Positions 1 through 44,711 of a DNA stretch of 44,711 nucleotides are shown one piece after another. This DNA comes from a virus. Made by a program: the position numbers and the translations under genes. Where the stretch lies: the IMG/VR virus record IMGVR_UViG_3300044453_000072; one strand, given 5' to 3'. How positions within the stretch are numbered: position 1 is the first letter of the stretch; each line of letters starts with the position of its first letter. The notes under the pieces were generated by a model, which searched no databases, was not told the origin of the DNA, and was given only the letters and a program-made list of their open reading frames with translations.

Positions 1-127
1 ACAACCTGCCCTTCACGTCGGCTGACGGTACTAATCAGTACCAGCCTGTGTCTATGTGGATAAACGCTATGAGCGCCGGCCTGCAATACGCTCCGATTGG
101 GCTGATTCTATCAAACACAACCGCCGT
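1..127. repeat. Terminal direct repeat copy 1 (identical to 44585-44711)
   Basis: Base-for-base identity between the first and last 127 nt of the window. Confidence 0.95.
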
Positions 128-230
128 TCTCCCGTATGTATACGGCGGTGGAACCGAGGCGCAGTTTACTCATAGTTCATACACGGACACATCCGTGATG
201 TACATCAACGGCACTTACCTGGCGGACTGA
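1..230 (+). CDS. Tail fibre / receptor-binding protein, C-terminal part (continuation of 43948..44584 across the circular junction)
   Basis: In frame with the ORF starting at 43948 (44584/1/2 form one codon). Stop is TGA 228-230. The Gly/Thr/Ser-rich, beta-type sequence ends in ...INGTYLAD. Confidence 0.7.
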   Translation, partial: NLPFTSADGTNQYQPVSMWINAMSAGLQYAPIGLILSNTTAVLPYVYGGGTEAQFTHSSYTDTSVMYINGTYLAD

Positions 231-232
231 AA

Positions 233-1162
233 ATGAACCTTGAAAACGGCAAGATCGACTGTGCCACATCAAGCAATGCGCTTACGGTTGCGATCAAGAC
301 ATTGGCGGGAAACGATCCATCGCCGGGTGATCCGGTTGTGGTTTATGTGCGCAATCAGTCCGGCGGGATCGATGCCCTATCGCTCACCGCAGCGACAACG
401 ATTACGCTTTCAGCAGGATCATCGCTTGGGACAACCAGCGGCATCCCGTTTCGCCTCTGGCTGGTGGCGTTCAATGACGGTGGGACGGTACGGCTCAGCC
501 TAATCAACTGCCGCACGACCACCGGCATAGCGCCGCTGGACGAGGGGCTTGTCACGAGTTCGAGCGCGGAAGGCGGAAGCGGTGGCGCAGACAGCGCTGG
601 AGGTATCTACAGTTCCGTTGCCGTTTCGGACAAGCCAATTGCCATAATCGGCTACCTGGAGTTCTGGTCCGGGCAGGCATCGGCGGGACAATGGGTAGCC
701 GAGCCTGACGCATCCGTCTTGTTCGGCCCGGGGTGCCGAAAGCCGGGCGAGGTCATTCAGCCAAAGTGGGGCACTTCGACCACGCAAACCTCTGTCACGA
801 CCACCACATGGACCGACACTTCATTGTCGGTCTCGATGAACGTCCTGAACCCGTGCAATCTGATCTACGGGCACTTCTCTGCCAACATGCAGGTGCAGGA
901 CTACAGTGGACATTATGGTGCGGCGGCGGTATTCCGTTCGGGCAGTCAGATGGGCTTCTCTTCGGTCGAGAAAAACAGCGATTTGTCGGGCAATTCCATT
1001 GGCCGTGTGTTCGACACGTTCGTGGACTTTCCCGGCGCATCGGGAACCATGACCTGGACCGTCAAGGTCAAGGCCGGTACGAGCGGAAAATTCGTCAATT
1101 TTCCTTATAACGCTGGCGAGCCATCGGGCGGGACAATTCAGGTTTCGCAGGTCATGTGCTGA
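233..1162 (+). CDS. Second fibre-like / host-specificity virion protein (hypothetical)
   Basis: 309-aa ORF starting 3 nt after the fibre gene stop. It is Ser/Thr/Gly-rich and beta-rich and sits in the tail module. Confidence 0.5.
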   Translation: MNLENGKIDCATSSNALTVAIKTLAGNDPSPGDPVVVYVRNQSGGIDALSLTAATTITLSAGSSLGTTSGIPFRLWLVAFNDGGTVRLSLINCRTTTGIAPLDEGLVTSSSAEGGSGGADSAGGIYSSVAVSDKPIAIIGYLEFWSGQASAGQWVAEPDASVLFGPGCRKPGEVIQPKWGTSTTQTSVTTTTWTDTSLSVSMNVLNPCNLIYGHFSANMQVQDYSGHYGAAAVFRSGSQMGFSSVEKNSDLSGNSIGRVFDTFVDFPGASGTMTWTVKVKAGTSGKFVNFPYNAGEPSGGTIQVSQVMC

Positions 1163-1953
1163 TGCTCGCGCATCATTACGCGCCCGATGCCGGGCCGCTC
1201 CCCGATCCATTCGCATTCGAGCCGCGAACGGGCGATTTTACAACACTTACCGGGAAAACAGCGACATCTCTTGCGCTTGATCCTTCCGAAAGGACGGGCC
1301 TCTATCTGGTGATTGGCGATAGTCTGTCGTGCAACACAAGCACTACGGCCTATGCGCCAGCAAGCGGCAAGGTCGAACAGGTCAATATCTACGACCGAGC
1401 AGCTTACGAAGTCGCAGACCCGATGCTTGGAGTCTCGCTTTCGGGTGGTTCCATCTGGTCACGGCTGGGTGACGAGCTGATCGACCGAGATTATCTGGAT
1501 CGCATAATATTCGTCAATTGTGCCGGAGGTGGACTATCCAGCAGCGACTTTGTTCCAACCGGGTCACAAAGCCAACGGCTGAGGGCTGCGCTGTTCTGCA
1601 CTCGCTTGCTGGCTATGCCGGTCACGGCAGTTCTCTACGGGCACGGAACCAATGATTCAGCGGGCGATCAATGGAGCCAGTGCTTCGCCAGCATCCTTGC
1701 ATTCGTGCGCGGACACAACGTAAAGGCTCCCTTCATGGTCATGAAAGCGACATGGCAGGGGAGCGCGATCAACAGTGATATCCGAACCGCAATGGATGAC
1801 GTGGTTGACGGTATCGACGTGCTCGCCGGGCCGGATATCGATCCGCCTGTTATTGGTCTTTCTGAGCGGGAATCAGACGGTATCCATCCGAATGGAGCAG
1901 GCCAGGATCATGCGGCGTCTTTATGGGCCGATTGCATCGAGGCCGACCTCTAA
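1162..1953 (+). CDS. SGNH/GDSL-family hydrolase (putative tail-associated polysaccharide esterase/deacetylase)
   Basis: Motifs are VIGDSLS (block I), GHGTNDS (block III) and DGIHPN (block V). ATG 1162 overlaps the upstream stop as TGATG. An alternative GTG start lies at 1156. Confidence 0.75.
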   Translation: MLAHHYAPDAGPLPDPFAFEPRTGDFTTLTGKTATSLALDPSERTGLYLVIGDSLSCNTSTTAYAPASGKVEQVNIYDRAAYEVADPMLGVSLSGGSIWSRLGDELIDRDYLDRIIFVNCAGGGLSSSDFVPTGSQSQRLRAALFCTRLLAMPVTAVLYGHGTNDSAGDQWSQCFASILAFVRGHNVKAPFMVMKATWQGSAINSDIRTAMDDVVDGIDVLAGPDIDPPVIGLSERESDGIHPNGAGQDHAASLWADCIEADL

Positions 1954-2126
1954 CGGATTGCGCGGAACCACGTATATTCCTCGGCATCATCAGCCGACAT
2001 GGCTTTCCACTGCCACTCATCGACGCGAACGACATAGCGCCAATAGACGGGCACGCCCTCGCGTTCTCCGGGCTGCCACTTGGTGAGGCCGAGAAACGGA
2101 TAGACGAGAGTTCGCAGCTTTCGCAT
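1950..2126 (-). CDS. Small hypothetical protein (58 aa), antisense to the late operon
   Basis: ATG 2126 to TAG 1950 gives MRKLRTLVYPFLGLTKWQPGEREGVPVYWRYVVRVDEWQWKAMSADDAEEYTWFRAIR. It fills the 1953-2173 gap. It falls below the 60-aa cutoff of the ORF track. Confidence 0.4.
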   Translation of the reverse strand: MRKLRTLVYPFLGLTKWQPGEREGVPVYWRYVVRVDEWQWKAMSADDAEEYTWFRAIR

Positions 2127-2172
2127 TCCGCCTGAGTACCAAGCCCTTCAACATTTCGCAATCGAGAGCGGG

Positions 2173-2589
2173 ATGCACCTCCACATTGTCGAGCCTTCGG
2201 CCATTCCCGGCCAATGGGAGTGGATGCGAAGCCTATTGGCCAAGGCAATCGCGCTCGGGAAATACAGCGAAGGCGAGGTGCGCGATTATCTGATCTCCGG
2301 GCGGCTTCACGCGCTCCAATTGAGCGACGGCGGTTCCGGTCTGATCGTCTATGAAATCGGGGAGCGGGATTACGGGAAAGTCCTGTTCCTAAGCTACGTC
2401 GCCGGTTCGCTTGAAGGCGGCCCCAAGGAGCGGCTGCGCAAGTTCCGGCAGATCGAACACGCATTCATCACCGTCGCGAAACAAGAGGGCTGCGTCGAAA
2501 TGCAGGGCGGCGGGCGCAATTGGCATGAAGTGCTTGACGGCTGGGAGCCGGACGGCGGCGAAGGCATCTCACTCAGGAAGGCTATCTAG
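2173..2589 (+). CDS. Hypothetical protein (138 aa)
   Basis: Clean ORF between the esterase and the ejection-protein genes. The C-terminal ...GGGRNWHEVLDGW... loosely recalls the N4 gp49 / Sf6 gp66 family; this is from memory and unverified. Confidence 0.5.
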   Translation: MHLHIVEPSAIPGQWEWMRSLLAKAIALGKYSEGEVRDYLISGRLHALQLSDGGSGLIVYEIGERDYGKVLFLSYVAGSLEGGPKERLRKFRQIEHAFITVAKQEGCVEMQGGGRNWHEVLDGWEPDGGEGISLRKAI

Positions 2590-2590
2590 G

Positions 2591-3373
2591 ATGGCTAAGA
2601 ACAATTCTCCAACCGGGTTCACCGGAACCAAGGCCATGTCTGCGGAAGACCTCAATTCCGCCATGCGCGGCGATATTCAGGCTTCCTATCTGAAAGGCCC
2701 GACACAGACCTCATATCCCGGCCTTGGCCAGCCGATGAAGAACGCCCTAAGCGACGTTTCATCTGCTGGCATGGCCAACAAGGGCTTGCTCAATCAGGCT
2801 TTCGGCTCCAACTGGCAAATGCTCACTTCCGGCGGGCTGACGGGCGATCAGCGCGGCGCAATGGACTACACGCGTGGCGTAATGGAAGGTGGGGCATCCG
2901 ATCCCGCATTTCAGCGCCTCAAGCAGAACGCCATTGACGACACGCGAACCGCAGTCAATCGCCAGTTCGGGGCATCTGGCCGGTTCGGCTCCAGCCTTCA
3001 TGCGCAGGACGTGACGGAAGGCATTGCAAATGCCGCAGCCGGGATGGACTACCAGAACCTACAAAGACAGGACGCGGCGGCTGGCAATCTGTTCGGCATG
3101 GGCCAGACCGGACAGGCAAACATGTTCGGTGCAATCGACCGCGCCCCGGCGGCATGGGAGGGAACCCTGCTCCCCTACCAGCAGAACTTGCAGGGGCAGG
3201 CCGCGCTCGACGCGGATCGCAGGGCGGAGCTTCAATACGACCCGGCCTACGAGCATCTGCTGAAATATCAGGGGCTATTGGGCAACAACGCTGCCGGTCC
3301 GCAGCCCGCAAGACGGCCCGGTTTCCTTGACTACGCCATGCTTGGCGGCGGTCTTTTGAGCGCATTCCTGTAG
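2591..3373 (+). CDS. Virion internal / ejection protein candidate (260 aa)
   Basis: ATG 2591 lies 2 nt after the upstream stop. The protein is Gly/Ala/Gln/Asn-rich. The call rests on its position in the block of large late genes. Confidence 0.5.
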   Translation: MAKNNSPTGFTGTKAMSAEDLNSAMRGDIQASYLKGPTQTSYPGLGQPMKNALSDVSSAGMANKGLLNQAFGSNWQMLTSGGLTGDQRGAMDYTRGVMEGGASDPAFQRLKQNAIDDTRTAVNRQFGASGRFGSSLHAQDVTEGIANAAAGMDYQNLQRQDAAAGNLFGMGQTGQANMFGAIDRAPAAWEGTLLPYQQNLQGQAALDADRRAELQYDPAYEHLLKYQGLLGNNAAGPQPARRPGFLDYAMLGGGLLSAFL

Positions 3374-3385
3374 GGGAGACTGAAC

Positions 3386-4531
3386 ATGGCCGGACTCCTT
3401 TCCTCCATGCTCATGGGGCCTGCACAGCGCCTTGTTGGGCCGAATGCGATGCAGGCTGCCTCTCCTGCCGTTCAGGGCGGATTGCTGGCGCAGTTCAGAC
3501 CGGAAATGGCGCAAAGCCCGTGGTATCAGGCATTCGATAGAAACCGCGATACGCTGGTCAATACGATGCTTGGCGGCGTTGGCGCGGAATCCCCGCTTGA
3601 GCGCATGAGGGGCATGGCGCAGGGTGCCATGGCGGGCCGTGAAAATGCACGCCTACTTGAAGCCGAGCGGGCAAAGCAGCGTGAGGCCCAGCAGCAGATC
3701 AATTACACGCTACAGGCCATGCAGAAGTCGGGCCGCAATGATCTTGTGCAGGCCGTTCAGGGCGGATTGCCGATTGCGGAGGCGTGGAAGACGTTTCTCT
3801 CAAAAGACGTGGTTAAGCCGACAGACGACATGCGCGAATATGAGTTCGCGCGATCGCATGGCTTTGAAGGCTCGTTTCAGGATTGGATGGTCAGCAACCG
3901 CAAGGCTGGGGCGACAAACATCAACATGCCGGGCCAGCCGACAATCGGAACCGTCCCCCAAGGATGGGCCGCGACGCAAGACCCGCAGACCGGCGAATGG
4001 TCCATGGCACCCATCAAGGGCGGGCCGGAAGCGCAGAAGGCAGATGATCAGGCTGCCAGCGCGGAATCCAAGGACGAACAGCGCCGGACATGGAATCTGA
4101 TCGTCAATGACGAAATTGGGCGGGCGCTGAACATAATTGAAGGTGGTGGCTGGTTGCCCACGACTGGCCTTGGTTCCGATCTGGCGGCAGGTGTTGGCGG
4201 CACGGCGGCGCGCGACTTGAAGGGGTTGCTCGATACGGTCAAGGCAAACGCGGGTTTCGACCGCCTTCAGGCCATGCGTGACGCATCCCCGACAGGCGGT
4301 GCGCTCGGTCAGGTTTCGGAGCGTGAATTGGCGTTCCTCCAGTCCACCATCGGCAATCTGGAGCAGTCCCAGAGCAAGGAGCAGATCACCTACAACCTGA
4401 AACGCCTTCAGAAAATCTACCAGAACATGCTCGACGGCAAGCGCGCCTATGACGGTCTTTTGAGTGACAATGGCGCATCGGGCGGATGGCAGGATGCGGG
4501 TGATGGCATCAAGATTCGCAGGCTCGACTAA
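3386..4531 (+). CDS. Virion internal / ejection protein candidate (381 aa)
   Basis: Long ORF with a Gln/Ala-rich coiled segment, tightly packed with its neighbours. Confidence 0.5.
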   Translation: MAGLLSSMLMGPAQRLVGPNAMQAASPAVQGGLLAQFRPEMAQSPWYQAFDRNRDTLVNTMLGGVGAESPLERMRGMAQGAMAGRENARLLEAERAKQREAQQQINYTLQAMQKSGRNDLVQAVQGGLPIAEAWKTFLSKDVVKPTDDMREYEFARSHGFEGSFQDWMVSNRKAGATNINMPGQPTIGTVPQGWAATQDPQTGEWSMAPIKGGPEAQKADDQAASAESKDEQRRTWNLIVNDEIGRALNIIEGGGWLPTTGLGSDLAAGVGGTAARDLKGLLDTVKANAGFDRLQAMRDASPTGGALGQVSERELAFLQSTIGNLEQSQSKEQITYNLKRLQKIYQNMLDGKRAYDGLLSDNGASGGWQDAGDGIKIRRLD

Positions 4532-6051
4532 TGCCGAAATTCGAGATTGAGACACCGCAGGGCCGCTTTGAGGTCGAAGCGCCGGACGAACAGTCCGCGA
4601 TTCAGGCCGTGAAGCGGATGGACGCCGCGCCTGCTAACTCAGGCGAGTATCAGGGCGGTGCATTCCGTGCGGCTACCGAAGGCTCACAAGCTGGCCTCAT
4701 GTTCGGTTTTGACGACGAGATCGGCGCTGGCATGATGGCCCCGATCCATGCCGGTATCGACTATTTCAAGGGTGAGGGGTTTTCGATCCCGAAGGCCTAC
4801 ACTCGCCTTCAGCGGCAGCTTGACGCGCGCAAGGCGGCCCGGAGAGAAGAACACCCCGTGGCGTCCATTGCGGGTGAGATTGCGGGCGGCCTTGCCGGTG
4901 GCGGCACATTGGCCAAATCCGGCGCTACGCTTGTCGGGCGAACCGTTCCCGGCCTTTCACAAGCCGCGCCACGCGCAACACAGGTCGGCTTGGCTGGTGC
5001 GGAGGGTGCCACCTATGGCGCGGCATACGGGGCAGGAGAGGCGAAGCCCGGCGAACGCGCCAAGGGAGCGGCCACCGGCGCTTTGATCGGCGGATTGACC
5101 GGCGCGGCTACCCAGATGATCGGCAATGCGATTTCGACGCATCTCGCCAAGAAGGCGGGCAAGGCCGCAGCCCCGATGGCCGACGATCTGAAGGACGCAG
5201 CCAGCCAGCTCTATCGCCAGTCGGAAGCCGAAGGTGTCGTTCTCAAATCCCCGGCGATCAAGAAGCTGGGCGCGAACATGAAAATGGCGGCGGGGAGGAT
5301 CAATGCGAACCTCCGCCCGCGCACCGCAGGCTATGTCGATGAGATCGACAGCATGTTCAGCGGCACGATGACGCTGGAACAATTCGATGAATTCCGCCAG
5401 GTTCTCGGCAAGGAAATCTCCCGCGCCTCTCCCGACGATGCCCGAACCCTCATGTCGATGAAGCGAATGGTGGACAACTTCGCGGATAATCTGAAGCCCG
5501 GCGATATGACAGGCGGCATGAAGGGCGTGGAATATCTGAAGCAGGCCCGCGAAATGTGGGGCCACGCCAAGAAATCGCAGATGATCGAGGAAATCCTTGA
5601 TTTGGCGGACGTGAAGGGGACGGGCAACTACACGCAGGCCGGTCTTGCGAAAGCCATCACGAACAAGATGGACGGCCTCTATCAGCGTATCGTGAAAGGC
5701 AAGGTCAAGGGCTTCTCACCGGAGGAAGTCGCGCTTATCCGACAGATGGCGAAGGGCGGGTCGGATTCGGCGATTATCAACCTGCTGGCCAAGTTCGCAC
5801 CGCGCGGCGTCGTCAGCTTCGGCATGGGCCAGTTTGTCGGGTCAGCCATTCCGGGCGGGCAGGTATTGCTTCCAATGGCCGGTTCGGCGGCGGCTGGCAT
5901 GCGGGACCGTTCGATGCTTCAGGCGACCGAATTGCTCAGGGCATCGGCTGCTGGCGCTCCAATGGTCGGACCTCAAATCACCAGAAAGACAGCGCCTTTC
6001 ATCGGCGGCGCTACCGCAGGAAGTACGGAAGTTCCCCGGTTGCTACGATAG
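4531..6051 (+). CDS. Gly/Ala-rich internal virion protein with glycine-zipper-like hydrophobic segments (506 aa)
   Basis: The start overlaps the upstream stop (TAATG). It contains GxxxG-rich stretches (IAGEIAGGLAGGG, GALIGGLTGAA) typical of ejection or tape-like proteins. Confidence 0.55.
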   Translation: MPKFEIETPQGRFEVEAPDEQSAIQAVKRMDAAPANSGEYQGGAFRAATEGSQAGLMFGFDDEIGAGMMAPIHAGIDYFKGEGFSIPKAYTRLQRQLDARKAARREEHPVASIAGEIAGGLAGGGTLAKSGATLVGRTVPGLSQAAPRATQVGLAGAEGATYGAAYGAGEAKPGERAKGAATGALIGGLTGAATQMIGNAISTHLAKKAGKAAAPMADDLKDAASQLYRQSEAEGVVLKSPAIKKLGANMKMAAGRINANLRPRTAGYVDEIDSMFSGTMTLEQFDEFRQVLGKEISRASPDDARTLMSMKRMVDNFADNLKPGDMTGGMKGVEYLKQAREMWGHAKKSQMIEEILDLADVKGTGNYTQAGLAKAITNKMDGLYQRIVKGKVKGFSPEEVALIRQMAKGGSDSAIINLLAKFAPRGVVSFGMGQFVGSAIPGGQVLLPMAGSAAAGMRDRSMLQATELLRASAAGAPMVGPQITRKTAPFIGGATAGSTEVPRLLR

Positions 6052-6199
6052 AGGCGATGGTGCCGATGGCGAAGCTGACCGGGAACATTATCAGGAAATA
6101 GAGGCCGTTAACCCCAAGGACGGGTTCACGCTTTTTCTCATGCGACCACTCGGATTCGTGAAGGTCGATGAGGGGCGGGCGTTTGTCTTTGGGAGTCAC
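6011..6199 (-). CDS. Small membrane protein (62 aa), antisense cassette gene 2
   Basis: GTG start 6199 overlaps the upstream stop as GTGA. One hydrophobic helix is present (GLYFLIMFPVSFAIGTIASIVA). Confidence 0.4.
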   Translation of the reverse strand: MTPKDKRPPLIDLHESEWSHEKKREPVLGVNGLYFLIMFPVSFAIGTIASIVATGELPYFLR

Positions 6200-6447
6200 T
6201 GCCAGCAGTAGTCCAGAGCGAAGCGGCGGGCGTATTCGTCCAGCATCACTTCGATTTTTTCGCCGCTGACAACATAGACGGCTCGGTCGCCGATTTTCAC
6301 GGAATCGGCATCCTTCGGCTTTGCTTCACAGACTTCCGCGACTGCGTAATCGGCCCGGTATTCGTCATTGAGAAGAAACGGTTCTGTCTGCGGCGCTCCC
6401 GAAGGGCCAAGCGCGGCGGCAAGCAGAATGGCAGCGATCGTGTTCAT
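6196..6447 (-). CDS. Small secreted protein (83 aa), antisense cassette gene 1
   Basis: ATG 6447 gives MNTIAAILLAAALGPSGAPQ..., a signal-peptide-like N-terminus. The longer start at 6483 is TTG. Confidence 0.5.
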   Translation of the reverse strand: MNTIAAILLAAALGPSGAPQTEPFLLNDEYRADYAVAEVCEAKPKDADSVKIGDRAVYVVSGEKIEVMLDEYARRFALDYCWQ

Positions 6448-6458
6448 GAAGGTAAGAT

Positions 6459-8045
6459 ATGGCGACGATTGACCTGACTTCAAGTGATATCGACTATATC
6501 GGGCGTGTCGTTGCGACGGAAGTCCCCGGATATCTCGCCTACACCAATCCGCAAGCCTACCGCGACATGGTTGGTGCGGTGGTGGATACCGTGCTCAACC
6601 GCGTGGAAACAGGACGCTTTGGCGATACGGTCGAGGACGTTCTAAACCAGGACCGCGCTTTCTCGAAGATCACCGGCCCGTCGCGCCTCGACCCATACGG
6701 TTCGATAGAAGATACACCGAAGGCATCGGCGCGTGTCCAGCAGGAGGTCAACGAACATATCGCAAGCCGAGCGCGCGGCAAGCAGTCCAAGATCAACGGC
6801 GCGGTCAACTACGCCAACCCACTCTATTCAGACCAGAAGAATCTGACGGGCTGGATTGAGCCCATGATCGAGGCAGGCGCCCAGCGGTTCGGGTACGGCA
6901 AGGCACAGCACTACCACGGCAACGCGCCGGGACAGAGGCCGGCGGGTTTCTACAATGTCACGACGCCCGTGGGGTTCATGCCGCCCGTCGAGTTCGACCA
7001 ACTCCTTAATACGCCAATGGTGCCGTCAAGAGCGCCGCCTACCATGGCGGCACCGTTTGGCGTTGTCGAACGTGCGCCTCTTTCATCCGTGGAGGACGTG
7101 GCAAAGGCAAAAGCCTATGGCGACTATGCCCGTTCGCGCACCATGTCCCCCGACAGGCCGGACAACCACAACTATGGCGGGCCGAAGCTGACGCCAGAAC
7201 AGGATTACTTCGGGCCAAGGGCCAGCATCCCAACTGCCAGTGGCCCTATCAACATTGAATCGACTGGACGGGTGCGTACAGGCGTCGGCGTTAGCGGTCG
7301 CGGGGCGCTTTCCATTGCGCCGCCAGCAATCGACCAAACAAGGGTACAGTCCGTTCCGGGCCGCCAGTCGAACCTCATGGCCCCGCCGACGATCGATACG
7401 ATGACGCGGCAGCAGGCTAACGAGATTGCCAATGCATCTCAAGGGCGTCGCGGGCCAAGTCTTGCCGGGATAGACCCGCAAAGCATGGCCGCGCCGATGA
7501 CGGGATTCGAAGAAAGCATTCCCGCTGTCCCGGCCCCCGGCTTTCCCGAACCTCCGCCCGCGCCGGGCCGCACAGCCAGAACCGAGGCTGCCAAGGGTGC
7601 TGTTCTCGGTGGTTTGAAGGGCGGCATCCCCGGCGCGATCCTTGGCGCTATCATGGCTCCCGGCATGGCGCAGATCAGGGGCAATATCGCGTCTAACCGT
7701 GTCGGCATCGGGCAGAGGATCAATCCGCTTACAGGCATTCTCGGGGCTTATCGGGGTATGCTGGGCCCGCGGGGTGGTGGTTCAATATTCAGCGGCATCC
7801 CTGCGCCCAACTACAGCGCAACACCGTATTCTGTTGGCTCTGGGTATGGTGCAATCGGGAGCGTGTTCGGCGCGCCCGCCGGGGCCACGGCCTATTCCCG
7901 GTCGAACCCCTCTGTTTCCTTTACCAGCCTCGGTAATGGCTATGTGAGCCGGGCCAACAGGGACTACGGCACAACGCAAACGCTTGCTCCCGGTGACTAT
8001 GATGCCGGGATGTTCAGTGGCCGTTCCGACAGGAGCAAGAAATAA
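6459..8045 (+). CDS. Internal virion protein with N-terminal SleB-like cell-wall hydrolase domain and a long Pro/Gly-rich tail (528 aa)
   Basis: The N-terminus ...GRVVATEV...AVVDTVLNRV..FGDTVEDVLNQDRAFS...NYANP matches the Hydrolase_2/SleB signature. The remainder is low-complexity P/G/A/S. Confidence 0.75.
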   Translation: MATIDLTSSDIDYIGRVVATEVPGYLAYTNPQAYRDMVGAVVDTVLNRVETGRFGDTVEDVLNQDRAFSKITGPSRLDPYGSIEDTPKASARVQQEVNEHIASRARGKQSKINGAVNYANPLYSDQKNLTGWIEPMIEAGAQRFGYGKAQHYHGNAPGQRPAGFYNVTTPVGFMPPVEFDQLLNTPMVPSRAPPTMAAPFGVVERAPLSSVEDVAKAKAYGDYARSRTMSPDRPDNHNYGGPKLTPEQDYFGPRASIPTASGPINIESTGRVRTGVGVSGRGALSIAPPAIDQTRVQSVPGRQSNLMAPPTIDTMTRQQANEIANASQGRRGPSLAGIDPQSMAAPMTGFEESIPAVPAPGFPEPPPAPGRTARTEAAKGAVLGGLKGGIPGAILGAIMAPGMAQIRGNIASNRVGIGQRINPLTGILGAYRGMLGPRGGGSIFSGIPAPNYSATPYSVGSGYGAIGSVFGAPAGATAYSRSNPSVSFTSLGNGYVSRANRDYGTTQTLAPGDYDAGMFSGRSDRSKK

Positions 8046-8527
8046 TGCGATGGCAAGGTAGACGGCAGTCAACGAATGTTGAGATGGCACCGGGGCCAAC
8101 GAGGCTAACAGCTGCCGTTGATGCCGCATTGCGCGATATAGCGATGGATCGAGCAAGAAACGCGCAATCAATGCGCGGTATGAACTCGGTCGGTCTATTT
8201 GCGCCGGGGCCAATCGCCAGTCTGCCGCCAGACCCTATCACAGGTGCAATGAACTACGCCCGGATGAACGTGCCGGGGAATTACCGCGATACGATCGGTC
8301 ATCTTGTCGGCAGGCGGGAAAGTCTGGCACCGCAGGGCGGGCTGGCCCCGAAGGGGGCGTATGGCGCGGGCCTCCTGTCTCCCAACCCCAACGGCACTTA
8401 TGGGATGTTGGGCGGTCAGGGATTGCTCTCTGCACCGTCTGTTCCTGGCGGGTTTCTTGGCGGCTTGTTCAGTGGCCTTTTTGGCGGTCGCGACAGCGGC
8501 AAATCCGACAAATCCAAATCCAAATAG
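8045..8527 (+). CDS. Gly-rich hypothetical virion protein (160 aa)
   Basis: The start overlaps the upstream stop as TAATG. The C-terminus is GGFLGGLFSGLFGGRDSGKSDKSKSK. Confidence 0.5.
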   Translation: MRWQGRRQSTNVEMAPGPTRLTAAVDAALRDIAMDRARNAQSMRGMNSVGLFAPGPIASLPPDPITGAMNYARMNVPGNYRDTIGHLVGRRESLAPQGGLAPKGAYGAGLLSPNPNGTYGMLGGQGLLSAPSVPGGFLGGLFSGLFGGRDSGKSDKSKSK

Positions 8528-8560
8528 CCACTCTGCCGGAAACGGCGGAAGGAGATGACA

Positions 8561-9226
8561 ATGAACAATCTTGACCGATGGAAGCGCGCCAAGTTCACGC
8601 GGTCCACGACCATTGAAGCGCGGGCCGCGAAAATCAGAGCCAATCGCGTTCGCTACGAGGCAGTGTCCGCCAAGACCGGCGTCCCATGGGATGTCATCGC
8701 GGTCATCCACTACCGGGAGTCGTCCGGAAGCTTCGCGGGTGTTCTGCACAACGGACAGAAGATCATCGGCACGGGCAAGAAAACAACGCTGGTTCCGAAA
8801 GGGCGGGGACCGTTCACGTCATGGGAGCAGGCAGCAATCGACGCGCTGATAAACTGCCATCCATACGCAGGCAAGAACAAGGATTGGTCACTCGCCAACA
8901 CGCTCGACCTGCTTGAACGATACAATGGTCTTGGCTACCGCAAAAAGGGTGTTCCGTCACCCTATCTCTGGGCCGGAACTGACCAATACGTCAGGGGCAA
9001 GTACGTCGCCGACGGCAAGTACGATCCGAACCACGTCGATAGGCAGCTTGGCGTTGCTGCGCTTCTGATCGCGCTGCGCGGGCAGGGCGTCGAGAAACAG
9101 CCCGGCAAGCCGGCCTCCCCGGTTTCAACACCACCAGTGTCAAAGCAGCCCGAAGTGGTGAAACCAAGGACGGGGATTCTATCGATCATCCTGTCTGCGT
9201 TCTTTGCGTTTTTTGCAAGGAAGTGA
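8561..9226 (+). CDS. Lysozyme-family protein / endolysin candidate with C-terminal hydrophobic anchor
   Basis: GGAAGGAG lies 6 nt upstream of ATG 8561 (alternative ATG 8555). Motifs are IHYRESS, ERYNGLGY and SPYLWAGT; from memory these fit the COG5526 lysozyme family. The C-terminus is GILSIILSAFFAFFARK. Confidence 0.55.
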   Translation: MNNLDRWKRAKFTRSTTIEARAAKIRANRVRYEAVSAKTGVPWDVIAVIHYRESSGSFAGVLHNGQKIIGTGKKTTLVPKGRGPFTSWEQAAIDALINCHPYAGKNKDWSLANTLDLLERYNGLGYRKKGVPSPYLWAGTDQYVRGKYVADGKYDPNHVDRQLGVAALLIALRGQGVEKQPGKPASPVSTPPVSKQPEVVKPRTGILSIILSAFFAFFARK

Positions 9227-9258
9227 GGCGGGTCAGAATCAGCATGTAGGAGCAACCT

Positions 9259-9483
9259 ATGAGCGTCTTTGTTCGCATATTCCTTCGCTATCTGGCGGGC
9301 GTCCTTGTAGCCAAGGGCTTCCTCGGTGACGCGGACGGCAACATGCTTGCGACCGACCCCGATGTAGCGGCTCTTTTGGAGATGGGACTCGGACTGGCGG
9401 TCGGTGCCGTGTCTGAAGCCTGGTACTGGCTTTCCAAGCGGGTCAAGAAGCTGGATATCCCGTTCACCGGTGGGGAAGTGTAG
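9259..9483 (+). CDS. Holin-like small membrane protein (74 aa)
   Basis: AGGAG RBS, two predicted hydrophobic helices, and a position directly after the lysozyme-like gene. Confidence 0.45.
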   Translation: MSVFVRIFLRYLAGVLVAKGFLGDADGNMLATDPDVAALLEMGLGLAVGAVSEAWYWLSKRVKKLDIPFTGGEV

Positions 9484-9484
9484 C

Positions 9485-9862
9485 ATGTGGTCGCTGCTGT
9501 CCTCGATAGGCATTGGCGGGCTTACCGCCGTCCTGAAGGCCATACAGCAGGAGCGCAGGAACGCGCAGAACGCCACGACCGAGCGCGAGCGGCAGGCATC
9601 CGAGGAACGCATCGAAATCCTTCAGCAGCGCGCCGAGATCATCAAGCGCGCCCAGAGCGACCCTTACGAGCGGTTTATCCGCATGGGCTTCGCGCTTCCG
9701 TTTGTCATCTACATCTGGAAACTGGTGGTCTGGGATAAGGTCTTCGGTTTTGGCGCGACCGACGCGCTCTCTCCAGAACTCTCCGACATCATGTGGACCG
9801 TCATTCTCGGCTACTTCGTTGACGTAGTGGTCAAGGGCGCAATCCGCACGTTTCGGGGGTAG
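9485..9862 (+). CDS. Membrane protein of the lysis cassette (125 aa)
   Basis: ATG 9485 lies 2 nt after the upstream stop. It has an N-terminal TM segment, a charged coiled segment, then two further hydrophobic helices. Confidence 0.4.
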   Translation: MWSLLSSIGIGGLTAVLKAIQQERRNAQNATTERERQASEERIEILQQRAEIIKRAQSDPYERFIRMGFALPFVIYIWKLVVWDKVFGFGATDALSPELSDIMWTVILGYFVDVVVKGAIRTFRG

Positions 9863-9983
9863 CAGCGGGCCGGGGATGTTCTGGCAAACGTTCCCCAGCC
9901 CTCACCACAACGCGATCAACGAGGGACCGCGCAATGGCTGACAAACACCCTAATCCGATAATCCTTAACGTGGGGAGTTGGTC

Positions 9984-10253
9984 ATGACTGTGAAGCGCCT
10001 TCCGCAGATGACATCGGAGGAATTCACCGAACTGGTGCGTAGTGCTGTACGGGCCGAATTGAGCGCCGCCGGATTAAGGCTCGATGAACCGGAACACCAG
10101 GACGAGGCCAGAGAGGATTTCCGGTTCCTTCGCCGAATGCGCAAGTCATTTGACGGCGCGGCTTCCAAAGTGGGCTATACGATACTGCTCGCGTTGGCCG
10201 GTGGTGTCATCTGGCTCGTAACCCAAGGGCTTTCATTCTGGAAAGCCGGGTAG
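9984..10253 (+). CDS. C-terminally membrane-anchored small protein (spanin-like?)
   Basis: GGGGAG RBS upstream of ATG 9984 (the ORF track uses TTG 9978). The C-terminus is hydrophobic (GYTILLALAGGVIWLV). Confidence 0.35.
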   Translation: MTVKRLPQMTSEEFTELVRSAVRAELSAAGLRLDEPEHQDEAREDFRFLRRMRKSFDGAASKVGYTILLALAGGVIWLVTQGLSFWKAG

Positions 10254-10263
10254 GAGCGGGCCG

Positions 10264-11286
10264 ATGGGTTATGGCGCACCGACGCAAGACGAACTCAATC
10301 GCTTCCGGGAACTATCCAAGACCTTAACACATGCCGATGGCACCCCCAACTACACCCAAATCGCCAAGCAGCTAGGCCGCCCCAGAACAACGGTTCTTGC
10401 ATGGCCCCGGTTCGCGGAAGGAACCAAAACCGAGTTCCCCGAAACCGTTCTCAGCGAAGAAAACGAGCCGATAGACGAAATCCTTGGCCGTCTCCGCAAG
10501 GCTCATACCCGCAAGCAGAAGCAGATAGAGGCCCGTACCTGGTTCCCGATCAAGGTCAAGGAGGACAAGCCCTACGGCATCCTCTGGTTCGGCGATCCTC
10601 ATCTTGGCCAGCACTGCAATTGGGACTTGCTGGACCGTGACATCGCCATAGCGCAGCGCGACGGCGTGTATGGCGGCAACATCGGCGACACGACCGACAA
10701 CTGGCCGTGGACCGGCAGGATGGCTCGCCTGTGGGCTGAGGTGGACGTTTCCTCCCCGACTGAAAAGCGGCTTGCCAACTGGTTCATGTTCGAGACCGGC
10801 ATCAAGTGGATGGTCTGGCTTCTGGGCAACCATGACGAGTGGAACGGCGGCTCCGAATTCTACAAGATGCTCGGGGCGCATCAAATCCCGGTACTCGACT
10901 GGCGCGCTCAATTCCGGCTGGTTCACGCCAAGACGGAAGTGAGAGTGGACGCGTCACACGGGCGCAAGGGTTCTTCCATTTACAACCCAACCCATGGGAC
11001 TTTGCGGGAGGCGAAATTTGGGGAAAATGCTGACGCCTATATTACCGGGCACACGCACAATTTCGGCCTATTTGAGATAGAATTCGCCGAGAAAAAGCAC
11101 AGAACGTGGTTGGCCCAGATTGCCGGTTACAAGGTCGGAGGTCTCTACGAAGCAAAGGGCGGATATGGCCAATCGCAATTCGGGTGCAGCGTCTTCATGA
11201 TCGTGCATCCCGAAACGGGCCGTGTCCAGATGTTCTCGGACGCGGAGGAGGGCGCGGACTATTTGCGCCACCTGCGATCACGATGA
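10264..11286 (+). CDS. HTH-domain / calcineurin-like metallophosphoesterase fusion protein (340 aa)
   Basis: The N-terminal NYTQIAKQLGRPRTTVLAW is HTH-like. Metallophosphoesterase motifs are FGDPHLG, GNIGDTTDN, LGNHDEW and GHTHNF. Confidence 0.75.
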   Translation: MGYGAPTQDELNRFRELSKTLTHADGTPNYTQIAKQLGRPRTTVLAWPRFAEGTKTEFPETVLSEENEPIDEILGRLRKAHTRKQKQIEARTWFPIKVKEDKPYGILWFGDPHLGQHCNWDLLDRDIAIAQRDGVYGGNIGDTTDNWPWTGRMARLWAEVDVSSPTEKRLANWFMFETGIKWMVWLLGNHDEWNGGSEFYKMLGAHQIPVLDWRAQFRLVHAKTEVRVDASHGRKGSSIYNPTHGTLREAKFGENADAYITGHTHNFGLFEIEFAEKKHRTWLAQIAGYKVGGLYEAKGGYGQSQFGCSVFMIVHPETGRVQMFSDAEEGADYLRHLRSR

Positions 11287-11756
11287 GCAATCTTGCCGGG
11301 ATGAGTGAGCTTTTCGACGGGGTAACCGAGCCGGTATCTGCTCTGTATGACGGTAATCGGAACCCCGGCTTCGTCGGCGATTTCGCGCAACGTCTTCTCT
11401 ACGCCATTGACCATCACGCGGATTGTTTTGCGCTGGTTGTTCATCTGCTCGCGCGGTGTGGCCCAGCGGCAATTCTCCGGCGTGTAATCGCCTTCGTTGT
11501 CAACCCGGTCCACCGAATGTCTGGGCGAGGGACGTGGCCCCATGTCCTCATAGAACGCCTCAAAGCTATCACGCCAACGGGCGCACATTCTGATACCGCG
11601 CGCGCCGTACTTCTTGTAGCCGCCGTAGTTCGGATTATGGCACCGATGCTTGATGCCATTCCACGAATTGTATTCGGGGCTCTTGCGCAAGCCGTGCGTC
11701 TTTTGAAAGCCGCGCTCGCCATGCTTCGGCATGTTTACGTGGTTGTCTGTATTCAT
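11259..11756 (-). CDS. HNH-like free-standing homing endonuclease-type protein (165 aa)
   Basis: The signature SPEYNSWNGIKHRC..YGARGIRMC..W..SFEAFYEDMG.RP...SVDRVDNEGDYTPENCRWAT..EQ.NN is typical of phage HNH-annotated proteins (recalled). The 3' end overlaps 10264..11286 by 28 nt, convergently. Confidence 0.6.
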   Translation of the reverse strand: MNTDNHVNMPKHGERGFQKTHGLRKSPEYNSWNGIKHRCHNPNYGGYKKYGARGIRMCARWRDSFEAFYEDMGPRPSPRHSVDRVDNEGDYTPENCRWATPREQMNNQRKTIRVMVNGVEKTLREIADEAGVPITVIQSRYRLGYPVEKLTHPGKIAHRDRRWRK

Positions 11757-11819
11757 GATTTGTTCTTACACAAAATACGCACAAACCGCAACGAATATCT
11801 CGCTTGGAAGCGTCGATGA

Positions 11820-12107
11820 ATGCGCGCCGCTCTCACATGGCTGTTCACCGCGCTTCTCTCAATGGTGGCTTTTGTGGTACTGTTCCTAGCGTCGTTCTTG
11901 CCGGACAGGAACAAGCAGCCACCCCGATATTCAGCCCGAATCCTTCCCCATGAAAACCCGCTTCTGGCCTCATTGGTTGTCTCTCAATTGAGCGACAACA
12001 CCGGAGAGAGAATCGAAATCCCTCTGACAGATGAGGCAATGGATTTGATGATCTTCGATATGGCAGTGCAGAAACGACGTATCAGGTCTGTTCGGGTGAG
12101 GGATTAG
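11820..12107 (+). CDS. N-terminally membrane-anchored hypothetical protein (95 aa)
   Basis: TM helix LTWLFTALLSMVAFVVLFLASFL, with AT-rich upstream DNA, inside the accessory island. Confidence 0.5.
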   Translation: MRAALTWLFTALLSMVAFVVLFLASFLPDRNKQPPRYSARILPHENPLLASLVVSQLSDNTGERIEIPLTDEAMDLMIFDMAVQKRRIRSVRVRD

Positions 12108-12164
12108 TTGCAGACACATCCCCTAATTCTGTCCGTAACCATGCCCGCCTCATAAAGATTTGGA

Positions 12165-12193
12165 CTCCGCGATCCACATGATCGCTGACGGAG
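12165..12193. terminator. Hairpin between convergent genes (possible bidirectional terminator)
   Basis: CTCC-GCGATC / loop CACAT / GATCGC-(TGAC)-GGAG. No clear U-tract. Confidence 0.25.
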
Positions 12194-12208
12194 ATGCGCA
12201 ACTGCTCT

Positions 12209-12349
12209 CTACGCGCCATTGAGATAGCCACCCTTGCGCCGCTTGCTCCAAGAACGCTGTTCGCCGCGCTTCACCCGCTTTGGGTGATAGCGTAGCGCGC
12301 TGCTGGCGTAATTATGGTTTCGTTTTCGTTTTGACGGACGAGCGCCCAT
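12209..12349 (-). CDS. Very basic micro-protein (46 aa), hypothetical
   Basis: GGAG lies 7 nt upstream of ATG 12349. The product is MGARPSKRKRNHNYASSALRYHPKRVKRGEQRSWSKRRKGGYLNGA. It is below the ORF-track cutoff. Confidence 0.3.
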   Translation of the reverse strand: MGARPSKRKRNHNYASSALRYHPKRVKRGEQRSWSKRRKGGYLNGA

Positions 12350-12394
12350 CTCTCATCTCCTGAAACATTCGCCTGTTATTATACCCGATAAGCC

Positions 12395-12423
12395 TTGAGA
12401 TTCAAAGGGATTCGGGGTATGTA
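12395..12423 (+). promoter_or_regulatory. Sigma70-like promoter candidate (TTGAGA-N17-TATGTA)
   Basis: -35 is TTGAGA 12395-12400 and -10 is TATGTA 12418-12423, with an exact 17-nt spacer. The predicted start near 12430 coincides with the 5' end of the tRNA-like fold. Confidence 0.4.
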
Positions 12424-12429
12424 GGGGGT

Positions 12430-12580
12430 GAGGCGGCGGCGTGGAAGGACACGCGCCGACACAGCGTGTTTTCCAAACGACGCACGGCGATACCCTTGGT
12501 TTGGAAATAGCGCTTGCAGGCAAAATCCGGGAGAGGGGTATCTTCTCGGAAGCCGGTTTCGAGTCCGGCCCGCCTCCACA
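12430..12580 (+). ncRNA. Candidate structured RNA with tRNA-like acceptor/T-arm end (alternatively an attP core copying the 3' end of a host tRNA-type gene)
   Basis: GAGGCGG 12430-36 pairs with CCGCCTC 12570-76. A T-arm-like GCCGG/CCGGC (12552-56/12565-69) has the loop TTTCGAGT. A D-like stem is 12439-42/12451-54. Two long internal hairpins span 12455-88 and 12489-12542. No credible ORF is present. Confidence 0.3.
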
Positions 12581-12584
12581 GTTT

Positions 12585-12684
12585 CCCCGTGATGAACGGG
12601 GCCGAGACCACTCGGCCACCGAGTATCAGTCGGTGCGTCCATAGGCCCACGATAGGGCACCGAGCGTCAGCGGGATACTGACGC
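12585..12684 (+). other. Run of four consecutive stable hairpins
   Basis: The hairpins are 12585-12601 (6 bp), 12602-12615 (5 bp), 12617-12635 (6 bp, 7-nt loop) and 12664-12684 (7 bp, 7-nt loop). None has a U-tract. Confidence 0.5.
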
Positions 12685-12727
12685 ACACCATTCCCCCGTC
12701 CAACACAGGGCGGGGCAGGAGATAGCG

Positions 12728-12865
12728 ATGACGAAGATTGTCACACCCGAACTATTCGCTCTGGTCCTGACGCAAATCCATCTTGGAATCGCCAAGGCGC
12801 GAGTCAATGGCGTCGTGTGCGGGTCTCCCCGCGACATTAAGGTCAGCGAAGGCAACGGCGGCTAA
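12728..12865 (+). CDS. Small hypothetical protein (45 aa)
   Basis: AGGAGA lies 6 nt upstream of ATG 12728. The product is MTKIVTPELFALVLTQIHLGIAKARVNGVVCGSPRDIKVSEGNGG. It is below the ORF-track cutoff. Confidence 0.3.
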   Translation: MTKIVTPELFALVLTQIHLGIAKARVNGVVCGSPRDIKVSEGNGG

Positions 12866-12958
12866 TTTCACCACCACCCGAGTACCCTCCCCACCGGAGC
12901 AATAACCAAGGCCCCAAGGACAAGGTAGAGGGTGCGGTCGAAACGGTGAAACGACATC

Positions 12959-13171
12959 CTAGCGCCCAAACGCAAACCAGCCAATGATACCGCCGACACA
13001 ATAGCGCATCAGATTGCTGTGGAGGGTGCTGGCGGATTCAAAATATTCTGGGAAATAGTGCAGCCCTTCCACGATGTAGACGTAGAACATCAGCGTCACC
13101 GGATATGTGACGAGCCAAGCTGCTGGAACACATAAAAGCGCAATCAAAAACCTATTGCGGTCGCCCATCAT
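12959..13171 (-). CDS. Small integral membrane protein (70 aa), last gene of the leftward operon
   Basis: The start overlaps the upstream stop as ATGA. It has two to three hydrophobic helices. Confidence 0.55.
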   Translation of the reverse strand: MMGDRNRFLIALLCVPAAWLVTYPVTLMFYVYIVEGLHYFPEYFESASTLHSNLMRYCVGGIIGWFAFGR

Positions 13172-13512
13172 CCCCTCCCCTTCAAAGCATCCCGTCTATC
13201 CTGGTAGCCGGGGAATGAGGCTTCGATCATGGCTTTCCAGACATTTCGAGAGACCTCACCCTCCGCCAACTTTAGCGAAACGTCGTCATCCTCGTAGCAG
13301 GAGCCGTGATCCAGCATCCGCTCTGTCGGCTCTACTGGTACTATGGCGTAACCGGCTGAGGTGAGGGCTTTGACAGCCGCAATAGCGTCCATCTCCCAAT
13401 TCATCCACATTGGTGCGGCGCGGTCGCCATTGCTGGTTTCAAGCGTATCAGGATCAAGGCCACTTTCAGCGCACATCGCCCTCGCGATAATCTCATCTAC
13501 TGTCTTTGTCAT
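13168..13512 (-). CDS. Hypothetical protein (114 aa)
   Basis: ATG 13512 (MTKTVDEII...) overlaps the upstream stop as ATGA. The composition is globular and acidic. Confidence 0.6.
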   Translation of the reverse strand: MTKTVDEIIARAMCAESGLDPDTLETSNGDRAAPMWMNWEMDAIAAVKALTSAGYAIVPVEPTERMLDHGSCYEDDDVSLKLAEGEVSRNVWKAMIEASFPGYQDRRDALKGRG

Positions 13513-13850
13513 TGCTTCTGCTCTCGGATAGCTGCTGCGATTTTCCGCCCGGTATCCTCCGCACCGCAAGCGCGGGTGTCCAGCGACACAGCCACAGGCT
13601 CACCGCTCCGGGCAGCGTGCGGAGACGCGCTGCGGATACGACCCGCTTCATCGAATGCCAAGTTTATCGCAATCCCCGCATCCCGTTCTATCTGTGCTGC
13701 GGTAGCTGCATTGCGTTCGGAGAGGGCGAGTTCTCCGATTGATTGAGCGAGTTGGGCAAGCTCGCGTTCGTTGACAGTCCAGTCGCCAGCGATCTCCCGC
13801 GCCCGTTCCAATATGTCTTGTGGGATTGTGGTGGTCATGGGGTCACTCAT
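13509..13850 (-). CDS. Hypothetical protein (about 113 aa)
   Basis: The start is uncertain, either ATG 13850 or ATG 13838. It is in the same operon and is helical and acidic. Confidence 0.5.
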   Translation of the reverse strand: MSDPMTTTIPQDILERAREIAGDWTVNERELAQLAQSIGELALSERNAATAAQIERDAGIAINLAFDEAGRIRSASPHAARSGEPVAVSLDTRACGAEDTGRKIAAAIREQKQ

Positions 13851-14037
13851 CGTTCTGGCAATAGCACCGTTCGTTCGGCGTCTCGACTTCACCGAAGCCG
13901 CAGTGCGGGCAGAAGGTATCGTTGTACTCGATTGCCTCGAAGACCGCTCTGCGGTCGATCCAAGGGAGAGATATCAGCGTATCAAAGATAACGCGGATCG
14001 CGTCGTTCTGCTGCTTGCTCAATTTGTCGTCGCTCAT
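13843..14037 (-). CDS. Small zinc-ribbon-like protein (64 aa)
   Basis: The C-terminal CPHCG...CYC cysteine pairs suggest a zinc ribbon. Confidence 0.5.
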   Translation of the reverse strand: MSDDKLSKQQNDAIRVIFDTLISLPWIDRRAVFEAIEYNDTFCPHCGFGEVETPNERCYCQNDE

Positions 14038-14038
14038 C

Positions 14039-14314
14039 CTATTCCCCTGTGGTGAGGGCGGCGTCGATAGCTCTGTTCCAAGCGGCTTCCGCGTCGCCAG
14101 TGCCGTAGATTTCTCCGAACAGACACGCTAGGATATCATCGTCTGCCGACCGCATTGCTTCGATAGCTGCGCGCGCGAGCGAACGGTATTCCGCCTGTGT
14201 GGCCTCATTGATGCGAGACAGTTCCTTCCATGTAGGCAGTCCGTTGGGGTAGCCCTGCTGGTCAACGAAGTCGAACCACATCGCTGCGGCCACCTTCTCC
14301 ACCATATCAGTCAT
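14039..14314 (-). CDS. Hypothetical protein (91 aa)
   Basis: Compact acidic helical ORF whose stop (14039-14041) lies 1 nt upstream of the next gene's start at 14037. Confidence 0.6.
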   Translation of the reverse strand: MTDMVEKVAAAMWFDFVDQQGYPNGLPTWKELSRINEATQAEYRSLARAAIEAMRSADDDILACLFGEIYGTGDAEAAWNRAIDAALTTGE

Positions 14315-14319
14315 GTGTC

Positions 14320-14508
14320 TCAGTCTCCTTCATGGGAGGGGCGGGCCAAGGCAGCGCGCCTGTCCATTTCGGCGTTCCATTCTTTGACCCACCGAGGCGG
14401 CTCGATATCGCTCGTATTCGTGGAAACCCATGTTGCGCTGGGGAACCTGCACTCGGGGAAACATCCCATGAATTCCGGGCATCGACTACACCCGCCGTTC
14501 TCAGCCAT
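14320..14508 (-). CDS. Cys-rich small protein (62 aa)
   Basis: Preceded by the TGTGTAACGCGGAGA motif including an SD. The cysteines are arranged CSRCPEFMGCFPEC. Confidence 0.45.
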   Translation of the reverse strand: MAENGGCSRCPEFMGCFPECRFPSATWVSTNTSDIEPPRWVKEWNAEMDRRAALARPSHEGD

Positions 14509-14519
14509 TTTCCATTCTC

Positions 14520-14530
14520 CGCGTTACACA
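14520..14530 (-). promoter_or_regulatory. Conserved 5'-UTR motif TGTGTAACGCG (copy 1)
   Basis: The minus-strand reading is CCCTGTGTAACGCGGAGAATGGAAAATG, immediately upstream of 14320..14508. Confidence 0.6.
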
Positions 14531-14548
14531 GGGTAGGGGAAGCGGGGG

Positions 14549-14986
14549 TCAGCGACGCTTGATTTTGAAGCGAGCTGACTTGTCGAGGAAGTCTGTCGGG
14601 CCTTCGTTTCGCGCTTTCATTTCGTCGGTCACATCCACTATCGCCCCGCCGTCGTCACCCTGTTCGATGACCACTGCGTTCTTCTCATCGATCATGTAGA
14701 TTTTGGTCGGCTTCAGTTGATCCCAGACGCATGTGATGCCATCCTCGGCAACACGCCGCCCGCCCTTCCGCCACGCATAGAAGGCTTCCCAGAAGGGGGA
14801 CCGTTCACCGAAGAACGGATGGCGCTCATCGATCTCGCCATCAGGGCGAAGGCGGGTCGGTCCAAACATGTCGCTATCCTCGAAGCGGAAGGACTTCCGG
14901 CCGATCTCGATCACAAACGGGCCGCGCCCCCAAGAATCGATAAACGCGCCGCCGACATTTCCATACTGGTGTCCGTAGTCAGCCAT
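14549..14986 (-). CDS. Hypothetical protein (145 aa)
   Basis: Preceded by the TGTGTAACGCGGAGA motif. The composition is globular. Confidence 0.6.
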   Translation of the reverse strand: MADYGHQYGNVGGAFIDSWGRGPFVIEIGRKSFRFEDSDMFGPTRLRPDGEIDERHPFFGERSPFWEAFYAWRKGGRRVAEDGITCVWDQLKPTKIYMIDEKNAVVIEQGDDGGAIVDVTDEMKARNEGPTDFLDKSARFKIKRR

Positions 14987-14996
14987 CGTCTCTCTC

Positions 14997-15007
14997 CGCG
15001 TTACACA
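14997..15007 (-). promoter_or_regulatory. Conserved 5'-UTR motif TGTGTAACGCG (copy 2)
   Basis: The minus-strand reading is GCTTGTGTAACGCGGAGAGAGACGATG, upstream of 14549..14986. Confidence 0.6.
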
Positions 15008-15030
15008 AGCCTGTCGGGGGTGCGGGGCTG

Positions 15031-15414
15031 TCAGAATGGCACGTTGTCGGCATCGGATGATTGTGCCGGTTCTTGCGCGTCACGCATCTGCTCTAGATAC
15101 GCCTCTTCCATCTGGCTCTCTTGCACTTGCCGCCAATGTTCTTCCTCCGCTTGGCGCATCTGTTCGGCCTCCCAATAAGCCTCCTCTTCGCGACGAGCTT
15201 GTCGAGCGCGCTCTATCCGCCGTTCTTCGGCGGCCTGTTCTTCGCGATAGGCGAATTCGCGATCATACTCGCGGCGATACTGGTCGGTCGCTTCATCGCA
15301 ATCGTAGGGGCTGCTGTAGCGGCGGCCCCAGCCGTAATCACTGTCCATGCTGGCATCTCGCCGCGCCTGATGGCGGGCTTCGTATTCGTCGGGGCAATCC
15401 CATCTATGGCTCAT
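15031..15414 (-). CDS. Highly charged Arg/Glu-rich protein ending in an SSB-tip-like DADNVPF (127 aa)
   Basis: Preceded by the TGTGTAACGCGAGAAGGAGA motif. It has an E/R/Q/A-rich helical core, and the C-terminus ...SSDADNVPF resembles the SSB acidic tip D-D-D-I-P-F. Confidence 0.6.
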   Translation of the reverse strand: MSHRWDCPDEYEARHQARRDASMDSDYGWGRRYSSPYDCDEATDQYRREYDREFAYREEQAAEERRIERARQARREEEAYWEAEQMRQAEEEHWRQVQESQMEEAYLEQMRDAQEPAQSSDADNVPF

Positions 15415-15428
15415 GACCGTCTCCTTCT

Positions 15429-15439
15429 CGCGTTACACA
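15429..15439 (-). promoter_or_regulatory. Conserved 5'-UTR motif TGTGTAACGCG (copy 3)
   Basis: The minus-strand reading is GCTTGTGTAACGCGAGAAGGAGACGGTCATG, upstream of 15031..15414. Confidence 0.6.
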
Positions 15440-15472
15440 AGCTATCGAAATCGAGGCTTGATAAGGGGTGCT

Positions 15473-15590
15473 GTTCCACATAAAAGCCCAATGTTTCTAT
15501 GGCGGTGGAATACCGGGCGAGGCCTCCACATACTTTCTAGCCAATTGATTTCTTTTAGCATTTTTCATCGTGCATAGGAACCGTTCCACA
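15473..15590. promoter_or_regulatory. int-proximal intergenic region with GTTCCACA repeats and an AT-rich tract (candidate attP arm sites or DnaA-box-like sites)
   Basis: CTGTTCCACA at 15471-80 and CCGTTCCACA at 15581-90 are direct copies, and GTGGAA at 15505-10 is inverted. The AT-rich tract is CCAATTGATTTCTTTTAGCATTTTTCAT (15541-68). CCTCCACA at 15523-30 also occurs at 12573-80. Confidence 0.4.
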
Positions 15591-15593
15591 CGG

Positions 15594-16646
15594 CTATCCC
15601 CGCGTTACACTTTGCATTCTGCGCCCGGCAGATTCGGCCAGGCTCCGGCGATTTGCCGATTGTACGTAGGGCCGAGCCTCTTTCGCGTCTTTCCAGCCGA
15701 ACCACGCCGTCAGCTCGTATTCGGTCGCCCCGCCTTCGGCCATCTTGGTAGCGCGCCATTTCCGAACGCTATGTGCCGTGATGCCCTCGACGCCAGCTTG
15801 CCGGAACCACTTGGCGATGCGCTGCGATAGAGCCTTGTCGCTGGCGAAGGCTCTCCCCCAATCATTGGTGAGGAACACCAGCCCGTTCGTCTGCTCGATT
15901 ACGGCCCGCGCCTCCGGCGAGATGGTCAACTCGCACAGGACGCCGGTCTTAACCGTCTTGAAGCACAGAAGCCCGCTACGCACGTGCTGAGGCCCGAGAA
16001 TGCGCAGATCCGATACGCGCATCCCGAAGGCCTTCAGGAGCGTCATAGCGCGCCGTGCGGGGCCGCTGGTGTGGAAAGCCTCATATTGGGCGATATGCTC
16101 GTCAGTGGCAGTCTCATGGCCTTCTGTGGCGGCGTTCAGGCGCTTCACGTCCCGAACCGGGTTGTCGGCCCTCAGATCGTTGTCGAATGCGAAGGCGAAT
16201 ATCTGCGAGAGCACCTTCAGGCGCTCGTTCGCCGCGTGGGGGTTCGTCGCCTTCCGATTGCGCAGAATCGCGATATGCCGCGCCTCGATCTTCTCGAAAC
16301 GCTCCATGCCGAACGTCTCGGGGAAGCGCGGGTCAAGCGGCTCCGCCATCATGGTCAAGATGATCCTGCGCCGCGCCGAGCGTGTCGCTTCGGCCTTTAG
16401 CTTGAAGCCGGGGCTGTCCATGTACCTGTCGGCCAACCATGCGAGCGTGCCTTCGCTATTGATTGCAGCGGGCGCTTGCCAGGTCAAATGACGCTGGTAC
16501 ACTGCCATGAATTCGGGCGTCGTCGGGTCGCTCGGCAGTTCGCCAAGGGGCTGCCCGCGCCGCCGAAAATAGTAGCGGTACGATCCATCCTTGTTCCGCC
16601 GGACGGTGACATGCTTGAGGCGAAGGCGCATGATTGGAGCGTTCAC
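15594..16646 (-). CDS. int: Tyrosine recombinase / phage integrase (350 aa)
   Basis: The catalytic-domain signature is ...GMRVSDL...HSVRKWRAT...RPYVQ (R, H-x-x-R, Y). The N-terminal LRLKHVTVRRNKDGSYRYYFRRRG is typical of proteobacterial phage integrases. Confidence 0.9.
   Translation of the reverse strand: MNAPIMRLRLKHVTVRRNKDGSYRYYFRRRGQPLGELPSDPTTPEFMAVYQRHLTWQAPAAINSEGTLAWLADRYMDSPGFKLKAEATRSARRRIILTMMAEPLDPRFPETFGMERFEKIEARHIAILRNRKATNPHAANERLKVLSQIFAFAFDNDLRADNPVRDVKRLNAATEGHETATDEHIAQYEAFHTSGPARRAMTLLKAFGMRVSDLRILGPQHVRSGLLCFKTVKTGVLCELTISPEARAVIEQTNGLVFLTNDWGRAFASDKALSQRIAKWFRQAGVEGITAHSVRKWRATKMAEGGATEYELTAWFGWKDAKEARPYVQSANRRSLAESAGRRMQSVTRG
15601..15610 (-). promoter_or_regulatory. 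Partial fourth copy of the motif (GTGTAACGCG) inside the 3' end of int
   Basis: The minus-strand reading is AAAGTGTAACGCGGGGATAG, which spans the integrase stop codon. Confidence 0.4.
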
Positions 16647-16849
16647 GGTTGAGGCTCCCGGATTAACCCGTCGCTGTCCGCCGCTTCGTCAACCAGTGGC
16701 GGAACCTTCTCCCCGCTATCCCCGCCGATCACAAGCCGGACCTTCCCGTTCTCATAGACCACTTCGCTGATAGGCAGCCCGCATTGCCGCACGGCTTTCA
16801 CCATGCGCACGACTTCATCGTGTTTCACGCGGGAGGCTGCCCTAGTCAT
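16643..16849 (-). CDS. Small protein immediately upstream of int (candidate excisionase/RDF; function unknown)
   Basis: 68 aa, overlapping the int start by 4 nt. The assignment rests on position only. Confidence 0.4.
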   Translation of the reverse strand: MTRAASRVKHDEVVRMVKAVRQCGLPISEVVYENGKVRLVIGGDSGEKVPPLVDEAADSDGLIREPQP

Positions 16850-17223
16850 CTTCCCCTGTCCTGCTGGGGGTGGGCGGCAGAAAGCTCTTGTTCGACCTGT
16901 TCACGGGTCACGCCAGAATGCCAGCGGCCTATGGATTTCAGCCAGGCTATGGCGACATCAACGTCGGCTAGTTTGATGACTTCTTCCCGGACTGCCTTCG
17001 CCCTGTTGCCAGCATGGATTCGGCATTCAGGGCAGGGTCGGCGGCAATCTTCGCAGCCGCCTTCCGGGTCTATGCATGCGAATTCCTCGAAACAGTCGGA
17101 TGTCTCGCCTTCGCCTCCGCAATGCCAACATTCATCGCCGTTCGGATTGAGGCGGCGATCAACGTCGTCATAGATTGCGCCAAGCATGATGTCTGCGCGT
17201 TCCGCTGCCGTCGTCGCCATCAC
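16846..17223 (-). CDS. Cys-rich putative zinc-binding protein (125 aa)
   Basis: It contains multiple Cys pairs: CWHCGGEG, CFEEFAC, CEDCRRPCPEC. Confidence 0.6.
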   Translation of the reverse strand: MMATTAAERADIMLGAIYDDVDRRLNPNGDECWHCGGEGETSDCFEEFACIDPEGGCEDCRRPCPECRIHAGNRAKAVREEVIKLADVDVAIAWLKSIGRWHSGVTREQVEQELSAAHPQQDRGR

Positions 17224-17636
17224 CGCTTCTCGCCTTCAAGAGAGCGGAGAAGGGCGATCAGAAGGGCGATTGCGGGCGAAGCGCAATTGTATGCGCGCTG
17301 CTCATCATTCCGTCCGGGCTGCTTTGACGGGTTCCAGATCGTCGCCTGCCCCTTGTCGCCCGTACCGCTTGCACGGCACTCCCATGACCACCCAGGCCTC
17401 ACCTTCTCGACAAGAGCGATAGCCGCGTCTAGGGAGGCGGTGTAGGCGGGCCATCTGATATCTGCGGGTTCCCGCATATCGCTGCTGTCATTGGGATGAA
17501 TTAGCCCGCCTCGGCCTTCAACATAGTCGTCATATTCCGGATGAAAGTGCCGGAAGATTGCGAGATTGACCTCCCGGTTCGCCCCTTCCAGTTTCTCCAG
17601 CCGTTCAATAAGCTCTTTCCTATCCATTGCGATCAT
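17220..17636 (-). CDS. Hypothetical protein (about 138 aa)
   Basis: The internal ATG 17636 (or 17627) is chosen because the longer ORF overlaps the upstream gene. Confidence 0.5.
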   Translation of the reverse strand: MIAMDRKELIERLEKLEGANREVNLAIFRHFHPEYDDYVEGRGGLIHPNDSSDMREPADIRWPAYTASLDAAIALVEKVRPGWSWECRASGTGDKGQATIWNPSKQPGRNDEQRAYNCASPAIALLIALLRSLEGEKR

Positions 17637-17844
17637 CTTCGGTGAGGGAGCGGCCCGATTGGAGGTCGGCAACCATTCGTTCGGCAGCCTGAATGGTTGC
17701 GTCACCAAGCATCGTGAACCGATGAACGACGCCGCCTTGAACGCGCGGATCGTCGGTCTCAATAATCACTTCAAGGCCGTTGGTGTTGGTGTCGAAATCC
17801 CACCAATAGCTTGGTACGAACCCTCTCTTGCGCGCCCCGCTCAT
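17620..17844 (-). CDS. Hypothetical protein (74 aa)
   Basis: ATG 17844 overlaps the upstream stop as ATGA. Confidence 0.5.
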   Translation of the reverse strand: MSGARKRGFVPSYWWDFDTNTNGLEVIIETDDPRVQGGVVHRFTMLGDATIQAAERMVADLQSGRSLTEDDRNG

Positions 17845-18488
17845 GTCTGCCCTCCATTGGTGAGGGCGGAACGGATGCGGGCGAATGCAGAACAGCCGTC
17901 CGGATCGTAGTCGGGCCAGAGCGCGGGGCCGTCGCATTCATCGCCGGGCGGGATCGCGCGCGCGGCAACCACGCCAGATAGGAAGGCGTGCTTGAGCAAA
18001 TTGGACAGGTCCAATTCCTTGACCCCCACACCCCCGCTATTGGGGATGGTGGCGCGAGGCTTGTTGAGGTACTCGATCATCATGGCGGCATCGAGCGCCA
18101 AACGCCGCGCAGCACCTGGCGTATCGAAGAACCGGCGCAAACGATCAGCGATGGCTTGGGCGTCACCAGACACCACTTCCTCCGATACGGATGGGCGTGT
18201 GCGGAGACTCGTGATGTAGTCGAGCAGCTTGCGGATGTTGTCGGGAGAGCATCGAGCGATGTGGGCCTTCGCCCGCTCCAACTCGCAGTCGAGTTCGTCT
18301 CGCGCCTCTTGCTCGGACTTGTTCTCATCTTCGGTGATGCATGGAAAGTCGTCGGAGGAAGACATGGTGCAAATCGCCATGCCACCGCTCTCAACTGTTC
18401 CGTCACCGGTCGCTTTCCACGGCCCCGGTGTCACACCTTCTAGCCCCGCTTCCAGTTCCTCGATCAGCTTCTCTATCTCACTCGGCAT
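17841..18488 (-). CDS. Ead/Ea22-like protein (215 aa)
   Basis: The N-terminal coiled segment followed by ..TPGPWKA.. is typical of the Ead/Ea22-like family (recalled). Confidence 0.5.
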   Translation of the reverse strand: MPSEIEKLIEELEAGLEGVTPGPWKATGDGTVESGGMAICTMSSSDDFPCITEDENKSEQEARDELDCELERAKAHIARCSPDNIRKLLDYITSLRTRPSVSEEVVSGDAQAIADRLRRFFDTPGAARRLALDAAMMIEYLNKPRATIPNSGGVGVKELDLSNLLKHAFLSGVVAARAIPPGDECDGPALWPDYDPDGCSAFARIRSALTNGGQT

Positions 18489-18567
18489 CGTTCTTCCTTT
18501 CGAGCAGGGCGCGGGCTTCCCGTTCCGCCACGAGTTCCGCCACCGGCTCTATCTCTGGGTTAAGCAT
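18478..18567 (-). CDS. Possible coupled micro-ORF (29 aa)
   Basis: MLNPEIEPVAELVAEREARALLERKNDAE. Its start overlaps the upstream stop (ATGCTTAA) and its stop overlaps the downstream start. Confidence 0.25.
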   Translation of the reverse strand: MLNPEIEPVAELVAEREARALLERKNDAE

Positions 18568-18778
18568 GGTCGGGGCTCTCAATTTCTTCGAGGGTGCAGT
18601 TGTCTGCGCCGTAAATTTCGAAGAACGCTTCCGCCAATGATGAAATGCAGACCAAGCCGCCAACGTCCGGGTCGGCACGATGCTTCCCGTCCAAGGCGCA
18701 ATCGGCGTCAATCTTCCGGTCAAAAATGACGCCCTCGGTTTTGTTTTCGTTCCATGCGATATAGCGCTTGGCCATCAT
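18560..18778 (-). CDS. Hypothetical protein (72 aa)
   Basis: ORF overlapping the stop of the HNH gene by 4 nt. Confidence 0.55.
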   Translation of the reverse strand: MMAKRYIAWNENKTEGVIFDRKIDADCALDGKHRADPDVGGLVCISSLAEAFFEIYGADNCTLEEIESPDHA

Positions 18779-19206
18779 TCTATCTCCTGTATTGCGGTGC
18801 CAAAGAGCCTCTTGGGAGGAAGGCTTGGTTTCGATGATGCCCGCTGCTCTCGACGGGCTGATTTGGACGATCTGGTCGTAAAGCCACGAGACTGCATCTT
18901 GGGAGGATCGATGATGCGAAGGTGTTTCTTGCGGACGGCGGCGACCTTGGACTTTTCAGCCTTCGCCTCGCGGGTGTGTCCGGCATGGCATTTGATGTGA
19001 GCCGGGAAAATCTTGCTCTCGCGGTTCTCGCCCCCGTTGATAAGCGCGGGGTCGTGATTGGCTTCCCATTTCTCGCCAGCCTGGATTGGCAGTTCGCACA
19101 GGTGACAGACGCCATTCTCACGCTCCCAGATGCGCAAGCGGACGCGAGGCGGTATCTTGCTGTCTGGTGTCTTACCTATCCACTCGGAGACGGTGCGCCC
19201 GGTCAT
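18775..19206 (-). CDS. HNH endonuclease (143 aa)
   Basis: The HNH/zinc signature is CHLCELPI...WEANHDPALINGGENRESKIFPAHIKCH. The C-terminal tail is basic. Confidence 0.8.
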   Translation of the reverse strand: MTGRTVSEWIGKTPDSKIPPRVRLRIWERENGVCHLCELPIQAGEKWEANHDPALINGGENRESKIFPAHIKCHAGHTREAKAEKSKVAAVRKKHLRIIDPPKMQSRGFTTRSSKSARREQRASSKPSLPPKRLFGTAIQEIE

Positions 19207-19532
19207 GCCAATAGCGCCTTTCGGGCCATCTTGAGTTGCTTGCCCTTAGGGCGGCGTTCGCGTAAGATTTCGGCGCGTTCACATACAAACGACAGCCCCG
19301 GCATATGACAATCGGGGTCAGGTATCAGGTCGCCAACGGGCTTGACTTCATAGACGGTTCCGTTGCCATGACTGGCGGCATACAGAACGGCGGCCGCATA
19401 TTCGGTAGTGACGCAGACCTTTGAAATGTCGCAAGCGCGAGGGTCGATTTCCGCAGCGAACGAACGCTGTCCTGTTTCTTTCGCAGGTAGGATAGTCCTT
19501 AGGCCGCGTGGCCCGCCATGATAATACGCCAT
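19203..19532 (-). CDS. Arr-like (rifampin ADP-ribosyltransferase-fold) small protein (109 aa)
   Basis: MAYYHGGPRGL..ILP...KVCVTTEYAAAVLYAA..GNGTVYEVKPVGDLIPDPD...PG.SFVC aligns motif by motif with recalled Arr sequences (YHGT.., IYIT..AA.WGA, G.I.IVEP.G...DDPN, PGN..SYR). Confidence 0.5.
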   Translation of the reverse strand: MAYYHGGPRGLRTILPAKETGQRSFAAEIDPRACDISKVCVTTEYAAAVLYAASHGNGTVYEVKPVGDLIPDPDCHMPGLSFVCERAEILRERRPKGKQLKMARKALLA

Positions 19533-19777
19533 CACCAGCTTTCCTCTACCCGTTCCCTGTCCACCCTGTCTGGAAACACCCTCGCAAGGTCTGCATGAAC
19601 CAGGTCCTGCTTTGCCTTGATGATCGCTGCGGAGCCTCGCTTGTGAGACTTCCGGCATTGTCTTAACCGCCGGTCCAGATCAGCCATCTGCGGATCGATC
19701 CCACACATGGCCTTGCGTGATCGCCAATTCGCCCATTGCAGGATTGCTCTGCGGGAAAGGATCAGGAAGCGGCTCAT
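19532..19777 (-). CDS. Hypothetical basic protein (81 aa)
   Basis: ORF in the operon. Its stop shares one base with the next start (TGATG). Confidence 0.5.
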   Translation of the reverse strand: MSRFLILSRRAILQWANWRSRKAMCGIDPQMADLDRRLRQCRKSHKRGSAAIIKAKQDLVHADLARVFPDRVDRERVEESW

Positions 19778-19795
19778 GCTCTCATTCCTTCGTGA

Positions 19796-20137
19796 TTAGG
19801 CGACCTTGGCCATGGCCCGGAAATTGCTCTGTACAGTCCGCCAGGCTTCGATGATCGCCTCGCACTTCGACCGCTGGTTTCGGTATTCCTCATCGGCCTC
19901 TACAGCCGCATAGAAACGTTCGCAGGCTTGCCGGTAGTTCTCGTCCAGCACCGACTTCGCATCGCGCTCTGCAACGCTTCCTTCGGCTGACAGAAAGGCT
20001 CTTGCCTTCGCTGCCCGGCGTTCATCTTCCCGGCGTTCTCGCATTGCCCTTGCGGCTGCCGCTGGCTGCGCATGGCCTTCCAGCATGTCGAAGGCGGCAT
20101 GGACCGTCTCGTCTTTGATCGTGAAGCGCGGGGTCAA
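19796..20137 (-). CDS. Hypothetical coiled-coil protein (113 aa)
   Basis: Charged helical sequence overlapping the upstream stop by 4 nt. Confidence 0.55.
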   Translation of the reverse strand: MTPRFTIKDETVHAAFDMLEGHAQPAAAARAMRERREDERRAAKARAFLSAEGSVAERDAKSVLDENYRQACERFYAAVEADEEYRNQRSKCEAIIEAWRTVQSNFRAMAKVA

Positions 20138-20400
20138 AACGGTATGGTCCCGTTGTCGAGGTCGCGGGCGTCATCCCCGTAACTGGTGCGCGGGTCGTCG
20201 CGGTCGTGACGTTGCTGTGCGTCCTTGCGCTTGAAGGCGAGGGACTGGAATCGTCCCTTCCGGCCATCCTTGGTCCAAGCCGAGACGTAGTATTCAACGC
20301 CGTCGATTATGGCCGTCCCGGTGGCGTGGGGATGGGTGTCCTTTTCGCGCCGTTCGTTCTTGAACAGTGCGCCGGAATTGTCTTTCGGTTCGAATGCCAT
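20134..20400 (-). CDS. Mini single-stranded-DNA-binding-like protein with acidic ..DLDNGTIPF tail (88 aa)
   Basis: AGGAGA lies 6 nt upstream of ATG 20400. It sits directly downstream of ERF. The C-terminal IPF tip resembles the bacterial SSB C-terminus. Confidence 0.6.
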   Translation of the reverse strand: MAFEPKDNSGALFKNERREKDTHPHATGTAIIDGVEYYVSAWTKDGRKGRFQSLAFKRKDAQQRHDRDDPRTSYGDDARDLDNGTIPF

Positions 20401-20410
20401 CGTGGTTCTC

Positions 20411-21118
20411 CTAGCCTGCCATGATCGGGTATTGTGAAAGGTCGCTGCCGTTTGCCTCCTTGGCGTCACGGTCGGCCATCTGTTTCAGTTCCTTTTCGGC
20501 CTTCTCGAATTCCTCTGCGGCGGCATCGCACCAAGCCGGGGGCCACTTGTCGGTGGCGGCTTTCTTCGACCATGCCTGCCGGACGGACTGGAGCTTTACG
20601 GTCGTGCCGCACTCGTTGATTTCCCGCTTCATTTCCTCGAATACGCCATCGCGCTTTAGCTGCGCGCTGGACGTGCGCTTGGTCGGTTCCGCGCCGCCAT
20701 CATGGGCGCTGGCAACCTCCGGGTCGTCGCCGGTTTCGATCTGGAACAGCTTGAACAGTACGTATTTATTCGCGCCGGTAATGGCCTTGTAGACGCCCTT
20801 GTCGCCAACGGAACCATTCTTGGCCCGGTCATTGCCCATGCCAGCCGCGCCGATCTTCTCGGGCCAGACATCGCCGTCCTTGTGCATGAGGGTGTATTCC
20901 ATCTGCACCGTGACGTTGCCGTGGTCATCTACCGGCGTGACGGCCTTGACGGACGGAATGAGAAGCAGCCCGGCTTCGAGCATTGCGGGGCGTAGCTTGT
21001 CGAGCAGATCGGCCTCGCCTGCATACCTGTATCCGTGGAATGCGTTCTTGCCGGTTTTCTGCACGTAGCCGACTTTCGACATGACTTCGTGCAGTGCTTT
21101 TGCTATGGTTGCGGACAT
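20411..21118 (-). CDS. erf: ERF-family single-strand annealing protein (235 aa)
   Basis: The N-terminal signature is ...VMSKVGYVQKTGKNAFHGYRYAGEADLLDKLRPAMLEAGL... Confidence 0.85.
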   Translation of the reverse strand: MSATIAKALHEVMSKVGYVQKTGKNAFHGYRYAGEADLLDKLRPAMLEAGLLLIPSVKAVTPVDDHGNVTVQMEYTLMHKDGDVWPEKIGAAGMGNDRAKNGSVGDKGVYKAITGANKYVLFKLFQIETGDDPEVASAHDGGAEPTKRTSSAQLKRDGVFEEMKREINECGTTVKLQSVRQAWSKKAATDKWPPAWCDAAAEEFEKAEKELKQMADRDAKEANGSDLSQYPIMAG

Positions 21119-21273
21119 TGCGCGTCCTTCCTCATCAGGTAGTGCCGCCAGTACCAGCGGGCGTTTCGAACAAGCCGCTTGACCTCATCGGGTCTGTTCA
21201 TTGCCCGCCATTCGCGGGCTGTTTTCAGAAGCCCCTTGGCGCAATCGCGACATGCTGCGGAATAGTCAGACAT
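21103..21273 (-). CDS. Hypothetical small basic protein (56 aa)
   Basis: ATG 21273 (MSDYSAACRDC...) overlaps the upstream stop (ATGTCTGA). Confidence 0.45.
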   Translation of the reverse strand: MSDYSAACRDCAKGLLKTAREWRAMNRPDEVKRLVRNARWYWRHYLMRKDAQCPQP

Positions 21274-21415
21274 TTGCCTTCTCCGCATTGTTTCGTTCGA
21301 TCTCGCGCACCACGGCGCGCAGTTCCCGGCTCAACCCGCTCCGCAACAACGTCTCGCAAGCAGCCTGGATTTCCTCTGGCGTTGGCCTGTGCAGTTCGCG
21401 GGGAGCGTGGTTCAC
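21266..21415 (-). CDS. Small hypothetical protein (49 aa), GTG start
   Basis: GTG 21415 overlaps the upstream stop as GTGA. The product is VNHAPRELHRPTPEEIQAACETLLRSGLSRELRAVVREIERNNAEKANV. It is not in the ORF track. Confidence 0.4.
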   Translation of the reverse strand: MNHAPRELHRPTPEEIQAACETLLRSGLSRELRAVVREIERNNAEKANV

Positions 21416-21534
21416 GGCCTCGGCCCGTCGAAATACCCGACGCCCAAGATCACCGCCGCCAGAATGAACCCCGTCGCTCTGGGATGATCGGATAGCCAGT
21501 AGAAAACCGCGTCGGAAAGGGGATGGTCACGCAT
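21412..21534 (-). CDS. Possible membrane micro-protein (40 aa)
   Basis: MRDHPLSDAVFYWLSDHPRATGFILAAVILGVGYFDGPRP has one hydrophobic helix. Its start overlaps the upstream stop. Confidence 0.3.
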   Translation of the reverse strand: MRDHPLSDAVFYWLSDHPRATGFILAAVILGVGYFDGPRP

Positions 21535-21898
21535 CTTCAGTCTCCCGTTCATCCGCCCATTGCTTGGCGTCGAAAAGTTCATCGTCCAGAATGTCCTTGA
21601 AACCGGCCCGGCATTTCTTCGCGTCGAATGTCTCGTCATTGCCGAGAGAGGCAGCCAGTTCCGCGATATTCAGGGTGCAATCGAAGGCCGCTTCTGCTAC
21701 TCTCGGAACCACGTTCGTCAGGTAGTTGTGGGCCGTTCCGCGCTGACGGGATTCGCCGTCGATAAGGACTGGCGGGAGGCTTGCCTCGATGCGTTCCAGT
21801 TCCCGGATGGCCCTGCGGATATGCGCGCTGATTTCCTCGCGGGTGCAGTCGCCAACTGATCTGACATAGTGCTGGTCTGGCTTGCGGACGTGGTTCAT
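21527..21898 (-). CDS. Hypothetical protein (123 aa)
   Basis: ATG 21898 overlaps the upstream stop as ATGA. Confidence 0.55.
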   Translation of the reverse strand: MNHVRKPDQHYVRSVGDCTREEISAHIRRAIRELERIEASLPPVLIDGESRQRGTAHNYLTNVVPRVAEAAFDCTLNIAELAASLGNDETFDAKKCRAGFKDILDDELFDAKQWADERETEDA

Positions 21899-22260
21899 TT
21901 GTCGGCTCCGGTGCGGGCCGGAACAGCGCAGCCGTAGGTGTCCACGAACCATTTAAACTGCTCGGAAAGGGCGGCTGTTTCTTCCTTCGTGACGCCTTCT
22001 GTGGTACCGATGAAGTTCACGATGAACCCGGCGCGACCGTCCATTTTCGCAAGCGTCAAACCGCCGCCGACAATGCTGGAATAGGGAACCGCACTGGCGG
22101 TCAGGCGGACGACCTCACCTTCCGGCTTAGGAGGCGATTGAAGGCTGTCGCGAGCGTGTTGAAACAGCATCCGAAGCTCGTCCATCGAAAGCTTTTGACG
22201 GGTGCGAGCAAGACGCTTATCGTCGCGAATGCGGTCCCAATAATCGGCGGGGTTGGTCAT
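21895..22260 (-). CDS. Hypothetical protein (121 aa)
   Basis: Clean ORF overlapping the upstream stop by 4 nt. Confidence 0.6.
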   Translation of the reverse strand: MTNPADYWDRIRDDKRLARTRQKLSMDELRMLFQHARDSLQSPPKPEGEVVRLTASAVPYSSIVGGGLTLAKMDGRAGFIVNFIGTTEGVTKEETAALSEQFKWFVDTYGCAVPARTGADK

Positions 22261-22388
22261 GACGTTTCCTTTGTGCAGTCAGGACACGGCCCGTAATGGA
22301 CCTTGATTTTGTAGGTTGAGCCGACGACCGGCGACCAACTGATCTTCACGCGACCGGTGCCGTGACACGTTGGGCATTTGTCCTTCAC
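22257..22388 (-). CDS. Small DnaJ-type zinc-finger protein (43 aa from GTG; up to 62 aa from ATG 22445)
   Basis: AAGGAG lies 9 nt upstream of GTG 22388, which overlaps the upstream stop as GTGA. The zinc-finger elements are CPTCHGTGRV...CPDC. Confidence 0.5.
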   Translation of the reverse strand: MKDKCPTCHGTGRVKISWSPVVGSTYKIKVHYGPCPDCTKETS

Positions 22389-22630
22389 CGTCCCTGCTCC
22401 TTGAGGGCGACCGGCTCTAGGTTCTTGGGCGATAGCCATTGCCACTTGCGACCGCGCTGCCGGATCGACGGGTTCACTGGAAACCCAATCAGCAGAACCC
22501 GCTCGGCATCCGGGCCGCGAAGAAGTTCTTCTTGCGCGGGGTCCATGCTGAACACGCGGCCGGTTCGAACATGTCGGAACTGGTCCACACCCTTCAGCAT
22601 CGCGTCTCTAATCTCGGCTGCGGTCATCAT
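22385..22630 (-). CDS. Hypothetical protein (81 aa)
   Basis: ORF in the leftward operon. Confidence 0.55.
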   Translation of the reverse strand: MMTAAEIRDAMLKGVDQFRHVRTGRVFSMDPAQEELLRGPDAERVLLIGFPVNPSIRQRGRKWQWLSPKNLEPVALKEQGR

Positions 22631-22668
22631 TCCATTCCTTCTCCCGGCCCTGTGACCGGGTGGGGTGG

Positions 22669-23550
22669 TCAGGCGGCAGGAACCAGTTTCCCGTCACGCG
22701 CGATGTACGGTGTATTCGGGAGCAGCCCGTCCTTGCCGATGCAGCCGGTAGCGAAACCGACGCACTTGCCGTCCTTGAACTCGGCTACGGAAATCCAAGT
22801 GCCATCGGCACCGGAAACGGACGTGCCGGGACCGGCAGAGGCCACGACGCTGTGGGCACCTTCAGCTACGATCTGCGCGTAGTTGCCGCTGGAACCGATC
22901 CGCGCGGAGTCGCCGCTGGAACCGATCCGCGCGTAGTTGCCGCTGGAACCGATCTGCGCGTAGTTGCCGCTGGAACCGATCCGCGCGGAGTCGCCGCTGG
23001 AACCGATCCGCGCGTAGTTGCCGCTGGAACCGATCTGCGCGGAGTCGCCGCTGGAACCGATCCGCGCGGAGTCGCCGCTGGAACCGATCCGCGCGTAGTT
23101 GCCGCTGGAACCGATCTGCGCGTAGTTGCCGCTGGAACCGATCCGCGCGTAGTCGCCGCTGGGGTCATCGCCCTTGCCCTTCGTGGCGTCGATCACCCAC
23201 GACACGGCGCGGCGGATAAAATCCGGTAGGCTGATTTCGGCGTCTATGGTAATCTTGGCGGCGCAAATCTTGCTGTCTTTCTGGCCGCTGTCGCGAACGA
23301 AACCAGCCATCGAAACATCGGCGTAGCGCGCCAGCTTGCCCTCGGCATCAACCGGCCCGTAATAGCCCCACACGTCGAAGGGCGAACCCTCGCAGGCATG
23401 GAAGCCGGACGAGCACATGACGACACCGCCCTGGTGCTCGTAGCTCTTGCCGACTTCGTACTGAAAGCCTCGGCATTTCAGGTCGGCGTCAAAGCCCTTG
23501 ATGGCCTTCACGGTTTCAGGCTGCTTCGATTTCGCGGGCTTCTTCGCCAT
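22669..23550 (-). CDS. Tandem nonapeptide-repeat protein (293 aa): conserved Cys/His N-domain plus about 11 x SG(N/D)(Y/S)A(R/Q)IGS
   Basis: The N-terminal KGFDADLKCRGFQYEVGKSYEH...CSSGFHACEGSPFDVWGYYGP is a widespread phage domain (recalled). The central repeats are encoded by the 27-bp tandem array. Confidence 0.8.
   Translation of the reverse strand: MAKKPAKSKQPETVKAIKGFDADLKCRGFQYEVGKSYEHQGGVVMCSSGFHACEGSPFDVWGYYGPVDAEGKLARYADVSMAGFVRDSGQKDSKICAAKITIDAEISLPDFIRRAVSWVIDATKGKGDDPSGDYARIGSSGNYAQIGSSGNYARIGSSGDSARIGSSGDSAQIGSSGNYARIGSSGDSARIGSSGNYAQIGSSGNYARIGSSGDSARIGSSGNYAQIVAEGAHSVVASAGPGTSVSGADGTWISVAEFKDGKCVGFATGCIGKDGLLPNTPYIARDGKLVPAA
22870..23162. repeat. 27-bp tandem repeat, about 10.7 copies, with an 81-bp higher-order period
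   Basis: The + strand unit is GCGCG(T/G)AGT(T/C)GCCGCTGGAACCGATC(C/T), and unit boundaries fall every 27 nt from 22875. The variant order is A B A' / A B A' / B B A' / A ... Confidence 0.95.
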
Positions 23551-23591
23551 GTCTCGTCTCCGTTGTGTAGGGGCCGAAGCCCGAGGGGTGG

Positions 23592-23843
23592 TTAGGCTGC
23601 TTCGGTGGGGTAGCCGTCACCGGGCGGATGAAGTTCGTCGTAAAGTTCGGTGAGAAGCTGCTCCTTGCCGACTGCACTCCGGATACGGAGTTCGCGAACG
23701 AGTTCCCAACCTTCATGGGCGTTGAAATCACCAAGGAATTTTTCGCCCCAATAGAGCGAGCGACGATTAAAGCCGGAAAGATCATCCTTTGCGGATGAAA
23801 GGCCCACACTAGCCAAGGCGTCGTGGAGGGTTTCGGTTCTCAC
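23592..23843 (-). CDS. Hypothetical protein (83 aa)
   Basis: ORF overlapping the upstream stop by 4 nt. Confidence 0.55.
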   Translation of the reverse strand: MRTETLHDALASVGLSSAKDDLSGFNRRSLYWGEKFLGDFNAHEGWELVRELRIRSAVGKEQLLTELYDELHPPGDGYPTEAA

Positions 23844-24091
23844 GCCACCACTCCCCGCACAAAGGCTTCGTTGCCGTTGAAGGAAAAACGGGAGAACTCG
23901 ACGCCAGCCGCCATGCGGAAGCCGCCAGCGTTCAGCGCGTCGGCAAGAGCCTGACGATCAAAGTCGGCATCAACCACCGCGCGGATGCCGGAACGGATCA
24001 CGCGAAGGCGGTAGCCGAACCCAGCCGCATGAAGCGTACCGGCGAGGAACAACTTGTCCTCTTTGGTGATCTGACGAATGCGCTGGGCCAT
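23840..24091 (-). CDS. Hypothetical protein (83 aa), first gene of the leftward early operon
   Basis: GAGGAAG RBS. It lies downstream of the operator pair at 24147-24207. Confidence 0.55.
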   Translation of the reverse strand: MAQRIRQITKEDKLFLAGTLHAAGFGYRLRVIRSGIRAVVDADFDRQALADALNAGGFRMAAGVEFSRFSFNGNEAFVRGVVA

Positions 24092-24146
24092 GATCCGTCT
24101 TCCTCATTGCGTTGAGGGCGATGGCCCTCGGTTCGTTGAGAGGAAA

Positions 24147-24163
24147 GTGGCACAAAATGTCAC
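24147..24163. promoter_or_regulatory. Operator OL-1: 17-bp palindrome GTGGCA-CAAAA-TGTCAC
   Basis: Inverted hexamer half-sites separated by 5 nt, lying in the leftward early promoter region next to the minus-strand TTGCAT. Confidence 0.6.
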
Positions 24164-24190
24164 CACATGCAAGGGGGTCGGAAAACTTTT

Positions 24191-24207
24191 TTGACAGAAA
24201 GTGTCAC
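24191..24207. promoter_or_regulatory. Operator OL-2: TTGACA-GAAAG-TGTCAC
   Basis: Same architecture with one half-site mismatch. A further half-site, GTGGCA, lies at 24235-40. Confidence 0.5.
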
Positions 24208-24240
24208 CGAGGGGCTTGAAGCTGCGCGAATCCGGTGGCA

Positions 24241-24278
24241 CAAAAGGAAAGCCCCGCACGTCGGTGAGACGCCGGGGC
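24241..24278 (-). terminator. Intrinsic terminator on the minus strand
   Basis: The GC stem is 24251-56/24273-78 with an inner stem 24259-62/24268-71. On the minus strand it is followed by TTTCCTTTTG. Confidence 0.55.
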
Positions 24279-24602
24279 CTGACTGGATGGAAATGGTTTG
24301 GCGACCTGAATCCAGTAGCGTTGTTATAACGTTACATTCCCGCCAAATCAAGCCTTCTGGTCGCTAGCGGCGACGGGTGCAATTCCCGCTGGTGAAGCCG
24401 CAGGCGCGGGGTCGTAAGCCCGAAGGTGCTGCCAGAAACTATAGGGATGGGCCGGATCGAAAGACGGCCCGCCAGCTCTACGCACCGGCTCTATGCGCAG
24501 TGCAGAGCTAAGACTCCTCCGCCTTCATGGTTCTGCCGTGGGGGTAGGGGGGGTCTTTGCCAGATACCCCCGGATATGCGAGTGCAGGACAAGGGGATAG
24601 AG

Positions 24603-24818
24603 ATGAGACTGAATAATTTAAGCGCAAGGCTTAAGGTGAACGAGTGGTTGAAGGCGACTGGTCGCGAACCACTGCCCGCCAGCCTTTCATATGAAGAATT
24701 CGCTACCCGTTTGCGCCAGATTACTGCGCCAAATCAGCGTCAGGTGGATTTTGCCAGTCGAGTGGATGCTGTCGCCTACATTCGGCACGTTGCAACCAGT
24801 ATGGCGAAGGCTCCTTAG
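24603..24818 (+). CDS. Small hypothetical protein in the immunity region (71 aa)
   Basis: AAGGGGA RBS upstream of ATG 24603 (MRLNNLSARLKVNEWLKATG...). It is convergent with the CI-like gene and overlaps it by 4 nt. Confidence 0.4.
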   Translation: MRLNNLSARLKVNEWLKATGREPLPASLSYEEFATRLRQITAPNQRQVDFASRVDAVAYIRHVATSMAKAP

Positions 24819-25201
24819 CTATCGGTCCCGGTACGGTCTGGAAAGGCCAGCTCGATCATTTGTTTGATGCGCTCGACATCTTCAGGCGGTCGATTTTGCG
24901 TCTTTCGGGCAAACCAGTCTTGATCGGGATGGCGTGTCAAGGCTTCCGGGTCCGGTTCATCCGTCATCGGGTCGCGCAGATCGAGGGCTTCGGCAAGGCG
25001 CACCTGAGTAGGCATGTGGGGAAGTGATCCCTCAAGCCAGCGGTACACCTGTTTCTTGTCTATGAAGGTGTCCGTGTCGGCCTCATTGAGCTTCCGCCAC
25101 AGGTCCATCGGTTCCATGTCGCGCCGCTCCATCCACTCCCTGAGAAAGTGGCGGCGGAAGGACGCCTTCCTGGTCGCATGGATTCGGGACACTTGTTTCA
25201 T
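24815..25201 (-). CDS. CI-like HTH repressor candidate (128 aa)
   Basis: It is divergent from the Cro-like gene across the operator region and has an XRE-like HTH around ...IDKKQVYRWLEGS..PTQVRLAEAL. ATG 25201 abuts a half-site, so the mRNA may be leaderless. An upstream in-frame start lies at 25243. Confidence 0.6.
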   Translation of the reverse strand: MKQVSRIHATRKASFRRHFLREWMERRDMEPMDLWRKLNEADTDTFIDKKQVYRWLEGSLPHMPTQVRLAEALDLRDPMTDEPDPEALTRHPDQDWFARKTQNRPPEDVERIKQMIELAFPDRTGTDS

Positions 25202-25252
25202 GTGGCATTTTCTACCAATCCCGCATTTTCGGCGCGTCCCCAAAAAGTGACA
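25202..25252. promoter_or_regulatory. Operator half-sites GTGGCA (25202-07) and GTGACA (25247-52) in the divergent promoter region
   Basis: They use the same hexamers as the 17-bp palindromes. Confidence 0.4.
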
Positions 25253-25270
25253 GGCAGGGTCTTTACAAAG

Positions 25271-25287
25271 GTGACACTTTCTGCCAC
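25271..25287. promoter_or_regulatory. Operator OR: 17-bp palindrome GTGACA-CTTTC-TGCCAC
   Basis: It has the same architecture as 24147-24163. It lies 10 nt upstream of the Cro-like ATG, and TTTACA lies at 25262-67. Confidence 0.6.
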
Positions 25288-25296
25288 TTGTAGAGA

Positions 25297-25539
25297 ATGA
25301 GCGCGAAAAAGCCCCGACAGCCGATCCATCATTTTCGCAAGGCGCGCGGTCTGACGATCGATGCGCTGGCGAAGGAAATGAAGGTCAACAAGCGCACCGT
25401 CATTCGGTGGGAACATGGCGAGCCGCCGATCCCGACCGAGCGGCTCGACAAGGCAATGCGGATTCTCGACGCCAAGCGTCACGAGCTTCGCCCCGACCTC
25501 GCAGCTCTCTTTGCCGAACCCGCCGGAGCCACCCAATGA
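25297..25539 (+). CDS. Cro-like XRE-family HTH regulator (80 aa)
   Basis: The HTH is ARGLTIDALAKEMKVNKRTVIRWEHGE. It is the first gene of the rightward operon. Confidence 0.75.
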   Translation: MSAKKPRQPIHHFRKARGLTIDALAKEMKVNKRTVIRWEHGEPPIPTERLDKAMRILDAKRHELRPDLAALFAEPAGATQ

Positions 25540-25736
25540 CCTCCCCCTCCAAGCAAGATGCGAAGCTGCTGCCGTGCCCGTTTTGTGGGCGTGATGCCGC
25601 CAATCTCGCCGTTGGCAGTGGCTGCGAATATGTCGTGTGCGGCTGCGGAGCAGAGGGGCCAGCACGTCCAAGTGAAGCCGAAGCTATCGCCGTCTGGAAC
25701 CGCCGTTTCCCCACCCCTCCAGTAGAGGGAGCCTAG
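25536..25736 (+). CDS. lar: Lar-family restriction-alleviation protein (66 aa)
   Basis: The start overlaps the cro stop as ATGA. The family signature is LLPCPFCG...VVCGCGAEGP...EAIAVWNRR. Confidence 0.7.
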   Translation: MTSPSKQDAKLLPCPFCGRDAANLAVGSGCEYVVCGCGAEGPARPSEAEAIAVWNRRFPTPPVEGA

Positions 25737-25739
25737 GCG

Positions 25740-26042
25740 ATGGCGAGCGATAGGCACATGGGAGCTGCGCTGACGGCGCTCGGCTTCAATGACGACATAC
25801 CGGCATCGACGGCTTGGAAAAATGCAGTTGAGCAAATCGCCACCGCCCTTGCCAATGCTGAACGCGAAGGCATGAAGCGGGCGGCTGAGCAAATCGAGGA
25901 ATTGCAGGACAAGATCGACGGCCTCAGCGCCGACCTCGATAACGCTGTCGCAGTCGCCTACCACAGAGGCGCTCTTGACTGGACGCGCTTGAACTATCCT
26001 GAGCATTTCGCGCGCTTCGAAGCCGGGGAGGACGCTCAATGA
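25740..26042 (+). CDS. Hypothetical protein (100 aa)
   Basis: Helical acidic ORF in the rightward operon. Confidence 0.55.
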   Translation: MASDRHMGAALTALGFNDDIPASTAWKNAVEQIATALANAEREGMKRAAEQIEELQDKIDGLSADLDNAVAVAYHRGALDWTRLNYPEHFARFEAGEDAQ

Positions 26043-26500
26043 ACAGCGCCAACCCTCGCACAAACAGCCTTGCACACGGCGGCACGGAATCGCGCTCCGA
26101 AGTGCAGCAGCGTCATTACGACAGCGGCCAGCACAACGGGGTAGGTCGCGATCAATCGCGCCTCCACGATGAATTCCTCGCCACCGCAGGATCGGCGCTT
26201 GGAATAAAAAACGAAGGTGTGCCGTCCATCGTCGGAATCCTCGATGTGCGACAGGCCATCGACATTCGTATTCGGGACGTAGACGGGCTCGGAAAGCATT
26301 TCGACAGCAAGCACTGCACTTCCCCCTGCATGGACTCTGCCCTTCAAGGGGAAGTTCTGGACGATTTGTCAGGCTGCACAAGCCAAGATCATGTTGTCCA
26401 CAGGGCGCATTCAAGCGGATGCTTAACCTTTCATTGCGGCTTCAATTCAAACCCCATCCGTCAATTCCGCGATGGCGTAACGGGGAGGCTGGCGGCATGA
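26039..26500 (+). CDS. Hypothetical protein (153 aa)
   Basis: ATGA overlaps at both ends (26039-42 and 26497-500) support the + frame over the antisense ORF 26036..26347. Confidence 0.45.
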   Translation: MNSANPRTNSLAHGGTESRSEVQQRHYDSGQHNGVGRDQSRLHDEFLATAGSALGIKNEGVPSIVGILDVRQAIDIRIRDVDGLGKHFDSKHCTSPCMDSALQGEVLDDLSGCTSQDHVVHRAHSSGCLTFHCGFNSNPIRQFRDGVTGRLAA

Positions 26501-27036
26501 CGGGACAGGGCCACAACCTTCCGGCTGGTGCCAGGCTTCGCTCGTTCATCGAACGTGTCGAACGACTGGACGAAGAAATCAAATCGCTCAACGCCGACAA
26601 GTCGGAAATCTACAAGGAAGCGCGCGGCGAGGGCTTTGACGCGAAAGTCATGCGCAAGGTCGTCACGGCGCGCAAGATGGACAGCGCCGATCGCGAGGAA
26701 CAGGACGCGCTTTTCGACCTGTACTGGTCGGCCATCCACGGCGAACCGGAAGAAGCCCCTCGCGCGCGTGCACGTGCACGCGAGGAAAACGAACAGCCTG
26801 TCCCGACCTCCCTTGCGGGTGATGACGGCCATCCGCAGCCAAGTTCCGAAGCCTCTCAGGTCAATGACGCACGGGAACAGGCAGGCGTGAGCGCCGATCA
26901 TGGTAGCGCCCATTCGGAACAAGAGCAGGCCAGCGCACCGCAGGGCGGTAATCCGGCCGCAAGCGAAAGCGGGGCCTCCGTCAACGACAATTCCGACGGC
27001 CTCGACATTCCGGAATTTCTGCGGAGGCCTGCATGA
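26497..27036 (+). CDS. GapR/DUF2312-like DNA-binding protein with a long acidic/low-complexity C-terminal extension (179 aa)
   Basis: GGGGAGG RBS. The DUF2312 signature is RLRSFIERVERLDEEIKSLNADKSEIYKEARGEGFDAKVMRKVV..RK.D...REEQDALFDLY. Confidence 0.8.
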   Translation: MTGQGHNLPAGARLRSFIERVERLDEEIKSLNADKSEIYKEARGEGFDAKVMRKVVTARKMDSADREEQDALFDLYWSAIHGEPEEAPRARARAREENEQPVPTSLAGDDGHPQPSSEASQVNDAREQAGVSADHGSAHSEQEQASAPQGGNPAASESGASVNDNSDGLDIPEFLRRPA

Positions 27037-27209
27037 CATCTCGTTTCTCCCAAGCACCTGACAGCGGTGCCAACTCCCCGCTTCCCTGCGGGGCTTTCTA
27101 TCACCAATCGCTGGCAGTTCCCTCCGATGACGGGCCAGCGAAGGCCGGGACCGTTCATCATTCCTCCCATGAGCGTGTCCCGGCCACCCATTCGGAGATG
27201 GCGGTATGA
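27033..27209 (+). CDS. Possible coupled small protein (58 aa)
   Basis: It has ATGA overlaps at both ends. The product is MTSRFSQAPDSGANSPLPCGAFYHQSLAVPSDDGPAKAGTVHHSSHERVPATHSEMAV. It is below the ORF-track cutoff. Confidence 0.35.
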   Translation: MTSRFSQAPDSGANSPLPCGAFYHQSLAVPSDDGPAKAGTVHHSSHERVPATHSEMAV

Positions 27210-27541
27210 GCTATAACTGGGCAAGGCCGGGCGTCGAGGTCGTGTGCGTCAATGGTCGCGAAGATGACGTTCGCGTACTCGACGCTCCGATCACAGGACA
27301 CAGGTACACGATCCGCGATGTCGGAATGACCCCCAAAGGCAATACGGGTGTCCGTGTACACGGGTTGAACTTCCGATCTGCAATCGGCTTTTGGCATGGC
27401 CCGCGCAGGTGCTCTGGTGACGAATTTATCGGGGCCGTCCGCTTCCGCCCCCTTACCAAGCATTCCACAGACAAGCAGGTCGAAGAACTCAGGAAGCTCC
27501 TGAACGCCACTCCAGCCGATCTGGAGGGTGTCGATGCCTGA
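27206..27541 (+). CDS. Hypothetical protein (111 aa)
   Basis: Globular ORF in the rightward operon. Confidence 0.55.
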   Translation: MSYNWARPGVEVVCVNGREDDVRVLDAPITGHRYTIRDVGMTPKGNTGVRVHGLNFRSAIGFWHGPRRCSGDEFIGAVRFRPLTKHSTDKQVEELRKLLNATPADLEGVDA

Positions 27542-27617
27542 CATTCTCATAGCCTGGATAGCTGCTGCTTTCGTTCTCACGCTCCTGTTCCTTGCCTGTG
27601 CGGGAGGGAAGTGGTGA
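27534..27617 (+). CDS. Possible membrane micro-protein (27 aa)
   Basis: MPDILIAWIAAAFVLTLLFLACAGGKW. It overlaps the upstream stop. Confidence 0.25.
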   Translation: MPDILIAWIAAAFVLTLLFLACAGGKW

Positions 27618-27781
27618 CGAACGGCGAAGCTATATCACTGCTACTGATCCGGTGGACGTTCTTGGTTTTGTTCATCTTCGGCTACCACAACAGTTGGCCG
27701 GATGTGTGGCTTGTCGGGTTTATGGCTTGCTGGGCGGTATTCGCTTGTTGCGGCCTCATTCTGACGAAGTTCGGCAAATGA
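27614..27781 (+). CDS. Possible two-helix membrane protein (55 aa), GTG start
   Basis: GGGAGGG lies 5 nt upstream of GTG 27614, which overlaps the upstream stop as GTGA. The product is VTNGEAISLLLIRWTFLVLFIFGYHNSWPDVWLVGFMACWAVFACCGLILTKFGK. Confidence 0.4.
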   Translation: MTNGEAISLLLIRWTFLVLFIFGYHNSWPDVWLVGFMACWAVFACCGLILTKFGK

Positions 27782-28098
27782 TTGTCGTTGCATCCAACCA
27801 GAACCCTGTGGCGGGCCTGTGGGAAGCCGGAGGACCAACTAACGAGGGGGTACGGTCCTCCGGCGTGCGGCAGACGACACCGCAACTGAATTCGTTCGGG
27901 CCATTGAGCAGCGCCCGACACTGCATTTTCTCGCGCACTGAGCTTGGCGGCAAGTCGCGCGATCACGCGGTCAGCGACCGCTCCGATAGTCTCAAAATCT
28001 CCTGTCTGAGTGTTCCGTTCCATGAGCGGAAACAAAGCACAGGGGCTTTCGAAAATGTCCAAGAACCCATCGGAGAAATCCGAAATGTCGAGCGTTGA
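27778..28098 (+). CDS. Doubtful ORF (106 aa)
   Basis: An ATGA overlap at 27778 supports it, but the composition is odd and it contains the 10-bp inverted repeat. Confidence 0.25.
   Translation: MIVVASNQNPVAGLWEAGGPTNEGVRSSGVRQTTPQLNSFGPLSSARHCIFSRTELGGKSRDHAVSDRSDSLKISCLSVPFHERKQSTGAFENVQEPIGEIRNVER
27827..27863. repeat. Perfect 10-bp inverted repeat CCGGAGGACC / GGTCCTCCGG with a 17-nt spacer
   Basis: Read directly from the sequence. No U-tract is present on either strand. Confidence 0.8.
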
Positions 28099-28441
28099 GT
28101 TTGTGCAGACGGCGCTGCGCAGTCACGTCGCGCCGCCCGGATCGGGGGTCAATGTCGGGGACCGCATCAGGGTCGCGTCACGGCGTCTTGGCTGGAATTA
28201 CAGCCGGACGCGGGATGCCTGGTACGGCGACGAACGTATCAGCATCGACGCGGATGAACTGCGTGAAATCGAGGAAATCACAGGGCTTCGCTATGGCCGA
28301 CAAGAACTCGCAACCGTCGAAGAACTCATTGCGCGGGCGGATAGCCTTCTACACGGCCCCGATGCGGATTTTCATCGCCCGTTCGTTGCTGCGATCCGCG
28401 CGATGGCTGGCGCTCTTTATCGCCCCGGAACTGAGGAGTGA
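28085..28441 (+). CDS. Hypothetical protein (118 aa; alternative starts at 28055 and 28010)
   Basis: GGAG lies 9 nt upstream of ATG 28085. The globular sequence is ...GDRIRVASRRLGWNYSRTRDAWYGDERISIDADELREIEEITG... Confidence 0.55.
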   Translation: MSSVEFVQTALRSHVAPPGSGVNVGDRIRVASRRLGWNYSRTRDAWYGDERISIDADELREIEEITGLRYGRQELATVEELIARADSLLHGPDADFHRPFVAAIRAMAGALYRPGTEE

Positions 28442-28447
28442 GGACTG

Positions 28448-28753
28448 ATGTGCACCGTCTCAATGATCGGGGACCACTACAGCGAGAAGTTCCGCCGGCT
28501 CGATTATCAGTGGAGCAATCCGAATTATCCGGGCGCTCAGATCGTAGAGCATCCAACACGCGCGGAGTTTGACGCTCTGAAAAGGGATGTCGAGGAAATG
28601 AAGGCGCTGCTCATTCGCGCCAAGGAATACGACGAGCGCAACGGCGAACCCGACTGCGAAATGGACGAGAAAGTCGCACTGCTCAAGCAGGTCGCGAAGC
28701 TTGTCGGCGTCGATCTTTCCGAAGTGTTCAACCACCCCAAGGAAGGAGAGTGA
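28448..28753 (+). CDS. Conserved phage hypothetical protein (101 aa)
   Basis: The pattern ...TRAEFDALKRDVEEMKALLIRAKEYDERNGEPDCEMDEKVALLKQVAKLVGVDL is one I recall from many prophages. Its function is unknown. Confidence 0.65.
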   Translation: MCTVSMIGDHYSEKFRRLDYQWSNPNYPGAQIVEHPTRAEFDALKRDVEEMKALLIRAKEYDERNGEPDCEMDEKVALLKQVAKLVGVDLSEVFNHPKEGE

Positions 28754-28757
28754 GGCG

Positions 28758-29021
28758 ATGAACGACGCAAGAGAAATGCCCCGTTACCGAAGCCACAAGG
28801 AAGTGTGGGCGTTGAAGATCGACGCGATTGAAATCCACCAAGACCAGTCAGCGACTATTGCCCCTGCCGATGAGGGCTTCGCGCCATTCAAGACCAAGCC
28901 CGGTTGGGCGGAACGATGGGGCGGCAGCGAAGACGACACCGGGTACTACGTTCAGTACGCCGATGGATTTGCCTCGTGGTCGCCAACGACCGCCTTCGAG
29001 GACGGGTACACTCGCATTTAA
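28758..29021 (+). CDS. Conserved phage hypothetical protein (87 aa)
   Basis: AAGGAAGGAGAG RBS. The C-terminal ..GYYVQYADGFASWSPTTAFEDGYTRI pattern is common in prophage small proteins (recalled). Confidence 0.65.
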   Translation: MNDAREMPRYRSHKEVWALKIDAIEIHQDQSATIAPADEGFAPFKTKPGWAERWGGSEDDTGYYVQYADGFASWSPTTAFEDGYTRI

Positions 29022-29087
29022 ACCCACCGCGTTCCCGCGCCCCCTGTGTACGGCGCATTTCCCCCAACAAAACGAGGTGAGGGGATA

Positions 29088-29804
29088 ATGGACAGAGAAC
29101 AGAAGATAACCACTGCGGTTTGCTGGACACTGGCGGGTCTTGGCATGGCTGCACTGGCATGGGCAGCAATGAGCGAGGCGAAGGCGGCTCCCGTCAATGT
29201 GGACAATGCAATCGTGTTCCTGGCTGACGTTTCCAGCAGCATGGACGCCAACGAAATAGGTGTTGCTCGGGAAAGCCACGCATCTGCCGTTACGTCGCCT
29301 GACGTTCTGGACGCGATCCTCGGGACGGGCTTTCGGCAGTCCATGTTTGCCTATGTCGAGTTCTCTGAAAGCGCCGTCACGGTGGTTGACTGGACGCTGA
29401 TCGATTCAGCGGAAAGTGCGCAGCGGTTCGCTGCCGGGATACGCGATCATTCTAAGTCAAAGCCCCGCCCGCAACAAGGACTTACCGCCATTGGGACGGC
29501 CCTTTCCCATGCTTACGAGATGTTCGGGAATTGCGGATGCCGTCCCCTGTTCAAGACGGTTGACGTGGCGGGCGATGGTTCAAGCAATCTGGGTGTTAGC
29601 GTAAGCATTCCTCGGGAAATGCTGCTTCAGGAAGGCGTCACGATCAACGGCCTTCCCATGACGATTGCCCCGGCTGGCGAGACCGTCCCCGATTATTACG
29701 GCGAGTACATCATTGGTGGCCCCCGGTCTTTTTCGATCGAGCTTCGCGACATTGGCGAAATGCCCGTCCTGATGCGCCGCAAGCTGCTGATGGAGCTGTT
29801 CTGA
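29088..29804 (+). CDS. Secreted DUF1194-family vWA-like protein (238 aa)
   Basis: GAGGTGAGGGG RBS and signal peptide ...AGLGMAALAWAAMSEAKA. The DUF1194 signature is FLADVSSSMD..., TAIGTAL, VDVAGDGSSN, GVTINGLPM, YYGEYIIGGPRSF, RRKLLMEL. Confidence 0.8.
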   Translation: MDREQKITTAVCWTLAGLGMAALAWAAMSEAKAAPVNVDNAIVFLADVSSSMDANEIGVARESHASAVTSPDVLDAILGTGFRQSMFAYVEFSESAVTVVDWTLIDSAESAQRFAAGIRDHSKSKPRPQQGLTAIGTALSHAYEMFGNCGCRPLFKTVDVAGDGSSNLGVSVSIPREMLLQEGVTINGLPMTIAPAGETVPDYYGEYIIGGPRSFSIELRDIGEMPVLMRRKLLMELF

Positions 29805-30238
29805 TGCTCCCGCCACCCCGCGCAATCGAACTCTGGTCCTATCTGATCGGCTTAGGCCCGGTCGGTGAGCCTGTACGCATGACGCCCGAAATGGCCCGGC
29901 AGGACTTGAATGTCCGAACCCATAGCCACCTGTCACAGATGGTAACACGGCTGGTCCAGTACGGGGTAGTCCGGCGTGAACACGATCAGGTGTATGTGGT
30001 CCTGCGCAGGATTGAACACGAAGGCGCTCCGCCTGTTTCGGACCCCCGCTTCATGCTGGGTCAGAAGCATTTCGAACGTGCTGGCGGATGGTCGCTTTCA
30101 CAAGCCCACCGCGTAGCCAAGCTGTCTGAAATCCCGGCTGATACACGCGACCTGACCGGCAAGCTTTTGGGCGATCCTATCCCCGGCGATCCCCGTCGCG
30201 GCTGGACACCGCTTGAAGGCCCCGGAGCGCCCGCATGA
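29804..30238 (+). CDS. Winged-helix (MarR/replication-O-like?) DNA-binding protein candidate (144 aa)
   Basis: ...ELWSYLIGLG...HSHLSQMVTRLVQYGVVRRE..QVYVV is wHTH-like. The start overlaps the upstream stop. Confidence 0.45.
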   Translation: MLPPPRAIELWSYLIGLGPVGEPVRMTPEMARQDLNVRTHSHLSQMVTRLVQYGVVRREHDQVYVVLRRIEHEGAPPVSDPRFMLGQKHFERAGGWSLSQAHRVAKLSEIPADTRDLTGKLLGDPIPGDPRRGWTPLEGPGAPA

Positions 30239-30624
30239 CTGCAATACGGGTTGAACTCTCCGACATGCCGCCGTCTGCGAACAAGATGCGCCAGCATTTC
30301 ATCGTGGCGGGCAAGGTGCAGAGCACCAAGAGCAAAGCCTATGCGGCATGGAAGAAGTCAACGGCTTGGGAAATCGCCGGTAAGCGACCGGGCAAGATTG
30401 ATGGTCCCTACCGTCTGGCTATCGCCGCACAGCGCGACTGGCGGTCTAAGCGGGCAAGAGACATCGACAACATAATCAAGCCCGTCAGTGACGTTCTGGT
30501 GGCCGCTGGCGTGGTTTCCGACGACAGCCTCGCAGAGAGCGTAAGCGCCAAGTGGGCCGATGACCTTGGCGGGCCTGCTGTTGTCGTCATCATTCAAGAG
30601 CATGTGCAGGAGATGGCGGCGTGA
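30235..30624 (+). CDS. rusA: RusA-family Holliday junction resolvase (129 aa)
   Basis: The RusA signature is ..MPPSANKM...Y..WK...GPYRL.I...RDWRSKRARDIDNIIKPVSDVLVAAGVVSDDS. Confidence 0.85.
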   Translation: MTAIRVELSDMPPSANKMRQHFIVAGKVQSTKSKAYAAWKKSTAWEIAGKRPGKIDGPYRLAIAAQRDWRSKRARDIDNIIKPVSDVLVAAGVVSDDSLAESVSAKWADDLGGPAVVVIIQEHVQEMAA

Positions 30625-30911
30625 CCCCGCGCGAAGCTCTCCAAACCGTACTGGACGAAGAACACGCCGACGCGGTGATTGAACACCGTCGCGTGACGAT
30701 CCGTAAGCCTCTCACAGCCTATGCCGCCAAGCTGCTCGCCAAGCGGTTTCTGGAATGGGGCGATCCGAACCAGGCGGCGGAAATCATGATTGAGCGGGCA
30801 TGGCAGGGGTTCAATGTGAATTGGGTGCGCGACAGGCCAAAACCGAACGCGCCTCAATCCACCGGCCACGCAATGCTTGACGCTCTTATGGTGGGGAGGA
30901 CGCCACATTGA
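30621..30911 (+). CDS. Hypothetical protein (96 aa), GTG start
   Basis: The start overlaps the rusA stop as GTGA. Confidence 0.5.
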   Translation: MTPREALQTVLDEEHADAVIEHRRVTIRKPLTAYAAKLLAKRFLEWGDPNQAAEIMIERAWQGFNVNWVRDRPKPNAPQSTGHAMLDALMVGRTPH

Positions 30912-31384
30912 ACCTCCCCGTTCAACAGCCTCAGAACTTACCCCTGAGACGGGCCGATACCGACGATATCACCCGCCCGCTCGGAAAGCTGGTGCTGGCC
31001 TTCGATCCCTATGTCGATCGATCTGCTTCACATGCACAGGAATACGCACAGGCCAAAATGGCTGTGTACCGCGAAGCTCTCGACGGATTGCCGGAATGGG
31101 CGATTGAGCGAGCAGTGGACGCCTTCATAGCGGGCCGGGTTGAGGGGCAAAACCTCGACAGGTTTCCGACATCGGCACGGCTCGCTGCGGAAGCCAAGCG
31201 CCATGTGGACGAAGAATCCCTTCGCCAGCAATCCAGGCGCCGCAGCGACCAGATAGCCCGTGAGCGCCGGGAGCATGAAGAATTCCTTGCCAACCGCCCA
31301 TCGGCGGAAGAACGCGCCAGACGAGCAGCGGAGATCATGAAAAAGCACGGGCTGCATCCCATGCCCGGCAGTGAGCAGGAGTAG
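30908..31384 (+). CDS. Hypothetical replication-module protein (158 aa), TTG start
   Basis: The start overlaps the upstream stop as TTGA. The C-terminus is charged and helical. Confidence 0.45.
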   Translation: MNLPVQQPQNLPLRRADTDDITRPLGKLVLAFDPYVDRSASHAQEYAQAKMAVYREALDGLPEWAIERAVDAFIAGRVEGQNLDRFPTSARLAAEAKRHVDEESLRQQSRRRSDQIARERREHEEFLANRPSAEERARRAAEIMKKHGLHPMPGSEQE

Positions 31385-31389
31385 CAGCA

Positions 31390-31893
31390 ATGTACGCAGT
31401 ATCAGCGAGTGCAACCATGGCGGGGCTGGAAAAGCGCGGCGTTAAGTTCGTGCCGGATACGGGGATCGATCTCAGACGCCGGCAGCCCGAGCCGGTTCGG
31501 ATCGTTTATGCGCCCGATCCACGATTGGATGAGTACAGGCGCATCGCTGATGAGGCGATCGAGCGCGGCAACATCGCCTTGGCTCGGCTTAGGGAACTGG
31601 AGGATGAATTGGGCGAACGTCGGTTCACGCCGATCACACTGAGCAGGATCGAGCGGCGTATCTCAAAGGCCCTCAAAGTCCCTGTCCACGAAATCCACAG
31701 CAACCGCCGAACGAGGCATGTAGTGCTTGCGAGACAGGCGGTCACATATTGGGCCTATCGGCTGACATCGCTTTCTCTGCCAGAGATCGGCCGCCGGTTG
31801 GGCGGGAAGGACCATACATCGATCCTCCACGGCAAGACGGTCTATCCGAAAAAACGCGCCGCCATGGGCCGCTATCTGAGGGAAGCGCGGTGA
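31390..31893 (+). CDS. DnaA domain-IV (DnaA C-terminal HTH) containing protein (167 aa)
   Basis: The Bac_DnaA_C signature is ISKALKVPVHEIHSNRRTRHVVLARQAVTYWAYRLTSLSLPEIGRRLGGKDHTSILHG. No AAA+ domain is present. Confidence 0.75.
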   Translation: MYAVSASATMAGLEKRGVKFVPDTGIDLRRRQPEPVRIVYAPDPRLDEYRRIADEAIERGNIALARLRELEDELGERRFTPITLSRIERRISKALKVPVHEIHSNRRTRHVVLARQAVTYWAYRLTSLSLPEIGRRLGGKDHTSILHGKTVYPKKRAAMGRYLREAR

Positions 31894-31933
31894 CCACCAA
31901 AGCCGAACGTCTGAGACGCAAGAGGGGTGGGCG

Positions 31934-32230
31934 GTGAACCGCTTCGCCTTTCGATATGTGCGTGACGGCATGGGCTACAGGGCTGAGTACCGTCTTGCTC
32001 ACTGGTCCGGGTTCCGAGTGGTCAGGGACAGTGCCGGTGACCCTATTCCCTACACGCATCCGATAGATGCAGCTCTGTCAGCAGCCAATGCACTGGTTGG
32101 GGAATTGAACGGAAACATCGCTTTCTGGCGAGGGCCAAGCCGGGATGATGCGAGGGAAGCAGCAGAGAAGATTTTCACGAGGGCAGACGATGGCAAGGCG
32201 GAAACCGAAACGCAATCAGGGGGCGACTGA
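31934..32230 (+). CDS. Hypothetical protein (98 aa), GTG start
   Basis: AGAGGGGTGGG RBS upstream of GTG 31934. Confidence 0.5.
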   Translation: MNRFAFRYVRDGMGYRAEYRLAHWSGFRVVRDSAGDPIPYTHPIDAALSAANALVGELNGNIAFWRGPSRDDAREAAEKIFTRADDGKAETETQSGGD

Positions 32231-32231
32231 C

Positions 32232-32759
32232 ATGAACGTATCAGTCGGAAACCTGAAATCCATTGTGACCATTGCCGAGGTCGAAAACCCGATGTGGTCA
32301 CGAGACCATGACGGCGACAAGACCAATCCGCGCACAATCCAAGCTTTCAAGAACGCGCGGGAATCCGAGATAGCGTTTCTCTACTCACGCGGTGCGATCA
32401 GCCAAAGCCAGTTGGCCGCTGCCGACAGGTTCCGCAAGCTCTTCGAGGCCATGGGCGGGGCCGGGGCAAAGGCAATGGACACCACCAAGGAATTTGTAGA
32501 GGGCGGCAGGTTTCCGGAGCCTATCGGGGAACGGGCGATTGATGCGGGAAAAAAGCTGGCACTGGCCTATGAGGCGCTTGTCGCTTCCCACGGCCTCTAT
32601 TCATGGAAGGTGGTGGGCTATATTTGCGGTCAGGGCGTGTCCGTCCAGCAGATGACGTCGACCCGCCGACAAAGGGATACGATGCTCGACAATCTCAGGA
32701 TGTATCTGGACTGCCTCGCAGGTCATTGGGGCTATTCAACTGTCAAAAAACGGGCGTGA
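32232..32759 (+). CDS. Hypothetical protein, positional candidate late-gene regulator (175 aa)
   Basis: AGGGGG RBS, with ATG 32232 lying 2 nt after the upstream stop. It is the last sizeable gene before the packaging genes. No motif was recognised. Confidence 0.5.
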   Translation: MNVSVGNLKSIVTIAEVENPMWSRDHDGDKTNPRTIQAFKNARESEIAFLYSRGAISQSQLAAADRFRKLFEAMGGAGAKAMDTTKEFVEGGRFPEPIGERAIDAGKKLALAYEALVASHGLYSWKVVGYICGQGVSVQQMTSTRRQRDTMLDNLRMYLDCLAGHWGYSTVKKRA

Positions 32760-32773
32760 AGCCAAGGAAAAGG

Positions 32774-32805
32774 TAGCATCGAAACGGCAGAAATGCTAGT
32801 GTTTT
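32774..32805 (+). terminator. Weak intrinsic terminator candidate
   Basis: The TAGCAT/ATGCTA stem (32774-79/32793-98) is followed by GTGTTTTCGG. Confidence 0.3.
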
Positions 32806-32809
32806 CGGT

Positions 32810-33082
32810 ATGATAGACGAACGAGACGCAGACCTTTGGTATGACTTCGCGGATGCGATAGCGGCGCATTCTCGTGATGTTCGTCGGCGTGGGCGCGATT
32901 GGCTAAAGGGCTTTTCCTACGAGCGGCGTCCGCCCAATACCTTTGGGCCAATGATGGGAGGGGGTTTGTTCGGCGCGCCTCTTCCCAGCCAAGCGTACCT
33001 TATGAACCATTGGGTGCCTCATAGAATGAGGCAGCCGCAGTACGGCTCGATTTTCGGAAGCTTGTTTGGTGGGCTGCTATGA
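32810..33082 (+). CDS. Hypothetical protein (90 aa)
   Basis: ORF with a Gly-rich C-terminus (GSIFGSLFGGLL). Confidence 0.45.
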   Translation: MIDERDADLWYDFADAIAAHSRDVRRRGRDWLKGFSYERRPPNTFGPMMGGGLFGAPLPSQAYLMNHWVPHRMRQPQYGSIFGSLFGGLL

Positions 33083-33396
33083 TCATGTTCATTCCGCATC
33101 CGAAATGACTTGACCACGTGCGCACGAACCAGTACAACATCTGATAACAGCACTCATTGCGACTGATTTGCATCCGCCCAGCCTCATCGCCCGGCGGGTG
33201 TTTTCGTATGCGAGGATGACAGATGCTCTACCGCTACCCTTCCCACACAGGAACAAAGACAGGCGAGAAGAACGCAGAGAGCAGACGAACTGGTCGCCTT
33301 CTCATTCGCATCAAGGATGGTGGTGAAGTCGGAGACGGCTGGTACGACGCCAGTGAGTGCGAGCGGGCGGCTTCGTGAGGCGGAAGGAATAGGACA

Positions 33397-33855
33397 ATGG
33401 CCGCAGGCCGTCCAAGCGGCTACAGCCAAGACACGGCCGACGCGATCTGTAATCGGCTTGTATCCGGTGAGAGCCTTCGCACTATCTGCGATGATGAAGC
33501 GATGCCCGCTTGTTCGACGGTATTCAAGTGGCTGGCTGAAAACCCGGAATTTTCGGAGCAATACACGCGCGCAAGAGAAGCGCAGGCCGACGCTCTTTTC
33601 GATGATGTTCTGTCCATTGCTGACGACGCTCGCAACGACTGGATGAAAAGTCGCGGCGAGGATGATGCTGGCTGGGTAGCAAACGGCGAGCACATCCAGC
33701 GGTCCAAGCTCCGCATTGATGCCCGCAAATGGATGGCCGGGAAACTGAAGCCGAAGAAGTACGGCGAAAAGCTGGAGCTGTCTGGTGACGCTGAAAACCC
33801 TGTTGCGGTGTCGGTAATTGAACGTCGCATCATCGACCCGAAAGCTGACCGTTGA
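33397..33855 (+). CDS. terS: Terminase small subunit (152 aa)
   Basis: The TerS signature is GRPSGYSQDTADAICNRLVSGESLRTICDDEAMPACSTVFKWLAENPEFSEQYTRAREAQAD. It lies directly upstream of TerL. Confidence 0.8.
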   Translation: MAAGRPSGYSQDTADAICNRLVSGESLRTICDDEAMPACSTVFKWLAENPEFSEQYTRAREAQADALFDDVLSIADDARNDWMKSRGEDDAGWVANGEHIQRSKLRIDARKWMAGKLKPKKYGEKLELSGDAENPVAVSVIERRIIDPKADR

Positions 33856-35128
33856 TGTTGCTAGGGTCTTCGTCCCACTCCTAACACAGGCTCGGTACAA
33901 AGGCGCATGGGGCGGTCGCGGTTCTGGCAAGTCTCATTTCTTCGCCGGCCATCTGATTGAAGACAGCCTGGCTGAAAAGGGGCTGCGCTCGGTCTGCATT
34001 CGTGAGGTCCAGAAGTCCCTCAAGGAATCGGCCAAGCGTCTCATTGAAGACAAGCTGGCGGAGTTCCGGCTTGGTGAGGCTGACGGCTTCAAGGTCTTTC
34101 GCGAGGTTATCGAAACGCCCGGCGATGGTCTGATTACCTTTCAGGGTATGCAGGACCACACGGCGGAGTCGATCAAGTCGCTGGAGGGCTTCAAGCGGGC
34201 GTGGGCAGAGGAAGCCCAGACGCTATCGGCCCGGTCGCTTTCATTGCTTAGACCGACAATTCGTTCGGAAGGTTCGGAGCTGTGGTTCTCATGGAACCCG
34301 CGCCGCAAGAACGATCCTGTCGATGTGATGCTGAGGGGCGAAACCTTACCAACCGGCGCAACGGTTATTCGGGCCAACTGGTCTGACAACCCGTGGTTTC
34401 CGAGTGTTCTTGAGCAGGAGCGTGAGGATTGCCTGAACCAGACGCCGGACCAATATGACCACATCTGGGAAGGCGGATACGCAACGGTGCTTGAAGGCGC
34501 GTATTACGCTCAGGCTCTTGCTCAAGCGAAACAGGACGGTCGAATTGGCAAAGTAGCTGCCGACCCGAACCTGACGATCAAGCTCGTTTGCGATATTGGT
34601 GGCACTGGTGCAAAGGCTGATGCGTTCGCAATCGTTTGTGAGCAGTGGGTAGGGCGCACGATCTGCGTGCTCGATTACTACGAGGCGCAGGGGCAGGACT
34701 TCGCCGCGCATCTCAATTGGCTTCGTAGCCGTGGTTACACGCCTGAGCGAACGCAAGTCATCCTGCCGCATGACGGCAAGAGCCACGACAAGGTCTATGA
34801 CGTTTCATACGAGAGCGCATTCCGCGATGCGGGGTATGACGTTGTTGTAATTCCGAACCAGGGCAAGGGCGCTGCAATGCAGCGTGTGACGGTCTCTCGC
34901 AGGCTATTCCCGAGCATCTGGTTCAACGAGGAAACGACCGGCGGATTGCTGGAAGCTCTCGGTTGGTATCACGAGCGTCGTGACGAAGACCGCAACACTG
35001 GTCTCGGGCCTGAGCACGATTGGGCATCCAACGGCGCTGATGCGTTCGGTCTCGGCTGTGTTGCTTATGAGGCGCCGAGGGGCAAGCCGAAGATAGAATT
35101 CGCTGGCACAGGTTCATGGATGGGCTAA
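33818..35128 (+). CDS. terL: Terminase large subunit (436 aa)
   Basis: Walker A is GGRGSGKS and the C-terminal half is nuclease-like. The start (TTG 33818) is uncertain and overlaps terS. Confidence 0.9.
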   Translation: MNVASSTRKLTVDVARVFVPLLTQARYKGAWGGRGSGKSHFFAGHLIEDSLAEKGLRSVCIREVQKSLKESAKRLIEDKLAEFRLGEADGFKVFREVIETPGDGLITFQGMQDHTAESIKSLEGFKRAWAEEAQTLSARSLSLLRPTIRSEGSELWFSWNPRRKNDPVDVMLRGETLPTGATVIRANWSDNPWFPSVLEQEREDCLNQTPDQYDHIWEGGYATVLEGAYYAQALAQAKQDGRIGKVAADPNLTIKLVCDIGGTGAKADAFAIVCEQWVGRTICVLDYYEAQGQDFAAHLNWLRSRGYTPERTQVILPHDGKSHDKVYDVSYESAFRDAGYDVVVIPNQGKGAAMQRVTVSRRLFPSIWFNEETTGGLLEALGWYHERRDEDRNTGLGPEHDWASNGADAFGLGCVAYEAPRGKPKIEFAGTGSWMG

Positions 35129-35328
35129 CCGCTGATGAACTCCGCGCCCTTTTCGCGACGGAGTTCAACAAGGTTCTCGGCACAACGCCACAAGCCCGGT
35201 TCGAACGGGCGCATTTGCTGAACATGCTGACACGCAAGCTGACCGCGCATTTCGATGCTGCGGGCTGGCCGGCCACGCAAGAGGAAACCCTTGCCTATGT
35301 ACGACAAGCAGTCGAACGATACGGCTAA
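35116..35328 (+). CDS. Small helical protein between terL and portal (70 aa)
   Basis: ATG 35116 overlaps the terL end. Confidence 0.45.
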   Translation: MDGLTADELRALFATEFNKVLGTTPQARFERAHLLNMLTRKLTAHFDAAGWPATQEETLAYVRQAVERYG

Positions 35329-37336
35329 GGATAACGACGCGCTCATCAAGCGGGCGCGCGATGTTTTCTCCCGATGCAAGGATGCAGGCGACCACAACCG
35401 CCAGACCGCCATTGACGACATTCGCTTTGCCCGTCTCGGCGAGCAGTGGCCCAGCGATATCGTTGAGCAGCGCAAGCGGGAATCGAGGCCGCACCTCACC
35501 ATCAACAGGCTTCCGGCATTTATCCGCCAGGTGGTTAACGATGCGCGCCAGAACAAGCCAGGCATCAAGGTTCGCCCTGCGGATAGCAACGCAGACAAGG
35601 ACACGGCAGAGGTCATCAATGGCCTGATCCGCAACATCGAATACACGTCCGACGCCGATGTGGCTTACGACACGGGTGTTGAATGTGCGGTAACTGGTGG
35701 TTTCGGGTACTGGCGCATCGATCTCGACTACGCGCATAGCGACAGTTTCGATCTGGATATCCGCATAGCGCGCATTTCCAATCCGCTGAGCGTTTACGAA
35801 GACCCGAATGCGACGGCCGCCGATTCATCGGACTGGAACGACTGCTTTGTCACCGATGTCCTGAGCGAGGAGCAGTTCAAGGCCAAGTATCCCAAGGCCG
35901 ACAATCGTCATTGGGACGATACCGACGCATGGGGCGATGCGCCTGACTGGCATGACAACGGCATTGTTGTTGCGGAGTGGTGGAGCCGCGAGGAGGTCGA
36001 GGAGGAAATTGTCCAGCTTCAGGACGGCTCGGTCTATTCGGCTAAGCAGCTTCAGGAAGACGAAGACCTTCTGCTGGTTCGCATCCAGATCGAGAACTTC
36101 CCCGACACGGTGAAGGCCCGCAAGACCAAGAAAGCCTACAAGGTCACGCAGCGCATCATGACCGGGCTTGAGGTGCTGGAAACGAACGAATGGCCGGGGC
36201 AGTACATCCCGATCATCCCGGTTTACGGCGATGAGATTGTCGTCAACGGCAAGCGCTATTTCCGCTCGCTGATCCATGACGCCATCGATCCGCAGCGCAT
36301 GTTCAATTACTGGCGCACTACGTCCACGGAACTGGTGGCGCTTGCTCCTCGTGTGCCGTTTATCGGGCCTGAGGGCGCATTCGATGTCGATCCGGAGAAA
36401 TGGGCGTCGATCAACACACGGTCCCATGCGTTTGTCGAATATTCCAAGAATGCGGTAGCCGCGCCCCAGCGGCAGCCGCTCGATGCCGGCCCGGCAGCAG
36501 GCGCGATGCAGGAAGCATTGCTTGCCTCGGATGACATGAAGGGCGTCATGGGGCTGCACGACGCATCCCTTGGGGCAAAATCGAACGAAACCAGCGGCAG
36601 GGCGATCATGGCCCGCCAGCGGGAAGGGGACGTTTCCACATTCCACTTCCAGGACAATGAAAGCCGCGCCATCAGGCACACCGGCAGGGTCATCCTGGAC
36701 CTGTTGCCGCATGTCTACAACAAGGCCCGCGTGGTCAGGGTTCTTGGCGAGGACGGCAAGGAGCGTCCCGTCCAGATCGGCCAGGAATATCAGAAGCAAG
36801 ACCCGAAAACGGGTGAATTGCTGTTTGAACAGGATGCGAACGGCATCGACCAGCCTGTCATGGCGATGCACGATTTGACCGTGGGCAAGTACGACCTGAC
36901 CGTCACAACTGGCCCGAGCTTCACGACACGGCGCGAGGAAGCCGCTTTCCAGATGACGGAAATGATCCGTGCGCTACCTGCCTCCGCACCGATCCTTGGC
37001 AAGCATCTGGCCCGCAATCTGGATTGGCCGGGTGCCGACGAGATCGCGGAGGAACTGGAAGCCCTTGTGCCCAAGCCGGACGTGATACCGCGCGATGAGG
37101 CCATGCAGATTGCGCAGCAATTCCAGCAGCGCATTGCCGAGCTTGAACAGGAAAACCGCGACCTGAAGACAAATGCCGGCGTGGATATGCAGCGGCTCGG
37201 CGAGGAACAGCGCGCCAACATGGCGGATGAGGCCACGGATCGTTTCAACGCCATCACCGATCGGATGAAGGTCGGCGTAAGCGCCAGACAGGCAGAACAG
37301 CGGGCATCGCAGCCCCGACAGAATCCGCAGCGCTGA
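35297..37336 (+). CDS. Portal protein (679 aa; alternative ATG at 35255)
   Basis: Its position and size fit. The N-terminal ...DDIRFARLGEQWPSDIVEQRKRESRPHLTINRLPAFIRQVVNDARQNKPGIKVRP is typical of P22-type portals (recalled). Confidence 0.85.
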   Translation: MYDKQSNDTAKDNDALIKRARDVFSRCKDAGDHNRQTAIDDIRFARLGEQWPSDIVEQRKRESRPHLTINRLPAFIRQVVNDARQNKPGIKVRPADSNADKDTAEVINGLIRNIEYTSDADVAYDTGVECAVTGGFGYWRIDLDYAHSDSFDLDIRIARISNPLSVYEDPNATAADSSDWNDCFVTDVLSEEQFKAKYPKADNRHWDDTDAWGDAPDWHDNGIVVAEWWSREEVEEEIVQLQDGSVYSAKQLQEDEDLLLVRIQIENFPDTVKARKTKKAYKVTQRIMTGLEVLETNEWPGQYIPIIPVYGDEIVVNGKRYFRSLIHDAIDPQRMFNYWRTTSTELVALAPRVPFIGPEGAFDVDPEKWASINTRSHAFVEYSKNAVAAPQRQPLDAGPAAGAMQEALLASDDMKGVMGLHDASLGAKSNETSGRAIMARQREGDVSTFHFQDNESRAIRHTGRVILDLLPHVYNKARVVRVLGEDGKERPVQIGQEYQKQDPKTGELLFEQDANGIDQPVMAMHDLTVGKYDLTVTTGPSFTTRREEAAFQMTEMIRALPASAPILGKHLARNLDWPGADEIAEELEALVPKPDVIPRDEAMQIAQQFQQRIAELEQENRDLKTNAGVDMQRLGEEQRANMADEATDRFNAITDRMKVGVSARQAEQRASQPRQNPQR

Positions 37337-37388
37337 CGGTCAGAAGCGCAACAACCCATTCACCAACCGCGAGGAGTGAATATCGTCC

Positions 37389-38285
37389 ATGGCTGACGAA
37401 CTGGAAGCTATTGCCGAAACCGAACAGGCCCAGCCTGCAATCGGAGAAGGCGAGAAAGGCAACGTTCTGGAGCAAGCCGACACTGACGGCACTCAGGAGC
37501 AGGAAGTAGAACAGCCGGAAGGCGAAGAAGGTGCGGAAGGCGAGGAACAGCCCGTCGATGACGGGTTGACCGATCTCGACTTTGCATTCGGCAAATGGAG
37601 GGTCGATCCGAAGCTTGCCGAGGCCGTAACCGGCCTTCAGAAGACCTTCACGGAAAAGACCCAGACCTACAATTCGGAATTGCGTGAGTTGAAGGCGAAA
37701 GCCGAGGCCCGCGCGGAAGCCAACGAGGCGGAACTGACCGCGCGCGCTCAGTTGACGCATGTCAACCAAGAGATGAAGCGGTTCGAAGCCTATGACTGGC
37801 AGGCCTACCTGTTGCATAAGCAGGATGACCCATATGCGGCACAGGAGGCATGGGACTACAAGCAGCATCTGTCCCAGCAAAAGACCCATCTGGAGGGCGA
37901 AATCCAGAACCAGCAGACCATCCGGTCTCAGGAGACGCAGCAAGAATTTGCCAAGCGTGTTGAGGAAACCCGGCAGTTTGCGATGAAGGAAATCGAGGGC
38001 TGGACGCCAGAAATGGACCAGAAGCTCCTCGAATTTGCGCAGAGCATGGAAATCCCGGAGGACTCCATCAGGAGCAACCTCAATCCGGTATTCTACAAGC
38101 TACTGCATCGCGCATGGATAGGGGAACAGACCCTGTCCCGAAAACCGGCGGCGGCTAAACAGCCCCAGCAGCAGGCGAAACCGACCTCGAAAATTGCTCC
38201 ACGTTCAAATCCGGGCGCCCAGAAATCGCTCTCGGAAATGAACATGGATGAATACGTGGCGGCGCGCAGAAAGCAGGGTCTCTAA
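37389..38285 (+). CDS. Scaffolding protein (298 aa)
   Basis: Highly charged E/Q/K/A-rich coiled-coil ORF between the portal and coat genes. Confidence 0.7.
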   Translation: MADELEAIAETEQAQPAIGEGEKGNVLEQADTDGTQEQEVEQPEGEEGAEGEEQPVDDGLTDLDFAFGKWRVDPKLAEAVTGLQKTFTEKTQTYNSELRELKAKAEARAEANEAELTARAQLTHVNQEMKRFEAYDWQAYLLHKQDDPYAAQEAWDYKQHLSQQKTHLEGEIQNQQTIRSQETQQEFAKRVEETRQFAMKEIEGWTPEMDQKLLEFAQSMEIPEDSIRSNLNPVFYKLLHRAWIGEQTLSRKPAAAKQPQQQAKPTSKIAPRSNPGAQKSLSEMNMDEYVAARRKQGL

Positions 38286-38367
38286 CCGCCTTTCCCAACC
38301 CGATGGAACGCCGTGATGGCTGTCCCGTCCCTGAGCCGACCCCAGTGTCGGCCCGATGGAGCATGAA

Positions 38368-39636
38368 ATGTCCAATACCACACTGACTGCGGACATCATC
38401 GCCAAAGAAGCGGTGATGATCCTCGATAACGAACTCGTCATGGCCAAGAAGGTGTTTCGCGGCTACGAGGAGGATTTCTCCAAGAAGGTCAACGGATACA
38501 CGGTTGGTTCAACCATCTCGATCCGCAAGCCGACCGACTTCACCGTCCGCGACGGCGCTGTGATGAACACGCAGGACGTTACCGAGGGCAAGACCACGAT
38601 CACCGTGGACAAGCGCAAGGGCGTCGATTTCAAGTTCACTTCGCAGGAACTGACCCTCGACATCAAGAGCCTGTCCGAGCGCGTCATCAAGCCCGCCATG
38701 GTGCAGCTCGCCAACCAGGTCGATACCGATCTGATGGCTCTGTACAAGGACGTTCCGTCCTGGCTGGGCAGCCCGGCAACGCCGATCAATTCCTACGCCG
38801 ACTTCGCCAAGGCTCCGGAGCGCATGGACGAGTACGCCAATCCGATGGACGATCGGTGCGCGGTCCTGTCGCCCGCCGACCATTGGGGCCTGCTCGGCTC
38901 GCAGACTGCCCTCTACATGCAGGATGTGGCCAAGGGCGCTTACCGCAAGGGTTCGCTCGGCATGATCGGCGGCGTTGACACCTACATGTCCCAGAACGTG
39001 CCGACCCATACGGTAGGTGCGGCCGATGATTCCACTGCGGTGGTCGATGCGGCGACCGGCACGGGAGACGGCACTACCGCCGCCAATTCGGGCCTGAGCG
39101 CATCGTATGATGACGTGAAGGACTTGGGCTACATGTACCTGTCCACGGATGGATGGGATGCATCGACGCTGAAGGCCGGCGATATCATCACTCTGGGCAG
39201 CATCTACGCCGTCAACCCCGTCACCAAGGCCACGCTGTCTTTCGAGAAGCAGTTCACCGTTCTTGAGGACACGACCACGGCAGCGGGCGATACGGCGATC
39301 AAGATCGCGCCTCCGATCATCACGTCAGGGCCGTTCCAGAACGTCAGCGCAACGCCTGTCGATGGCACGACCACTGTTACCGTGATGGGCACTGCCAGCA
39401 CCGGCTATCGCCAGAACATGGTGTTCCACAAGAACGCCTTCGCTCTGGTATCCGTCCCGCTGGTGTCGCCTCCGGGCGCGGTCGATGTTGGCCGTCAGTC
39501 CTACAAGGGCACCAGCGTTCGCGTGATCCCCGTCTATGACGGCATCAACGATCACTCGGCGTGGCGTCTGGACATTCTCTACGGCACCAAGACCGTGGAC
39601 AACCGTCTGGCTCATCGCCTGAGCGGCACGACCTGA
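38368..39636 (+). CDS. Major capsid (coat) protein, P22 gp5-like family (422 aa; alternative ATG at 38356)
   Basis: GGAG lies 6 nt upstream of ATG 38368. The N-terminal LTADIIAKEAVMILDNELVMAKKVFRGYEEDF...GSTISIRKP matches the coat family pattern (recalled). A stem-loop follows the stop. Confidence 0.85.
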   Translation: MSNTTLTADIIAKEAVMILDNELVMAKKVFRGYEEDFSKKVNGYTVGSTISIRKPTDFTVRDGAVMNTQDVTEGKTTITVDKRKGVDFKFTSQELTLDIKSLSERVIKPAMVQLANQVDTDLMALYKDVPSWLGSPATPINSYADFAKAPERMDEYANPMDDRCAVLSPADHWGLLGSQTALYMQDVAKGAYRKGSLGMIGGVDTYMSQNVPTHTVGAADDSTAVVDAATGTGDGTTAANSGLSASYDDVKDLGYMYLSTDGWDASTLKAGDIITLGSIYAVNPVTKATLSFEKQFTVLEDTTTAAGDTAIKIAPPIITSGPFQNVSATPVDGTTTVTVMGTASTGYRQNMVFHKNAFALVSVPLVSPPGAVDVGRQSYKGTSVRVIPVYDGINDHSAWRLDILYGTKTVDNRLAHRLSGTT

Positions 39637-39640
39637 TAGC

Positions 39641-39658
39641 GAGGGGCCGAAGCCCCTC
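39641..39658 (+). terminator. Stem-loop after the coat gene (attenuator or mRNA-stabilising hairpin)
   Basis: GAGGGGC-CGAA-GCCCCTC is a 7-bp GC stem followed by CATTCCTTCC. Confidence 0.5.
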
Positions 39659-39693
39659 CATTCCTTCCCCCAACATCATGAAAGGACAGTCTC

Positions 39694-39954
39694 ATGGCTG
39701 TTAAGGAACTCTCCGACGGCGGGACGGACGGCGTTCGTCTTGGCCAGGATACCAGCGACAAGGTGGGCTTCTTCGGCGAAACGCCGGTTGTCCGCTACGC
39801 AACCAGCATCGCTGCACCGACCTCCACCGCTGCCGTGTCGATCTCGGCAACGCAGTGGGGCTTCACTTCGTCTGCGGCAGCGGATTCGCTGATCACGACC
39901 GTCTTCAAGCTCCAGACGGCGATGCAGGCTTACGGACTGGTCAGCTCGTCCTAA
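39694..39954 (+). CDS. Small Ser/Thr/Ala-rich head-associated protein (86 aa), decoration-protein candidate
   Basis: It lies immediately after the coat gene. ..GGTDGVRLGQDTSDKVGFFGETPV.. is followed by SIAAPTSTAAVSISATQWGFTSSAAADS...GLVSSS. Confidence 0.55.
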   Translation: MAVKELSDGGTDGVRLGQDTSDKVGFFGETPVVRYATSIAAPTSTAAVSISATQWGFTSSAAADSLITTVFKLQTAMQAYGLVSSS

Positions 39955-39960
39955 GCCACC

Positions 39961-40641
39961 GTGAGCAAGGTATTCTTCGCGATCCCGACGCTTTCGGGGG
40001 AAATTGAAGCGCCGACAACGGCGTCCCTGCAAGCGACAGAACGCGAACTGCTCGCAAATGGCGACGGGGCGGAATTTCTAGTCTGGAAGGGTGACTCAAT
40101 CATCCCGCAGGCGAGAAACTACCTCGTCGCCAAATTCCTCGCATCCGACTGCACCGACCTGTTTTTCATCGACGCTGACGTGTCGTGGGAGCCGGGCGCG
40201 GTGCTTCGGATGCTCTCCCATCCCGTAGACTTCGTGGCGGGCGTCTATCGCCACAAGAAGATGGATGAATCCTATCCCGTCAATTGGCTCGACAAGCCGG
40301 AACTGTGGGCCGATCCCGATACGGGGCTTCTCGAGGTCCGGGCTGTCCCGATGGGCTTCACGCGGCTCACACGGGCGGCTGTGGAGCGCATGACGGAAGC
40401 CAGCGACAGGCCGTTCCTGCACCACAGCGACCCGTCGATCCTCTGCCACTGCCTGTTCGATCTGGAATACCGGAACGGGCTGTATATCGGCGAGGACTAC
40501 GTGTTTTGCGAACGCTGGCGGGAATTGGGCGGTCAGGTCTGGATTGATCCCGAACTGACGCTTGGTCACACCGGCAAGCACACCTTCACGGGCAATATCG
40601 GCAAGTGGCTGAAAGGCAGGGCGAATGAAGCTCACGATTGA
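39961..40641 (+). CDS. GT-A-fold glycosyltransferase (226 aa), GTG start
   Basis: The N-terminal KVFFAIPT strand, ..ARNYLVAKFL.. and the DxD-type FFIDADVSW, then VAGVYRHK and IGEDYVFCERW, are typical of family-2-like phage glycosyltransferases. Confidence 0.7.
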   Translation: MSKVFFAIPTLSGEIEAPTTASLQATERELLANGDGAEFLVWKGDSIIPQARNYLVAKFLASDCTDLFFIDADVSWEPGAVLRMLSHPVDFVAGVYRHKKMDESYPVNWLDKPELWADPDTGLLEVRAVPMGFTRLTRAAVERMTEASDRPFLHHSDPSILCHCLFDLEYRNGLYIGEDYVFCERWRELGGQVWIDPELTLGHTGKHTFTGNIGKWLKGRANEAHD

Positions 40642-41485
40642 AATCGCCACGCGCGGCAGGCCGGAACTGCTGCTGGATACCGTTCGGACCTTTCGAGACA
40701 ACATCACCGAGCCTGACACGACTATCCTGATCTGCGCCGACAGGGACGACCACGAAACGGTTGAAGCCCTGTATCGCGAGGATATCGAAGACGACCCGCA
40801 TATCAAAGTGTCGGTCAAGCCCCGCGAAGAAACCCGTGGCCTGAAATACCAGCGCGCACTGACCGAAGCGCCGGCAGATGTCTATCTGGTTGGTGTAGAC
40901 CATACCCCAATCCGCACCAAGGGCTTTGACCGGCTCATTCTGGAGCGCGCAGCACAGTTTCCCGATGGGATTGGCGTTGTCTGCACACCAATGGCGAACG
41001 CTTCCTTCCCTTTCCTTCAGGCACCCACGACCCGTCTTGTCGAACTCATGGGCTACGTCCAGCCCCCGCACTTCCCCTTCTGGTTCATAGACCACTGGCT
41101 TGACGACATAGCCCGCATGATCGGGCGCTACGCAATGGTCGATGTCAAGGTTAATTCCAACAAGCACCCCGGCAAGACGATAGGTCTGAGGGATGTTGCT
41201 TTCTGGGCCTCGTATTTCGATCTGCTGGCCGGGGAACGCCGCAGACAGGCCAACCTCATCATCGACAAGATGGACGAACCCGAATGGCGCAAGGCCATGC
41301 TGAGGGGCAACTTCCCGATGGTCGAATACCGCTCGCGCTGGGTGAACGACATCGTTCGCCAGAATGCCGAGGCTCTGGAAGAAGGCCGCTCCGACAAGTC
41401 GGTAGACGAGAACTACGCCCGCGTTCTGGAGCGCGCCCGTCGCGGCGTTGAAGAAATGCTCGATACCCGGCCGGAAGCGGCCTGA
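40625..41485 (+). CDS. Second glycosyltransferase-like protein (286 aa)
   Basis: MKLTIEIATRGRPELLLDTV... followed by the acidic ILICADRDD looks like a GT-A start. The rest was not recognised. Confidence 0.45.
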   Translation: MKLTIEIATRGRPELLLDTVRTFRDNITEPDTTILICADRDDHETVEALYREDIEDDPHIKVSVKPREETRGLKYQRALTEAPADVYLVGVDHTPIRTKGFDRLILERAAQFPDGIGVVCTPMANASFPFLQAPTTRLVELMGYVQPPHFPFWFIDHWLDDIARMIGRYAMVDVKVNSNKHPGKTIGLRDVAFWASYFDLLAGERRRQANLIIDKMDEPEWRKAMLRGNFPMVEYRSRWVNDIVRQNAEALEEGRSDKSVDENYARVLERARRGVEEMLDTRPEAA

Positions 41486-41495
41486 GAGGTAGTCC

Positions 41496-42158
41496 ATGGC
41501 TACACTGGATTTCACCACCTACAGTGGGCTTCAGTCCGCTGCGCTGAACTTTATCGAGCGCCCGGCGGAAACCAATGAGGTCAAGGGCTGGATTGATCTT
41601 GCCGAAGCGCGGCTGAACCGCAAGATTGCGGCAGTAGAGGTCGATACGACACTTACCGGCACGTCCTCAAGCCGCAATATCTCCGTTTCGTCCCTGTCCA
41701 TTTCCCGACCTGTCGCGCTGAAATTCGTCAATGACGATGGCGACGAGTCCGATCTGGTTATGCGGTCCCTCGCTAGCCTGTCGTTTCTGGACGACAATGG
41801 TGAACCGTCCGAATGGGCCTATGACAGCGACGACAACCAGCTTGTCCTCAATCGCCCACTGGATGCCGCAGATACGTTCCGCTTTATCTATCGTGAGAAG
41901 TTCGCGCTTTCGGATTCGGCAACCACAAACTGGCTGCTGACCAACCATCCTGACCTGTACCTCGCTGCAACGCTGATCTGGGGCGCGGCCTATCGCGAGG
42001 AAATCCAGAACGCGGTGGCATGGAAGGCGATTCTTGACGAGGGAATAGAGGAAGTCCGCAGGGAGATAACCAGCGGCAAGGCGGGCCAGCTTGCCCATGA
42101 TCCTGCATTGCTCGGCAAATGGCCCTTCCGTGGCGTGAACCTGGAAGGCGAAATCTAG
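41496..42158 (+). CDS. Head-tail adaptor / virion structural protein candidate (220 aa)
   Basis: The call rests on position. The N-terminal ...LQSAALNFIERP....GWIDLAEARLNRKI pattern occurs in phage neck/adaptor proteins (recalled). Confidence 0.4.
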   Translation: MATLDFTTYSGLQSAALNFIERPAETNEVKGWIDLAEARLNRKIAAVEVDTTLTGTSSSRNISVSSLSISRPVALKFVNDDGDESDLVMRSLASLSFLDDNGEPSEWAYDSDDNQLVLNRPLDAADTFRFIYREKFALSDSATTNWLLTNHPDLYLAATLIWGAAYREEIQNAVAWKAILDEGIEEVRREITSGKAGQLAHDPALLGKWPFRGVNLEGEI

Positions 42159-43598
42159 GTGATCCCCTTCGGCATCTTCGCACCCGGTCTGGCCCCAACC
42201 ACTCCGGGCCGCTCCGCTGTGATCGATGGGGTTATTCCAAGGGCTGACGGCTCATATGGGCCTATGCCGCAACTGGTGACGCTATCCACTTCGGATGCTT
42301 TGGCAAGCGCGCCCAAGGGGCATATTTCGTTTCCCAAGGCTGACGGCACCTACGCCCGTTATATCGCCACGGCCTCGAACTGGTACACGATGGGCGCAGA
42401 CGGGTCGCTCACGTCGATTGCCTCGGGCCACAGCGTACCATCGGGCGACAATGAGAGCTTCATGCGCTTCGGTACGAAGCTCCTGGGCAGCAATATCACA
42501 GATGGTGTTCGCGCCTATGACGTGGAGTCTGGAGGGTCAACAGCTTCGGTCTCCGGTGCCCCAACGGCGCGATTTATCTTCGAATTCGCCGGAACCGTCA
42601 TGGCGCTGGATTGCGACGGCGATAACCGGCTGATCCGCAATTCGGACCTGAACGACCATACGTCGTGGACGCCCGGCGTGGGTGTAGCTGACAGCCAGCC
42701 TGTAGAGGATGGCGGAGCGCTGGTCGCGGGTGCTGCCGTCTCGAATGCACAGGCGCTTATCTTCCAGCGTGAGGCGGTGAGCCTCGCCTCGGTACAGTCT
42801 GCCGGCTCCTATTACCGGCTCGATCTGCTGGAAAAGAGCACCGGCTCTGTCGGGGCCAAATCGGTGGTTCCAGTGAGGGGCGGGGCCTGCTTTCTCGACA
42901 CGGACGGGTTCAAATTCGCCTCGGCGGGGGGCGTGGAAACCATAGGGCAGGATGAAGGCATATCGGACTGGTTTCTGGACCAGGTCGATGCTTCCGAGCT
43001 TGTCAATGTTGAAGGGGCTTATGACCGTTTCAGGCGCATCGTCTGGTGGCGTTACCGGGCCTCTGGTGACGGGGAAAACGTCTACAGCCGCATGATCGGC
43101 TTTCACGTCTATCTGAAGAAATGGGTGACGCTAACGGTCAACACCTCGGCACTCTTTACCACGGCGCTGCCCGGCTACACATACGACACCATTCCAGACC
43201 TCCCTTACGACACCTCGGCTGACGTTCCCTATGACGACAGGTCGCTTGCCGGTGGTGAGCCGCTGTTTGGCGGTGTGGACGAGGACTACAAGTTCTTCAC
43301 CTTCTCCGGCACGCCAATGGCGGCAACGCTCGAGACGGCCAAGTCCGATATTGGCAGGACCATTCTGATCAATCGGGTGTCGCTTGTTGGTGACGGTTCC
43401 GACGCGACACTCCAGCTTGGCGTGGCGGATCGCTTGGCCGATGCCACGACATGGAAATCCGCCGTTTCGATGACGGCCAGCGGTTCGTTTCCGGTGAGAG
43501 GCCGGGGCCGGGCCATCCAGTACCGTTTGAACCGCGCTGCTGGCGATAACTGGACCACCACGTCCGGCATTGCCAACATCAACGAGTTCACCCGATGA
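42159..43598 (+). CDS. Large virion structural protein (tail/nozzle candidate, 479 aa), GTG start
   Basis: It lies in the tail module and has a beta-rich composition. Confidence 0.5.
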   Translation: MIPFGIFAPGLAPTTPGRSAVIDGVIPRADGSYGPMPQLVTLSTSDALASAPKGHISFPKADGTYARYIATASNWYTMGADGSLTSIASGHSVPSGDNESFMRFGTKLLGSNITDGVRAYDVESGGSTASVSGAPTARFIFEFAGTVMALDCDGDNRLIRNSDLNDHTSWTPGVGVADSQPVEDGGALVAGAAVSNAQALIFQREAVSLASVQSAGSYYRLDLLEKSTGSVGAKSVVPVRGGACFLDTDGFKFASAGGVETIGQDEGISDWFLDQVDASELVNVEGAYDRFRRIVWWRYRASGDGENVYSRMIGFHVYLKKWVTLTVNTSALFTTALPGYTYDTIPDLPYDTSADVPYDDRSLAGGEPLFGGVDEDYKFFTFSGTPMAATLETAKSDIGRTILINRVSLVGDGSDATLQLGVADRLADATTWKSAVSMTASGSFPVRGRGRAIQYRLNRAAGDNWTTTSGIANINEFTR

Positions 43599-43948
43599 GC
43601 GTGTTCGGCATCAATGCCGGTGTTCCCGGCACGACAAGAGCAGTGCTGGCCAACGGCAATGCGACAACGGTTCTGGACGCGACGAACAAGTCCGGCCTAC
43701 GTGTTGTCGGGATACTCCTGACCAATCATTCGGGCGGGGCCGTGACGCCCATCGTGGACGTTTATGACGGGTCAACGGCCTTCATAGTCAGAGATAATGC
43801 AAGCCTGTCGGACACGGCTTCGACCAGCGTGACGCTGCCCGGGTTCATTCACCTTCACAGGGACGATGTCTTGCGCGTGACGGCTGCGGCCAATGTCACC
43901 GTGATCGTCTCCTACGTCGATATTACCGCCAGTGGAGCACAACGCTAA
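43595..43948 (+). CDS. Small beta-rich tail-module protein (117 aa)
   Basis: It overlaps the upstream stop by 4 nt, and its stop overlaps the fibre start as TAATG. Confidence 0.5.
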   Translation: MSVFGINAGVPGTTRAVLANGNATTVLDATNKSGLRVVGILLTNHSGGAVTPIVDVYDGSTAFIVRDNASLSDTASTSVTLPGFIHLHRDDVLRVTAAANVTVIVSYVDITASGAQR

Positions 43949-44711
43949 TGGCTTTCAAAGACTGGAGCCTCGTCGCCGCCGACAACGACGATGCGGACGG
44001 CGATATTGCGCTCATCGGCAATTCGACCAGCATCCGCAATGCCGACAACTCGCAGCGCGCCATCATGCAGAAGGTGGCGATCTGGCGCGACGATACCAAT
44101 GGTTCGCGGTCCACCACTGGTTCATCGAACGCCTATCTGTATGCCTCGGCGGGAGCAGGAGCGACGCCGGCTGACGGCTTCGCCGTCTATGCCACTGGCG
44201 ACACGCTGACGGTTCAGGCCAATCATACCAATACGGGAGCCGCCACGCTCGATGTCGATAGTGTTGGGGCAAAGGCAATACGGAAATATTCTGCCGGTTC
44301 GGAAGCGGCGCTTGTCAGCGGCGATATCGTCTCTGCGGCGCCGTTCACCGTCATCTACGATGAAGACGCCAATTCGGCAGCGGGCGCATGGATACTCCAA
44401 AACCCGACATTCCCCGGCCTCTATGAATCGGGCACCTTCACCCCAACACTGACCTTCGGCGGTGGAAACACGGGCATGACCGGGACGTTTTCCGGCTGGT
44501 ACACGAAGATAGGCAATGTCGTCACGTTCAATATCCGAATTACCCTCACCGCCAAGGGAAGCTCTACCGGCAATGCGTCGATCAACAACCTGCCCTTCAC
44601 GTCGGCTGACGGTACTAATCAGTACCAGCCTGTGTCTATGTGGATAAACGCTATGAGCGCCGGCCTGCAATACGCTCCGATTGGGCTGATTCTATCAAAC
44701 ACAACCGCCGT
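43948..44711 (+). CDS. Tail fibre / receptor-binding protein, N-terminal part (runs off the window end and continues at 1..230; 288 aa in total)
   Basis: From ATG 43948 there is no stop before 44711. The ORF is absent from the ORF track because it is open at the window end. Confidence 0.7.
   Translation, partial: MAFKDWSLVAADNDDADGDIALIGNSTSIRNADNSQRAIMQKVAIWRDDTNGSRSTTGSSNAYLYASAGAGATPADGFAVYATGDTLTVQANHTNTGAATLDVDSVGAKAIRKYSAGSEAALVSGDIVSAAPFTVIYDEDANSAAGAWILQNPTFPGLYESGTFTPTLTFGGGNTGMTGTFSGWYTKIGNVVTFNIRITLTAKGSSTGNASINNLPFTSADGTNQYQPVSMWINAMSAGLQYAPIGLILSNTTA
44585..44711. repeat. Terminal direct repeat copy 2 (identical to 1-127)
   Basis: Base-for-base identity. The repeat lies inside an open reading frame. 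Confidence 0.95.

Follow-up and report, generated by a model that had tools for sequence, protein, structure and literature searches.

A candidate family of tRNA-like phage RNAs that carry a variable insert

What does a phage hold in several hundred nucleotides of a tightly packed genome where no convincing protein is encoded? The question is raised by the window analysed here, a 44,711-nt stretch of viral DNA in which an earlier note, made from the letters alone, had found no credible ORF between 12108 and 12727. Two readings had been offered for the structured DNA at this locus: (a) an expressed tRNA-like or tmRNA-TLD-like RNA, and (b) a phage attP core whose sequence duplicates the 3' end of a tRNA-type gene of the host. 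The absence of a credible ORF holds for 12350–12727, but the remainder contains a basic 46-aa ORF on the minus strand (12209–12349), divergent from the RNA described below, with an AGGAGA Shine–Dalgarno sequence 7 nt ahead of its ATG, a promoter-like site (TTGAAT-16-TATAAT, 12405–12378, 10/12 match) and the homologues P0002 and P0003 (83 and 79 per cent identity). Neither homologue has the element beside it, and the ORF is a neighbour of the RNA, not its partner.

The plus strand of 12430–12576 folds into a putative RNA of ∼147 nt made up of a 7-bp closing helix, a CG junction, a first hairpin, a 97-nt insert and a second hairpin. The 5' strand of the acceptor-like closing helix, GAGGCGG (12430–12436), is complementary to CCGCCTC (12570–12576; CCGCCUC in the RNA), a pairing that the earlier note had proposed and that lies exactly where it was placed. 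The junction dinucleotide CG (12437–12438), at the site of tRNA nucleotides 8–9, leads into the D-arm-like hairpin 1 (12439–12454), which had been taken for a 4-bp D-like stem; the hairpin is there, but its stem is 5 bp long (GCGUG/CACGC) and closes a GAAGGA loop. The variable insert, or ‘cargo’ (12455–12551), is predicted to fold as a long irregular hairpin (12455–12521) and a second hairpin (12526–12550), and it ends in A12551, a base kept throughout the family (an A directly precedes hairpin 2 in 185 of 186 copies). The T-arm-like hairpin 2 (12552–12569), with a GCCGG/CCGGC stem and the 8-nt loop UUUCGAGU (GCCGG-TTTCGAGT-CCGGC in the DNA), likewise sits as first described, touching the 3' strand of the closing helix, which is followed by C-ACA. 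Because hairpin 2 adjoins that 3' strand, the two helices can stack coaxially in the fashion of tRNA. Unconstrained folding of 12430–12576 returned the same structure at −70.3 kcal/mol (z = −3.9, equalled by none of 200 shuffles), and a structural scanner found the full scaffold pattern once in the window and not at all in 300 shuffled windows.

The same architecture recurs in 188 distinct copies from IMG/VR contigs, MAGs, isolate genomes and cultured phages (Caulobacter phage DMCA, with a copy at about 25,550–25,690 of PQ480021, and Acidovorax phage AP1). These were collected with the structural scanner and not with a covariance model, the variable insert making a single model awkward. The family is defined by a closing helix of at least 7 bp, a C-R junction, a 5-bp hairpin with the loop GAWGGA, an insert ending in A, and a 5-bp hairpin with UCRA in its loop that abuts the 3' strand, and the window copy has every one of these features. 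A second ascertainment, by way of hairpin 2 alone, lets the covariation of hairpin 1 be seen. The 18-mer CGGCGTGGAAGGACACGC is present in more than 120 IMG/VR contigs, and a downstream hairpin and a complementary closing strand accompany 108 of its 123 occurrences. Hosts span the Alpha-, Beta- and Gammaproteobacteria, Acidobacteriota, Planctomycetota, Verrucomicrobiota, Elusimicrobiota, Chloroflexota and a CPR lineage, a breadth corrected from that of raw 18-mer matches, since many of the genome matches (Actinomycetota, an ABC-transporter family) are chance coding matches. BLAST of the region or its 10-kb context against INPHARED gave no match, and short-query BLAST gave mostly chance matches in tape-measure genes together with one Salmonella match inside a coding region.

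In 138 aligned scaffolds the acceptor-like helix and the D-like and T-like hairpins all covary. Double changes occur at each of the 17 scaffold base pairs, in 476 cells against 106 ± 8 in shuffles, and the covariation score of the scaffold is 0.585 compared with 0.05–0.11 for slid registers; a figure of 100 per cent paired is circular, the scanner itself having demanded pairing. All seven pairs of the closing helix covary, with 2 to 93 double changes per pair, and its core is 7 bp (paired in 96 per cent of copies at position 7, 83 per cent at position 8 and 67 per cent at position 9), while one sub-family has closing helices of 13–20 bp, longer than an acceptor stem. Hairpin 1 appears with the stems GCGCU/AGCGC, GCACG/CGUGC, ACUCG/CGAGU, AUGCG/CGCAU, ACCGC/GCGGU and others, and its loop is still GAWGGA. 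Hairpin 2 is found with GCAGG/CCUGC, GCUGG/CCAGC, GCGGG/CCCGC, GUAAG/CUUAC and GCACA/UGUGC around a loop of consensus NNUCRANN, most often UAUCAAGC; the variant in the window occurs in 4 of the 188 copies. The junction reads CG in 178/188 copies and CA in 9/188. Its second base covaries with pair 3 of hairpin 1 (Fisher p = 1.4e-6), a result that is suggestive only, as kinship may contribute to it.

In its geometry this scaffold corresponds to a tRNA reduced to its top half, with acceptor, D and T arms. A typical two-hairpin insert brings the number of helices to five, in the topology of a class II tRNA that has no anticodon arm. As in class II tRNAs, five helices meet at one junction, a 7-bp acceptor-like helix is placed to stack on a 5-bp T-like stem, and the D-like and T-like loops contain GG and UCRA, both invariant in the family; the GG–UC elbow contact itself is a predicted one. 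When the insert was replaced by an ordinary anticodon arm, ARAGORN called 52 of 62 chimeras tRNA, compared with only 15 of 61 once the hairpin 2 loop was scrambled. The covarying helices, the acceptance of the scaffold as tRNA after insert replacement, and the presence of G-U pairs on the plus strand, the strand of the window RNA, all speak for reading (a), as far as sequence can. The family nevertheless departs from true tRNA in its T-like loop (8 nt and not 7), in position 54 (usually A) and in its 5-bp D-like stem. An anticodon stem-loop (5 bp with a 7-nt loop) follows hairpin 1 in only 2 of 188 copies, and the family has no match to Rfam RF00005. ARAGORN found 0 genes in the window and nothing on the element, Rfam 15 gave no match in the window either at gathering score or with E-values allowed up to 10, and among 26 other loci the Rfam searches (gathering score and E-value threshold) matched neighbouring true tRNAs only, with no tRNA match on the element.

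A decayed or intron-interrupted true tRNA gene might also leave a scaffold that passes as tRNA once its insert is replaced, and might also be met within tRNA arrays, as some copies are. Such an origin is hardly credible, however, given the rarity of the canonical arm after hairpin 1 and given that the intron mode of ARAGORN makes 2 calls in 188 copies, both nested inside the insert. Inserts of 41–190 nt are, to our knowledge, too short for group I introns, and the GAWGGA and NNUCRANN loops are family-specific variants conserved across phyla, which is unlike decay.

The plan of the element is also that of tmRNA (SsrA, including phage-encoded and two-piece forms), in which paired ends form the top half of a tRNA, an acceptor-like helix on a T-like arm, and a large structured insert takes the place of the anticodon arm. 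Both are found in phage tRNA arrays, and copies adjoin phage tmRNA genes in the loci L081 and L127 (ARAGORN). A ribosome-rescue RNA with a tRNA-like domain and an internal message is still an extremely improbable identity for the family. Of 188 copies, one has the G3-U70 alanine identity pair; the closing helix is not followed by an encoded CCA, neither in the window, where C-ACA stands, nor at a fixed offset across the family; and tag-like frames ending in Ala-Ala-stop occur in 3 inserts, as against 2.7 ± 1.5 in shuffles. The element also differs in its T-like loop of 8 nt and in having a genuine D-like hairpin of 5 bp, it goes undetected by ARAGORN and by the Rfam tmRNA models, and phages that bear it can also have a true tmRNA.

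Bacterial Y RNAs (YrlA and Yrn1; Chen et al. 2014, PMC4201824) are likewise non-coding RNAs with a tRNA-mimicking domain, some of them phage-encoded; YrlA is recognised by tRNA-modifying enzymes, and that of M. smegmatis is cut by RNase P. The arms of D. radiodurans Yrn1, moreover, stand in tRNA order (PMC4201824). In YrlA the order is permuted to T, acceptor stem-loop and D, the motif GNCGAAN0-1G lies near the 5' end, and no more than ∼4 kb separates the gene from a same-strand Ro60/TROVE gene (PMC4201824), whereas the family has none of these three features. At its 5' end stands a variable helix strand, after which come CG and hairpin 1, with the D arm before the T arm; the motif was not found near the 5' end; and no TROVE/Ro60 gene was present among the window ORFs scanned or recurred beside copies. 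Permissive Rfam searches of the window and eight short loci matched no Y RNA family, and a check for Rsr in the hosts took in a minority of the host phyla. It is thus most improbable that the element is a YrlA/Yrn1-type RNA that tethers Ro60/Rsr.

Other comparisons can be dealt with briefly. Species 1 and 2 of phage T4 (rnaC and rnaD) are also small stable RNAs of a phage tRNA cluster with no stated function, and rnaC ends in a T-arm-like hairpin, but they have no GAWGGA hairpin, comparable closing helix or detectable sequence relationship to the family, and the likeness is conceptual only. A retron msr-msd RNA was rejected, there being no conserved neighbour and no reverse transcriptase among the window ORFs scanned. 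The same applies to a TnpB/IscB-type guide RNA: the sole adjacent ‘transposase’, in phage DMCA, is an ISL3 DDE enzyme, and no Rfam HEARO or omega-RNA match was obtained.

Genes resembling tRNAs are common integration targets, and this lends some appeal to reading (b), under which the locus would act as DNA: the 3' end of a tRNA-type gene of the host would have given rise to an attP core, or to some other site of recombination or attachment. The element does lie in an accessory region past the 3' end of the leftward int-containing operon, and the copy in Caulobacter phage DMCA is 306 nt from the 3' end of int. Against this, the two-sided structure is complete, and it is intact both in phage genomes that are not integrated and in tRNA arrays. 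There are tandem copies and copies within the tRNA arrays of large phages, and the sequence of the closing helix differs freely between phages by compensatory change. The G-U pairs are confined to one strand, as would suit an RNA but not a site in duplex DNA. Linkage to integrase is rare (within 1 kb in 3/184 loci and within 3 kb in 10/184), and in the window int (15594–16646) is 3 kb from the element; an AT-rich 180-bp gap right after int (15415–15593), with repeated GTTCCACA words, is at least an equal attP candidate. The loop TTTCGAGT is one of the rarer variants of the family loop and no tRNA remnant, and the exact 23-mer GGTTTCGAGTCCGGCCCGCCTCC was not found in IMG/VR. L353–L358 are identical free contigs, and no integrated copy of the window phage was recovered. 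A role as an attachment site is very unlikely on this evidence, and reading (b) is disfavoured.

The part of the element that differs most plainly from copy to copy is the insert, which measures 41–190 nt across the family, mostly forms two hairpins and has no common motif. In the loci L272 and L318 the scaffold and both flanks are 95–100 per cent identical and the inserts are unrelated, a wholesale swap between near-identical phages with breakpoints at the scaffold boundaries. Where phages are otherwise identical, a replacement of this cassette-like kind marks the insert as a fast-evolving determinant of specificity. Within one Acidobacteriota sub-family the insert shows compensatory changes and, to judge from this pattern, is under structural constraint. 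Searches with the inserts matched only other copies of the element, and an RNAduplex scan of the window gave nothing informative. The antisense immunity RNAs c4 of phage P1 and CI of P4 are excised by RNase P from longer transcripts and have phage-specific variable loops. The family resembles these RNAs (Rfam C4) in being small, phage-borne and variable in a phage-specific manner, but the element matches none of Rfam C4, c4-2 and c4-a1b1, and an antisense regulator of their style was rejected because the complementarity of inserts to nearby phage sequence was not enriched (9.55 nt against 9.35 nt in shuffles).

The genomic company of the element is that of tRNA genes. Of the 33 copies whose loci bear tRNA genes, 18 have a tRNA or tmRNA no more than 300 nt away (13 per cent for random placement), all 18 are co-oriented with these genes, several are only 5–9 nt away, and one insert contains a whole nested tRNA-Gly. 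The copy at 991–1150 of L036 is an example of one embedded in an array. No protein neighbour is conserved, the clustered flanking ORFs including no family in more than 7 of ∼240 loci, and the orientation of flanking genes is close to random, both counts being based on crude gene maps. The element is an autonomous unit without a conserved protein neighbour.

Whether the window copy is transcribed on its own bears on the promoter-like site just upstream (12394–12423, plus strand). The sigma70-like promoter first proposed, TTGAGA (12395–12400)-N17-TATGTA (12418–12423), is present in those letters, but it is weak against the E. coli consensus and was not listed by a promoter scan. Read in the alphaproteobacterial register, CTTGAG-N17-GTATGT (12394–12422) matches 9/12 positions of the consensus CTTGAC-N17-CTATAT (PMC2873474). 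The predicted start falls at or near G12430, the first base of the closing helix, and promoter-like sites stand at the same distance in L004 (CTATAT), L006 (CTAGAT) and Caulobacter phage DMCA (CTATAA). Across the family such a site was recognised at the helix start in only 9 of 175 copies (∼5 per cent, compared with ∼1 per cent at control positions), so most copies would depend on a putative processing step. Beyond the 3' end, the four hairpins that had been noted at 12585–12684 do fold (12585–12686, plus strand) but have no counterpart in the relatives L004 and L006 and do not belong to the conserved element. None is followed by a U-tract and no terminator-like site was called at 12585–12686; these lineage-specific hairpins may act in 3'-end formation or termination.

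A rival explanation is a cis-acting processing or stability element (‘tRNA punctuation’, likened to the t-elements of plant mitochondria) that would be an RNase P/Z cleavage signal only, separating or stabilising neighbouring mRNAs with no function in trans. Most copies have no promoter of their own, some are within tRNA arrays, and many stand 10–40 nt upstream of a same-strand RBS and start codon; where the downstream gene is co-oriented, its start is no more than 50 nt away in 26 of 82 cases, and for co-oriented upstream genes the end is equally close in 33 of 91. Yet a co-oriented downstream gene is present for only about half of the copies, the window RNA faces a convergent operon with a 45-aa ORF as the sole downstream frame, and several copies are promoter–RNA–hairpin units. 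A bare signal, moreover, needs neither a structurally selected insert of 41 nt or more nor near-invariant loops across phyla, and this alternative is accordingly considered unlikely, though it deserves more weight than the attachment site.

Near-invariant loops across distant hosts point to a universally conserved partner, most plausibly the tRNA-maturation machinery. The plus strand of 12430–12576 is probably the gene for a ∼147-nt non-coding RNA, an autonomous mimic of tRNA with a lineage-specific cargo, from a family widespread among phages and prophages. A tRNA-like elbow would form between GG in the loop of hairpin 1 (12447–12448) and UC in that of hairpin 2 (12559–12560), and the resulting L-shaped top half would be recognised by host tRNA-maturation enzymes. 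RNase P would cut the 5' end of copies within operons or tRNA arrays, and the 3' end would be made by RNase Z or exonucleases, possibly with subsequent CCA addition; processed by these enzymes, the RNA would be highly stable and have defined ends. In the P22-like window phage the transcript would start at the helix from its own promoter, so that 5' processing would not be needed. The RNA would then work in trans, with the fast-evolving insert as its lineage-specific working part.

Ponchon and Dardel in 2007 reportedly engineered a ‘tRNA scaffold’ in which a cargo RNA replaces the anticodon arm and the cell processes and stabilises the product. By analogy, the design of the phage element appears to match this scaffold for recombinant RNAs, the cargo sitting where the tRNA chassis has its anticodon arm. 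The one is a laboratory design, whereas the family is natural, widespread and evolving, and its processing and stabilisation are presumed. If the RNA is stable and processed in this way, the expression of RNAs on a tRNA scaffold would have a precedent in nature, and a new way to RNA-based phage effectors would be open. A bolder and distinctly tentative extension, which we hold to be possible though not likely, is that a natural ‘tRNA-scaffold’ display system is common to phages of at least seven bacterial phyla. Its nearly invariant chassis, a tRNA top half, would secure correct processing and stability through the universal tRNA machinery of the host, and the two conserved hairpins would serve as portable homology arms by which co-infecting phages swap structured cargos. 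The hypervariable cargos would be lineage-specific effectors of conflict, acting as decoys, sponges or aptamers in phage–host or phage–phage encounters. Such a system, if it exists, would be a modular RNA counterpart of protein accessory-gene cassettes.

The family has no match in Rfam 15 and literature searches returned no description of it, although a 2023 catalogue of 10,006 structured-RNA candidates from IMG/VR (PMC10690425) may contain it. Few classes of phage non-coding RNA are known and phage genomes are rich in unannotated intergenic DNA, to which the family adds an RNA with strong covariation support. Copies in cultured phages, Caulobacter phage DMCA and Acidovorax phage AP1, make the idea directly testable. 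Gene callers sometimes place a spurious 94-aa ORF over the element, and annotation pipelines would gain from a model of the family.

The RNA predicted at window positions 12430–12576 (+ strand) is composed of a closing helix, a D-arm-like hairpin (hairpin 1), an insert at the place of the tRNA anticodon arm, and a T-arm-like hairpin (hairpin 2). As an earlier note had described, a TTGAGA-N17-TATGTA site lies at 12395–12423, GAGGCGG (12430–12436) is complementary to CCGCCTC (12570–12576), and the hairpin GCCGG-TTTCGAGT-CCGGC (12552–12569) abuts the latter without a gap. Its '4-bp D-like stem' is in fact a 5-bp hairpin, GCGUG-GAAGGA-CACGC (12439–12454), and relatives do not conserve the four hairpins at 12585–12684 that it had counted as part of the locus. 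Folded alone, 12430–12576 adopts the same arrangement (−70.3 kcal/mol, z = −3.9), and a longer segment (12425–12700) folds with z = −4.3 on the + strand versus −2.9 on the − strand. Over the window, ARAGORN reported no tRNA and no tmRNA, and Rfam 15 returned nothing at gathering score and no relevant hit even with E relaxed to 10; a motif-light structural scanner found exactly one copy there and 0 in 300 shuffled windows.

The search for relatives started from the neighboring phosphoesterase gene, whose relatives led to 13 viral contigs. One of these (L006) carries a homologous element in which the closing helix, GUUGUCGG/CCGACAAC versus GAGGCGG/CCGCCUC in the window, shows compensatory changes and hairpin 1 is unchanged. 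An 18-mer covering the junction and hairpin 1 matches >120 IMG/VR contigs among the matches listed, and 108 of the 123 listed occurrences are followed 41–190 nt downstream by a 5-bp hairpin and then directly by the complement of the bases 5' of the 18-mer. Because this set holds hairpin 1 fixed by construction, a second scan used the commonest hairpin 2 sequence; in the copies so found, the hairpin 1 stem covaries (GCGCU/AGCGC, GCACG/CGUGC, ACUCG/CGAGU, AUGCG/CGCAU, ACCGC/GCGGU and others) and its loop stays GAWGGA. Across all collected sequences the scanner identified 188 distinct copies. Such counts are minima, because detection relied on two exact motifs plus a strict scanner and so under-samples divergent members.

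The scaffold, meaning the element without its insert, covaries: among 138 aligned scaffolds two-sided changes occur in all 17 pairs (476 cells versus 106 ± 8 in shuffles), with a covariation score of 0.585 in the true register and 0.05–0.11 in slid registers. The 100% pairing in the covariation table is circular, because the scanner required pairing; no such circularity affects the variety of pair types or the two ascertainments by one motif each. G-U pairs on the + strand identify it as the functional strand. These comparisons establish a covarying, strand-specific predicted RNA structure with the geometry of a tRNA top half. In the searched literature no paper describes such an RNA, and the invariant motif does not appear there in any pertinent setting; a 2023 IMG/VR structured-RNA catalogue could include it, and the family may already stand unnamed in existing catalogues.

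The closing helix has a 7-bp core, with pairing of 96% at position 7, 83% at position 8, 67% at position 9 and near chance beyond, and reaches 13–20 bp in one sub-family. The junction is C-G, seldom C-A, and leads into hairpin 1 (5 bp, 6-nt loop GAWGGA); the insert ends in an invariant A, and hairpin 2 (5 bp, loop NNUCRANN, mostly UAUCAAGC, with the window's UUUCGAGU a minority form) is joined directly, with no spacer, to the 3' strand of the closing helix. No encoded CCA was found after the element. In tRNA, the elbow between D-loop and T-loop is formed by the same bases as the invariant GG and UC-R-A seen here. ARAGORN called a tRNA in 52 of 62 chimeras in which a generic anticodon arm with a variable loop of 5 nt stood in for the insert, and in only 15 of 61 once the hairpin 2 loop was scrambled. 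The third pair of hairpin 1 co-varies with the second junction base (p = 1.4e-6), as would be expected of a tRNA-like 9-(12-23) triple, and shared ancestry could have the same effect. Inserts usually contain two predicted hairpins (63/104 copies, the window's included), and scaffold and insert together would then be modeled as five helices around one junction. This topology is common to class II tRNA, from which the element differs in having no anticodon stem-loop (the arm is present in just 2/188 copies).

The suggestion of a tRNA-like or tmRNA-TLD-like RNA is borne out and narrowed to a tRNA top half. The element is no tmRNA: G3-U70 occurs in 1/188 copies and tag-like frames are no commoner than in shuffles. 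Several other identities were rejected. The intron mode of ARAGORN calls an intron-containing tRNA in 2/188 copies, each time within a sequence nested in the insert; for a Y RNA, the GNCGAAN0-1G motif, Ro60 linkage and permuted arm order that define YrlA are all lacking; T4 rnaC and rnaD have no motif relationship to the element; and for a transposase guide RNA the sole adjoining transposase is an ISL3 enzyme.

The inserts share no sequence motif that could be found, match no Rfam family, show no excess of complementarity to phage sequence nearby, and match only other copies of the element. They are not neutral spacers, given a minimum length of 41 nt, compensatory changes at 12/54 predicted pairs, mostly within the insert, in an Acidobacteriota sub-family (loci L144, L179, L214, L239), and the replacement of inserts between near-identical phages. 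In both pairs of copies with near-identical flanks the inserts are unrelated. Between L272 and L318 the flanks are 95–100% identical over >100 nt on either side and the scaffold is identical throughout; homology ends at the first base past hairpin 1 and returns just 5' of hairpin 2, and the inserts so enclosed measure 70 and 51 nt. In L051/L208 hairpin 2 was exchanged along with the insert. Such alignments imply cassette-like replacement with breakpoints at scaffold boundaries. In the window's own insert, the 15 nt at 12503–12517 are exactly complementary (GGAAATAGCGCTTGC/GCAAGCGCTATTTCC) to positions 36249–36263 on the sense strand of the gene for the P22-type portal. This match is nominally unlikely for one window (~0.004 expected by a rough estimate); it lies within a predicted stem without extension, and such matches are not enriched across the family.

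The main rival reading, which we consider improbable, makes the element a signal for processing or stability that acts purely in cis. Among the ORFs flanking ~240 loci no protein family recurs beside the element in >7, the modest recurrences being packaging and late genes, HNH endonucleases and a NusG-like protein (gene maps are crude longest-ORF maps), and flanking genes are oriented almost at random (43/48/39/34), contrary to what a dedicated leader would show. By these measures the element is autonomous from its neighboring genes. A promoter-like site at fixed distance from the helix start is ~fivefold enriched yet present in just 9/175 copies, so most copies would have to be cut from longer transcripts, and some may be stand-alone genes. 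The alphaproteobacterial consensus is CTTGAC-N17-CTATAT (PMC2873474); the window has CTTGAG-N17-GTATGT, L004 ATTGAG-N17-CTATAT, L006 ATTGAG-N17-CTAGAT and Caulobacter phage DMCA ATTCAC-N17-CTATAA, with −10 elements ending 7–8 nt 5' of the closing helix.

The element tends to lie near tRNA genes. In loci with any tRNA, 18/33 copies lie ≤300 nt from a tRNA or tmRNA (13% under random placement), all 18 co-oriented with that neighbor and several at 5–9 nt, the spacing of tRNAs within arrays. Copies occur within arrays of 19–20 tRNAs (L036, L127), the 20-tRNA array of L127 also holding a one-piece phage tmRNA, and at L081 3766–3900 (+) the element lies directly downstream of a permuted, two-piece phage tmRNA (3432–3751 (+), tag ANDEVYDNRLAA). 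At L131 1790–1990 (−) a whole tRNA-Gly(GCC) gene is nested in the insert at the place of its second hairpin; were it excised, the outer RNA would be a two-piece molecule. Tandem copies in L125, L123, L071 and L044 have differing inserts. On a 176-kb viral contig, two adjoining CUA-anticodon tRNAs (L040 2641–2796 (−)), labeled tRNA-Pyl by ARAGORN, are of amber-suppressor type, a hint that this phage may reassign a stop codon.

There is reason to think that these properties reflect an autonomous tRNA-mimic RNA carrying lineage-specific cargo, a reading we hold to be probable. That the loops and most stem bases hardly vary across phyla points to a universally conserved partner, most economically the tRNA-processing machinery. 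The RNA would adopt an L-shaped fold with a GG/UC elbow, and its maturation could involve RNase P together with either RNase Z or exonucleases, and perhaps the addition of CCA; the tRNA-like chassis would confer stability and the variable cargo would act in trans. More speculatively, the conserved hairpins could double as short homology arms for cargo exchange.

At the DNA level, the earlier note had also offered an attP core copied from the 3' end of a host tRNA-type gene, which is not needed to explain anything observed. As an RNA structure the element is complete and two-sided, with helix sequences that differ freely among copies; its TTTCGAGT loop is one of the family's variants and no tRNA remnant, and an integrase lies within 1 kb in just 3/184 loci (3 kb off in the window). 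An at least equally plausible candidate attP is the AT-rich non-coding 180-bp gap directly past the int stop codon (15415–15593), with exact GTTCCACA words at 15473 and 15583 and related repeats including a similar GCCTCCACA, perhaps as arm-type sites. Four occurrences of a ~13–20-nt repeat, CYCCGCGTTACAC, mark gene boundaries in the int-region minus-strand operon (14513–14534, 14990–15011, 15422–15443, 15594–15615); the repeat may be regulatory or terminator-associated.

Full-structure copies occur in Alpha-, Beta- and Gammaproteobacteria, Acidobacteriota, Planctomycetota, Verrucomicrobiota, Chloroflexota and a CPR Peribacteria MAG, with a loop variant in Elusimicrobiota (taxa as named in database records; prophage location is demonstrated for some genomic copies, not all). 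Among cultured phages, Caulobacter phage DMCA and Acidovorax phage AP1 carry copies in unannotated DNA; matches to the hairpin 1 motif, again in unannotated DNA, mark Pseudanabaena phage Pan3 and also Desulfovibrio phage 7757 as candidate carriers. Motif-only matches overstate the taxonomic range, because the 18-mer also falls by chance in coding DNA; many raw genome matches, Actinomycetota and an ABC-transporter family among them, were discarded as such. L176, L188 and L189 have it inside an ABC-transporter ATPase gene (...TAWKDT...) and several actinobacterial coding regions.

The window is a temperate, P22-like phage encoding portal and coat proteins of P22 type as well as TerL, an ERF recombinase and a tyrosine integrase, and the same phage is found at 100% identity in six further assemblies. 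Its element occupies an accessory region flanked on one side by the tail/lysis end of the late genes and on the other by the leftward operon's distal end, beside an HNH endonuclease gene (11259–11756 (−), phrog_3377, E = 3e-53) whose 3' end overlaps by 28 nt that of the convergent calcineurin-like phosphoesterase gene (10264–11286 (+)), and is divergent from a small basic ORF. The ~600 bp said to lack a credible ORF thus do so only in part, since this extremely basic 46-aa ORF (MGARPSKRKRNHNY..., 12349–12209, minus strand) lies inside, with a promoter-like site at 12405..12378 (10/12 sigma-70-like match) and an AGGAGA Shine-Dalgarno. Its homologues P0002 and P0003, at 83% and 79% identity, stand in unrelated contexts, and it is probably a real small protein without link to the RNA. 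A 94-aa ORF called antisense across the RNA in some public assemblies (window 12402–12686 (−), L354 1921–2205, L358 612–896) is almost certainly spurious, because covariation supports the RNA. In the early leftward operon, a 293-aa protein with DUF7666 (22669–23550 (−)) also matches collagen-like triple-helix repeats, though below threshold (24.6 bits versus a 27.2 cut-off).

Follow-up and report, generated by a model that had tools for sequence, protein, structure and literature searches.

The minus-strand gene at positions 19203..19532 of the window, a viral stretch of 44,711 nucleotides (IMG/VR record IMGVR_UViG_3300044453_000072), encodes a 109-aa protein, here termed the ART protein, that by sequence comparison is homologous to the rifampin ADP-ribosyltransferase Arr along almost its entire length, with the same predicted fold. 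The reading that we favor, with moderate confidence, is that it is a phage-borne, minimal Arr-clade member of the diphtheria-toxin-like (H-Y-[E/D]) ADP-ribosyltransferases (ARTs) that would bind NAD+ and modify an acceptor other than a rifamycin. The protein represents a large, phage-restricted sub-clade, referred to below as mini-Arr, in which the NAD+ site is mostly kept (His, Gly, Ala and Asp) and the rifampin pocket has been shed. The reading frame runs from ATG 19532 to TGA 19203 and its translation equals the product quoted in the sequence-only reading of this DNA; metagenome gene callers predict the identical 109-aa product. Moreover, the exact protein is found on 8 contigs, and the 6 listed places are 6 different samples.

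The relationship to Arr is faint for the single sequence and clear at the level of the family. Compared alone with the Pfam Arr-ms model PF12120, the ART protein scores 15.9 bits (E 0.015), below the gathering cut-off of 25; Arr-ms was the sole Pfam match here and in five of the six relatives tested, each time below threshold. Single-sequence searches returned only noise from PDB sequences (phmmer) and no match from NCBIfam or PADLOC, and a five-sequence profile placed Arr in the PDB only at E 0.13, behind repeat-driven beta-trefoil matches. A profile of 107 sequences was required to reach Arr among PDB sequences, and this family profile matches the sequences of the Arr-ms crystal structures 2HW2 and 9IAF at E 7.5e-8. 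PF12120 is in turn matched at E<=0.01 by 78 of the 107 family members, the best at 7.6e-10, and precomputed PF12120 matches are present on some members. Profile-profile comparison by hhalign with canonical Arr, a set composed of M. ulcerans Arr, Vibrio Arr, Arr-2 and Arr-3, gives a probability of 98% and E 2e-13 over 106 columns that include the C-terminal helix. These family-level E-values from profile, Pfam and hhalign searches place the resemblance to Arr far beyond chance.

Four motif matches to Arr had been proposed from the sequence alone, and alignment programs reproduce all four. YYHGG aligns to Y-L-H19-G-T of Arr, KVCVTT..AAAVLYAA to HIY49ITQ..AAVWGA, GTVYEVKPVGDLIPDPD to GRIFIVEPEGAIEDD84PN (by the family profile) and PG.LSF.C to PGNPT.SYRT (by hhalign). 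The AlphaFold2 model of the ART protein (pLDDT 97, pTM 0.88) agrees with this assignment: the top Foldseek matches in the PDB, and the only significant ones, are 2HW2 and 9IAF (E 2e-5, probability 1.00, TM 0.62), and the remaining matches, at E of about 0.1-0.7, include the ARTs cholera toxin A and TreTu. A library of viral structures yields a phage protein named 'Ms Rifampin ADP-ribosyl transferase'. A link to DUF7666, a family seen among the weaker Foldseek matches and also present in this operon, was considered and dropped, as hhalign found no sequence relationship. The earlier proposal of an Arr-like ADP-ribosyltransferase fold is thus upheld by profile, profile-profile and structure comparison. 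Shared with Arr (Arr-ms, Arr-2/Arr-3) are the predicted fold, the HG motif, the Ala at the nicotinamide floor (A57 in Arr-ms, A48 here), the catalytic Asp in a D-P-x motif, the P-G...S segment and both helices, including the hydrophobic-R-x-x-L pattern of alpha2. The two differ in length (143-150 aa in Arr versus 109 aa) and in the alpha1 motif, which is A-V-W-G-A in Arr and A-x-[LMI]-[YF]-A in the mini-Arr family.

Would such a shortened protein still handle NAD+? The residue map to Arr-ms pairs H5 with H19, G6 with G20, C40 with Y49, A48 with A57, D72 with D84 and D74 with N86. The His of the H-Y-D triad lies in H5-G6-G7, which the family profile and hhalign align with H19-G20-T21, and the Asp lies in D72-P73-D74-C75, aligned with D84-P85-N86-V87, such that Asp stands in place of Asn at N86. 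Conservation in relatives is nearly complete at these positions: H5 and G7 are each found in 238 of 238 ungapped sequences, and among 252 relatives A48, D72 and Y61 are each kept in 250 and D74 in 247. The NAD+ pocket therefore retains His5-Gly6 (the HG motif), Ala48 (at the nicotinamide floor) and Asp72, whose Arr counterpart is credited with stabilising the oxocarbenium. The sequence-only reading had asked for conservation of all three catalytic residues; His and Asp are essentially invariant, whereas the Tyr is replaced by Cys40, which had gone unnoticed within the quoted KVCVTT. Across the 252 relatives this column holds Y in 237, F in 13 and C in 2. A read error does not account for Cys40, since the identical protein occurs on 8 contigs. 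Because the Tyr that stacks on nicotinamide in Arr is replaced, turnover may be lower than in the relatives.

This substitution raises the question of whether the ART protein is a dead or crippled pseudoenzyme that serves by binding only, either by sequestering NAD+/ADP-ribose-derived molecules or by attaching to a host factor. For mycobacterial Arr, roles independent of catalysis have been reported. Tyr49 is described as necessary for Arr-ms activity in three reports (PMC13246000, PMC6092378, bioRxiv 2025.02.20.639278), and both the rarity of Cys at this position (2 of 252) and the persistence of the identical protein on 8 contigs, which indicates that it is maintained despite Cys40, would fit such a role. 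However, every other family-conserved residue is intact (H5, G6, G7, A48, the second aromatic Y51, Y61, D72 and D74), and the Phe found at position 40 in 13 relatives argues that the hydroxyl is dispensable. Cys has moreover appeared twice independently (in P0001 and the distant P0141), and no residue other than Y, F or C occupies this position, a distribution that points to a tolerated variant and not to decay; Y49 itself is just 87% conserved in bona fide Arr sequences (PMC6092378). We therefore regard a pseudoenzyme as unlikely. The pair Cys75/Cys84 was also inspected for covariation and proved uninformative, with 157 co-occurrences observed against about 151 expected.

In contrast to the NAD+ site, the rifampin pocket is largely absent. 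Of the fourteen Arr-ms residues listed as rifampin contacts (PMC6092378), at least seven (F9, K91, P96, L133, A139, V140 and I141) have no counterpart by hhalign, and F39 has no clear one. F9 has no equivalent, since the His is preceded by only 4 residues. The beta5-beta6 'rifampin-binding loop' of Arr, with its motif [L/V]T[D/K]K[K/R].P, the cation-pi residue Lys91 and P96 (PMC6092378), is 6 residues longer than the corresponding segment here: the D72-S81 loop has 10 residues in 215 of 252 members, versus 16 in Arr-ms (D84..S99), and in 199 of 252, the ART protein among them, it contains no K/R. The SN[Y/F] motif of the Arr beta2-beta3 loop marks the NAD+ entrance, and its F39 also contacts rifampin; the ART protein has no S-N-aromatic there, HMMER and hhalign place the loop differently, and position 28, which is Y/F in 60 of 105 family members, is Glu.

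The C-terminus is altered as well. After the L130 equivalent there remain 2 residues in the ART protein, with a family median of 6, versus 13 in Arr-ms, and the cap that closes the rifampin pocket of Arr (L133, A139, V140, I141) is absent. In the alpha2 helix motif M[R/K][D/E]XL, A103-R104-K105-A106-L107 aligns to M-R-D-x-L, with the acidic position now basic, and residues 97-108 form a basic C-terminal helix. The net charge of the C-terminal tail has a family median of +5, versus -4 to +1 in canonical Arr. The helix region that forms a wall of the Arr acceptor cleft would thus have passed from acidic or neutral to strongly basic, a pattern that, judged from sequence charge, would be well suited to a negatively charged acceptor; a nucleic acid, a signal derived from nucleotides and the acidic surface of a protein are examples.

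These losses bear on the simplest functional explanation, namely that the protein is a functional resistance enzyme of the Arr type that modifies rifamycin-like antibiotics, or a diffusible hydroxyl-bearing anti-phage metabolite, and thereby protects the host RNA polymerase or phage development. In favor of this explanation, sequence, profile and structure comparisons all give Arr as the closest homologue. The biology of a P22-like phage, which presumably depends on a host RNA polymerase that rifamycins block, points the same way. Rifamycins are, in addition, the only known Arr substrates (bioRxiv 2025.02.20.639278), and resistance is the 'straightforward interpretation' that Iyer et al. 2022 proposed for the homologue in phage PBC5 (PMC9503650). 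Part of the contact surface is also kept by hhalign: M126 and L130 of alpha2 correspond to the hydrophobic A103 and L107, S99 to S81 and P93-G94 to P78-G79. However, half or more of the rifampin contacts have no counterpart, the binding loop is shortened by 6 residues family-wide with loss of its conserved Lys/Arg, the catalytic Tyr49 is Cys, and the gene sits inside an early operon and has no promoter or terminator signals of its own. We accordingly judge a resistance role to be quite unlikely. The earlier statement that an antibiotic target is improbable agrees with the absence of the loop, of the N-terminal Phe and of the C-terminal cap, and on sequence grounds the target is probably not a rifamycin. 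Since Arr binds rifampin without direct H-bonds and is of broad specificity (PMC8120803), the reshaped pocket might still accept hydrophobic small molecules.

The gene belongs to the leftward early operon of a temperate P22-like phage, where it is translationally coupled. Its start shares one base with the stop of an upstream minus-strand ORF for a basic 81-aa protein (19532..19777; overlap TGATG), and a Shine-Dalgarno-like GAGGA read from the sequence (19542..19546, minus strand) lies within that ORF, 9 nt 5' of the ATG. Downstream, the ATG of an HNH endonuclease gene (18775..19206, minus strand) overlaps the ART stop (ATGA), and the adjoining HNH nuclease is as had been described. No promoter-like or terminator-like sites were seen on the minus strand flanking the ART gene. 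The same operon carries a recombination module (20134..21118) with an Erf-like annealing protein (20411-21118, minus strand; PF04404 ERF) and an SSB (20134-20469, minus strand), and at its distal end a tyrosine integrase (15594..16646, minus strand; PF00589), so that the ART gene lies between erf/ssb and the integrase. The presence of the integrase shows that the phage is temperate. The description of a "lytic" early operon was too simple in this respect, since the genome carries an integrase, erf, ssb and a cI/cro-like switch, the last read by eye, and the operon is the leftward early one of a temperate P22-like phage. Expression in lysogens as a resistance moron is unlikely for an early-operon gene that has no promoter or terminator signals of its own, and the protein would instead be produced in lytic growth or upon induction, and not by the prophage.

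The tight overlap with a small upstream ORF also brings to mind an ART toxin of a toxin-antitoxin or abortive-infection pair (compare DarT-DarG, ParT-ParS and RES-Xre) with the 81-aa ORF as its partner, and a phage DarT does appear among the weaker matches in the viral structure library (rank 12, Foldseek E 1.4e-2). However, neither this ORF nor the other neighbors has a macrodomain, Xre or antitoxin match in Pfam or PHROG, no PADLOC model was matched, and the 81-aa ORF is missing beside the ART homologues in 13 other loci, where the neighbors vary. We rejected this explanation for want of an antitoxin-like neighbor and consider it very improbable.

Megablast of a 9-kb region against phage genomes gave no match, and all homologue loci examined are phage- or prophage-like. 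The order ART-HNH-integrase recurs in one related viral contig (L013) and ART-integrase in another locus (L014); among the 13 homologue loci no further neighborhoods resemble that of the window. Pfam searches on ten longer family members or ORFs gave only sub-threshold Arr-ms matches and two weak zinc-ribbon-type matches, with no clue to the target. The phage mini-Arr clade comprises no fewer than 599 clusters at 50% identity, and each locus examined places it in a gene array of phage or prophage character; mini-Arr is phage-encoded, here in an early operon, whereas Arr is a chromosomal or integron resistance gene.

Arr-family ARTs in phages are not new, and the sequence-only reading had overrated the novelty of this one: Iyer, Burroughs, Anantharaman and Aravind (2022) list them in Sinorhizobium phage PBC5 (gp52) and in Microbacterium and Gordonia phages (PMC9503650). 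PBC5 gp52 is a direct homologue, 45% identical over 96% of the ART protein, as is gp70 of Streptomyces phage TurkishDelight (40% identical), which SEA-PHAGES calls 'ADP-ribosyltransferase'. Both share the small size and the setting in arrays of small co-directional phage genes. PHROG 17296 is matched at E 7.2e-23, with residues 3-108 on profile positions 5-119 of 125. The phage relatives differ in having Tyr (or Phe) at the Tyr49 position, and the ART protein comes from a metagenomic P22-like phage whose host range differs from theirs. The literature searched reports no NAD+ binding, activity or target for any member of the phage mini-Arr clade. A functional analogy can be drawn to AcrIF11, T4 Alt/ModA/ModB and DarT, which are likewise small phage NAD+-dependent transferases made during infection, with no significant sequence or structure match to the ART protein. 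T4 ModB belongs to the R-S-E clade. The same clade holds T4 Alt and ModA (PMC8120803).

What, then, might the ART protein modify? Under the favored reading NAD+ would be bound and ADP-ribose passed to a non-rifamycin acceptor, because the protein lacks Phe9, the C-terminal cap and the Lys91-bearing rifampin-binding loop, and because the acceptor-cleft helix is now basic. We tentatively hypothesize, giving the idea somewhat less than an even chance, that the mini-Arr clade was repurposed from small-molecule modification to a new class of acceptor, which could be a nucleic acid, an immune signal derived from nucleotides, or a protein of the host or of its defenses, with the basic C-terminal helix replacing the rifampin cap in substrate recognition. 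Repurposing would extend the Arr clade beyond rifamycins, and a clade active on another acceptor would bring to light a new target of ADP-ribosylation in the conflict between phage and host, such as one serving host take-over or anti-defense. The value of this particular gene lies mainly in its being a well-defined and readily testable example whose catalytic triad shows a natural Tyr-to-Cys change. Activity on another acceptor would also warn resistome pipelines against labeling such phage genes as rifampicin-resistance determinants. One metagenome record labels a relative 'rifampin ADP-ribosylating transferase'.

As far as computation can establish it, the 109-aa protein MAYYHGGPRGLRTILPAKETGQRSFAAEIDPRACDISKVCVTTEYAAAVLYAASHGNGTVYEVKPVGDLIPDPDCHMPGLSFVCERAEILRERRPKGKQLKMARKALLA, encoded on the minus strand from an ATG at 19532 to a TGA at 19203, has a predicted ADP-ribosyltransferase (ART) fold and is a specific relative of the rifampin ADP-ribosyltransferase Arr, because profile, hhalign and predicted-structure matches agree. 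Queried alone against Pfam, it matches the Arr-ms family (PF12120) below threshold (E 0.015, 15.9 bits, cut-off 25), and the same family is the top sub-threshold Pfam match for five of six relatives tested; its strong match is to PHROG 17296 (E 7e-23), for which no function is assigned there. An exhaustive profile search (E ≤ 1e-3, representatives at 50% identity) gathered 599 clusters, nearly all of 100-150 aa, and a family profile from the 107 of these that were aligned matches only M. smegmatis Arr-ms (2HW2/9IAF, E 7.5e-8) and ARR-2 (9IBA, E 0.0066) among PDB sequences. PF12120 is matched at E ≤ 0.01 by 78 of the 107 members (best 7.6e-10). Comparison by hhalign of the phage family with four canonical Arr sequences from plasmid records (M. 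ulcerans arr, Vibrio arr, Arr-2 and Arr-3) gives a probability of 98% (E 2e-13) over 106 columns, from just ahead of the HG motif through the C-terminal helix. The AlphaFold2 model made with the family alignment (pLDDT 97, pTM 0.88) has 2HW2 and 9IAF as its only significant Foldseek matches in the PDB (E 2e-5, probability 1.00, TM 0.62), further matches being weak (E about 0.1-0.7) and including the ART-fold cholera toxin A and TreTu. In a viral structure library the model matched small phage proteins, one labelled 'Ms Rifampin ADP-ribosyl transferase'; a phage DarT was a weaker match. The Arr-like assignment and the 109-aa product, both proposed in the sequence-only reading, are upheld.

The mechanical ORF reaches further upstream, to 19658. 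The 109-aa start is credible over this longer ORF because its ATG overlaps the stop of an upstream 81-aa ORF by one base (TGATG), GAGGA lies 9 nt 5' of it, homologues start at the same position and independent gene calls on metagenome contigs predict the same product. The protein is found unchanged on eight contigs, the six places shown being six different samples, and its odd residues are therefore not read errors.

In the HMMER and hhalign alignments, H5-G6-G7 of the window protein correspond to H19-G20-T21 of Arr-ms, V39-C40-V41-T42 to I48-Y49-I50-T51, A48 to A57, D72-P73-D74-C75 to D84-P85-N86-V87, P78-G79 to P93-G94, S81 to S99, and A103-R104-K105-A106-L107 to M126-R127-D128-G129-L130, the α2 M[R/K][D/E]XL motif. 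Among 252 relatives, H5 and G7 are invariant where ungapped (238/238 each), A48, Y61 and D72 are each conserved in 250, and D74 in 247; A57 of Arr-ms is the Ala that replaces the PARP nicotinamide-binding Ser (bioRxiv 2025.02.20.639278). Arr-ms activity reportedly needs His19, Tyr49 and Asp84 (PMC13246000, PMC6092378 and PMC8120803, all citing Baysarowich 2008), and by alignment the equivalents of two of these three, His19 and Asp84, are conserved family-wide. The Tyr49 column holds Y in 237 relatives, F in 13 and C in two, namely the window protein (C40) and a distant member, P0141; all close relatives of the window protein (60-64% identity) carry Tyr. The earlier alignment of KVCVTT with the Arr motif IYIT was thus sound (V39-T42 equals I48-T51), but the replacement of the Tyr of H-Y-D by Cys40 had been overlooked. 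An aromatic residue 11 positions past this column, at position 51 (Y 127, F 109, W 7), is kept in the window protein and is presumably the second Tyr of the DT/PARP Y-x10-Y pair. We consider it probable that the protein is an NAD+-dependent mono-ART of the Arr clade that would be expressed early and transfer ADP-ribose to an acceptor other than rifamycin, its turnover possibly lowered because of C40; a binding-only pseudoenzyme would be unlikely.

Is the acceptor likely to be an antibiotic, as the sequence-only reading doubted? In Arr-ms, rifampin is contacted by two hydrophobic sets (F39, M126, L130, L133, A139 and I141; F9, V87, L92 and P96), by K91 in [L/V]T[D/K]K[K/R].P through a cation-π contact, and through water by S99, N86 and V140 (Shin et al., PMC6092378). 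The β5-β6 'rifampin-binding loop' is six residues shorter in the phage clade: 215 of 252 members have 10 residues from D72 to S81, versus 16 in Arr-ms, and 199 have no Lys or Arg there. The window protein has just four residues ahead of the catalytic His, against a median of 7 in the family and 18 in Arr-ms, and therefore lacks an F9 equivalent; past the L130 equivalent it has two more, against a family median of 6 and 13 in Arr-ms, and the Arr-ms cap (L133, A139-I141) is missing. The alignments give no unambiguous counterpart of the SN[Y/F] loop of Arr. At least 7 of the 14 rifampin contacts lack a counterpart, and none can be clearly assigned to F39. What is kept is generic, namely S81, L107 and, where Arr-ms has M126 and V87, residues that are small or hydrophobic. 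The doubt was reasonable, and this loss grounds it better. An Arr-type small-molecule resistance enzyme would accord with the roles proposed for the rifampin-ART family of Microbacterium and Gordonia phages and Sinorhizobium phage PBC5, namely host rifamycin-type resistance or neutralising diffusible anti-phage compounds (Iyer, Burroughs, Anantharaman and Aravind, Viruses 2022, PMC9503650), but given the lost contacts it is improbable; a recent preprint states that no small-molecule ART substrates other than rifamycins are known so far (bioRxiv 2025.02.20.639278).

The segment after A87 (last strand and helix) has a family median net charge of +5, at least +3 in 80% of members, in contrast to -4 to +1 in canonical Arr; the phage family core is acidic (median charge -3). 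In Arr the C-terminal helix forms a wall of the acceptor cleft (PMC8120803), and the basic helix of the phage clade would suit an anionic acceptor. Cys75 and Cys84, which flank the shortened loop, are a feature of the phage clade absent from canonical Arr; each occurs in 195 of 252 members and both in 157, barely above independence, and candidate roles would be disulfide formation, metal binding or redox chemistry.

The first and last 127 bp of the window (1-127 and 44585-44711) form an exact direct repeat, showing that the assembly is circularly closed and that the phage genome, about 44.6 kb long (GC 59%), is complete. The genome encodes a P22-type portal, large terminase and major capsid protein, and a 44,645-bp version of it is present in a second sample. 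A leftward array runs from about 24100 down to the tyrosine integrase (15594-16646, minus strand) and includes a 293-aa DUF7666 repeat protein (22669-23550, minus strand; N-terminal PF24703, E 5e-29), Erf (20411-21118), SSB, the ART and an HNH endonuclease (18775-19206, minus strand), which is the 'early-left' arrangement of lambda and P22. Two divergent HTH-like small ORFs read by eye (24815-25243, minus; 25297-25539, plus) look like a cI/cro-type lysis-lysogeny switch and, with the integrase, mark the phage as temperate. The ART therefore lies in the delayed-early operon of a temperate rather than a strictly lytic phage, and the operon's earlier description as "lytic" is inaccurate. The HNH nuclease noticed beside it is confirmed by PHROG 333 (E 9e-12); its matches are to HNH families of PHROG, with no Pfam model reached at E ≤ 0.01, and its ATG overlaps the ART TGA (ATGA). 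Because no minus-strand promoter-like or terminator-like site was found flanking the ART, and because it overlaps both neighbours, it is most likely made together with the recombination genes in lytic growth or induction, which counts against a lysogenic-conversion resistance gene. The ART gene has a GC3 of 0.56, versus 0.66-0.67 in the two immediate neighbours and 0.76-0.78 in erf and int, as would be expected of a mobile accessory gene, and this suggests more recent acquisition. The ART-HNH-integrase order recurs in another viral contig (L013). In the DUF7666 protein the N-terminal domain is followed by about ten 9-residue repeats (SSGNYA[RQ]IG / SSGDSA[RQ]IG). Foldseek weakly matches the ART model to DUF7666 proteins (probability 0.98-0.99, E about 2e-2); no sequence relationship is seen by hhalign.

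Homologues lie in arrays of small co-directional genes in PBC5, Streptomyces phage TurkishDelight, seven IMG/VR contigs with comparable arrays and a Streptomyces chromosome locus that looks prophage-like, and likewise on metagenome contigs where terminase, P22-portal and capsid genes are also present. Their immediate neighbours are not conserved between loci, and no antitoxin-like or reversal-enzyme-like gene was found among ART neighbours; a toxin of a TA pair is thus very hard to credit. The ART belongs to a kind already published, though uncharacterised: PBC5 gp52 is a homologue (45% identical), TurkishDelight gp70 is annotated 'ADP-ribosyltransferase' and a JGI relative bears the name 'rifampin ADP-ribosylating transferase'. 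In the literature searched, no phage member was found to have been studied experimentally. Little is added here to existing annotation beyond three points: a residue map showing the rifampin pocket to be lost, a helix of basic charge and a naturally occurring Tyr-to-Cys variant. Two homologues, one from an Actinomycetes MAG and one from an IMG/VR contig (L011:4929-5334 and L019:900-1379), are each broken into two overlapping ORF pieces, which may reflect frameshifts, pseudogenes or assembly errors. In three unrelated phage loci the ART homologue has a DUF5131 (PF07505) gene within 1-4 kb, at L001:6545-7558 (PBC5 gp55), L024:4599-5594 and L025:4229-5101.

Follow-up and report, generated by a model that had tools for sequence, protein, structure and literature searches.

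A candidate virion-protein glycosylation cassette, with a putative dedicated acceptor, in the late head operon of a P22-like phage

What do two glycosyltransferase-like genes do between the coat gene and the adaptor gene of a phage? The question is raised by the window analyzed here, a stretch of 44,711 nucleotides (IMG/VR virus record IMGVR_UViG_3300044453_000072), in which three co-oriented, tightly packed ORFs of 86, 226, and 286 aa separate a P22-type coat gene from an SU10-type adaptor gene. The original prediction, made from the letters of the sequence, was that they could form a virion glycosylation module, a kind of modification known from some mycobacteriophages and not known from proteobacterial podoviruses of this type. 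The literature consulted agrees, reporting virion glycosylation only for actinobacteriophages (PMC12619734, PMC13313380). On sequence comparisons and predicted structures, we find that the best reading of the locus is indeed a cassette in the late head operon that would glycosylate a virion protein, most likely the small protein, and we give this reading a probability of about 0.55.

Upstream of the cassette lie the genes for a P22-type portal (35255–37336), a scaffold (37389–38285), and a P22-type major coat protein of 426 aa (38356–39636, plus strand; Pfam PF11651, E = 6e-55; phrog_283, E = 7e-93), the last serving as the upstream anchor of the cassette. They are followed, all on the plus strand, by a small S/T/A-rich protein (39694–39954), identified by alignments and a profile, and by two soluble enzymes that we call GT1 (39961–40641) and GT2 (40625–41485). 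The gene for an SU10-type head-to-tail adaptor (41496–42158, plus strand; PF24175, E = 7e-19) forms the downstream boundary. The three ORFs thus stand where they had been placed, and the Pfam and PHROG results bear out the identities given to their neighbors. The placement in a late head operon, away from the integrase gene, was also read correctly, the latter (15594–16646, minus strand) lying 23 kb from the cassette. With an integrase and Erf both present, the phage is a temperate P22-like podovirus; its host is probably an alphaproteobacterium.

The small gene has an ATG start with a ribosome-binding site, AAAGGA, 8 nt upstream. GT1 starts with GTG 6 nt past the stop codon of the small gene, and the GT2 ORF overlaps that of GT1 by 17 nt. 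A word-indexed search returned 165 homologues of GT1, 141 of GT2, and 12 of the small protein, and a profile of the small protein matched 1491 representative clusters; we therefore take all three ORFs to be real genes rather than chance frames. An antisense ORF of 310 aa that covers GT2 (40586–41518, minus strand) lacks comparable homologue support. No sigma-70-like promoter was found on the plus strand between 38000 and 42500. Directly after the coat stop codon, a GC-rich hairpin can be read from the sequence (GAGGGGC-CGAA-GCCCCTC; 39641–39658, plus strand). With no T-run behind it, the hairpin was missed by the terminator scan; it is probably an attenuator that reduces expression of the downstream genes relative to the coat.

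The AlphaFold (AF2) model of GT1 (pLDDT 96) consists of a single Rossmann-like alpha/beta/alpha nucleotide-sugar-binding domain. Its best Foldseek match in the PDB was 2c0n, the STIV protein A197 (E = 7.6e-11, target-normalized TM-score 0.65), followed by ColGalT1, LH3, mimivirus R699, and PBCV-1 A64R, and nearly all of its 45 PDB matches at E<=1e-3 were GT-A glycosyltransferases or nucleotidyltransferases. In BFVD, TM-scores reached 0.8–0.9 to “Glyco_tranf_GTA_type” proteins of uncultured Caudovirales; those to solved structures were only 0.45–0.65. A GT1 profile also detected A197 by hmmsearch (E = 1e-4, ~20% identity). The DxD motif FFIDADVSW, from which GT1 had been called a GT-A enzyme, follows the fourth beta-strand and aligns with FLDEDV of A197. 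Its residues D71 and D73, together with E178 and D179 of a GED motif, are invariant in 52 homologues, a conservation that points to binding of metal and nucleotide sugar by the DxD and to a catalytic role for the downstream acidic pair. Curated collections were less informative. No Pfam family scored above threshold, the sole match being Anp1 with 15.3 bits against a cutoff of 28.8; an NCBIfam model for EPS glycosyltransferases, NF038299, matched weakly and below threshold; and phrog_1574, which GT1 does match, is annotated as “unknown function”. Judged by its predicted fold, GT1 is a GT-A glycosyltransferase; its family, which is uncurated, is related to STIV A197. GT1 has more than 530 relatives in IMG/VR, and its homologues are not confined to phage-head contexts: T4-like cyanophages and myoviruses of Caulobacter and Sinorhizobium encode them too, and bacterial genomes carry them as isolated genes. 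The structural relatives of GT1 include glycosyltransferases of viruses with glycosylated capsids (STIV A197, PBCV-1 A64R) as well as protein O-glycosyltransferases (ColGalT1, LH3, pp-GalNAc-T, and Fringe).

For GT2, which had been described as glycosyltransferase-like, the AF2 model (pLDDT 95) likewise predicts a GT-A fold, with N-terminal acidic nucleotide-binding residues, a DxD equivalent, and a C-terminal helical domain. Foldseek returned 198 PDB matches at E<=1e-3, with RmlT, TarS, PcManGT, GtrB, TarP, and pp-GalNAc-Ts at ~1e-7 to 1e-6. Residues D39, D41, D42, and D92 are invariant across homologues, some of which are fused to a PF13578 methyltransferase. No Pfam family, including Glycos_transf_2 (PF00535), matched at E<=0.1; phrog_14945, annotated as “glycosyltransferase”, did so at E = 3.6e-6, and Dol-P-Man synthase was matched weakly by profile (E = 0.023). 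By its model, then, GT2 is a GT-A glycosyltransferase that resembles GT2-family enzymes. A recent duplication as the origin of GT1 and GT2 was rejected (hhalign probability 0.3%).

The small protein contains 12 S, 11 T, and 12 A in its 86 residues, in keeping with its first description as Ser/Thr/Ala-rich, and its center is 39% S+T. Alignments show three parts: a conserved N-terminal motif, MAxKELSDGxxDGxxLGQxxxDKVGFFGxTPVV; a variable S/T/A-rich center, which here contains TQWGFTSS; and a C-terminal amphipathic helix that ends in GL plus a tail. Across the family the ends are conserved and the center is variable and nearly uncharged, with ~29% S+T and 54% S/T/A. The C-terminal GLVSSS had been put forward as a glycan site, and here the family tells against the original prediction: the tail after the invariant G81 and a nearly invariant Leu varies (IA, FV, ITA, IKGSA), which makes GLVSSS unlikely to be a key site, and the stretch that is S/T/A-rich family-wide is the central one. 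Phage proteins of 250–1070 aa, annotated Gordonia phage minor tail proteins among them, contain this unit as a tandem repeat, and long forms of the family carry large inserted repeat domains. Pfam and PHROG scans of family members and multi-repeat relatives gave no curated family, and a marginal “head fiber protein” match for one member was given no weight. A search with P0263 returned no loci, and one with P0385 no annotated phage. From the sequence features we propose that the protein is a fiber-like or decoration protein. None of the three products has a predicted membrane segment, the maximum 19-aa hydropathy being ~1.0 in each.

Is this arrangement an accident of one genome? Among 80 GT1-seeded IMG/VR loci, the order coat, small gene, GT1 was found in essentially every locus with upstream DNA. 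When coats were clustered at 70% identity, 51 of the 63 clusters had both the small gene and GT1. GT1 lay downstream in 53 of 66 evaluable loci seeded with the small protein, and for 131 of 163 loci its start was less than 100 nt away from the small gene. An unbiased coat-seeded survey of 58 loci found both genes in 16, the small gene only in 5, GT1 only in 5, and neither in 32, a co-occurrence with an odds ratio of 20 (Fisher p = 2.8e-6, in a test that ignores relatedness). A diverse coat alignment was too divergent to be used in locus searching. The position between coat and adaptor is constant across coat lineages with 30–40% coat identity, and in relatives that lack the cassette the adaptor gene begins ~60–70 nt after the coat gene. 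The association with the head module that had been noticed in one genome is therefore conserved across dozens of P22-type coat lineages. In these comparisons the small gene and GT1 behave as an accessory cassette that is gained and lost as one unit. The coupling is strong and not obligate, since each also occurs alone: GT1 directly follows the coat gene without the small gene in the five loci of the survey (L244, L248, L265, L275, L218), and several loci have the small protein without a recognizable glycosyltransferase (L088, L109, L114, L169). A synteny survey had been suggested to see whether the glycosyltransferase pair co-occurs with the S/T-rich protein; GT1 does so, and GT2 is present in only 6 of the 58 loci. 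By gene content, GT1 is the regular enzyme of the cassette, with GT2 as an optional add-on. Neither the S/T content of the small protein nor its [WYF]G[FY] motif differed with the presence of GT1.

In some relatives other enzymes occupy the same position. An ORF with the Maf/MptE-like domain PF01973 follows the small gene in L119 (46.9 bits) and L152 (38.9 bits; gathering score 34.6), and a match in L106 fell below that score. Maf enzymes with this domain O-glycosylate Ser and Thr of flagellin (bioRxiv 10.1101/2020.06.03.131540). For the Maf-like ORF in L119 the PDB gave no meaningful match, and Pfam found no PF01973 in the enzymes of the window itself. Another variant (L091) has a GT2-like enzyme only; 14 loci (L002 and 13 others) have a 168-aa SAM methyltransferase between the small gene and GT1, where the window has none; and one relative encodes a 764-aa fusion of two canonical GT2 domains and a GT1-like domain. 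With enzymes swapped or added at one position, the glycan would vary between phages. Such swapping would resemble a flagellin glycosylation island.

Cultured phages offered little for comparison. Searched at the DNA level, 50,697 phage records gave no matches to the region, nor did tblastn searches with GT2 and with the small protein, the latter against the same 50,697-record collection. The nearest cultured phages by coat (Thalassomonas BA3, Xanthomonas PBR31, Rhodoferax P26218, and DSL-LC05) have small ORFs after the coat gene that are not homologous to the small protein. Single-sequence searches of the PDB with all three proteins returned noise only; profiles were needed for sequence matches there.

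We propose the following model. The 86-aa protein would be a short fiber or decoration protein, a single copy of the unit that is repeated in fiber and minor-tail proteins, and would be produced in the cytoplasm together with the two soluble GT-A enzymes. GT1, with a nucleotide sugar and a metal bound by its DxD motif, would place the first sugar on Ser or Thr residues of the exposed S/T/A-rich center, and GT2 would elongate the glycan. The glycoprotein would then be incorporated into the particle and give the capsid a sugar coat. Four elements of this model are ones we infer: the presence of the small protein in the virion, its role as acceptor, the order of the enzymes, and the sugars used. 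That the small protein is the likeliest acceptor is suggested by its composition and by a comparison of coats. Coats with and without GT1 are alike in length, S/T content, and indels, with no S/T-rich insertion and no C-terminal extension; because no coat feature tracks GT1, the coat is a weaker candidate, and a less likely acceptor for GT1.

The coat nevertheless heads the alternatives. The glycosyltransferases might act on another virion protein, mainly the coat and possibly a tail protein, with the small protein serving as an unmodified decoration, cement, or targeting cofactor. The five loci in which GT1 directly follows the coat gene fit this, as does the S/T/D/G-rich stretch at residues 224–250 of the window's coat, and in the one phage case known by experiment, that of Freeman et al. 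(2023) as summarized in PMC12619734, the acceptors are capsid and tail-tube subunits. Given that coats with and without GT1 are indistinguishable, and that a coat target would leave both the joint gain and loss of small gene and GT1 and the variable S/T/A-rich center unexplained, we consider it rather unlikely.

The enzymes could instead modify a glycan of the host envelope (LPS O-antigen, capsule or EPS, or a lipid- or teichoic-acid-like carrier) as late-operon morons, for superinfection exclusion or progeny release. Morons are common between phage head and tail genes, this phage is temperate, the best structural matches of GT2 (TarS, TarP, RmlT, GtrB) have teichoic acid or lipid carriers, not proteins, as substrates, and GT1 has its weak match to the EPS model. 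Yet the cassette lacks membrane segments and a GtrA- or GtrC-like partner, and with no promoter of its own detected it is unlikely to be expressed in the lysogen. The fixed slot between coat and adaptor, beside the small protein, is stricter than expected of free-standing morons, and the Maf-type enzymes found in the GT1 slot of some relatives come from a protein-glycosyltransferase family. A host glycan as the target therefore seems improbable to us.

We think it very unlikely that the small protein is a glycosylated product outside the virion, such as a glycocin- or RiPP-like glycopeptide, a decoy, or a carrier. The arrangement does resemble glycocin gene pairs: directly upstream of a GT-A gene, and translationally coupled to it, lies the gene of a small S/T-rich peptide. 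Against this, the unit is repeated in large phage proteins, minor tail proteins among them, and takes up large inserted repeat domains; no leader or cleavage motif, transporter, or immunity gene was seen, and the gene is strictly confined to the head module. A double-glycine leader in ELSDGG was considered and rejected, because conservation runs well beyond it and large proteins contain the unit as an internal repeat.

Glycosylation of phage DNA at hydroxymethylated bases, as a defense against restriction, is hardly credible: these are genes of the late head operon, their products adopt a GT-A fold where the T4 alpha- and beta-GT have a GT-B fold, and a scan of the larger early ORFs, ~30 in all, found no thymidylate-synthase-like hydroxymethylase. 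It could appeal to DNA modification as a common role of phage glycosyltransferases (PMC12619734), and to one distant GT1 homologue located among early/DNA genes in MW202753.

How does a virion-protein glycosylation cassette of the proposed kind compare with known systems? One counterpart is in mycobacteriophages, where virion proteins are proposed to receive their sugars in the cytoplasm, ahead of assembly or while it proceeds, from phage glycosyltransferases that often come with methyltransferases; SAM methyltransferases likewise occur in relatives of the cassette. Freeman et al. reportedly described such virion glycosylation in Che8, Corndog, and Myrna (Cell Host Microbe, 2023). Phage virions are known by experiment to be glycosylated only in a few actinobacteriophages, whose glycans blunt antibody recognition. 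The mycobacteriophages are actinobacterial siphoviruses and myoviruses, whereas ours is a P22-like podovirus of a probable alphaproteobacterium. Their acceptors are C-terminal extensions of capsid and tail-tube subunits; here the coat ends at the conserved C-terminus and has no extension, a podovirus has no tail tube, and the candidate acceptor is a separate small protein. The enzyme families also differ, the TM-score between the mycobacteriophage glycosyltransferase Ardmore gp87 and GT1 being only 0.46.

STIV A197, from an archaeal virus, is, like GT1, a minimal soluble GT-A enzyme with a DxD motif, and it is the best match of GT1 both by structure and by profile. The major capsid protein of STIV is glycosylated. 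The two enzymes share only ~20% identity, however, and differ in host domain, virus architecture, and gene neighborhood, and no acceptor is known to have been established for A197. In chlorovirus PBCV-1 and mimivirus, cytoplasmic GT-A enzymes of the virus glycosylate capsid or fibril proteins without the ER or periplasmic machinery of the host, as we propose here, and A64R and R699 of these viruses are structural matches of GT1. Those are giant viruses of eukaryotes with atypical N-linked glycans on the major capsid protein and large sets of glycan-synthesis genes, in contrast to two enzymes and a small dedicated protein.

The Maf flagellin systems of Aeromonas, Campylobacter, and Clostridium resemble the proposal in that a soluble glycosyltransferase, encoded beside the gene of its substrate, O-glycosylates Ser and Thr in the cytoplasm. 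Their target is the exposed center of a self-assembling structural protein, in which assembly is driven by the conserved N- and C-terminal regions. Unlike these systems, the window lacks PF01973, its candidate substrate is not a flagellin, and no genes for nonulosonic-acid biosynthesis were seen. Finally, the Gtr cassettes (GtrA/GtrB/GtrC) of P22-like and Shigella phages also place glycosyltransferase genes in temperate P22-like phages, and GtrB matches the fold of GT2. They lie beside int/attP, however, and encode membrane proteins that act on undecaprenyl phosphate and O-antigen, whereas the cassette described here is in a late head operon, 23 kb from int, without membrane segments, GtrA, or GtrC.

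More broadly, the cassette may represent a widespread and hitherto unrecognized capsid sugar-coat system of environmental P22-like phages that infect Gram-negative bacteria. In it, a dedicated small fiber protein, with conserved ends competent for assembly and an exposed S/T/A-rich center, would be O-glycosylated in the cytoplasm by a new family of A197-like GT-A enzymes and displayed on the capsid, with neighboring enzymes swapped between relatives; this wider claim we put forward tentatively, at somewhat less than even odds. If it is true, virion glycosylation would extend for the first time beyond actinobacteriophages, and for the first time such a system would have an acceptor protein of its own. 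Should the cassette work as proposed, two large families now listed as “hypothetical protein” would gain a function, and the two- or three-gene system would be a compact means to equip phage particles with defined glycans. Capsid glycosylation would then be a frequent trait of uncultivated podoviruses, in Proteobacteria and in further Gram-negative lineages. The system would be modular, joining a new family of enzymes to a separate protein as acceptor, and this modularity would influence the contacts of the particles with host surfaces, mucus, grazers, and immune systems.

At 44.7 kb, the window looks like the complete genome of a temperate P22-like podovirus. It has genes for an integrase (15594–16646, minus strand), an Erf-type annealing protein (20411–21118, minus strand), a large terminase (33818–35128), and a late operon with a P22-type portal (35255–37336), a scaffold (37389–38285), a P22-type coat (38356–39636) and an SU10-type adaptor (41496–42158). 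Between coat and adaptor, exactly where the original prediction had placed them, lie three ORFs: a Ser/Thr/Ala-rich protein of 86 aa (the small protein; 39694–39954) and two enzymes, GT1 (226 aa; 39961–40641) and GT2 (286 aa; 40625–41485). A good ribosome-binding site precedes the small gene, 6 nt separate its stop from the GT1 start, and GT1 and GT2 overlap by 17 nt. From this tight spacing we conclude that all three are transcribed along with the head genes, probably with translational coupling between them. A scan of the plus strand from 38000 to 42500 revealed no sigma-70-like promoter. Directly 3' of the coat stop codon is a GC-rich hairpin lacking a T-run (GAGGGGC-CGAA-GCCCCTC, 39641–39658), probably an attenuator or RNA-stability element that sets the highly expressed coat apart from the genes that follow.

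Three other ORFs deserve mention. An antisense ORF of 310 aa (40586–41518, minus strand) spans all of GT2 and exceeds it in length, and a naive longest-ORF caller takes it instead; it lacks homology support, and we rejected it as an artefact of high G+C content. At 4531–6051 (plus strand), within the tail/injection region, a 506-aa ORF matches phrog_21712, 'major head protein' (E = 3.8e-25), even though coat is encoded at 38356–39636; either this PHROG is misannotated or the tail-region protein carries a diverged HK97-like domain. Finally, an early-region ORF (22669–23550, minus strand) pairs DUF7666 with a collagen-like triple-helix repeat and has a weak tail-fibre PHROG match, odd content for its early-strand position.

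Neither GT1 nor GT2 had an above-threshold match among Pfam or NCBIfam models, and single-sequence searches of the PDB gave only noise. Each has more than 100 metagenomic homologues, and AlphaFold models built from the homologue alignments were confident (pLDDT 96 for GT1 and 95 for GT2). Checked with Foldseek, both models were GT-A folds, which upholds the earlier call of both ORFs as glycosyltransferases. GT1 is a compact GT-A enzyme whose top solved-structure match is STIV A197 (Foldseek E = 7.6e-11), followed by the collagen galactosyltransferase ColGalT1, the LH3 GT domain, mimivirus R699, WrtF and PBCV-1 A64R. A197 was also matched in sequence by the GT1-family profile (E = 1e-4) in an alignment that puts the two DxD motifs in register, and in a viral structure library GT1 resembled GT-A proteins of uncultured Caudovirales (TM 0.8–0.9). 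Residues D71, D73, E178 and D179 are invariant across 52 homologues. GT2 likewise has a GT-A fold, of the GT2-family type, with a charged helical domain at its C-terminus, invariant residues D39, D41, D42 and D92, and structural matches (E ~1e-7 to 1e-6) to RmlT, TarS, PcManGT, GtrB, TarP and pp-GalNAc-transferases. No relatedness between the two families was detectable, and no membrane segments were found in the small protein, GT1 or GT2.

IMG/VR holds more than 530 GT1 relatives. Among the best 80 of their loci, the order P22-type coat, small gene, GT1 was present in essentially all those with upstream DNA, and the GenBank metagenome-assembled genomes MW202691 and MW202573 have the identical order. 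A survey seeded with the small protein found GT1 downstream in 53 of 66 evaluable loci. When the surveys were pooled, GT1 started within 100 nt of the small gene in 131/163 loci; both genes occurred in 51 of the 63 coat clusters (70% identity) formed by 151 full-length coats from the first two surveys and earlier loci. A coat-seeded survey, unbiased for these genes, gave 58 evaluable loci with coats 48–77% identical to the window's: 16 had both genes, five only the small gene, five only GT1 and 32 neither, the adaptor in this last group starting 60–70 nt after the coat. The association (odds ratio 20; Fisher p = 2.8e-6, indicative only since the test takes loci as unrelated) holds after dereplication. 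We conclude from these counts that the small protein and GT1 are gained and lost jointly as an accessory cassette, rather than GT1 being an unrelated passenger beside a core head gene. GT2 is optional, occurring in 6/58 coat-seeded loci and always within the cassette.

The small-protein family (1491 representative clusters in a profile search) has a conserved N-terminal motif, approximately MAxKELSDGxxDGTxLGQxxxDKVGFYGATPVVQ, then a variable, almost uncharged centre (~29% Ser+Thr, ~54% Ser/Thr/Ala) and a C-terminal amphipathic helix ending in Gly-Leu and a short variable tail. No curated family or solved structure matched it. Some members carry large repeat domains inserted mid-protein (354–463 aa in all), and the unit (…TGTKIGT…QKLGFFGATPVxQ…L..LGL…) is repeated in tandem 3–5 times in proteins of 250–1070 aa, including annotated Gordonia phage minor tail proteins. 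Only the last unit of such proteins has the S/T-rich stretch, an aromatic-Gly-aromatic-Ser/Thr motif ([WYF]G[FY][ST]) and the terminal helix, the same architecture as the window's small protein. The inserted domains and tandem units point to a structural, fibre-like role.

The unit is an uncurated tandem repeat of large fibre/minor-tail proteins from very different phages, actinobacteriophages included (multi-repeat proteins P0253, P0255, P0263, P0331 and P0385; loci L286–L326; Gordonia phage Stormageddon, NC_054726 29557–29739). In the cultured Xanthomonas phage PBR31, the post-coat orf023 (126 aa; locus L170, 4881–5261) resembles a repeat domain (…VNKPTxQAGL…GxARVSAANT…) that forms the mid-protein insert of long small-protein members (L126, 3956–5020; L144, 2729–4120), which suggests a common pool of capsid-surface display domains.

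The enzymes beside the small gene vary. Where GT1 is missing, the next ORF is a PF01973 (Maf/MptE-like) protein in loci L119 and L152 (scores above the Pfam gathering cutoff) and in L106 (a sub-cutoff match); PF01973 is the domain of the Maf enzymes, which attach O-glycans to Ser/Thr of flagellin (bioRxiv 10.1101/2020.06.03.131540). In L091 the sole enzyme is GT2-like. In 14 loci a 168-aa SAM methyltransferase (6495–7001 in L002, for example) separates the small gene from GT1, PF13578 methyltransferase fusions occur among the GT2 homologues, and a 764-aa fusion in L136 (4600–6894) joins two canonical GT2 domains to a GT1-like domain. In L207, the closest relative by coat (77%), the small gene precedes a 392-aa ORF of unknown kind (5541–6719); in L088, L109, L114 and L169 the adaptor follows directly.

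The window's GapR-like DNA-binding protein (26419–27036) and DUF1194/VWA protein (29046–29804), both on the plus strand as is a DnaA C-terminal HTH protein (31390–31893), suggest an alphaproteobacterial host. Coat, small gene and GT1 also occur together in an Alphaproteobacteria bin (L174) and a Verrucomicrobiia bin (L179), and coat then GT1 in a Sphingomonas bin (L178). More distant GT1 homologues lie outside head modules, in T4-like cyanophages, Caulobacter Cr30 and Sinorhizobium myoviruses and as isolated bacterial genes, which shows that the family is not restricted to this role. Three chromosomal homologues (L176; L177, Vineibacter terrae NZ_VDUZ01000014; L181; 29–39% identity) have neither a phage coat gene nor a small-protein gene within 5 kb.

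What does the cassette modify? Four features in combination lead us to favour a virion protein, at slightly better than even odds (about 0.55): the head operon tightly links a soluble, initiating-type GT-A enzyme to a small, fibre-like protein rich in Ser/Thr/Ala; the glycan-building and glycan-methylating enzymes around the cassette are exchangeable; GT1 can be replaced by a known protein O-glycosyltransferase family; and membrane partners are absent. Such a combination would be expected were the substrate that fibre-like neighbour or the head. GT1 would act as initiator and GT2 as extender; this order, the sugars used and the small protein's place in the virion are what we infer. Among the acceptors originally proposed, the small protein would be the likeliest, while its GLVSSS C-terminus, confined to close relatives, is unlikely to be the key site. 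The case for the coat is weaker: five loci in which GT1 occurs without the small gene speak for it, but coats with and without GT1 are alike in length, S/T content and indels. Modification of host glycans, in keeping with GT2 fold neighbours whose acceptors are teichoic acid and lipid carriers, is disfavoured by the cassette's position, its soluble enzymes and the lack both of an independent promoter and of partners from the seroconverting GtrA/GtrB/GtrC membrane cassette of P22-like/Shigella phages. Glycosylation of phage DNA is unlikely given the GT-A fold, the late-operon location and the absence of a hydroxymethylase among the ORFs scanned.

We found no literature description of the cassette, the small-protein family or the GT1 family, and no small protein among cultured phages in a 50,697-record collection. 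In the literature covered, virion glycosylation is described for actinobacteriophages only, with capsid and tail-tube subunits accepting the glycans on their C-terminal extensions (PMC12619734). In the podoviruses studied here, virion glycosylation is a candidate, unproven function of a cassette that, on sequence comparison, is well supported as a conserved module.
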